Below are positions 1 through 32,000 of a stretch of DNA of 32,000 nt, piece after piece. The first letter of the stretch is position 1. Each line of letters starts with the position of its first letter. Below the pieces are notes generated by a model. The model was not told the DNA's origin. It did not search any database and saw only the letters and a list, made by a program, of their open reading frames with translations. The position numbers and the translations under genes were made by a program. This DNA comes from Wallemia ichthyophaga EXF-994 (taxonomy: Eukaryota > Fungi > Basidiomycota). The stretch covers positions 110,582 through 142,581 of the forward strand of contig NW_008806278.1 in NCBI RefSeq assembly GCF_000400465.1, in the 5' to 3' direction.

Positions 1-23
1 TAGCATCAGCGTTCAATTTGGCT

Positions 24-2490
24 ATGGAGCAAAGACAGCAGCAGAATCAGAACCAGTACAGAAGACACACGAGATCGCGTTCTAAGTCTGTCATTTCCGA
101 GGACTCGCAGCCATCCGTCAAAGAGAGCCATTTAATTCTGTCTACCCAGAACAGGCAGCCCTCCGAATCCGATCTCAGCGACAGCTACGACTATCAGCCC
201 GAAGACCAGATCGTCAGAGATCTCGAGCAGCGCGATCAGCAGCGCAAGAAGAAAGGTCAGTGGTTGGCTGATAAACTTCCCCAATACTCGCCCTCTGATA
301 ATTCAATCACCCCGAGCTCGAATAAGGAAAACGCTCAGACCCCTTTAGGCTCGAACAACTCCCAATCAAAGTCGTTTCAGGGGCCAGATAGTGTTTTGGG
401 TAAGAGGGTTAGAAGGCGTTCGCGCCATTTGGATAATGATCAAGACCAAGACGACGAGGAAGAAGACTTCTACCAACCTCGTGAAGAAGACAGCGGCGAC
501 GATCACATTCTCTCAGACGAAGGCAAAGACAGATCCAAGAAATGGCCCAAGTCTCGTCTGCAATTTAAAACCGTCGTCGATGGCAAATCAAACAAAAGAA
601 AAAAGTCGAGGAAGTCTAGAGGCTCAAATGCTTCAGATGTCGCGAGCGAAATATCTCTAGACTATAGAGAATCGAGCGCTTCGAATGACCATAAACCTTC
701 CGAATCGCTAGACGATCAATCTGTTTCTGTGCAGGATGATTACAGTGTAGATATTCTCCCACCAGACGACAATTTTAGCGCCCCTCCTCCTCCTCCTCCG
801 CCAGCGCCAAAACCAACTCAGCTTCCGAAATCTTTAAAAGCGACTGAACCTCTTCGTGCCCCTGCGATGCCGCCTCCTCCACTACCAAAAGCTGCTTCAC
901 CAAAGAAGCAGCCTACTCGCAGACTAGCCTCACCTCCAAAATCTAATATACCACCACATACACCGAAGAAATCACTGCTACAAATTCTCGCGCTTACAGC
1001 TTACGTCCCTGTAGTAGCTGCTAAAATATTCGCCAAAAACATAACCAACCACAAGAAATCGGTCGGTGTACTGCTCCTAGCAGCTGCATTGATTGTGGTG
1101 TCTAGATCTAGCGATGCTTCTATATCCAACTACATACCCAGTGTCAATCTAGGCGGCTCTTCGGAACCAATCGACGTCTCAGTCAAAGACTTCCAGAAGC
1201 TGTCGAGAGGTACCCAGAACCTGCAGCATATGATTGAGACCTTGAACAAAGATATGCAGCAGGTGAAGACGCGCGTCAAATATGGCGAGGATGCCCATGT
1301 GCAGATGCAATCGATACAAAACAAACTTGACGACATCACCAATACCCAATTAACTGAGTTGCAAGTCAGCAGGATCGTTGAGAAGCTCCTGCCTCACAGA
1401 TTGCTTGTGAGAAAGTCACCAACAGGGGAAGCAATAATCGACGATGCATTTTGGAAGGCTCTAAGGAGCGTGTTTGAAACCCAAAACACCATCTCGAATC
1501 CGAACTGGGATGAGTTCATCCGTGAAAACTCCGATAAGCTCAAACAATGGTTATATAGCGAAGGTGGCGTGGATGAGCAGGTAGTGAATAAATTAGAGTT
1601 TATGAATTTAGTGGATGAACGTGTCAGATCTTTTGTTAGCAACGCGTCATCCAAGAAGAGCGGTTTGAATTCATGGTTCAGGGGTGGAGGATCGATGCCA
1701 TCTTCCGAAGAGCTGCAAAACACGGTCAGCGATATTGTCGAATCCTCCTTGCGGCGCTACAGTGCAGATACCATTGGTAAAACTGATTATGCACTCTTTA
1801 CAGCTGGTGCCAGAGTGATACCGTCTCAAACATCACCAACGTACTCAATTACGCCTGTGAGCTTTGTGAGGAAAGTGTTGGGTAAGATGCTCGGCAGTGG
1901 TACCAGAGCGTATGGTCGTCCACCTGTCACTGCTCTTCATCCAGACACCAATGTTGGAATGTGCTGGTCGTTCCATGGCTCAGCTGGAGCGATAGGTGTC
2001 AAGCTGGCAAGACCGGCTGTACCCATTTCTGGATACACAATTGACCACGCGTCTCCTTTGCTCGTTCAAGATCGCTCGTCGGCGCCACAAACAGTCGAAT
2101 TGTGGGGAATATCCGATGACCAGAATCAGATTGAGAAAATCAAGGAAATCAACGAAGAGGTTATCGAGGAAATCAGTCGGGAGTATTCTGTTAATGAAGC
2201 TGCACCAGCTGGAAACTCAGCTTTGCTTGCTGTCGACACGTACGACCTCAACAAACATCACATACAAACGTTCGAAGTTAGAAATATTGTCAAAGAAATG
2301 GACTTCCGCGCTGATGCTGTTGTTTTGAGAGTTAATGATAATCACGGTAATAAGCATCATACGTGTTTATGTGAGTGTGGTTTCTCTTCAGTAGTATCAG
2401 CGTTAATAAACTCTCGCAGATCGCTTAAGAGTTCATTCTACTGATGACGGAAGAAGTGTATTAGACGATGATAACATCGATCAGTCGTAA
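24..2490 (+). CDS. SUN-domain (Sad1/UNC-84-like) inner nuclear membrane / spindle pole body protein, ~805 aa
   Basis: ATG at 24 (the ORF-track start at 18 is TTG). Exons 24-2370 and 2420-2490. The 49-nt intron 2371-2419 (GTGAGT..CAG) restores the SUN C-terminal motif TCLYRLRVH. Architecture: low-complexity and Pro-rich N-terminus, hydrophobic segment VGVLLLAAALIVVS, coiled coil, then SUN motifs DYALFTAGARVI, GMCWSFHGS, TIDH, SSAP. Confidence 0.9.
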
Positions 2491-2673
2491 CGCCACGATT
2501 GATACCAGGTACTCAATACGGGTAGTTATGCACAAAACAAATGTACAAATGTGGGTGTTCTTTTTGCTCTTAGCTAAGTTGACGTCTTGAATAGACCAAG
2601 ATAGATGTGTTAAATATTCGGCGTGGCACTTTCTCAAGTAATCTGTAAATGAATTGTTGATACATGGTTATGT

Positions 2674-4754
2674 CTATAATAATTGCGATGGTGTGAACAC
2701 ACTCAAGGCCATTTGTGATTCTTGGCCATCTTTGTCGACTATCGCATCGACCGGTACATATGTCACATTAGTGGAAACGGCTGTTTGGACTTTATCATGG
2801 TGTTAACGAGTTTCTCCAAGCAATCGCATACTCACCTTTGTCGAAAGTTATGGCTGATGAATAATATAACGTGCAAGCAAGAGCTCTTTCGAGTGTCCCT
2901 TTCGAGTACCCCTCATCAAAGAACTCAAACGATTGCAGTCCATCGTGGGATTGTGCAAGGTGCTTACGAACGATACCCTCGTCTTTGTAAAAGACATCTA
3001 AGGTTTCCTCTTTTCTTGCACTCTCATCATCGCTATCGTAATCGGTTTGCAGTTGACGATCATTGTACACAAATTGCCATTCGACAGCCGCATCTTTTGG
3101 TAATTGAGAGACCGCAACATAAATTTGAGCAGGCTCGTGTGTTTCTATACTCAAAAAATCTTCTGAACGCTCCGATGTTGCAACGACAGCTTGGCGTAAA
3201 ACGCGGCGGCAGATGTTGATATAATCCTTTGAAGAGACATAGCAGATGACGCTCTCGGGACGCATAAGCAGTTCGCCATGAGGTATATAAGATGGCGCTT
3301 GTCCCTCTGCCACTTTTCTTGCATGCTGCAAGGAAAGTATTGCCTGTTGGACAACGCCCCCCTCTACCAAAGACAACGTTGACGGCTTGAGTGCTATTTG
3401 ACCAGAAATGAAATGTCGGTTGTTGATCGATAAGCACTGGCTGTATGGTCCTATGTTTGCAGGTGCCCAGTATGATAGCCCACGTACATGGAGTGCACTT
3501 CTTGACTGGTCAGTGCTAGCCAGTATCGACATGCTGACTTTGTAGCCATCGCCTAGTGCGGTAGCCACACAAGCTCGCGCTGGTGGTCCACTACGTGTAA
3601 AGTATGCAGCGTAGGTTTTGTTTAGACTTTCAAAATCATTCATGTCGGCTATGTAAACGGATATGAAGATGACGTGCTTATCAAGTTGTAGGTTTTTAGA
3701 TTGCAGATGTACGCTTGCTTGTTGCAAGATATCTCTCGTTTGCTCTGCAGTTCCAGCTGTGCTATTGGTTGGATAGAGGTTGGATAAGCTATACCACTTA
3801 GATGTCTCCTTCATTGTAGCCCTTGGTTGGACTTCTTGATCTCTTTGCCGCCGAGAATCTACAACAGGACTGCTTGTAGAAGCGTTGAGATTGCTAAGTT
3901 GTATTTCTTGTGATATATCATCATACAACTCAGGCTGGACAAGTATTTGAAGGTCATTGCCTTCTTTTGGCTCAAGATGAGCTTTCTTGATACGCAAATA
4001 TGCTACAGGTGCCGTAGGAGAAGGATCGTGATAGACAATCTCGGTCTCGTCTCTTTGCCATGTCAAGTTACCATCGTCGCCGGGAAAAGCAAACTCACAG
4101 GACGATCCTCTGCTTGTACAAGGGGCTGTCTAGCGTGACAGTCTCAAACTCGCCACCCTCGCCGCAGACATGGGCACCGTATAGATTATGCAGCTTGTCG
4201 AGTGTTGGTCTGAGCTGTGCCAATGATTTACCCAGATGACGGTCTGGATCGAGACCAGCGCCGGCAACCTTAATTATAATCGAGGTCTGCTGAGCTGCTA
4301 CCATTTCATCCAGCAGCTTATCTTGCGGTCTCCTCCAAAGATAAGCCAGGACAGTCAAACCAAGTCTACTGCAGACGTGCTCGACGCGCACACGCTGGTA
4401 ATTAGACAGAATAGCGCCAACGCTCACACCCTGCAAATCTGCGTACTTTTCCTTGACTGATTTGAGGAGCTTGTAGAGATCTTCAGTTTCGTCATTTAGA
4501 GTCTCTTCGTAGCTGCTGGACTGGTTGATCGGAGTGCCCTTAATAACACCCTCAAAGAGCTCTACGCCGAGAGACTGCGCTATAAGCGGCAGAATAGACA
4601 ATCCAACTGTTTGGAACATGTAGCTGTCCATCTCCTCATACGCGTCGCCATTCTTCAAGTTTGCGACTGCGACGAGATGATGGCTGTTCTGCTGACAGTG
4701 CAGGAGATTAAAAATTGAGTCCTTACCACCTGAAATAAGCCCGACGTATTTCAT
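2674..4754 (-). CDS. DPH6: Diphthine--ammonia ligase with C-terminal RidA/YjgF-like domains, ~662 aa
   Basis: Exons 4754-4099, 4052-2836, 2789-2674; introns 4098-4053 and 2835-2790 (46 nt each, GTGAGT..AAG; an in-frame acceptor 9 nt further downstream is possible for intron 2). Motifs: N-terminal MKYVGLISGGKDS PP-loop, DSYMFQTVG, SNYQRVRVE, CGEGGEFET; RidA-like PPARACV and SYWAPANIGPYSQ. Confidence 0.93.
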
Positions 4755-4769
4755 TCTCTGATCGACGCA

Positions 4770-6509
4770 ATGAGAACGTTTACTCGAAAAGCAATCGCAC
4801 AGCATATTTTACAAGGTCAAATTCTGGTGATATTCGATAACAAGGTGCTGCGTTTGAACAGCTGGCTCGATACACACCCCGGCGGTGATCTCGCCATCCT
4901 CCACTTTGTCGGCAGGGACGCTACCGATGAAATCTCAGCTTATCATGATGACAATACGATAAATACCCTTCTGCCGAGATTTATTGTGGGTGAAGTGGAT
5001 AAAAGGGATACTGAGCCATTTTACCCGCTCACTCCGCCAGTTCAGCTTGGCTGGAGATGCGATAAAGTCGAAGGCGATACCACGCAGGCTTTCGATAAAT
5101 TTAAGCATGCTGAAGTGGACAACGACCGCGTCGCAGTTACGCCCAGCCTCCCAAAATCTAAGTTTGCTTCTATTCCGCTCACAGTCCAAGAGCTGGAGCC
5201 ACCAAGACCGTCAGACCCTAATCTGGATGCCCGGAGGCAGCACGAGATCTCTCGGCGCTACCACAAGCTCCACGATCAAGTCAAACGTCGCGGCTTATAC
5301 ACAATACAGCCCGACGCTTATCTGTACGAGTGCATACGATATGCCTCTCTCTTGGTGATCTTTGCATGGCTGTACTTCAAGATGGACTGCAAGGTCCTAT
5401 CAGCGATACCCTTAGGAGTCTTCTGGCACCAGATCACGTTTGTTGTCCATGATGCCGGTCATTGCGAGATATGGGGATCACAGAAAACGGACAAAACTCT
5501 GGCGTGCTTTATAGCTTCGTATATTGGAGGACTGAGCGCGAATTGGTGGTGTGATGTGAGTATTTTGAACCTTATCGGGATTTAATTAACTTAGATAATC
5601 AGAATCACGACATTCATCACAGTGAGTTGAGTTGGATTGGTGGCTGACATGCTCACAAACAATCGCAGTCGTTACGAACCATCCCGAACACGACCCTGAT
5701 ATTCAGCACATACCATTCTTTGCTATCTCAACCAAGTTTTTCAACTCAATGTGGAGCACGTACTACAGGCGAGTGATGGAGTTTGATGCATTCGCCAAGC
5801 TGGTTTTACCAATTCAGTGGGTTACAATATCCTATTGATTCTCCTCTAACAACAGCTCAGACACAACCTATACTATATTGTCATGTCAGTAGCACGCTTC
5901 AATCTTTTTGCCTTGTCGTACGCCTACCTTCTAACCAAGTCTCGAAACGACTGGTATAGAAATTTCGAGATCGTTGGCGTCAGTGTGTTCTGGACTTGGT
6001 ATGGAGGTCTCATCAGTCACATACCCTCACATTGGGGAAAAATTGGCTTCTTGTTATTGAGCAATATTGCTGCATCACCGGTACACGTCCAGGTGAGTAT
6101 CTACTTTCAATCTCGATCCAGCTAAAACTCGCTACAGATTGTGTTGTCACACTTCGCGAGATCGACGGATGACCTCGGATTGACAGAATCGTTCCCACAT
6201 AGACAATTGCGTACTACAATGGACGTTGCGTGTCCTTGGTATCTGGACTTTTTGCATGGAGGACTACACATGCAAGTCTCACACCATCTTTTCCCCCGCA
6301 TACCGCGCCACAACCTCCGTGCAGCGCGCGATATGGTAGCGAAGTTTGCGTCTGAAAATGATTTAGAGTACGCAGAGTATGGATTTGTTGCCGGCAATGG
6401 ACAGGTGCTTGATGTACTTCGAAATGTCGGCGAACAAGTAAAATTCATGTCTAAAGTGGCAGCGAGCGAGGCGTCACGAAAAGAACACCACACTTCAATT
6501 GTACAGTAA
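4770..6509 (+). CDS. Cytochrome b5-fused front-end desaturase, most like fungal sphingolipid Delta8-desaturase, ~518 aa
   Basis: Exons 4770-5555, 5603-5621, 5669-5816, 5861-6092, 6138-6509; introns of 47, 47, 44 and 45 nt. HPGG heme motif plus three His boxes HDAGH, HDIHH (encoded by the 19-nt exon) and QVSHHLFP. NHPEHDPDIQH is typical of SLD-type enzymes. Confidence 0.9.
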
Positions 6510-6600
6510 TTTAGATTAATTTAGACGGATTTTAAGATATAATTCGCGTTATCCTCCTTGGACATTGACTTTGAGCGCGTCTACACGCAGATAAGAGATA

Positions 6601-9600
6601 ATGCCACCAAAAACGCCATCGAGCTCGCAGTCTATGAAGCAGGGCAGCCTGTTCTCCGCTGGGTTCTTTAAGAAGACTCCCACTTCCTCTGCGCCGCCAT
6701 CTTCATCGCCAATGCATCCACCGTCCTCAACAAAGAGAGATGCCATCAAACCAAGTGGGTCTTTCGTGGTAGTGCAGCGATCTCACTGACGCAACAAGAC
6801 ACAGGTAACTCCTCCCCTCTTGCGCCTCAGTCAGCCGTTCAACACAAGAAAGCAAAAGCAGCTCCAATGTCCCCTTTGAACGAGAGCGCGCATTTAAATA
6901 GTGATGAAGATGAGGAGAACCAGCAGCCAAAGCGTGCAATAAAGAAGCGTAAGCCGATGGTGATCTCATCTGAAGAAGACGAGCCAGAACAGCCCAAACA
7001 AAGGCTCAAGAAGAGAAAGGAAAGCAACGACGACGATTTCATTGATGATGGCCCTATCGAAATGGATGAGGATGTCGACACCACGCGTAATAACCTGGGT
7101 GTTGAAGACTCTGACGACTTGATCGAGGAGCTGGACTTAGACGCTTTCGAGAAGGCAAAGCCAGCCGCAAAGCAAGCTGCAAAGAAACCGCTAGCTACTA
7201 CATCCAAGCCTGTCACAGAGACACCTAAACGTCAAAGTTCTGGTGAAAACAAATCACTCCTGACGAAAGCTGAACGTCAAGCACAACAGACTAAGGCTGC
7301 AAAGAAGGATTCAGACTCTCCATTCATGTTCTTACACCCTCCACGCGACAAATACCAAAACCCAATTGGCCATCCAGACTACGATCCTCACACTCTTTAC
7401 ATCCCGCCAAAATTCTGGAGCGAGTTTTCTCCATTTGAAAAGCAGTTTTGGGAAATCAAGTCTGACCACTTTGACACAATCCTCTTCTTCCAGAAAGGCA
7501 AGTTCTACGAGCTCTACGAGAACGATGCGATCATTGGACACCGCGAATTCGATCTCAAGCTGACTGAACGCGTGAGAATGTGCATGGTCGGTGTACCGGA
7601 GATGTCGTTTGATTTATTCGCGGCCAAGTTCCTAGCACTAGGTTATAAAGTTGGAAAGGTAGAGCAACGCGAGACTGCAATTGGCATGGATATGCGCAAC
7701 AAGGCAGATAAAAAGCCAGCAGGAGCGGCAGCAAAGGGATCTAAATCTGATGATAAGCTTGTGCGTCGTGAATTACGCTCTGTGTTGACAAATGGTACTC
7801 TTGTGGATCCGAAAATGCTTGCAGACGAAGCAGCTTCACATTGTGTATCAATCAAAGAGAATAGTAACAGTCTGGCAAGTAACGTACCTTCCTTTGGACT
7901 ATGCATTCTTGACGCTAGTACTGGTGAATTCAACCTCGCTACTTTCGAAGATGACAAGTCGAGATCAAAATTAGAGACCCTGATTAGACAGCTGCGTCCC
8001 AAGGAAATTGTTCATGAGAAAGGTAATCTGGATCAGCTCACTTTGCGTGTACTGAGGAACATTACGTCAATTTCATGCCTATGGACACCCCTCAACACAG
8101 GGAAAGAAGGAATGGATGCAATTGAAACTATAACAGAGCTTAAAACGCTATTCAAAAAGGGTGTCGAGGATATTGAAAGAGTCAAGCTGCCAGATGCAGT
8201 GGAAAGTATCGTCGAGAATACCGAAGCCATCGAATCGTTAGGAAACCTGATGTGGTATCTTCGATCACTCAACCTTGATCGTGATTTGCTGTCTCTTGGG
8301 AATTTCAACATATATGATGCCACACGTGAAGGTCAAGCTATGATCTTAGACGGTAGAACGCTGGCACATATAGAAGTTCTCGTCAATAGTGAAGGTAACG
8401 AGGACGACACTCTACTTAAGCTGCTCAACAGATGTGTTACTCCATTTGGTAAACGTCTTTTCAGGATATGGTTGTGTACTCCTCTGCGCTCGTCAAAGGC
8501 GATTAACGAGCGTTTAAACGCCGTTGACGATATTATATCCAATCCAGGTTTTACATATGAATTTGACAGTAACGTCAAAGGATTACCAGATCTCGAAAGA
8601 CTACTGTCCAGAATCCATGCTATGTCAGTGAGACCTAAGCAGTTTATACAAGTGCTAGGTGCATTCAACAAGATTCAACAAGTCTTCGAAAAGCTAGAAG
8701 ATGAAGCAAAGGAATTCGATTCGCAATCTCTCCGAGCAACGCTGAAATCCATACCCGATTTGAGAGATTATATATCAAATATTGAATCCAAGTTCGATTT
8801 GACTGAGGGTGAGACGCTGATGCCATGCGATGGTGCAGATGAAGCTTACGAGGAGGCGAAGAAGCTAAACGAAGAGCTAGAGGAAGAGCTCGACGAGATA
8901 CTTAACAAGTACAGACGTGAATACAAGACGAAGGGCATAAACTACAAAGATGTGGGAACGAAAGAGATATACTCGATTGAGATGCCAAAAAAGACATCGG
9001 TGCCTGCCAATTGGACGAAGATGTCCTCGACGCAGAAGGTAGACAGATACTGGTCACCAGAAGTTCGTCAGCTCGTACAGAAAGTAAAGGAAGCGCGTGA
9101 AACACGCACAACTGCTCTGGACGACTTTGCTAAGAAGCTCTATGTCGCTTTCGATGCTGATTACAAGACATGGATTGCAGCAGTCAAGGCGTGTGCTGAG
9201 ATTGATTGCATCAACTCGCTAGCCAAATCTTCAATTAACATGGAAGAGCCCAGATGCAGACCGAATATCATTGAGTCTAATGAAGCTGTATTGGAATTTG
9301 AACAGCTCCGCCATCCGTCTATGGCATTGAGGAGGGACTTCGTGGCAAATGATGTCAGATTGGGTGGTAAGGATGAGGGAACTATGCTGTTGACTGGTCC
9401 TAACATGGCGGGTAAATCCACTCTTCTTCGTATGACTGCTGCTGCAGTTATTATGGCGCAGATTGGCTGTTACGTGCCTGCTGAAAGCGCCACTATTGCC
9501 CCTGTTGATAGAATTGCTAGTAGACTTGGTGCCTATGACAACATGTTTAGTAACTCGTCGACATTTATGGTCGAATTGGCGGAAACGTGGGTATACGAGA

Positions 9601-10215
9601 AAATGATTTTAGAAGTTCTGACGCAGCGCACAGCTCGAAGATAATCAACGAGACTACGCCGAAGAGCTTGCTTATTTTAGATGAGCTGGGAGTGGGTCGC
9701 GCTGTGAGACATTTTTATCGACTAACGCCGCCCAATAGAGGGGTACTTCTACGACTCAAGGTATTGCCATTGCTAGTGCGGTACTACAGCACATCGCCTC
9801 ATTCTTGGGATGCTGTCTTTTCTCCACCCACTACTCAAGTCTTGGCGACTTTGGATCGACTCACCCAAATATCAAATCATGCCACATGGCTTCCGAGGTG
9901 AATAGTGAAAAGAGGGAAATTAGATTCCTTTACAAGCTCGTAAATGGGGTAGCGCTGGACAGCTATGGACATCATGTTGCCAAATTGGCCGGTGTGCCAC
10001 TGCCTGTAGTCGTACGGGCCGAGCAGGTTGCAACAGAGTACACGGAAGCGAACAAGCTCGAACAGCAGAAAGCAGAAGCTAACAGACACAAGACAATGCC
10101 ACTGGCCTCTCAATCAGACTTTGCAACAGCGATTAGACTCGCCAAAGCAGCAAAGGGGTTGACGTTTAAAGACAGACGAAATCTCAAATTCATAAGCGAA
10201 GCCAACAGTCAGTGA
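6601..10215 (+). CDS. MSH6: DNA mismatch repair protein MutS homolog 6, ~1158 aa
   Basis: Exons 6601-6754, 6799-9586 (alternative in-frame acceptor gives 6805), 9634-9691, 9739-10215; introns 44, 47, 47 nt. YDPHTLYIP, FFQKGKFYELYE mismatch-binding F-x-E motif, Walker A GPNMAGKST, LDELGRGTST, FSTHY. Confidence 0.95.
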
Positions 10216-10354
10216 GATTTCAGCATACCATTCCAGGAAGATCAACAAATTAGCAAAGAAGTCTTGTAATTCTCAGAAGATATAGCAAATTCTTTCCATA
10301 AAAACGACATACAAAAAAAGATAGAAGGATTAGTGGGGTGGTATAGAACTCAGA

Positions 10355-11007
<653 letters not shown>

Positions 11008-11044
11008 TTCGTTAGTGAGCGCACTTATTCAACAATCAACCGAA

Positions 11045-12462
11045 ATGGATCAGGATGAGTTTAAAATTGCGCAAAACAACTCAGATGACAGCGATGAGAA
11101 TGATAGCGCTGAGGATGAAGTACCGGACTATCGCCAGCTGGCCAGCTTCACGAACCGCAAATCAAAAGAGACGTACATTCCGCGCAGAGGTGAAAAGGAG
11201 TTCGAGCCATCTGGATTGAAAATACAACAGAAAGCTCTTGATGAATCTAGAGATGCCATGTTCAACGCTATAGACGGCGTACGCCAGTCGTCAAACAAGA
11301 ACATTAGCATTGGTTTGTGGTCGAATGCACACAGCAGAGCTAGCATAATTATACAGAGAGGCACACATTTCTCTTCTATAGGTCATCCAGTGAGAAATAC
11401 ACCGTCTAAGAGGGAAGGTAATGTTGAGAAGGTGGCTTCGGAGACCAGAATGGAATTGCTCCCAGAGGAGGCGCTCTATATGGTTGAGAGAGGCTCGCTG
11501 TTGTGTTACGAATACGAATGGAGCGACAACAACGACAAGATGCTGAAGCTGTCGACGAATGATAGCGCTGTTGATGAGCGCGTTGCCGGGCTGGCTCCCT
11601 TTTCGGCTCAGCGCGCTTTTGATTGCTGCATTGGCAAAGATGGCCTGACTTTGGAGAAGTACACTGTCTATGCACAGCTCAAAAGACTCGGATACATTGT
11701 TAAGAGAGCTCAACAGCAGCAGATAAAACCTGGAGAGCAGCCTGGATTGCTAGGCAGAATATACAACACTCTAAAAGGCATTGTCAACACCATTTTTTCC
11801 CCTATTGCAAGCTTTGTCAGGCTTTTCAACTTCAGAGTCACAACGTTGCTCGGCTCTCGCTCTAGTTTCCTCCGTCCACATCAAAATTATGGTGAGTTGC
11901 TTTTAGTCTGTCTCATAAGCTAATCAGCCCAATAGACTCGATATTCAAAGCACTAAGGCTGACTCCGTGGGGATACAACGACACGCCAGAAGTAAGCACA
12001 AGACTAAGTGAAGAGCAGCAGCACGAATTTGATGTAACATGGGATATATGGAGACCAAGCTCCAAGTTCAGGAAGAGCGCACCACCACCACCTGATTTCA
12101 GAATCGTAGTTGTCGACACGCACAAGTCATCCCTGCCCAGCTTGGAGCAGTTTGCTCATATATTCAGCCATCAGCCATACTCACAGCCACCACTCACGCG
12201 TAAGCAGAAGCTGGCTAAGGAGAAGGAAGAGAAGAACGGTAAGAAGCCAGAACTTGCAGTATCGGAGATAAGCTGGTTTTCAAGGTGGTGGAATCGCAAG
12301 CAGCTGGCTGCCGACGAGTCTAACAGGAAAAAGAGTCCTGCTGTGATGTTCCCTGCTCTGAAGCACGGAAAGCGTGCCGTTGTATTTGCTATCGTGGACT
12401 CAGGTACAACTTCGTGGATACAGTTTGGCGAGGGGCAATTTGGAGAGTTCCCTTTGTACTAG
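11045..12462 (+). CDS. SEN54: tRNA-splicing endonuclease subunit Sen54-like, ~457 aa
   Basis: First ATG at 11045 (the ORF-track start is GTG). Exons 11045-11891 and 11936-12462; 44-nt intron 11892-11935. Motifs IPRRGEKEFEP, LLPEEALYMVERGSL, YTVYAQLKRLGYIV, KFRKSAPPPPDFRIVV, AIVDSG. Confidence 0.82.
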
Positions 12463-12640
12463 ATGGGGAATTTGGATTTGTTGTATTTATTTGATTGCAT
12501 AGCGATATACACTCGATAAATGTGCCCAAATCGTTCGAAGGAAAAAGGCGGAGTAGCAGCCGAAAGAGGAAGGAGAGTTGGTTGAACGCAGTCGCCAAGC
12601 CCATGCCAGTAGCTGTGAATAACAATTAATTTTCACTGTG

Positions 12641-12664
12641 TAACCCTAATCATAAGCTATAAAT
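12641..12664 (+). promoter_or_regulatory. Telo-box-like TAACCCTAA (12641-12649) plus TATAAAT (12658-12664) upstream of the H/ACA snoRNA
   Basis: Both motifs are read directly, about 30 nt upstream of the first RNA hairpin. Telomere-repeat-like CCCTA elements are known at yeast snoRNA promoters (Tbf1). Function here is inferred. Confidence 0.55.
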
Positions 12665-12695
12665 TTGGCGTCTTCTCGCTCCCTCCTCTTCATCG

Positions 12696-12892
12696 CAGCG
12701 ATGAAGTACTGAGAACGATGCTTGAGCATTGCTTTCAGGACTTTATGGCTGATATAACTGCCATCACACTCTGTGTGTCGCCCATTAGTAGCGGCATTCA
12801 ATTTTCTCGATGGCTAGAGAAACTTCCTCTATACTCAGCGGTCTTTGAGCCACACGGCCAGGATCAAATCGCTCCATTACGAGGATACATAT
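12696..12892 (+). ncRNA. SNR80: Box H/ACA snoRNA, snR80-like (core 12760-12892) with an extra 5' hairpin
   Basis: Hairpin GCCATC/GATGGC (12760-12814), H box AGAGAA (12816-12821), hairpin TCCTC/GAGGA (12825-12885), ACA (12887-12889) plus 3 nt. Pocket 1 (ACACUC / AUUUUCUC) pairs with SSU GAGAAAAU-U-A-GAGUGU (yeast psi759 site). Pocket 2 (UACUCA / UCCAU) pairs with LSU AUGGA-U-U-UGAGUA (yeast psi776 site). These are the two snR80 targets as I recall them. Pocket-to-box distances are 15 and 14 nt. Confidence 0.85.
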
Positions 12893-13177
12893 ACTAGATA
12901 ATTGTAATCTGCAATGAAATAAAATTTGATTGAAACTCAGTTACTATCTGTGAGAGACTTCGACGTGGCAGGGCATTTATGCATTGGAAAAATTCCGGTT
13001 TCCAAGGGGACTGCTAGTAATTCAAAAAATCTAAACATTCCACTCTCCAGTTGGATATCTGTTGCGTGAAACGCTCCGACGATTGTGTGATCGAAGAAAT
13101 TTTCAGATTGCTAATAGTTACCAGTTACCGCTTCCGTTTTTCTTCTCATTCATCTTTCAACCCACTTCACAGATACA

Positions 13178-14288
13178 ATGAGCGAGACGCTTACCGCCAC
13201 TACACAAGCTCTCACGCTGAACCAATCAGAGCTCAACGGTCCATTTGAGTACCCAGCCAATTGGGACAAGCACATCGACAGACACCTCACTCCTGCAGTC
13301 GGCACCCAGCTCAAGCAAGGCGTACAGCTCAGCGAAATCCTCGAAAACGACAAACTCGTGCATGAACTGGCGGTGCTGATCAGTCGCAGAGGCGTGGTCA
13401 TCGCCAAAGACCAGGACATAACTCCAGACCAACAAGCTCGCTTGGGTGGGTCTTATGCTCCCTCTGCTGTATTTTCTAATTGCTTCCGCAGGTCAAGCGC
13501 TTGGCGACCTCACCGGGAAACCTAAAAACAGCAAGCTGCATATACACCCGCTTACACCAGACTTTGGCGAATTCGGCCAAGCACCGGCTGTCTTTAGCCT
13601 CGACGACAAGTTCAATCAGGACAAATACGATGAGGAAATCGAAAAGAGCGAACACGCCTCGGCAAACTGGCACACCGATATCACTTTCGAGAATGTCCCT
13701 AGTGACTATGCGATTCTCAAGATGCACACTGTCCCAATTGGCGGTGACACTCTCTGGGCATCTGCATACACAGTCTACGACAAGATTTCACCTACAATGC
13801 GCACCTTCTTGTCTACCTTGACAGCGTCACATCACGCACCTACCTTTCAAGACGCTAAACGCAACTACGGCATCACTTTCCGCGGTGAAAAGGAAGATGA
13901 CGTAGGTAGAGGAAGTGATGAGAATCGCGGAGCACATCTCACAGCGAAACATCCAATCATTCGCACAAACCCAGTCACTGGCTGGCACGGTGTTTTTGTG
14001 AACAAATGCTTCACTAAGAAGATAGATGGGTTGAAGAAGGACGAGAGCGATGCACTGCTCAACTACCTCTACCATCTGCAAAACAGCCACGATGCTCACG
14101 TTCGCTACCAGTGGAGTACGAACGATGTCGCTTTGTGGGATAACCGAACGACTACTCACTGCTGTACGTTAGATACTACCGGTCCCCGTGCTGGCAACCG
14201 CGTACTAGGAATAGGAGAGCGCCCATACTACGATGCTGGAGGATCTTCACGTCTTGAAGACCTCAAGAAGAAGGCTCTTGCAGTCTAA
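13178..14288 (+). CDS. TauD/TfdA-family Fe(II)/2-oxoglutarate dioxygenase (JLP1-like sulfonate dioxygenase), ~354 aa
   Basis: Exons 13178-13445 and 13492-14288; 46-nt intron 13446-13491. WHTDITFE (HxD), GGDTLWAS, HPIIRTNPVTGW, WDNRTTTH. The substrate cannot be assigned from sequence. Confidence 0.9.
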
Positions 14289-14810
14289 AACTTTACTTGC
14301 ATCTTCGCCTAGCGATATTTCTTCTCTTTTAGCTCCGATCTCGCAAAGTTATTTCAACATATCTATACCAAACATAGAAAGAGCACAGTGTCCCATCAGC
14401 TCGCTGGCACATTCTTTATTCTTATGATCATGACTAACGTACACTTAACTGTATCCTACCAACCAATATATACTAATTTCGAAACACTAATGAAGTTTTT
14501 TCCGTGAAGGTATGCAAACGAGGAGGATGAGGTGTGCGCTAAGAATTGGAACTTTATTCTCCAAATGAGCCGAACATGCCGAACATGCCCTTATCATTGC
14601 CAGCATTACGTATGTATCATTGTGCGACATTTCAGAAAGTAAAACGAGTTCTGTCAGCAGCACTTTAAGGGATTATTGCGTGTGTGTTACGCCATTTTAA
14701 TCGGTGCAAAATGACCTGCGAGTGACATTATCCCTCGCTTACCACTCTCTGTCTTCTCTCATACCACCAACACGAACACACTCTCCAAGCAAGAGAGATA
14801 CCCTTTTCCA

Positions 14811-14857
14811 GTAAGCCTCACTGCGATCTACACAAACAGTAGCTCAATCTACACTAG
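14811..14857 (+). other. Probable 5'UTR intron of the P4-ATPase gene
   Basis: GTAAGC donor, CTCAAT branch-like motif, TAG acceptor. Its 47-nt length matches the modal intron size of the window, and it ends 35 nt before the ATG. An alternative AAG acceptor lies at 14872. Confidence 0.5.
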
Positions 14858-14892
14858 CTTCTTACACTCAAGGTTACTGATACTACTGCGGT

Positions 14893-17800
14893 ATGCCAAA
14901 TTCCATAGCAAGTTCAGCAAAGCATTTGATTGAAGATGACACAGACGACGACACAATCAACTCACCGCTCAATGTTGATCCAAATCTCAGATTGAGAACT
15001 GTGCGCTCAGCCTCTAGCTCTATTCGTGAAGCACATCGTCACGATAAGCGCAGAGAGTCAAAGCGTAAGCGATTAAGGGAGAAGGTCAAGAAGGCTGCGA
15101 ACAAGCTAAAAGACAAAAATGCCACTGTTCCTGACAAGTCACCAGTTGACGGCAACAGACGTAACGTATATGCCAACATCCCCTTACCACCTTACGAGCT
15201 AAGCAAGACTGGCGATCCAATTGCAAAATACCCCAGAAATAAAGTCAGGACCGCCAAATATACGTTAATTACATTCATACCAAAGAATCTATTGGAGCAA
15301 TTTAGGAGAGTTGCCAACATATATTTCTTACTTCTGGTGATATTGCAGATATTCCCTATTTTTGGCGCAACTACTCCACAGGTTGCAATGCTTCCCCTTG
15401 TCGCTATCTTGGTAATAACAGGCATAAAGGACGCTATTGAGGACTATCGACGAAATGTCTTAGATAGTCAGGTCAATCATTCAGTTACCACAAAGTTAAA
15501 CAACTTTAAAAATGTCAATATACCCGAAGATGATAGATCGCTTTTCGAGAAGACATTTAATATCGACAAAGGTACGAGCAGAGGTCAGCGTAAGTTGCAC
15601 GATAGCAACGCGGCGGGTTTGACGGATAGTGTTCTGTATATGCATGGAAACAAGGCAGATACAATGACCTCCCTTACACCATCAAACAATACTATCGGTG
15701 TAGTGGATTACGCAAACCAGACACCAGGTACATCTAGGTGGGAACGGACGTTTTGGAAAAAGCTACAGGTTGGCGACTTTGTTCTTCTTCGAGAGAATGA
15801 TCAGATACCTGCTGATGTAGTTCTGTTGTCAACTTCGGACCCTGATGGCATGGCTTTCGTAGAGACCAAGAATCTCGACGGAGAAACCAACCTCAAGCCG
15901 AAGAAATGTCTCAAAGCCACTTCAGGCCTCTGCTCGGAAGAAGACATTGAGCACTCCCAATTTTTGATAGACAGTGAGCCTCCAAATGCTAATTTGTACT
16001 CATACAACGGTGTCCTGCGCTACAAACCTCGCAAAACTCCCGAAAGCACAGTTACACAGGAGGCAGTCGAGCCGGCGACTGCATCGGAGCTACTATTAAG
16101 AGGATGTTCGCTCAGGAATACACGGTGGGCTATCGGATTTGTTGTTTTTACCGGTGGCGATACCAAGATAATGCTCAATGGTGGAGAAACTCCGTCGAAA
16201 CGATCAAAAATTGAGAAGGAGACCAACTTCAACGTAGCTATGAACTTTATCATCTTGATTGCGATGTGTGCCATTGCGGCCATTGCGAATGGTATGTATT
16301 GGAATAGTGATGACACCAGTTCACGGCTATATGAACAAGATGCTATGATGGATTCAAAAGTATCGATCAACTCTCTCATTACCTTTTGTGCTTGTCTTAT
16401 AGCATTCCAAAATATTGTAAGCGATATTTGCGGACAAGTGATTTTTCTGATAAGCATTCAAGGTCCCTATATCTCTTTATATATCTATCGAAATTGTCAA
16501 GACTATTCAAGCATTCTTTATCTGGCAGGTAGGTATATGGTACAATTTGAAGATAATACTGACTCATCTGAAAGGATTTGGATATGTATTATCCAGAACT
16601 AGATCATCCATGTGTCCCAAAAAGCTGGAACATATCTGACGATCTTGGTCAAATAGAGTACATTTTCTCCGACAAGACAGGCACGCTAACACAAAACGTG
16701 ATGGAGTTCAAAAAGTGCTCTATCGCAGGCAAGGAATATGGAGAAGGAATAACGGAGGCTATGCTTGGTGCGGCCAAGCGCGAAGGACGTGAACTTAACT
16801 TTAACAGTGAGCAACATGGTTTTGAGATTGCAGAGATGAAAAAGGAAATGATGCAAAAAATGGGAAATGCATTTACCAACAAATACTTTCAATCTGAGCA
16901 CTTAACATTGATCTCACCAAATCTAGTCAGTGATCTGATTGAGTCTGATAGGAAGCATTCAATATATCATTTCTTCAGAGCATTAGCAATTTGTCACGAT
17001 GTCATTGCATCTGTACCAGATGACTCCCAACCATTCAAACTCGAGTACAAAGCTCAGTCACCAGATGAAGCGGCGTTGGTAGCTACAGCGCGCGATATGG
17101 GATTCGCGTTTGTTAATAGATCGAATACATGGCTGGAACTGAATGTATGCGGGAATGTCGAGCGGTACACTCCACTCAAAATACTCGAATTCAATTCATC
17201 GAGGAAGCGGATGAGCGTTGTTGTGAGAACAACTGACGGACGGAACCTTCTCCTGTGTAAGGGTGCAGACTCGGTTATTAGTGAGAGATTGCGCGTAGAT
17301 CATGATAGGTATTTGTTCAATGAGACGATGAGAGATCTTGAAGAATTTGCCAACTCGGGTCTGCGTACACTGCTCGTAGCACAACGTGAAGTGTCGCAGA
17401 AGGAGTATCATGAGTGGGAGGCGGTGTATGATAAAGCAGCAGCTTCGATAACAGATCGAGAAGAGGAGATCGAGAAAAGCTGCGATTTGATTGAACGTGA
17501 TTTGGTAATAGTAGGCGCTACAGCCCTGGAAGACAAGCTGCAGGAGGGTGTACCTGACTCCATCCAGACACTGCACAAAGCAGGTATTAAGTTGTGGATT
17601 CTGACAGGCGATAAAGTTCAGACAGCTATCGAAATAGGCTTTAGTTGCAATTTGCTAGATAATGGAATGGAAATAATGATATTATCAGCTGAAAACACGC
17701 ATGACACGCTTCTACAGATCGAATCAAGTCTGAATAAGCTACAGTCGACGGACAGTAATGATAGATTCATAGATAAGAAGTATGCTGTTGTGGTGGACGG

Positions 17801-19264
17801 GGAGACGTTGAAATATGCGCTCAATGAAGAGAATAAGAGCCAGTTCTTGAATCTTGGTACACAATGCGAGACAGTACTCTGCTGTCGAGTGTCACCATCC
17901 CAGAAAGCTCAGACTGTGAGTCTTGTGAAGGAGGGCAAAAAGGCAATGACGCTTTCGATAGGTGATGGTGCAAATGATGTTGCCATGATCCAGCAGGCGA
18001 ACATCGGTATCGGGATAGCAGGTTTAGAAGGTGCTCAAGCGTCCATGTCAGCAGACTATGCAATTGGACAGTTTAGATGTGAGTGAAAGTGTATTTCAGT
18101 AGCACTATATGCTAATGCGATTATAAAGACCTCACGCACCTTCTCCTCGTTCATGGCAGGTGGTCTTACATTCGGATAGCAGAGATGCACGCGAATTTCT
18201 TCTTCAAGAACATAATATTTACGCTGATCATGTTTCTCTACCTGATATACTGCTCATTCGACGCAACGTATCTATTCGAATACACTTACATCATGTTTTA
18301 CAACCTCCTCTTTACATCGCTACCGGTGATAATAATGGGGGCGTTCGAACAGGATGTCAACGCAACCGCGTCACTCGCTTTTCCGCAACTCTACAAACGT
18401 GGCATAGCTGGTCTAGAGTATACGCGCACCAAGTTCTGGCTGTACATGTTAGACGGCTGTTATCAGGCTTGTGTATGTTTCTTCGTAGCGTATGGAGCAT
18501 ATATTGGTGGAACGACGCAGAGCTACTCGGGTCGGGATGCCAATAGTCTTTGGGAAGTCGGGGTGACGATATGCTGTACATGCGTTCTCTGCGCAAATGG
18601 CTACGTCGGTCTGAACACCAAGTACTGGACATGGATGGTGTGGACTGTGAATATCGTAACTACCTTACTAGTATTCATATGGACAGCGCTGTATTCTGCA
18701 TTTGACGGACAAAATTTTCACGGGGAGGTCATTGACGTCTTCTCCTCAGCTACATTTTGGTTCACAGTTGTAATCACGCCAGTGATTGCTCTCGCGCCGC
18801 GCTTTATTATCAAATTGGCCCACAACACATATATGCCAATGGACAAGGATATAATTCGCGAGCGGTGGATTGTCGGTCATCTCAAAGACGAACTGGGGGT
18901 GAAACATAGAAGGGAAATCGAGCAAGAGGAGCGCCAACACAAGCTGGTTGCTATACCTGAAGATGTAGAGATGGGTGTCACGAATGGACACGCCTCAATA
19001 GCCAGTTTCGGACTGGGGCGTAGTGTGGATGATGATGATGACAGCTATGTGAGGGAGGAGGAAAATGGGAAGAATCAACTGCAGCTACCGCCATTGGCTG
19101 TGTGGCAGCCGATGTCGCGGTCTGTGACGAGCTCACGAACGACACCATACAACATAGCTTCAGGGAGCGTGTCTGAATTGGAAATGAATGAGTATCCGCC
19201 GACGTCGCCTGTGCGGTATAGTGGAAGGAATCCGATGAGTGAGAGTAGGGAGCCGTTGGTGTAA
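14893..19264 (+). CDS. P4-ATPase phospholipid flippase, Dnf1/Dnf2 type, ~1409 aa
   Basis: Exons 14893-16416, 16463-16528, 16575-18078, 18129-19264; introns 46, 46, 50 nt. DGETNLK, FQNIVPISLY (TM4), SDKTGTLT phosphorylation site, TGDK, GDGAND, LLLVHGRWSY. Confidence 0.95.
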
Positions 19265-19474
19265 ATGTATACCTTCTTTTTGAATAAAGAGTGTGTGGTG
19301 TGTGATGTAAGCTGTGCAAATGAACAAGGAAGCGGATGAGCATAGTGTGAGCAGTCTTAAAGTAGAATATAAATGTAAATAGATAATTCACTGTGAATAA
19401 ATTTTTATAAATTTTACAAACGAAAATCATGACAGGCGACTTCTTCATCCTATCCTGCACAAGAAATAAACAAG

Positions 19475-20006
19475 ATGGACGTACAAAAACTGCAGAAAAT
19501 GCAAGCTGCATCACGCACAGGTGTGTTGAGTGTACAGCAGCACACATGCAATCTCTAACAGACAACAAGGCGGTAAGAACGCACCACGTCGTAAACAAGT
19601 CCGCAAGCCACACACCGAGGCTGATGACCAAAAGATTCAAGCAGCTTTGAAGAAGATTAATGTGCAGCATGTTCCAGGTATTGACGAGGTCAACATGTTC
19701 AAAGAAGACGGCAATGTAATCCACTTCGCTAAGCCAATTGTTCACAGCGCAGAAAGCGCCAACACTACGGCTGTTTACGGTAGAGCTCAGAACAAGGAGT
19801 TGACTGAACTCGTACCAGGTATCCTTCCACAACTTGGTGCCGACTCGCTCGCCAATCTCAGAAGACTCGCGGAGCAATACCAGCAACTCACCCAAGCACA
19901 GCAGCAGCAGGCCGTCAACAAAGCTAAGGAGGACGGCAATGACGATGACGTGCCTGATTTGGTCGAGAACTTTGAGAATGGCGATGAGAACAAGAATGTT
20001 GATTAG
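19475..20006 (+). CDS. EGD1: Nascent polypeptide-associated complex beta subunit (BTF3-like), ~160 aa
   Basis: Exons 19475-19520 and 19570-20006; 49-nt intron 19521-19569 (GTGTGT..AAG). [66 protein letters not shown]. Confidence 0.93.
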
Positions 20007-20134
20007 ATGATTTTATTGAGAGTGTTATTCTTGTTATAAGAAAGATAAATTAAAAAATGAAACAAATATATCGAATTGATTGGTTATAATACTTTTGGAA
20101 AGAAAAGACACCCATTTTATTGGTAACGCACGTT

Positions 20135-22865
20135 TTAGTTATACGAACCAGAATTAATCTTGTCACGCAGAGTAGCTAACCACTGCGAATACGACAGACC
20201 CATCTCGAAGCGGTCCTCAACGAGAAGTGAAAGAGCCCATGAGCGGAGACTAGGATCGCCGTCTTCCTTAACGAGATAGAGGTGTGGTTTGTAAGGGCCT
20301 CTTCTCGACTCTCTAACCTTATTTACGATGCCATTCACGCGTGCGGACATGGCGTTATCGAGCAGTGGGAGTGTAATCTTGCCCGGTCTGAGATCTTGCA
20401 GAGTGGGCAAGTTAAAGACGTCGAGTACGAGTTGCGGCACGGCATCGCGACCGATCCACAAGAACATCTGTTGACCATCTTCAATTAGATAGAGTCCATG
20501 ACGCTCGAACTTCTCGATAGTGAGATTCAATCTGGGTGGGAGGACGAGTCCACCTTCGCTCAACATCCCAGCCTGTGAGGGTTAGTGTTAGTGTTGACAC
20601 CCTAAACAAACACTTTCTACTCACCTCGGCAGGCATGTTGTGCAGCGAGTAGAGCGTAGGGTAGAGATATGGTATAAGCGCCTGTGTGGGGAGGGTAGTG
20701 AGGAGAGTCTGGGCATAAGCGCGCAGATCTGATGGAATATGACTACTCTGTCTTAAACCAATATTCTTGAGTAGACCGAGAAGGAGAAGGGGAAGATGGC
20801 GCATGTTTTCGCTGACCATCAACTGCGCTGATGCGCCACCTCCTGCTGTCATGGTAGATTTGTATTGACCAAAAATATCGACAAGCTTGTTGAGCACTGC
20901 ATCTCGAGCATCCTCCAGCTTACTCGACTGCGAGCGCTCGACGGCCTTGTTAGCAAGGAGGGTGGCAATGGCATTTTCGTCAGCCGAAGCGTATATCTCC
21001 GCCGGATTCGACGATGTAGGCAGAGCGAGGGTAACTACGCGAATGCGACGCTCACCGTAACACGTCGTGTGCAGCACCGCAGTTTGGAACACGACAAATG
21101 GTACATTCAAGTTCTCCTCTAGTGTCACCTCCGCACAATAGGACTGGTCGATAGGGACAGTAGGCATCGCGAGGAGATCGGTGGAGCGCACGAAGAAATT
21201 ACCGTGGTACTCTGACATACGCACTCCACGTGTGGCGCGCACGCGCATTACGGCCTCAAGGGCGATAGGCGAGCTAAGGACGATAGATAGCTCGTGGGCC
21301 AATTTAAGCGCATCCTCAATCCGTGATGCATTAAAGCCGGGGTAGAAATAGGTACCGCCAGACGTGTACTTGGGGAGGCATTGCAGCGTTGCGACATCCT
21401 GGTATGGCGAACCAAAGAGGAACATGTCCACGGAGATTTGCGATCTGGAGCAGTCGATAGCGAGATTTTTGTAGAAGCCACCGCCTTGTGGTTGGAGTAG
21501 GGAGGACTCTTTAGTGGTTCCGAGGATCTTGATGTCTTCGCGATTCTTGAGTGCACCTTGACCAACATTGGGGAGTTGGGCAGTCATTACCATGATTTTA
21601 CCACCAAAAGGACCAATAAGCTGGACAGCGGCTTTGAGAGCAGTACCCATAGCAGATTCAGGACCAGAAGAGGAGATGAACATGTCAGACAGGTTAGAGA
21701 GAAGATTTTCAATAGCAGCTCTGCACTCTGAAAGATTAACGAGGAGGTCGTTAGGTGTAGGTAGGAAGGGATCGTCAAGGTCACCAACTACTAACATATT
21801 TGGATCAGAGCTGTTAGGAGGAAGATTGAAAAAGTGGAGAGCGTGATTAACAGCGATTAAACAAACTTTTGTTCTTCCGTCTTCGTTGGGAATACGATCT
21901 AAAGTCTCTAAAATAGTTCTCGCGACGGTTGCAACCATACCGGATTGGATGGAAGAGTAAGAAACGTCGATCAAGAAAGCGTAAACGGGAGGCTGAGGAG
22001 GTCGAACCATGTACTCTGAAGGAGCAACGAATTCAACGACAGAGTGATTCAATTCAGCTCTATTAAAGCGATCAGTAGGCTGATTAGTGATTGGGTCCCA
22101 ATCGAACATCTGAGGAACTTCATTTGAGAGGTTGCAAATGGAGCACTTCCAACGAGTACCACCTTCTAAAAAGGTAACGTAAGGGTTTATGTAAGTTCTG
22201 CATCTTCTGCATCTGGATATAACCGTGTCAGTGATGACAGGGATATCATCTTCACCTGAGTCGATGGAGCGGTAAGGGGTGAGTATAATAGATAAGGGAA
22301 TTTTAAGTTTGTTGATTAGAGATTGAGTTGTTGGTACAACGTTGAGTGTTGATCTCTTGAACGAGTGGTGAGCGTTGGCGGTGGGGGAATTGGAGATTGA
22401 TGCATTGGGTGGGAGTTGAACCGGAGGCGGTGGGTTATCGTAAATGTCATTAGGATTTGGTTGGTAGCCGATGAGATTGATTGAGTTGGCAGTAGAGCGG
22501 GGTTTTGAGTTTAAATCAAATTGGCTGAATTGATTGGAGAGATTGTTGAGTGGTTGGTTGGATTCAGTGGGAGCACCACCACCAACGCCAGCACCACCAC
22601 CTGGAGTGAATAATTGCTGTGGTTGAGCTTGCTGTGGTTGCTGTGGAGCACCATAATAAGCCTGGGCTTGTTGATTAGCTAGTTGCCTTCTAGCTTTCTG
22701 ATTGGTTGCAACAGAAGGAACTTCCCACTGAGATTGATTGGTGAGTGTGTTGACATAGTAAGCTTGACCAGTTGAAGGGTCGCTAATAGCAATTTTAGAG
22801 AAATCACTCTTGAAACGCAAGGCTTACGTATATTCCAACCAATTTGGAGGTAGATTCGTAGACAT
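20135..22865 (-). CDS. SEC24: COPII coat subunit Sec24 with an N-terminal WW domain, ~877 aa
   Basis: Exons 22865-22828, 22782-20625, 20572-20135; introns 22827-22783 (45 nt) and 20624-20573 (52 nt). Zn finger [17 protein letters not shown], trunk [25 protein letters not shown]-terminal gelsolin-like repeat. Splicing the 38-nt first exon creates [31 protein letters not shown]. Confidence 0.95.
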
Positions 22866-22920
22866 TGGTGATACTCAACCTGGTTGAACCACGTCAAACG
22901 ATATATTTGAGGAGATTGAA

Positions 22921-24036
22921 ATGAAAAATAAATTAGTTGAATGGATAAATAGTGAGGAGAGTTATCTAAATTTGGATATTAGAACACTAGCCTATGCAAC
23001 TCAATACAGTAATCATTATATGCTCAACAACCAGCCATTCAAATTCGTAGTCTTGTTTGGATATTTACTTACGATTGAACTTAAATTTGGTAAACTAATC
23101 TTTTATTTGGAAGATGGTACTGATGTTATACGTTGTTTTCTGCCTATTCAAACTGATTCTTCACCTCAATTCTCTATCGCAGACGCTGTTTCCATTACGG
23201 GAAAATTAGACACTTACAACAACAAACGCATCATTTACATCAACAGCATTGCGAAGCAATCGAATTTAAACTTGGAAACTCATTCTATCGCGCTTGTTGA
23301 TCAGGCTGTTCACAACTCTCACTCTTTCATCCTCCCTTCCTCCACAAATCTCATTAAACAATCTGTAGACTCCCAAACTCGCCCTAGAAAGAAACCTAAG
23401 CTTACTTCGAAACTCTCTCATCCTTCGAAACTCTCTCACAATGACCTTACCCCGCACACTTTCGAGATTTACATGAAGAATTTCATCAATCTCAATTCAC
23501 AGCATAACATATCTATCTTATCACTCAAACTGAGTAACTCTCTACGACTACTCGCTCGAAGGCTTTACGATTTGAGACATCAGACAAGACTTAATCCATC
23601 ATCATCCTCGGAATCAAAACACGCCAAGATAGATAGGTTATACACTCAATCACTCAATAATTTAGTGAAGAAAGGAGAACTCATCGTATATGATGCTATT
23701 TCATTTGATTCTAGCTCGATCGAACTAACTGAGCCACCATCACAAGATGAAGATGACCCCCTAGAATCTGACTTGAGTGGTTTATACGAACACTACAAAT
23801 GTCCTTCTGGACCTCTACTTAAAGACGCGTTATTCAATGTCATGTCTAACCTCAAACATCAAGCATCTCTTCAAATCATCCACAATAAAGTCACAAACTA
23901 CCAAGAGAACCTCTCTACTCTCTCACAAGATAGCATCCAGATTGGTCTCGATTGGTTGGTAGAGTATGACTACGCTAGCGTCACTAAATGTGAAAACAAA
24001 CCCGATAAATATAAATTAACAATAGCTACCGACTAA
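22921..24036 (+). CDS. OB-fold protein, probably CST-complex subunit Stn1, 371 aa, intronless
   Basis: N-terminal OB-fold pattern VVLFGYL..YLEDGTDVIRC..VSITGKL..KRIIYINSI..NLETH resembles Stn1/RPA2 OB folds. Length and a helical C-terminal half fit Stn1 better than RPA2. The sequence is divergent, so the call is moderate. Confidence 0.6.
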   Translation: MKNKLVEWINSEESYLNLDIRTLAYATQYSNHYMLNNQPFKFVVLFGYLLTIELKFGKLIFYLEDGTDVIRCFLPIQTDSSPQFSIADAVSITGKLDTYNNKRIIYINSIAKQSNLNLETHSIALVDQAVHNSHSFILPSSTNLIKQSVDSQTRPRKKPKLTSKLSHPSKLSHNDLTPHTFEIYMKNFINLNSQHNISILSLKLSNSLRLLARRLYDLRHQTRLNPSSSSESKHAKIDRLYTQSLNNLVKKGELIVYDAISFDSSSIELTEPPSQDEDDPLESDLSGLYEHYKCPSGPLLKDALFNVMSNLKHQASLQIIHNKVTNYQENLSTLSQDSIQIGLDWLVEYDYASVTKCENKPDKYKLTIATD

Positions 24037-24506
24037 TAATCAACATAATACTCGTCAGGCTGATCAGCTGACGCGGGTTGCATACCAAAGTCATCCTCGC
24101 CGTTGTTAATACCCTCAATAGATATCTTATGGAACTCAGCCTTCATCTCATCCTGAAAATTGGCACACTCAGCCAACAAAGTCGTCGCAGCACTTTTAAG
24201 AGCATCTTTAGGGGTAATGGTATTAGCAACGGTCTGTACCCTAACCTCTGAACGTGGATTGAGTGGATGGGGCACTCTATAACCAGAAAATATCACGTCC
24301 TTGTTCTTTGTCATTTCATTGGAGATGAGATTAGCGATGGTGTGGTCTTGCCTATTTAAGGTGATAGTGCTGGTCGAAGGGATGCGCGAATCGTCGACGA
24401 CGCTGACTCTTAGTGTGTATTAGACGTGGCCGCGAAGGTATCAGGCAACCCACTTAGGCTCTTCATCTGGAACAATAAACAATTCTGATCTATTTGGTGC
24501 GTTCAT
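24033..24506 (-). CDS. RPB11: RNA polymerase II subunit RPB11, ~142 aa
   Basis: Exons 24506-24454 and 24408-24033; 45-nt intron 24453-24409. MNAPNRSELF..QDHTIANLI..FSGYRVPHPL..RVQT..TPKDAL. YRVPHPL favours RPB11 over AC19. About 25 aa of acidic C-terminal tail. Confidence 0.92.
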
Positions 24507-24530
24507 GAGGTGTTATACAAGTGGGTCAAT

Positions 24531-24725
24531 CTAATAGAAAGGCGAGGTTAGATGGGTTTGGTTATCTACGCCAGCCACGCTTCCACGTTTCAGAATGTGG
24601 TAAAGTCTGATGTCGACATGCGCTGTGCATTAAGACAGGGATAACTGTAAGAAAGTACTTCTCATCAGGGTGTACAGCGTGTACAACGCAGAAGCGTGGA
24701 TGGCTGTAGCTATGGCTAGACTTAC
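24531..24725 (-). other. RPB11 5'UTR intron 2 (195 nt), snoRNA host
   Basis: GTAAGT donor at 24725, CTAAC branch at 24551-24547, pyrimidine tract and TAG acceptor ending at 24531. This leaves a 24-nt leader before the RPB11 ATG. Confidence 0.75.
24587..24672 (-). ncRNA. SNR38: Box C/D snoRNA, snR38-like (guide for LSU Gm2815 equivalent)
   Basis: C box TGATGA (24667-24662); 13-nt antisense CAGTTATCCCTGT (24647-24635) complementary to LSU ACAGGGAUAACUG; D' variant CTTA (24634-24631); D box CTGA (24593-24590). The +5 rule selects the middle G of GGG, i.e. yeast G2815 in the peptidyl transferase centre. End coordinates are approximate. Confidence 0.88.
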
Positions 24726-24727
24726 AC

Positions 24728-24903
24728 CTAGAAGGGTTGTGAGTGGGAGTTGTGTGGGTGCAAGACACCAGAGCAGATTTGATCAGTAAGAGATTCCTGT
24801 GTCTGCACGTATAGTTTGATTATCTAGCTACTAAGACGATTGACAGATTGATTTGGATTTTTGATATTCCTCATTTCAGCCTGGTGTCTTGTGCGCTACT
24901 CAC
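24728..24903 (-). other. RPB11 5'UTR intron 1 (176 nt), snoRNA host
   Basis: GTGAGT donor at 24903, CTCAC branch-like motif at 24743-24739 (the same variant occurs in the KAP120 and NOP58 introns), TAG acceptor ending at 24728. Confidence 0.7.
24780..24878 (-). ncRNA. Box C/D snoRNA, SNORD110-like (guide for SSU U1231 yeast / Um1288 human equivalent)
   Basis: C box variant ATGAGGA (24874-24868) and D box CTGA (24786-24783), closed by a TGA/TCA stem in kink-turn geometry. 14-nt antisense TCAATCTGTCAATC (24851-24838) is complementary to SSU GAUUGACAGAUUGA and is followed 2 nt later by D' CTTA (24835-24832). Flanked by an 11-bp perfect inverted repeat. Confidence 0.8.
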
Positions 24904-24945
24904 AATTATTTTTATAGTGGGTGTACGGGAGAAGGCGCGCGGTTG

Positions 24946-24960
24946 TTTATATAGGGTGGG
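24946..24960 (-). promoter_or_regulatory. CCCACCC-TATATAAA promoter element for the snoRNA-host/RPB11 transcript
   Basis: TATATAAA at 24953-24946 lies about 43 nt upstream of the first donor. It overlaps an ACCCTA core resembling telo-box or Homol-E elements. Confidence 0.55.
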
Positions 24961-25370
24961 TGGAATAAAAAATGGAAAATATTCACATGTTTTCTTCCAC
25001 GGTGTTGATGGTGCTATGAATAGCCTTACCCACACCGCAGTCACTGCCGCGTTTCATGCCGCCTGCACTTGATAGCTTGTACCTGAGTGGGTGGAGCAGA
25101 AGCCATAGGAGTTAGTCATAGGAGGTAGCTAGCGCATAATAAGCCCACGAATATTCTACCGCACCCACGATAATCAATCCCCTGCAGCTAAAATCTTCGT
25201 CGCTAAAACCCCTTTAGCCGCTCCACTGACAAGAGAATACGCTGTTGATTGCAAATCATCAGAAAAAACTTAAATCAAGTAGATAGCACGCTACTCACCT
25301 CAAAAAACTCCAAAATTCTGTACAAAACAAGCAACCACTTCAGTTCCATTAACGAGTACGATACAAGCAC

Positions 25371-27009
25371 ATGGATCGTCCTCAATCACCAGATTCTGCT
25401 CTACAAGTAGACAGGCACAGCGTCTTTTCAAGTTCACACTCTAAATCCCCTTCTGATGTCGAGTCTGCGAAAAACAAAGCAATTCTGACCGCGCAGACAA
25501 ACGAATTCGGCTATGTCCAGGAAATGCCCAAGCACCGCTCACTAGCGAGTATTTTGTTTCTTGCGGTGGCTATTGCTGCTATACCTTATGGTCTCTCGAC
25601 AACAATCCTCTATCCACTCACAAACGGCGGCTCGAGTGCTGTCATCTGGGGCTGGGTGATGATGGCGGTGATAACGCAGTGCGTTGCTGTCAGTCTGGCT
25701 GAGATATGCTCTCGCTATCCAGTGGCTGGTGGGGCATACTATTGGTCGTACATGCTCAGTCCGCCGCGCTACGCGAAGCTCAACTCGTACATCTGCGGAT
25801 GGGTGTATCTAGTCGGCAACTGGACGGTCACCCTCGCCGTCAACTTCGGTACCACGCAGCTCTTCCTCGGCGGGCTCAACCTGCTCTATCCTGACTTTGT
25901 AGCCAACCAATGGCAGACGGTGCTGACATTCTGGGCATTGTCTATAGTGACGACAGTGATAAGCTGCGTTCCTGGCAAGTATCTCAAGTATCTCGACCAC
26001 TTCTGTCTCGTGTGGACAGTCGCAGGGCTGCTCGCTATCCTCGTCGGGCTCTCTGTGAGAGCTGGCGCAGGGCGCAGGAGTGCGCGCTGGGTGTTCGGCG
26101 CTTTCGATAATGCAGAAAGCGGCTGGCCTAGTGGATGGTCCTTCTTTATTGGACTGCTTATGGGCAGCTATACACTCAGCTCAACAGCCATGATTAGCTC
26201 TATGTGCGAGGAGGTCCTCGATGCAGACACGGTTGTCCCTCGCGCTATAATGGCCAATATCCCACTCTCTTTTGGCACCGGACTTATCTTTCTCCTCCCG
26301 CTCCTCTTCACGATGCCCGCTGTGGATGCTGTCCTCGAGGGCACGAGCGGCCAGCCTGTCGTCGAATGCTTCCGCTATGTGATGGGATACGAGGGCGGGG
26401 CATTTGGGCTATTTTTTATCGTCTTCTTGATTGTGGGAGGGATTTTTGCTGGTATGCGTCTGACTGACACACACTCCATTACAGGGTATCTTTTCAGGTA
26501 TAGGTTGCACTACAGCGGCAAGTCGCCTCACTTGGGCATTCGCCCGCGACAATGCTATACCGTTCAGCGGGCTGATTAAGCAGGTCAACCCAACACTCGA
26601 ACTCCCCTTTAACGCTATCCTCCTGTCTACAGCCGTGCAGATGGTGCTTGGGTGTGTTTATTTCGGTTCGACAGCCGCATTTAATGCGTTTTCCTCGGTC
26701 AGCGTTATCTGTCTGGGTTGCTCCAATCTCGTCCCAATCACGATATCATTCTGTGAAGGTCGACATGCTATCAGCGATGCAAAATTTAACGCGGGTAAGT
26801 TAGGCGGAGTGTGTAACGTCGTCAGTATCGCTTGGTTCGCTTTCGCTATTCCCCTCTTCTGCTTCCCGACCACAGCTCCACCGACTAAGGAAAGTATGAA
26901 CTACGCCTCTGTCGTCTTTGTTGGGTTCCTCGCCATTAGCGCTGCTTACTATCTTGCTTACGGGAGGAAGAAGTTTGATGGCCCGCCGACGACCCACTTT
27001 AAGGAGTAG
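25371..27009 (+). CDS. APC-superfamily amino acid/GABA/choline permease (ACT family), ~530 aa
   Basis: Exons 25371-26451 and 26498-27009; 46-nt intron 26452-26497. About 12 hydrophobic segments; SLAEICSRYPVAGGAYYWS, MCEEV, SRLTWAFARDNAIP, MNYASVV. Confidence 0.9.
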
Positions 27010-27146
27010 CGGGTGCGTTTATGGAATTTTGCAAACTTGCACACTTTCACTCTCACTGTCTTTGATAGACATTCAGATTCACATAGACTTTTTTTCAATT
27101 TTTTTTTTTACTGCTTTGTTTCTACTATTCAACTCATTATACAAAA

Positions 27147-30111
27147 TTAAGACATGGTCTCATTAATAAATGCGACGAGCTGCGCAACGACAGTGTGATC
27201 GGCATTTGCGAGGAAAGACTGATTAAAAGCGTCAGGACCGCCCGGAAAGGATTGTTGGGCGTGAGCGAAGCTATGAGAGATAAGAGGGGGAATGGGGAGT
27301 GCGGCGAGGGGGTCAGTGGAGAAGAGGGTGAGTCTGCGCGTCTTCTCGCAAGTGCCTTCATCACCGACGGCGTTGAGGAGGGGGTGTGTGATAGGGGTGT
27401 GAGAGTGAGTGTGGGGAGTAGTTGAGTCGGGCTGCTCTCCATAAGCCACAGCATCCAGGTGATTCTCCCTAATCTGGGCGAGGATATCTACAAATATGCT
27501 ACTGAGCTCAGCAAGGCGAGTGAGAACGAGTGGTATGCCGTGCTCGACGAGTCTAGCTAGCCCAGCAGCTGCGAGAGCGCGACTGTACTCGTCGGAAATG
27601 TTATCCCACCTATCGCACCACCTGTCGAGGAGAGCGACGAGCGTGGTTTGTGGAGACACACCGAGCACCTCCGCGGCGCATTCGAGAAGATGTAGAAGGA
27701 GGGGTGTATCAACGAGGGCGATGCGCGCGCACACAACCACGAGCTGCGCAGAGAGAAGCACCGACTCGCTCTCAGAAAGCAGCTTGCTAACTATGGCAGG
27801 GAAGAGCCCAGAGGTGTGCATGTCCCCCCACCAGGTGGCAGGTGGGGCGATTAGGGCGGCGAGGTGGACGAGGTGAATTGCTTGTGCGCGTACAGCATCG
27901 CTCGCATACTCCACCACACCGGCGCACGCTCGGAACAGAAGCTGGGCTGTCTCGGACTCACTCACCACCGCCATCCCACTGAGATACATGTGCGACTCGA
28001 TGAGAGCGCCTGCTGGCTCGCTCAGGTCGACGTCGTTGGCGAATAGCTCCACCGCCAGCGGGAATAGCCCGTGGATGGAATCCGTGTGTCCCGCTGCGTG
28101 CTTGAGCGTAACCTGCCACAACTCTATCGCGTCCATGTCGATGTATGGTTTGCCCTGGGTACGTGAGTGGGTATGTGCGCAGCGCAGAGCATCAACCCAC
28201 CTGTGCTGGATCCAGCGCTGTGCGTATGAGCGGCACGACTAGTGGGAGAGCACGTTGGCTGCCCTCCTGCATAACGCACACGAGACGAGCGAGCAACGCC
28301 AGCATGCCGCCGCGAAGGTGCCAATCGGCGTCGGCGCTAGAATCGCCATCAGCCTCCCACAGCCCGCCTACCATTTCGAGGAGAGGAAGGGCGTGGGGCA
28401 TGGACATATCCCCGACTTGATCCACGATACACGTGAGGCTTGCGAGCACCTTGGTCTTGATTTCGCCCAGTGTGCACGCAGCGAGAATGCGCATCAGCTC
28501 AGCCACCACCGCCCCCATGTAGGGCTCGAAGAGGGCAGGAGCAAAGTCCCACGTGTCTACTATCCCAGCGAGGGCAATCGCAGCTGAAATCTGCACTGCG
28601 ACGTCGTTCTCGGCATCTTGCGCGCGCAGACAATGCAGTATGATTGTGTACACTTTCGTGCGTGCGCTTGGCGTGAGATTCTCACCAGCGAACCGCCCAA
28701 CGAGGATAGCTATGCGACGGCGCAGGATGCGGCCGTGGCCTACACTGTCCACCTGCACCTCGGGGATCAGCGTAGTGTCGAGCCAGCGCTCAAACGATAC
28801 GTGGTCATAGAGGTATTCTGCACACTTGGCCACTATGCGGTACACGCCCTCTTTGTAGATGACGTCGCTGCTCTCGGCGGCAGAGTGGAGGAGGGATGTG
28901 AGGTGCGCGCCAACGGCCCCACGTCGCTTGATTAGCACAGCGAGAACAAGGTTCTGGGCACACGGGCGCAGATCCACCTCCCAGTGGTCGAGGTCGTCCT
29001 CGTAGACCCAAGTCTCAGGATCAGATTCCCAGCGGGCGAGGTCGGCGGGAGTGAGAGGGAGGAAGCGGCGGGCGACAAGGTCGACGACTTGGACGGCAAA
29101 GTCGTCGGAGAGGGAGGCGTGTGGGTTGAGCTTGTGCGGCGCGTGGGGGACCCAGTCGGCGAGGGAGAGTTTGAGGATGAGGAGGGCGTGGATGAGGTAT
29201 TTAGGAGGGGCGGCGGGTGAGGATGGGTGCGTGCAGTGGGCGATTTGCGAGTACAAGATCGGTATAAGCGCCTCGATGCCTTGGATGCCGCGGAAACGGC
29301 CTTGATTGGACTGCTGGAGACGGAGGAGGAAGCGTGTGTGGGCGTTGAGAAGCTGGAGGGGCGGGGAGCGCGATGAGTGGGTGCAGTCGAGTAGGCGGGG
29401 GAGGAGGGAGAGCTGGAGCTGGGTGAATTGCACCGTGTTGGAGCGCTCATCGCCCGAGCACCGCGACCAGTTGTGGAGGGAGAGCGAGGCGAGCACCTTG
29501 TACGCGTACGTCGCCAGGGATATCCAATGGGGGTGGGAGGCTAGGTGGGAGAAGGCCAGCTGGTAGACAGCCAAAGCAAAGGGGAAGAGGGACGCGTAGA
29601 GAAGGGGGAAGACCCTGTTGGCGATTCTGATAGACGCGATTTCCTTGGTGATTCGGTGGAGAGCGTACAAGGCGTGGCTGAGCCGGAGGAGGTGGCCGGG
29701 CTCGCTCACAGCCAGCTCCGGAGACAGACGCGCCTTGATGTCGTCGACCAAGCCTGGCCAGAAGCGCGGGTAGTCGATGCGGGCCAATTTGGAGAGAATG
29801 AGCGCGTTGAGCTCGGTGAGCTTGGCGTCGGGGCTGTCGAAAAAGTCGAGGCAGCGGGCGCGGATGGCGTGCCTGGCCCCGGGGGACAGCTGGGGAGCAC
29901 GGATGTTGCGCCAGTAGGGAAGGATGTTGTTCTTCACGAGGAGGATCGCCGCGAGGGAGAGCGTCGGGTCGGGGGAACGCAGGGAGAAGTCGTGCAGCCC
30001 GTCCAGCGCATCTGGCTGCCTCACGAAGGCATCGACAGCGTCGAGTACATTTACGCCGTCATCCACAATTTGTGCACTTGCCAATTTTAATAAATTTTCA
30101 ACCGAGTGCAT
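27147..30111 (-). CDS. KAP120: Importin-beta family karyopherin, importin-11/Kap120-like, ~972 aa
   Basis: ATG at 30111 (the ORF-track start is a non-ATG codon 25 codons upstream). Exons 30111-28201 and 28154-27147; 46-nt intron 28200-28155. IBN-N region AILLVKNNILPYWR, SKLARIDYPRFWPGL, WESDPETWVYE, DLRPCAQ, ILRRRIAILVG, DFAPALFEPY. Confidence 0.85.
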
Positions 30112-30149
30112 TGGTTGGAGTGGACAGCGAACACCAACGACCAAGGAAA

Positions 30150-31803
30150 ATGCTGATTCTGTTCGAAACCTCACTTGGCGTGACACTGTTTAAAATTAAG
30201 GATGGCAAGCTCGAGGATCCCGATCTCCACAAGGAGTTCGCCTCCCCCGACTCTGCTTCGTCGGTGTGAGTAGACGCCCACGCAGCCAGCCCCGCTCACA
30301 CCCCACAGCCTCAAGCTCAAGGCCATTCACAAGTTCAACTCCACCACCGAGGCCCTCGAGGACATCACCCAGCTCCAGGACGGCAAACTGTCCAAGTCGA
30401 TGAAAAAATTCTTGCAGGACAACGTCGCCGACGACAAGAAATCCCAGAACCTCGCTGTCATGGATCCGAAGCTGGCTTCCACTATCGCGCAGAAGCTCAA
30501 CATCAACGTCGTCTCGGACTCGACCACGGTCGATCTCTTCCGCGGTGTCCGCCAGCAGCTCCCGCACCTCCTCAACGGCATCGAGCAGCACGACATGGAC
30601 ACCATGTCCCTCGGTCTCTCCCACTCCCTCTCCCGCTTCAAGCTCCGCTTCAGCCCCGACAAGGTCGATGTCATGGTCATCCAGGCGATTGCCCTCCTCG
30701 ACGACCTCGACAAGGAGCTCAACATCTACGCCATGCGTGTCAAGGAGTGGTACGGGTGGCACTTCCCTGAGATGGCAAAGATTATCAGCGACAACATCGC
30801 CTACGCCAAGATCATCAAGTTGGCTGGTTTCAGGACGAATATTCCGTCAACTGACCTCTCGAGCCTCCTCCCCGAGGATTTGGAGCAAGCCATCAAGGTG
30901 GCTGCTAACATTAGTATGGGTACTGAGATCTCTGACACCGACATTGAGCACATACTCAGTCTTTCTGAGCAAGTCATCAGCATCGCCGCCTACCGCCAAG
31001 AACTGTACGACTACCTGCGCAACAGAATGAACGCAATTGCACCAAACCTCACAGCTCTCGTTGGTGAGCTTGTCGGTGCCCGTCTCATCAGCCATGCAGG
31101 CTCTCTCACCACTCTCGCCAAGTATCCCGCCTCAACTGTCCAAATCCTCGGTGCCGAGAAAGCACTCTTCCGCGCTCTCAAGACGAAGCACGACACTCCT
31201 AAATACGGTCTCATCTACCACGCCTCCTTGGTAGGATCAGCACCACAGAAACTCAAGGGTAAGATGGCACGTATGGTGGCTACCAAGACCTCCCTCTCTT
31301 CACGTTTAGACGCACTCGCCGATGCTGAAACTAAAGCTGATATGGACTCAGCTTCTATCGGTATCGAACAACGCGCTAGCCTCGAGAGTAGACTCAGAGC
31401 TCTCGAGCGTAGCATTGGTATACAGAGGACACGCAATGAAAGTGATGTTGGTAGCAAGAAACAAAACAAATTCGATTATGACGCTTCTAACGGCAACGGT
31501 ACCGCTACTTACAACTCTAACACTGACAATCTCCTCCCTACACAACCAGCTCAGCCATCTAATGGTGCCCAAGGTGCAGACGGCCTCTCCGATAAAGAAC
31601 GTAGAAAAGCTGAAAAGAAGGCTGCTAAGGCTGCTCGTAAGAGTGAAGTTGGTGACGCAGGCGAGGATTCCGCTGCTCCTTCAAAGAAGCGCTCGAGAGA
31701 CGACGACGAAGATGTCGACGCCGATTCACCTAAAAAGGAATCCAAAGAAGAGAAAAAGGCGAGAAAGGAAGCTAAGCGTGCCAAGAAAGCTGCCAAGGAG
31801 TAG
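30150..31803 (+). CDS. NOP58: Box C/D snoRNP core protein Nop58, ~536 aa
   Basis: Exons 30150-30265 and 30309-31803; 43-nt intron 30266-30308. [35 protein letters not shown] (Nop58-type rather than Nop56-type), [19 protein letters not shown]-rich tail. Confidence 0.95.
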
Positions 31804-32000
31804 AAAAAAACTTTCGATAGAAACTACCTTGATTGTGTAATTTGTATTTATTTTCATTTCACTTGTCTCATATAAATTTGCAAATTTTGCATGTCTGTAG
31901 TGTCTAACCAGAGTAAGAATAATTCTTTGTATTTATTTCCGTTTCATCTACTACATAAAGTTTTGCATATCTGTTGCATCTGTTTTGGGGGGGGGGGGGG

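Follow-up and report, generated by a model that had tools for sequence, protein, structure and literature searches.

The window, that is, the whole stretch of DNA that was analysed (32,000 nucleotides; KE007228.1:110582-142581, GCA_000400465.1), comes from Wallemia ichthyophaga EXF-994; over 11.85 kb it matched this assembly with 100% identity. The genome of this salt-loving fungus is compact, with 9.6 Mb and 2.4 introns per gene, and the paper describing it reports this compactness without an analysis of UTRs or transcription start sites (TSSs) (PMC3849046). The locus was compared between W. ichthyophaga, its closest relative (L001), the lineage L008/L009 and an AT-rich lineage (L002-L007). 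Its features are as follows.

2795..4754, minus strand: coding sequence of DPH6 (diphthine-ammonia ligase), 637 amino acids
4754-4099, 4098-4053 and 4052-2795, minus strand: DPH6 exon 1, intron (46 nt, GTGAGT...AAAG) and exon 2, as read from the spliced translation
4752..4754, minus strand: DPH6 start codon, CAT on the plus strand, kept in L001, L008/L009 and L002-L007
4755..4769: 15-bp spacer TCTCTGATCGACGCA, between CAT (4752-4754) and ATG (4770-4772)
4770..6509, plus strand: coding sequence of a delta-8 sphingolipid desaturase with an N-terminal cytochrome b5 fusion (exon 1, 4770-5555; four introns of about 40-47 nt; stop codon 6507-6509)
4803..4805, minus strand: ATG upstream of and in frame with DPH6, in desaturase codon 12 (His); not a start codon
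4804..4811, minus strand: A/T-only box TAAAATAT (DPH6 sense strand), 50-57 nt upstream of the DPH6 ATG, in desaturase codons 12-14
4707..4716, plus strand: A/T-only box ATTAAAAATT, 54-63 nt upstream of the desaturase ATG, in DPH6 codons 13-16

Judged by its domains, the minus-strand gene is DPH6: a PP-loop ATP-pyrophosphatase domain with SGGKDS at residues 8-13 is followed by a YjgF/L-PSP-type domain. In Pfam, residue 1 of the protein corresponded to position 1 of the Diphthami_syn_2 model (E = 4e-37), and Ribonuc_L-PSP matched the C-terminal half (E = 8.5e-25). By the same token, the plus-strand gene is a front-end delta-8 sphingolipid desaturase, with a cytochrome b5 domain containing HPGG (Cyt-b5, residues 5-76, E = 1.8e-15) and a desaturase domain whose histidine boxes HDAGH and NHDIHH are present in the spliced reading. 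PF00487 is present in its homologues, which go by the names delta8-fatty-acid or sphingolipid 8-(E)-desaturase; the homologue lists of both proteins consisted of short or ORF-level entries only, none of them a W. ichthyophaga protein. Both are housekeeping genes, with unrelated functions, namely diphthamide synthesis and sphingolipid desaturation.

The sequence-only reading had placed the two divergent ATGs 15 bp apart and had considered mis-assigned starts unlikely, and both points were confirmed. We considered the possibility that a start codon was nonetheless mis-assigned, or that one gene was a dead or unexpressed copy, in which case the promoter problem would be unreal. In favour of this, DPH6 is preceded by a further ATG in frame, 51 nt before its start, and GenBank starts in the region are sometimes wrong (e.g. 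23020 versus 22921, see below). A mechanical ORF call (4095..4805) lengthens DPH6 to the ATG at 4805-4803, which would mean a 36-nt overlap of coding sequences. Yet, the counterpart of this ATG in L001 is out of frame and opens an 18-codon uORF, and an N-terminal extension was absent from all fungal and animal DPH6 homologues compared; the ATG at 4805-4803 was therefore rejected as the DPH6 start. The N-terminus MKYVGLISGGKDS is the invariant one of fungal and animal DPH6, MK[YVF][VI][AG]L[IL]SGGKDS. For the desaturase, an in-frame TGA is found 13 codons upstream of the ATG, and the N-terminus up to HPGG counts 39 residues in all lineages with the pair.

Initiation at a downstream ATG was also looked at. 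The next in-frame Met is residue 42 in DPH6, past the SGGKDS loop, and about residue 205 in the desaturase, and no later Met preserves the loop or the cytochrome b5 domain. The dN/dS values (0.03 for DPH6 and 0.16 for the desaturase) indicate that both genes are under strong purifying selection, and the arrangement recurs in independent assemblies. Pfam domain boundaries, homologue N-termini and the identical N-terminal length of both proteins in four lineages showed that both ATGs are the real start codons, which makes an artefact highly improbable.

DPH6 (minus) and the desaturase (plus) have their 5' ends facing each other, as a head-to-head pair, and their coding sequences do not overlap in the window. 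Given the ATG-to-ATG distance, their TSSs are almost certainly less than 1 kb apart. The pairing is conserved in four Wallemia-type lineages, the orthologous spacer amounting to 15 bp in W. ichthyophaga, 17 bp in L001, 9 bp in L008/L009 and -2 bp in L002-L007, where the two start codons share 2 nt, as CATG. With dS values of 0.5-0.7 to L001 and saturation to L008, this comparison showed that the arrangement is genuine and evolutionarily old, the spacer staying between -2 and 17 bp across lineages with saturated synonymous sites. A metagenome scan with DPH6 gave a best match that was 56% identical and found no further Wallemia lineages. No transcript-derived contigs were found, those with two Wallemia Nop58 proteins (P0241, P0242) being all long and genomic. 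In Schizophyllum commune, DPH6 faces PheRS-beta at 110 bp, so that, for this species, the pairing was rejected as an ancient basidiomycete feature. A 5'UTR intron allowing a distant promoter to serve the desaturase was likewise rejected, because the 15-bp spacer contains no AG that could act as a 3' splice site.

The spacers previously given for the four further divergent pairs of the window (37, 55, 38 and 864 bp) were reproduced. These pairs, and A/T boxes near three of them, are as follows.

11005..11047: calmodulin ATG 11007-11005 (minus) and Sen54 ATG 11045-11047 (plus), spacer 11008-11044, 37 bp
11060-11068 and 10972-10984: A/T boxes for calmodulin and Sen54, respectively
22863..22923: Sec24 ATG 22865-22863 (minus) and OB-fold gene ATG 22921-22923 (plus), spacer 22866-22920, 55 bp
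22924-22935: A/T box for Sec24
24507..25370: 864-bp spacer between an RPB11-like gene (minus) and an amino-acid permease (plus), the sole long divergent spacer in the window
30109..30152: importin-11 ATG 30111-30109 (minus) and Nop58 ATG 30150-30152 (plus), spacer 30112-30149, 38 bp (GenBank models)
30083-30098 and 30189-30199: A/T boxes for Nop58 and importin-11, respectively

In GenBank the OB-fold gene starts at 23020, which would put it 154 bp from Sec24. The W. mellicola orthologue, which is unannotated there, lacks the internal Met and starts at the upstream one, at a distance of 43 bp from Sec24; 55 bp is therefore the better value, and the GenBank start is probably truncated. The 864-bp spacer had been said to hold snoRNAs, which was not borne out at Rfam thresholds: Rfam and tRNA scans of the window returned nothing at curated thresholds, and the spacer contains one sub-threshold C/D-box candidate (24583-24673, minus strand, 27 bits, E = 0.068). 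The SUN-domain ORF that begins at 24 has its true start upstream of the window.

In the window, the median spacing was 38 bp for divergent and 137 bp for convergent neighbours, and tandem ones were 357-715 bp apart. Under an exponential distribution with the genome-wide mean CDS-to-CDS spacing of about 373 bp, which we derived from Table 1 of PMC3849046, a spacer of at most 55 bp has a probability of 0.14, and four of five such pairs one of about 0.002 by our own crude arithmetic. The earlier proposal of a systematic ultra-compact bidirectional initiation mode stood in so far as tight spacing recurs in a sample of about 8 pairs rather than a genome-wide distribution: next to the 15, 37, 55 and 38 bp of the window, L001 has 55 bp between SUN and the next gene and 38 bp between calmodulin and Sen54, while W. 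mellicola has spacers of 43 bp and, for importin-11/Nop58 as in W. ichthyophaga, of 38 bp. It was overstated in so far as spacers differ among lineages (219 bp for calmodulin/Sen54 in the AT-rich lineage, where the same orthologous pairs show 219, 184 and 146 bp), further divergent pairs are separated by 82-112 and 856-864 bp, and very short tandem and convergent spacers occur too (58 bp and about 130 bp). The pattern looks like general, extreme genome compaction in which divergent spacers have shrunk most, with no dedicated initiation machinery.

It had also been argued that the transcripts must be near-leaderless or overlap head-to-head, with each promoter inside the partner's coding sequence. 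This holds as logic: at 15 bp between ATGs, the promoter signals and mRNA leader of each gene have to lie inside the partner's coding sequence, and in the AT-rich lineage non-overlapping transcripts are impossible because the start codons themselves overlap. Of the two branches, overlap appears to be favoured by the CATG arrangement, the depletion of upstream ATGs and an A/T box at about -60.

Upstream ATGs were counted in samples of 8-22 genes, as were the A/T boxes described below, orthologues being not fully independent. Over the 150 nt that precede each of the 8 tight-pair starts, 5 ATGs were counted in total versus 17.1 expected (P = 6e-4), and 17 versus 17.1 expected in the zone from -300 to -151. 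This roughly 3-fold depletion concerns one strand only and lies inside the partner's coding sequence, synonymous sites included. Over 22 genes from five lineages, ATG occurred 17 times near and 52 times far from the starts (P = 3e-5), and same-strand CAT was not depleted. Bin counts were 1, 4 and 1, followed by 10, 4 and 8, which describes an ATG-free zone reaching to about -150 with a sharp end. Resampling of synonymous codons in the partner's 5' coding sequence gave 4 observed versus 10.06 expected in W. ichthyophaga (P = 0.009) and 1 versus 5.1 in the AT-rich lineage (P = 0.005); no depletion of antisense ATGs was seen by this method in L008 (5 versus 5.5). The resampling was well calibrated (288 versus 276 in interior coding sequence, 9 versus 8.9 in control genes).

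The extent of the ATG-free zone and its abrupt end would also suit long overlaps, with promoters lying at least 100 nt deep in the partner, long antisense overlaps, and A/T boxes that exclude nucleosomes rather than act like TATA. Where genes of the window have ample room upstream, their ATG-free stretches are about as long (110-300 nt), and in another basidiomycete, Cryptococcus neoformans, the median leader is 105 nt (PMC7049704). Against this reading, three lineages have ATGs upstream of DPH6, between -45 and -53, extra synonymous conservation is absent 100-200 nt into the partner genes, and the A/T box is fixed relative to the ATG, which argues for a fixed and short box-to-ATG geometry. 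Long overlap is therefore unlikely in our estimation.

The boxes at 4804..4811 and 4707..4716 are candidate TATA-like elements for DPH6 and the desaturase, respectively. The desaturase codons over the former (CAT ATT TTA CAA) are identical in three lineages, and the AT-rich lineage has CTATATAAT at the position of the latter. With a window and threshold that were set after inspection of the data, an A/T-only run of at least 8 nt was present at -50 to -73 in 6 of 8 window genes, usually as the sole such run within 200 nt; the background was 24 of 389 interior windows, and the chance of a run like this is already 24-42% from the N-terminal amino-acid sequences by themselves. The A/T fraction peaked (0.74 and 0.79) in the -60 to -51 bin, and the boxes were placed according to the downstream ATG (-53 to -67) and not to that of the host gene (-23 to +43). 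In W. mellicola, the permease gene has a canonical TATAAAA at -50. Over the first 20-40 codons of either gene, identity at synonymous sites was not elevated (0.37 versus 0.38 for DPH6; 0.47 versus 0.36 for the desaturase, n = 15), so that, apart from the short A/T box, nothing points to an embedded element with strong sequence specificity, and a strongly conserved embedded promoter element was dropped as a candidate.

The shortness of the spacer, a mere 15 bp, would also be explained if both TSSs lay within it, giving leaders of 0-15 nt, as in microsporidia or Giardia, and little or no transcript overlap. The compacted genome of Encephalitozoon cuniculi has 5'UTRs of less than 7 nt (PMC2803860). 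In the 37-55 bp spacers, the half next to each gene resembles a proximal leader, being rich in A and C when read in the sense direction of that gene. Moreover, the upstream ATGs of DPH6 (-51 in W. ichthyophaga, -53 and -8 in L001, -45 and -19 in L008), of which those at -8, -19, -45 and -51 would be harmless solely with a very short leader, fit better, for this gene only, with a very short leader than with a long one. Yet, in the AT-rich lineage even fully leaderless mRNAs would overlap, ATG depletion extends far past the spacers into the partner's coding sequence, where it is seen at synonymous sites, and a box at -60 predicts a TSS near -30. A shared motif directly 5' of the ATGs is also absent: the 10-20 nt upstream of 13 start codons contain no microsporidian-type motif (CCC-like in E. 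cuniculi), and show the usual A/C-rich fungal context. Furthermore, in fungal cap-dependent scanning, AUGs located less than about 12-20 nt from the cap are poorly read, which also counts against leaders of this kind. Taken together, near-leaderless transcripts appear quite unlikely.

We therefore favour, as the probable reading of these sequences, crossed, 5'-overlapping transcription units of DPH6 and the desaturase, produced by ordinary Pol II initiation as the end state of compaction. Each TSS would lie at or beyond the partner's start codon, so that the two mRNAs overlap at their 5' ends. The core promoter would be the A/T-only, TATA-like box located about 50-70 nt upstream of the ATG, within the partner's first 10-20 codons. 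In most eukaryotes other than Saccharomyces, the TSS is found about 30 nt downstream of a TATA-like box; initiation about 30 nt past the box would give leaders of about 20-35 nt, with some starts up to about 150 nt upstream, as the ATG-free zone suggests. Since they would hold the partner's promoter and its ATG-free leader, the first codons would have to encode the protein, supply the promoter element and avoid antisense ATGs, a threefold constraint. Head-on collision of the polymerases that start at the two promoters would probably limit a template to firing one gene at a time. Deletion-driven compaction, shrinking divergent spacers most, has probably led to this state, with ordinary initiation and scanning and no new mechanism.

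A wider proposal can be put forward tentatively, though we consider it more doubtful than not: that in Wallemiomycetes the fungal rule of longest divergent spacers is inverted genome-wide, most head-to-head pairs having a shared module of about 120-150 bp with boxes about 60 nt upstream in the partner's codons, crossed TSSs, triple-coded N-termini and alternate firing by obligatory head-on interference, all preserved by a free-living eukaryote over tens to hundreds of millions of years. If the crossed arrangement is real, a culturable, free-living fungus would routinely house Pol II core promoters and leaders in the neighbour's coding sequence, offering a natural system for the minimum dedicated DNA of a eukaryotic promoter. 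It would show protein-coding and regulatory constraints acting on the same nucleotides, as well as tolerance of head-on transcriptional interference by well-expressed genes (calmodulin, Nop58). Gene finders mis-call or miss genes at such tight loci. Should this be ordinary compaction with short leaders, it would still be of use as a warning for annotators and as an extreme value for the rules on intergenic length in fungi.

Among 45 Saccharomycotina genomes, divergent neighbours have the longest spacers (median 517 bp), ahead of co-oriented (405 bp) and convergent ones (158 bp), and a yeast promoter needs about 115 +/- 50 bp (PMC6993858). The Wallemia window inverts this order, its divergent spacers (median 38 bp) being shorter than convergent and tandem ones. 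No paper linking Wallemia to bidirectional promoters was found in the literature. Classical bidirectional pairs resemble the Wallemia pair in their opposite strands, facing 5' ends, short shared control region and conservation between species. Their back-to-back TSSs diverge from a shared nucleosome-free region of about 100-1000 bp, whereas in Wallemia the ATGs are -2 to 55 bp apart, so that promoters would have to lie in coding sequence and TSSs to be crossed. In divergent cis-natural antisense pairs that overlap at their 5' ends, such as a minority of the mammalian head-to-head pairs, each TSS lies past that of the partner, with complementary 5' ends, as in the geometry proposed here. Their overlap involves mostly untranslated first exons, whereas in Wallemia it would take in the partner's first codons, and seemingly in most divergent pairs of the sampled region.

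Compaction also moves transcription signals into neighbouring genes in microsporidia (E. cuniculi, Antonospora locustae) and nucleomorphs, where transcripts overlap adjacent ORFs on either strand. The AAATTT-like signal upstream of E. cuniculi ribosomal protein genes (PMC2803860) resembles the Wallemia A/T box. These obligate intracellular parasites and endosymbiont remnants have genomes of 2-3 Mb, 5'UTRs of less than 7 nt and very few introns; Wallemia, in contrast, is a basidiomycete that lives freely and has 9.6 Mb, 2.4 introns per gene and leaders that would exceed the spacer. Giardia has a compact genome, bidirectional transcription, leaders of 0-14 nt and a short A/T-rich initiator element at the TSS, near the ATG. 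Wallemia shares with it the compact genome and a small A/T-rich element near the ATG, but its box is located about 60 nt upstream, in a fungus with canonical cap-dependent scanning.

The window corresponds to 110582-142581 of scaffold KE007228.1 (GenBank GCA_000400465.1) from Wallemia ichthyophaga EXF-994, the type strain; its last 11.85 kb match that scaffold with 100% identity. W. ichthyophaga is a free-living basidiomycete, extremely halophilic, whose genome measures 9.6 Mb (73.6% CDS, 4884 genes, 2.4 introns per gene, introns of about 61 bp; PMC3849046). From Table 1 of that paper we calculated a mean CDS-to-CDS spacing of about 373 bp. The genes of the window are as follows.

Genes of the window (coordinates, strand, gene)
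to 2444, +, SUN-domain gene
2795-4754, -, DPH6 (diphthine-ammonia ligase)
4770-6509, +, delta-8 sphingolipid desaturase
6867-10215, +, MSH6-like MutS
10355-11007, -, calmodulin
11045-12462, +, Sen54
13178-14288, +, TauD-family dioxygenase
14893-19264, +, P4-ATPase
about 19530-20006, +, NAC
20135-22865, -, Sec24
22921-24036, +, OB-fold gene
24169-24506, -, RPB11-like gene
25371-27009, +, amino-acid permease
27147-30111, -, importin-11
30150-31803, +, Nop58 (its 467-aa ORF 30400-31803 is 100% identical to W. ichthyophaga Nop58)

The sequence-only reading had placed the ATGs of DPH6 and the desaturase 15 bp apart and had judged a wrong assignment of either start unlikely. We found the identical arrangement, CAT (4752-4754)-TCTCTGATCGACGCA-ATG (4770-4772), and both assignments held. 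In DPH6, the Pfam Diphthami_syn_2 match opens at residue 1, which is model position 1, and the N-terminus MKYVGLISGGKDS is invariant across fungal and animal homologues, none of which, among those compared, carries an N-terminal extension. The next methionine is residue 42, and a start there would remove the SGGKDS loop. The in-frame ATG at 4805-4803, from which a mechanical ORF reaches into the desaturase, was rejected as the DPH6 start: it falls in a different frame in the nearest relative, and homologues offer no counterpart. The cytochrome b5 domain of the desaturase begins at residue 5. Reading back from the desaturase ATG, the frame is closed by a stop after 13 codons; the next methionine is at about residue 205.

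Exact-protein look-up of the closest DPH6 ORFs yielded syntenic contigs of three further lineages: L001 (about 84% nucleotide and 95% amino-acid identity), L008/L009 (89% amino-acid identity) and an AT-rich lineage, L002-L007 (64% amino-acid identity, 32% GC). All three keep DPH6 and the desaturase head-to-head, with spacers of 17, 9 and -2 bp, respectively; in the AT-rich lineage the start codons overlap by two bases (CATG, around 10000-10003). The desaturase N-terminus has a constant length of 39 residues up to HPGG. The low dN/dS (0.03 for DPH6, 0.16 for the desaturase), together with a dS that is 0.5-0.7 against L001 and has reached saturation against L008, indicates that both genes are functional and that the arrangement is old. 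The pairing is not shared by basidiomycetes in general: the DPH6 of Schizophyllum commune has PheRS-beta as its head-to-head neighbour, at 110 bp. Many metagenome assemblies (ENA and Logan) contain the AT-rich Wallemia-like lineage (L002-L007, L014; 30-32% GC), in contigs of up to 258 kb; it is distinct from W. mellicola (69-74% nucleotide identity).

The other divergent spacers of the window were also recovered: 37 bp for calmodulin/Sen54, 38 bp for importin-11/Nop58, in agreement with the GenBank models, and 864 bp for the RPB11-like gene and the permease. For Sec24 and the OB-fold gene, the spacer is 55 bp with the ATG at 22921 and 154 bp with the GenBank start at 23020. The W. mellicola orthologue (L013 2817-3850) opens at the upstream methionine, 43 bp from Sec24, and has a serine at the position of the internal one, so that 55 bp is the better value. 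This orthologue lacks any annotation in GCA_004918515.1; the GenBank model of the W. ichthyophaga gene has 338 aa and a weak Pfam match to an OB fold (tRNA_anti-codon, E = 0.003). The snoRNAs proposed for the 864-bp spacer shrank to a single sub-threshold C/D-box candidate (24583-24673, -; with TGATGA and CTGA close to its 5' and 3' ends, respectively), which scored 27 bits against snoR38 (gathering 45, E = 0.068). An Rfam scan of the whole window found no family at its gathering score, and a tRNA scan found none.

The annotation yielded some further observations. The left edge of the window falls within the SUN-domain gene (window 1-24), whose start lies further upstream and whose N-terminus in L001 is MNTLSNSTSVTIASAFNLAMEQ. 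The 5' end of calmodulin (10738-11007, -) comprises tiny exons of 15 nt (MADQL), 7 nt (ACTGAAG) and 12 nt (AACAAATTTCCG) with introns of about 50-60 nt between them; its ATG is preceded at 4 nt by CACTAAC, whose resemblance to a branch point is probably a coincidence. No convincing ORF was seen in the 715 bp between Sen54 and the TauD-family dioxygenase (12463-13177), and this interval, like 19265-19529, could conceal small genes or non-coding RNAs. Importin-11 and the first exon of Nop58 (27147-30400) have a GC content of 0.55-0.65 and a GC3 of 0.78, against 0.475 for genome CDS, and the orthologous W. mellicola region has 0.35-0.46 GC, indicating a local, lineage-specific GC island.

ATG triplets are normally kept out of mRNA leaders. 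In bulk CDS, the sense strand carries 14.3 CAT triplets, the antisense of ATG, per kb. The eight starts of the four tight pairs (DPH6/desaturase, calmodulin/Sen54, Sec24/OB-fold gene and importin-11/Nop58) are preceded by 150 nt that are mostly antisense of the partner's CDS; these stretches contained 5 ATGs versus 17.1 expected (P = 6e-4), and the next 150 nt further upstream contained 17 versus 17.1. For 22 genes from five lineages, the near zone contained 17 ATGs and the far zone 52 (P = 3e-5). The depletion was confined to one strand. Synonymous resampling of the partner's first codons gave 4 observed versus 10.06 expected in W. ichthyophaga (P = 0.009), 1 versus 5.1 in the AT-rich lineage (P = 0.005), 2 versus 4.7 in L001 and 0 versus 2.0 in W. 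mellicola, and no depletion in L008 (5 versus 5.5). The resampling was calibrated on interior CDS (288 versus 276) and on the 5' ends of genes outside tight pairs (9 versus 8.9). This depletion at synonymous sites indicates that the first 35-45 codons of the partner are chosen so as to avoid opposite-strand ATGs, as expected only if the leader of the other gene passes through them. This argument is weakened by DPH6, which in several lineages has upstream ATGs, at -8 to -53.

Of the eight window genes, six have an A/T-only run of at least 8 nt in the region from -73 to -50 relative to the ATG, a range that, like the threshold, was picked post hoc with the data already seen; the run is usually the sole one within 200 nt.

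A/T runs upstream of tight-pair genes
DPH6, 4804-4811
desaturase, 4707-4716
calmodulin, 11060-11068
Sen54, 10972-10984
Sec24, 22924-22935
Nop58, 30083-30098
importin-11, -78 to -88 relative to the ATG

Such runs occurred in 24 of 389 interior CDS windows, and their chance from the amino-acid sequence alone was 0.24, 0.29, 0.28, 0.24, 0.05 and 0.42. The A/T fraction peaked in the -60 to -51 bin (0.74 in W. ichthyophaga, 0.79 in the other lineages). Box centres lie at -53 to -67 from the downstream ATG and at -23 to +43 relative to the host gene; this constant distance to the one and variable position in the other point to a role as upstream element of the gene preceded. The W. mellicola permease has a canonical TATAAAA at -50, and two further genes have similar boxes at -51 to -63, which together suggest a general geometry. 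Synonymous conservation at the 5' ends was not raised, which weakens both sequence tests.

We considered the possibility that the mRNAs are near-leaderless, as known from E. cuniculi, whose 5'UTRs are shorter than 7 nt (PMC2803860). This is less likely because of the CATG overlap of start codons in the AT-rich lineage, the ATG-free zone upstream of the tight-pair starts and the position of the A/T boxes. A 5'UTR intron importing a distant promoter was ruled out, since the 15-bp spacer has no AG. The best reading of the sequence is that DPH6/desaturase and the other tight pairs would be crossed transcription units overlapping at their 5' ends, with the TATA-like box of each gene embedded in the partner's first codons. 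Leaders would perhaps measure 20-35 nt, and for some starts possibly up to about 150 nt; by comparison, leaders of the basidiomycete Cryptococcus neoformans have a median of 105 nt and those of S. cerevisiae a mean of 84 nt (PMC7049704).

Spacers (bp)
divergent, window: 15, 37, 55, 38, 864
divergent, just outside the window: 82
divergent, L001: 55 (SUN-domain gene/next gene), 38 (calmodulin/Sen54)
divergent, W. mellicola: 43, 38, 112, 856
divergent, same orthologous pairs, AT-rich lineage: 219, 184, 146
convergent, window: 350, 139, 128, 132, 137
tandem, window: 357, 715, 604
tandem, annotated nearby: 58

The sequence-only reading saw in this spacing a systematic mode of initiation. Tight divergent spacing does recur in the clade, but we read it as compaction rather than a dedicated mode, because the sample is about eight pairs, spacing varies among lineages and every spacer class is short. 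In the AT-rich lineage, the divergent spacers other than DPH6/desaturase are filled by 146-219 bp of A/T-rich non-coding DNA. The 58-bp tandem spacer (L011 16703-16762, about 4.8 kb beyond the right edge of the window) separates the stop of a Pkr1-domain gene from the ATG of a 2237-aa kinase/response regulator, so very short spacing also occurs outside divergent pairs; an AATAAAA lies 57-63 nt upstream of this ATG, overlapping the Pkr1 stop codon. Four of the five convergent spacers measure 128-139 bp (10216-10354, 20007-20134, 24037-24168, 27010-27146). This is about one Cryptococcus 3'UTR (median 127 nt; PMC7049704), and convergent mRNAs in the window therefore probably overlap at their 3' ends too.

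The compactness of the W. ichthyophaga genome has already been published (PMC3849046); our literature search found no Wallemia publication that deals with TSSs, bidirectional promoters or the spacing of divergent genes. Across 45 Saccharomycotina genomes, divergent pairs, with a median spacer of 517 bp, are described as the longest 'as previously observed among fungi'; co-oriented pairs have a median of 405 bp and convergent ones of 158 bp (PMC6993858). The W. ichthyophaga clade, in contrast, has its shortest spacers in the divergent class in a sample of about eight pairs, and this possibly inverted ranking of intergenic lengths is the aspect that deserves genome-wide attention. Head-to-head pairs are a known kind of arrangement, as are 5'-overlapping antisense pairs and overlapping transcription driven by compaction; the Wallemia pair represents a new, rather extreme case in a free-living fungus.

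Follow-up and report, generated by a model that had tools for sequence, protein, structure and literature searches.

The yeast snoRNA snR38 sits in an intron of TEF4. In Neurospora crassa, 45 of the 55 C/D snoRNAs are intron-encoded (PMC2780460). The window analyzed here, a 32,000-nucleotide (nt) stretch of DNA from the salt-loving fungus Wallemia ichthyophaga EXF-994, holds on its minus strand what is probably a locus of this known kind, an intron-encoded snoRNA host gene, with a predicted spacer exon that is unusually small. As in other intronic C/D hosts, there is one snoRNA per intron, the splice signals are canonical, flanking complementarity joins boxes C and D, the snoRNA lies about 55 to 60 nt upstream of the 3' splice site, and the snR38 family found here is intronic in other fungi as well. 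Unlike those hosts, this locus uses the leader of RPB11 and places two consecutive host introns only 2 nt apart. It also resembles UHG/GAS5-type hosts and N. crassa clusters I to V, where several snoRNAs occupy their own introns between short, poorly conserved non-coding exons, but the RPB11 transcript is protein-coding, snoRNA introns are found in its 5' leader only, and the predicted exon between them is 2 nt long.

The splicing of such a leader has three described parallels. Exons of 1 nt are known from Arabidopsis (PMC4674806) and from Fusarium CYP621A (PMC12940212); like them, the exon predicted here is smaller than what either splice-site complex covers and has canonical AG and GT flanks. 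The 1-nt exons are coding, and the reading frame dictates their length; the exon predicted here is non-coding and varies freely between lineages, at 2, 5, 8, or 12 nt. Recursive splicing, as in the long introns of Drosophila and mammals or in the 375-nt intron of Cryptococcus neoformans BOT1, which splits into 210 and 165 nt (bioRxiv 10.1101/224170), likewise has an AG abutting a GT and produces two lariats in obligatory sequence. The RPB11 leader departs from it in having a strong donor 2 nt past the AG, a weak donor at the junction itself, and exons of 5 to 12 nt in relatives, and its purpose appears to be the separation of snoRNAs rather than the removal of a very long intron. Fungal stwintrons (PMC6616335) are also complex intervening sequences that need consecutive splicing reactions, but no internal intron interrupts a splice signal in the RPB11 leader.

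Layout of the RPB11 leader

An earlier, sequence-only reading of the window had listed a series of minus-strand landmarks upstream of RPB11. On re-reading the sequence we found all of them where it had placed them (Table 1), and the two leader introns measure exactly the 176 and 195 nt that it gave. It had set these lengths against 26 coding introns of 43 to 56 nt. This comparison was checked in part: about 11 candidates with recurrent donors are 44 to 52 nt long. The ORF-joining intron scan from which they come was noisy, with 110 candidates that are mostly false, and only recurrent donor hexamers and lengths were used from it. Genome-wide, the mean intron length of W. ichthyophaga is 61 bp (PMC3849046). 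Every donor of the RPB11 locus (12/12) reads GTGAGT, GTAAGT, or GTGGGT; GTGGGT and GTGAGT are recurrent donors elsewhere in the window, and CTNAC/CTNAT motifs are present in its credible coding introns too.

Table 1. Features of the RPB11 locus on the minus strand, in positions of the window
Feature	Position	Strand	Sequence or basis
TATA box	24946..24953	-	TATATAAA; sequence; spacing conserved
Probable non-coding exon 1 with initiator-like motif	24904..24919	-	CACTATAAAAATAATT; about 15 nt probably transcribed; ends at first donor
Leader intron 1, 176 nt	24728..24903	-	GTGAGT (24903) ... CTCAC ... TTCTAG
snoRNA 1 external stem, 5' arm	24881..24891	-	CAAGACACCAG; pairs with 24761-24771
Box C/D snoRNA 1, C to D box, 92 nt	24783..24874	-	boxes, lineage conservation
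snoRNA 1 C box	24874-24868	-	AUGAGGA; one mismatch to RUGAUGA, position 5
snoRNA 1 D' guide	24836..24853	-	AAUCAAUCUGUCAAUCGU; complementary to 18S GGAUUGACAGAUUG
snoRNA 1 D' box	24835-24832	-	CUUA
snoRNA 1 C'-like box	24826-24820	-	UAGAUAA
snoRNA 1 D guide	24787..24804	-	AGACACAGGAAUCUCUUA; core GGAAUCUCUU invariant across lineages
snoRNA 1 D box	24786-24783	-	CUGA
snoRNA 1 external stem, 3' arm	24761..24771	-	CTGGTGTCTTG; pairs with 24881-24891
Intron 1 branch-point motif	24739..24743	-	CTCAC; about 12 nt upstream of AG
Predicted 2-nt non-coding exon 2	24726..24727	-	GT; between TAG (24730-24728) and GTAAGT (24725-24720)
Leader intron 2, 195 nt	24531..24725	-	GTAAGT (24725-24720) ... CTAAC ... 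TATTAG
snoRNA 2 external stem, 5' arm core	24691..24699	-	CCACGCTTC; full arm about 24680-24706
Box C/D snoRNA 2, snR38/snoR38 family	24590..24668	-	boxes, Rfam, guide
snoRNA 2 C box	24668-24662	-	CUGAUGA
snoRNA 2 D' guide	24635..24648	-	ACAGUUAUCCCUGU; complementary to 25S ACAGGGAUAACUG; predicted target G2815 (yeast numbering)
snoRNA 2 D' box	24634-24631	-	CUUA
snoRNA 2 C' box	24619-24613	-	AUGUCGA
snoRNA 2 D guide	24594..24605	-	CUUUACCACAUU; invariant across lineages
snoRNA 2 D box	24593-24590	-	CUGA
snoRNA 2 external stem, 3' arm core	24575..24583	-	GAAGCGTGG; complementarity
Intron 2 branch-point motif	24547..24551	-	CTAAC; sequence
Exon 3 leader, 24 nt	24507..24530	-	between TAG (ends 24531) and RPB11 ATG 24506
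RPB11 coding region	24033..24506	-	exon 24506-24454, intron 24453-24409, exon 24408-24033 including stop

We compared the window with six further W. ichthyophaga assemblies (L009 to L014), a related sequence (L006), five W. mellicola strains, and an AT-rich lineage. The region upstream of RPB11 has the same layout in the three other diverged lineages, four in all. The common order is the TATA/exon-1 motif, GTRAGT, snoRNA 1, branch point, YAG, a tiny exon, GTAAGT, snoRNA 2, branch point, YAG, a short leader, and the ATG. Its recurrence in full outside W. ichthyophaga makes the layout more than a chance arrangement. Intron 1 is 171 to 229 nt long in the relatives, and its donor, its branch motif, and the first YAG downstream are kept in four lineages. 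Between lineages, the snoRNA cores are 76 to 100% identical (76 to 99% for snoRNA 1, 83 to 100% for snoRNA 2), compared with 30 to 65% for the intron flanks and 81 to 94% for coding exon 1.

Box C/D snoRNAs in the leader introns

The assignment of one snoRNA to each leader intron holds up: each is bracketed by canonical splice signals, and the arrangement is kept in four lineages. The available features support the view that both are genuine intron-encoded box C/D snoRNAs. Their boxes, their D' guides, which fall on known rRNA methylation sites by the fifth-nucleotide rule, and their complementary, lineage-specific stems agree with the earlier proposal that they are two rRNA-methylation guides. 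All four lineages retain the C and D boxes of both, although C-box positions 2, 5, and 6 vary to some extent; in the AT-rich lineage, the C box of snoRNA 1 is AUGAAAA. This form and the AUGAGGA of the window depart from RUGAUGA, and both D' boxes of the window read CUUA, deviations that count against the assignment.

Each snoRNA is enclosed by an external stem. In RNAduplex calculations on five sequences, the stems of both snoRNAs gave z scores of -3.8 to -6.9, and in each case 0/300 shuffles were as stable. In the window, the duplex has an energy of -23.7 kcal/mol for snoRNA 1 (z = -6.4; 0/300 shuffles as stable) and -37.8 kcal/mol for snoRNA 2 (z = -5.1; 0/300), and the minimum-energy folds of both leader introns include these stems. 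The arm sequences are unrelated between lineages, and complementarity is retained each time. Within W. ichthyophaga, a C-to-T polymorphism lies just 3' of the 3' arm of the snoRNA 2 stem (GCGTGGCTGG to GCGTGGTTGG, L009 to L014); it turns a G-C pair into a G-U pair, and pairing is therefore kept.

Targets were mapped on yeast 18S, 25S, and 5.8S rRNA. The 18S and 25S sequences used for this were validated only by their exact lengths (1800 and 3396 nt) and by nucleotide identity at known methylated positions, of which 54 of 55 agree; the lone mismatch concerned A100 and was our own error. The D' guide of snoRNA 1 forms 14 Watson-Crick base pairs with its 18S complement in the window and 15 in L015, and U1231 (yeast numbering) lies opposite the fifth guide nucleotide upstream of D'. 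In N. crassa, 18S-Um1227 is guided by the intronic snoRNA CD44 through a 15-bp D' guide, and the same site is served by Schizosaccharomyces pombe snR82, Arabidopsis snoR14, and human HBII-55 (PMC2780460). Yeast U1231 would correspond to N. crassa U1227 and human U1288. Searches with snoRNA 1 from three lineages, together with two focused searches, returned no Rfam family at E <= 10 apart from one fragment, a 14-nt match to sR7 (13 bits, E = 0.48). Because there is no Rfam match, common ancestry with snR82/CD44/snoR14/HBII-55 (SNORD110) is unproven, and the kinship supported is that of the target.

For snoRNA 2, the best Rfam family is snoR38 (RF00213), with 27.2 bits in the window, 41.8 in L015, and 32.9 in W. 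mellicola. All three scores fall below the Rfam gathering score of 45, with alignments that are full-length and E values of 0.045 to 1.2e-5. At gathering thresholds, Rfam reported nothing across the whole window, and the snoR38 matches come from permissive mode. The D' guide forms 13 Watson-Crick base pairs and sets the middle G of 25S ACAGGGAUAAC (yeast G2815) at the target position; the Rfam snoR38 consensus carries the identical guide. A listed homologue of snR38, snoR38Y, and human snR38 is the intronic N. crassa CD23, which guides 26S-Gm2773 (PMC2780460). Some 58 environmental snR38-like genes on metagenome contigs have the same guide, and some of these also share the CUUA D' box and a UGUCGA C' box. 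RPB11 adjoins none of these roughly 58 genes, and the host association was traced in Wallemia-type lineages only.

The best matches of the two D-box guides to yeast 18S, 25S, and 5.8S rRNA are 8 to 9 bp long. The snoRNA 1 D guide has no match of at least 10 bp in these rRNAs, and the best match of the snoRNA 2 D guide is 8 bp, at 18S U152. U6 and U2 were considered as D-guide targets and rejected. These two snoRNAs are an addition for Wallemia, a genus reported to have lost many snoRNAs (PMC5824354).

The predicted exon between the snoRNA introns

The sequence-only reading had left the junction of the two introns as either a 2-nt exon or a zero-length recursive site. Lineage comparison favors the first and speaks against the second. 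The junction, TTCTAG-GT-GTAAGT, is identical in the six other W. ichthyophaga assemblies. GT is flanked by a canonical acceptor and a canonical donor, and the relatives have an orthologous exon in the same place of 12, 5, or 8 nt compared with 2 nt in the window: GTACTTTATTTA in L006, GTATA in the five W. mellicola strains, and GTATTTAT or GTATTAAT in the AT-rich lineage.

If the site were recursive, intron 1 would leave first, AATT would then be followed by GTGTAA as the donor of intron 2, and the finished leader would read AATT-ATTGACCC. The AG is indeed directly followed by GT (24728/24727), and zero-nucleotide-exon recursive splicing has been demonstrated in a basidiomycete, in C. neoformans BOT1 (bioRxiv 10.1101/224170). 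GTGTAA, however, has T, A, and A at +4 to +6 where every donor of the locus has R, G, and T; G at +5 and T at +6 are present in 12/12. A perfect GTAAGT, invariant across all lineages, stands 2 nt downstream. The bases after the AG in relatives (GTATAG, GTACTT, GTATTT) also lack G at +5. These hexamers and GTATTA are unusable as donors, and recursion is thus not a conserved mechanism here. With an invariant GTAAGT and no good donor right after the AG, the micro-exon is favored, and we regard recursive splicing at this site as unlikely.

It is similarly improbable that the middle exon is mostly skipped. Exon 1 would then join exon 3, and a single 373-nt lariat with both snoRNAs would be parted by an endonuclease. 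In favor of this, so small an exon poses a steric problem, and RNase III might in principle cut the long external stems, which reach about 26 bp in the AT-rich lineage. Exon skipping also occurs in snoRNA host transcripts of N. crassa (PMC2780460). Against it, four lineages keep the internal branch point, YAG, and GTAAGT but not the neighboring sequence, which argues that these signals are under selection. Past the CTCAC branch motif, the AG at 24728 is the first to occur, and the transcriptome study of W. ichthyophaga reported only a single case of exon skipping (PMC3849046).

Returning to the 2-nt exon, we hold with about even confidence that the GT at 24727-24726 is a real exon, constitutively included, which serves only as a pivot between two sequentially removed snoRNA introns. 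The AG...GTAAGT junction would serve to give each snoRNA an intron of its own. Because the middle exon is non-coding, its length would be free to drift, as the 12, 8, and 5 nt of the relatives suggest, and a deletion of about 10 nt may have left only GT in W. ichthyophaga. Two nucleotides leave no space for a 3' splice site complex and a U1-bound 5' splice site at the same time, so the leader introns would have to leave in succession. Whichever intron went first, the signals of the other would stay intact and the leader would read ...AATT-GT-ATTGACCC. The predicted junction string is AAAAATAATTGTATTGACCCACTTG, which contains AATTGTATTGACCC, for the micro-exon and AAAAATAATTATTGACCCACTTG for a zero-length site or skipping. 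A first exon of about 15 nt and an internal exon of 2 nt are each at the edge of known spliceosome capability, which counts against this reading.

If this is correct, the GT exon is the shortest documented in a basidiomycete, the series of 12, 8, 5, and 2 nt across Wallemia lineages traces how a spacer exon with no function dwindles toward a recursive site of zero length, and the locus is a natural system for the minimal distance between a 3' and a 5' splice site. The series carries no coding constraint and makes the limit on exon size and the ordering of splicing testable. In L006 and W. mellicola, a TAG shares its G with GTAAGT.

A proposed transcript model for the snoRNAs and RPB11

The sequences show the features described above, how well these are conserved, the pairing of the guides with rRNA, and the external stems. 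From these we propose that one Pol II transcript probably carries a three-exon non-coding leader with two snoRNA introns, followed by RPB11. Transcription would start about 15 nt upstream of 24903 and continue into the RPB11 coding sequence. The leader introns, long against coding introns of about 45 to 50 nt, would each contribute one box C/D snoRNA with its external stem. Splicing and debranching, followed by exonuclease trimming of each lariat down to the snoRNP, would yield from each pre-mRNA one snR82/CD44-type guide for methylation at the 18S U1231 equivalent, one snR38-type guide for the 25S G2815 equivalent, and one RPB11 mRNA. An upstream ATG is absent from the spliced leader, whether GT is retained or lost.

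Least probable among the alternatives that we weighed is an independent mono- or dicistronic snoRNA unit transcribed from the TATA elements, with RPB11 starting near its ATG and the splice-like motifs unused. Yeasts commonly have independent and polycistronic snoRNA genes, and the exon-1 motif of this species, TATAAAAATAA (24916), which precedes the snoRNA 1 external stem by about 30 nt, could be read as a second TATA box. This motif is, however, TGTAAAA, a poor TATA box, in three of four lineages, and as TGTAAAAATTA or TATAAAAATAA it directly adjoins GTRAGT on the 5' side of that donor in 4/4. A canonical TATA box lies upstream of it at a fixed distance, exactly 35 nt from start to start of the CAYTRTAAAAAT motif in an ungapped alignment of the window, L006, and W. 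mellicola. Each snoRNA has a full set of splice signals around it (donor, branch point, and acceptor) in every lineage, and the 64 to 125 nt between the D box of snoRNA 2 and the ATG are too few to leave room for a separate RPB11 promoter. A stwintron was rejected, both introns having a complete, uninterrupted donor, branch point, and acceptor.

The sequence-only reading had further suggested that the single transcript would couple snoRNA supply to the expression of a Pol II subunit. Regulatory coupling that goes beyond co-transcription has no support. If the single-transcript model holds, the link between the snoRNAs and RPB11 would be co-expression, as for any intronic snoRNA, and no special circuit is suggested.

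The host coding sequence joins into a 142-amino-acid (aa) product across one 45-nt coding intron (GTGGGT...AG). RPB11 proteins of PF13656 match this product, with 74 to 99% identity to Wallemia RPB11 proteins; the best match, at 99%, is an rpb11 fragment of W. ichthyophaga EXF-994. The protein search turned up no complete W. ichthyophaga RPB11, no transcript-derived contig encoding the whole protein, and no short contigs for W. mellicola; the public W. ichthyophaga records are fragments of 79 and 93 aa, a gene model that the 142-aa product corrects.

Layout and conservation of the RPB11 leader

The sequence-only reading had placed two box C/D snoRNAs in the introns of the RPB11 leader, and comparison of the region in relatives offered a way to examine this proposal. 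Re-reading 24960-24500 on the minus strand, we found every landmark in place and confirmed both intron lengths, 176 and 195 nt.

Landmarks of the RPB11 leader (window positions; introns and snoRNAs numbered from the 5' end)
Feature	Position	Strand	Basis or remark
TATATAAA, TATA box	24953	-	sequence
Intron 1 donor, GTGAGT	24903	-	sequence
snoRNA 1, C/D type	ATGAGGA 24874; CTGA 24786	-	sequence
snoRNA 1 D-box guide with flanks, GGAAUCUCUU	24787-24804	-	invariant in all lineages
Intron 1 branch motif, CTCAC	24743	-	sequence
TTCTAG, then GT, then GTAAGT	TTCTAG ends 24728; GTAAGT starts 24725	-	sequence
snoRNA 2, C/D type	CTGATGA 24668; CTGA 24593	-	sequence
snoRNA 2 D-box guide with flanks, CUUUACCACAUU	24594-24605	-	invariant in all lineages
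Intron 2 branch motif, CTAAC	24551	-	sequence
TAG, 24-nt leader, RPB11 ATG	TAG ends 24531; ATG 24506	-	sequence

The orthologous locus was compared in six further W. ichthyophaga assemblies (L009-L014), in another species, with RPB11 88% identical (L006), in five W. mellicola strains (L001-L005), and in a more distant AT-rich lineage (RPB11 65% identical; upstream region read in L015, L016, L021, L023, L024, L026, and L027). Upstream of the ATG, the order of parts is identical in all of them: a conserved A/T-rich motif, GTRAGT, snoRNA 1, a branch motif, YAG, a very short exon, GTAAGT, snoRNA 2, a branch motif, YAG, and a short leader. Between lineages, the snoRNA cores (76-100% identity) are conserved as well as or better than the first coding exon (81-94%), while the surrounding intron retains only 30-65%, with the splice signals persisting in otherwise diverged flanks. 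Within 24570-24900, L009-L014 differ from the window at three polymorphic sites. At position +8 of intron 1, G is replaced by A; the other two are C-to-T changes, one in the spacer that follows the D box of snoRNA 1 and one in the 3' arm of the external stem around snoRNA 2, where a G-C pair becomes G-U. Boxes, guides, and splice signals are untouched. As far as sequence comparison reaches, the host interpretation is supported.

The intron 1 donor GTGAGT (24898-24903, minus strand) is perfectly complementary to the branch-site ACTCAC (24739-24744), and the predicted fold pairs the two. This may be a coincidence, as both motifs are consensus-like.

The RPB11 coding sequence contains a single 45-nt intron and encodes 142 amino acids (PF13656). 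Protein searches gave 99% identity with the rpb11 fragment of W. ichthyophaga EXF-994 and 74% with the protein of W. mellicola, which identifies the window as W. ichthyophaga or a strain very close to it. The W. ichthyophaga protein is represented in public records by fragments alone, one of 79 aa (NCBI protein P0011) and one of 93 aa (ORF call P0003), whereas the spliced 142-aa model (24033-24506, minus strand) aligns along its full length with the W. mellicola protein of 136 aa. W. ichthyophaga, L006, and W. mellicola have an amino-acid permease gene as the divergent neighbor. Synteny breaks upstream of RPB11 in the AT-rich lineage (L015 390-1730 versus window 25371-26579), where the neighbor is NMD3 on the same strand; the snoRNA leader architecture is kept nonetheless. 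On the other side, an ORF of 371 aa that matches no Pfam family (22921-24036, plus strand) is convergent with RPB11. The 3' ends of the two share 4 nt, which interlocks their stop codons and requires overlapping 3' UTRs. The overlap recurs in L009-L013, with a 13-nt gap in L006 and a 2-nt gap in the AT-rich lineage. GC content of the window, about 45%, agrees with the published value for the species, 45.35% (PMC3849046); the 2-kb bin at 28001-30000 reaches 62%, versus 41-54% elsewhere in the window.

Identity of the two snoRNAs

For snoRNA 2, the best Rfam family in three lineages was snoR38 (RF00213), with full-length alignments scoring 27.2, 41.8, and 32.9 bits, all short of the 45-bit gathering threshold. 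The D' guide of snoRNA 2, ACAGUUAUCCCUGU, matches the family consensus exactly and is complementary to 25S rRNA over 13 Watson-Crick pairs; the fifth position falls on the middle G of ACAGGGAUAAC, which is yeast G2815, the snR38 site. The Neurospora crassa homologue listed for yeast and S. pombe snR38, plant snoR38Y, and human snR38 is CD23 (26S-Gm2773, D' guide), also intronic (PMC2780460). Rfam searches returned no family for snoRNA 1. Its D' guide pairs with GGAUUGACAGAUUG of 18S rRNA through 14 Watson-Crick pairs in the window and 15 in the AT-rich lineage, placing the fifth position on U1231 (yeast numbering). The group of S. pombe snR82, Arabidopsis snoR14, and human HBII-55 also includes N. 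crassa CD44, whose D' guide pairs over 15 bp at 18S-Um1227 (PMC2780460). Targets were mapped on hand-entered yeast rRNA sequences, validated only through their exact lengths (1800 and 3396 nt) and the base identity at known methylated positions.

In every lineage an external stem encloses each snoRNA (z of -3.8 to -6.9 versus shuffled controls, 0/300 as stable), and minimum-energy folds of both leader introns include these stems. The arms are unrelated in sequence between lineages, so the retained pairing amounts to covariation. Weak points of the assignment are the snoRNA 1 C box, AUGAGGA, and the CUUA D' boxes of both snoRNAs, that of snoRNA 1 being CUGA in the AT-rich lineage. Despite their invariance, neither D-box guide has a match of at least 10 bp in yeast rRNA; they may pair with Wallemia-specific rRNA or an snRNA, or provide accessory pairing.

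The predicted short exon and its proposed splicing

The exon between the introns is GT (2 nt) in the window and the six W. ichthyophaga assemblies, GTACTTTATTTA (12 nt) in L006, GTATA (5 nt) in W. mellicola, and GTATTTAT or GTATTAAT (8 nt) in the AT-rich lineage, and a GTAAGT donor follows it in every lineage. The sequence-only reading had offered either a 2-nt exon or a zero-length recursive AG|GT site. For the latter, the six bases directly after AG would have to act as a donor. These are GTGTAA, GTACTT, GTATAG, GTATTT, and GTATTA, none with the G at +5 and T at +6 that are present in 12/12 donors of the locus and likewise in the recurrent window donors GTGGGT and GTGAGT. Together with the invariant GTAAGT, this argues for a short exon followed by GTAAGT as the conserved design and against a recursive site. 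We therefore favor the 2-nt exon, giving a predicted leader of AATT-GT-ATTGACCC; a 10-nt deletion leaving GT-GTAAGT in W. ichthyophaga would be the simplest history. With or without GT, the spliced leader contains no upstream ATG.

What is established about the processing of intronic snoRNAs and about splice-site recognition suggests how such a leader might be handled. One snoRNA per intron would permit clean release of each by debranching and exonucleolytic trimming, which is likely why the internal AG...GTAAGT has been kept, while the length of the exon would be unconstrained because it is non-coding. Across 2-12 nt, complexes on the upstream branch point and 3' splice site could not sit beside one on the downstream 5' splice site, so the introns would be removed in sequence. 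Removing intron 1 first would leave AATTGT|GTAAGT and removing intron 2 first TTCTAG|GTATTG, both workable on paper. Such sequential removal would be mechanistically similar to the recursive splicing shown for Cryptococcus neoformans BOT1, with its zero-nucleotide exon (bioRxiv 10.1101/224170), and single-nucleotide exons are documented in Arabidopsis (PMC4674806) and Fusarium (PMC12940212).

Predicted transcription start and generality of the host

A canonical TATA box is present in the window, L006, and W. mellicola, and in each of them its start is exactly 35 nt upstream of the start of the conserved CAYTRTAAAAAT motif, which runs up to the first donor. This is the classic TATA-to-initiator distance and predicts a length of about 15-17 nt for exon 1. 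There is some room for a promoter dedicated to snoRNA 1, as the initiator-like motif in W. ichthyophaga doubles as a TATA box (TATAAAAA at 24916). The suggested special coupling of snoRNA supply to Pol II expression finds nothing here beyond ordinary co-transcription.

Intron-hosted C/D snoRNAs, one per intron of a housekeeping host, are a well-known kind. What appears new is the RPB11 leader as host in Wallemia, the two snoRNAs, which had no earlier annotation, and the predicted 2-nt spacer exon with its comparative length series. A metagenome scan with the snR38 guide recovered snR38-like genes, about 58 in total, from a wide range of eukaryotes; none of the fetched flanks contained RPB11, and the association of snR38 with RPB11 was traced only within Wallemia-type lineages. 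Some environmental contigs carry tandem snR38-like pairs about 260 nt apart (L057 1379-1651, L094 736-1019), a cluster-type organization unlike the Wallemia arrangement.
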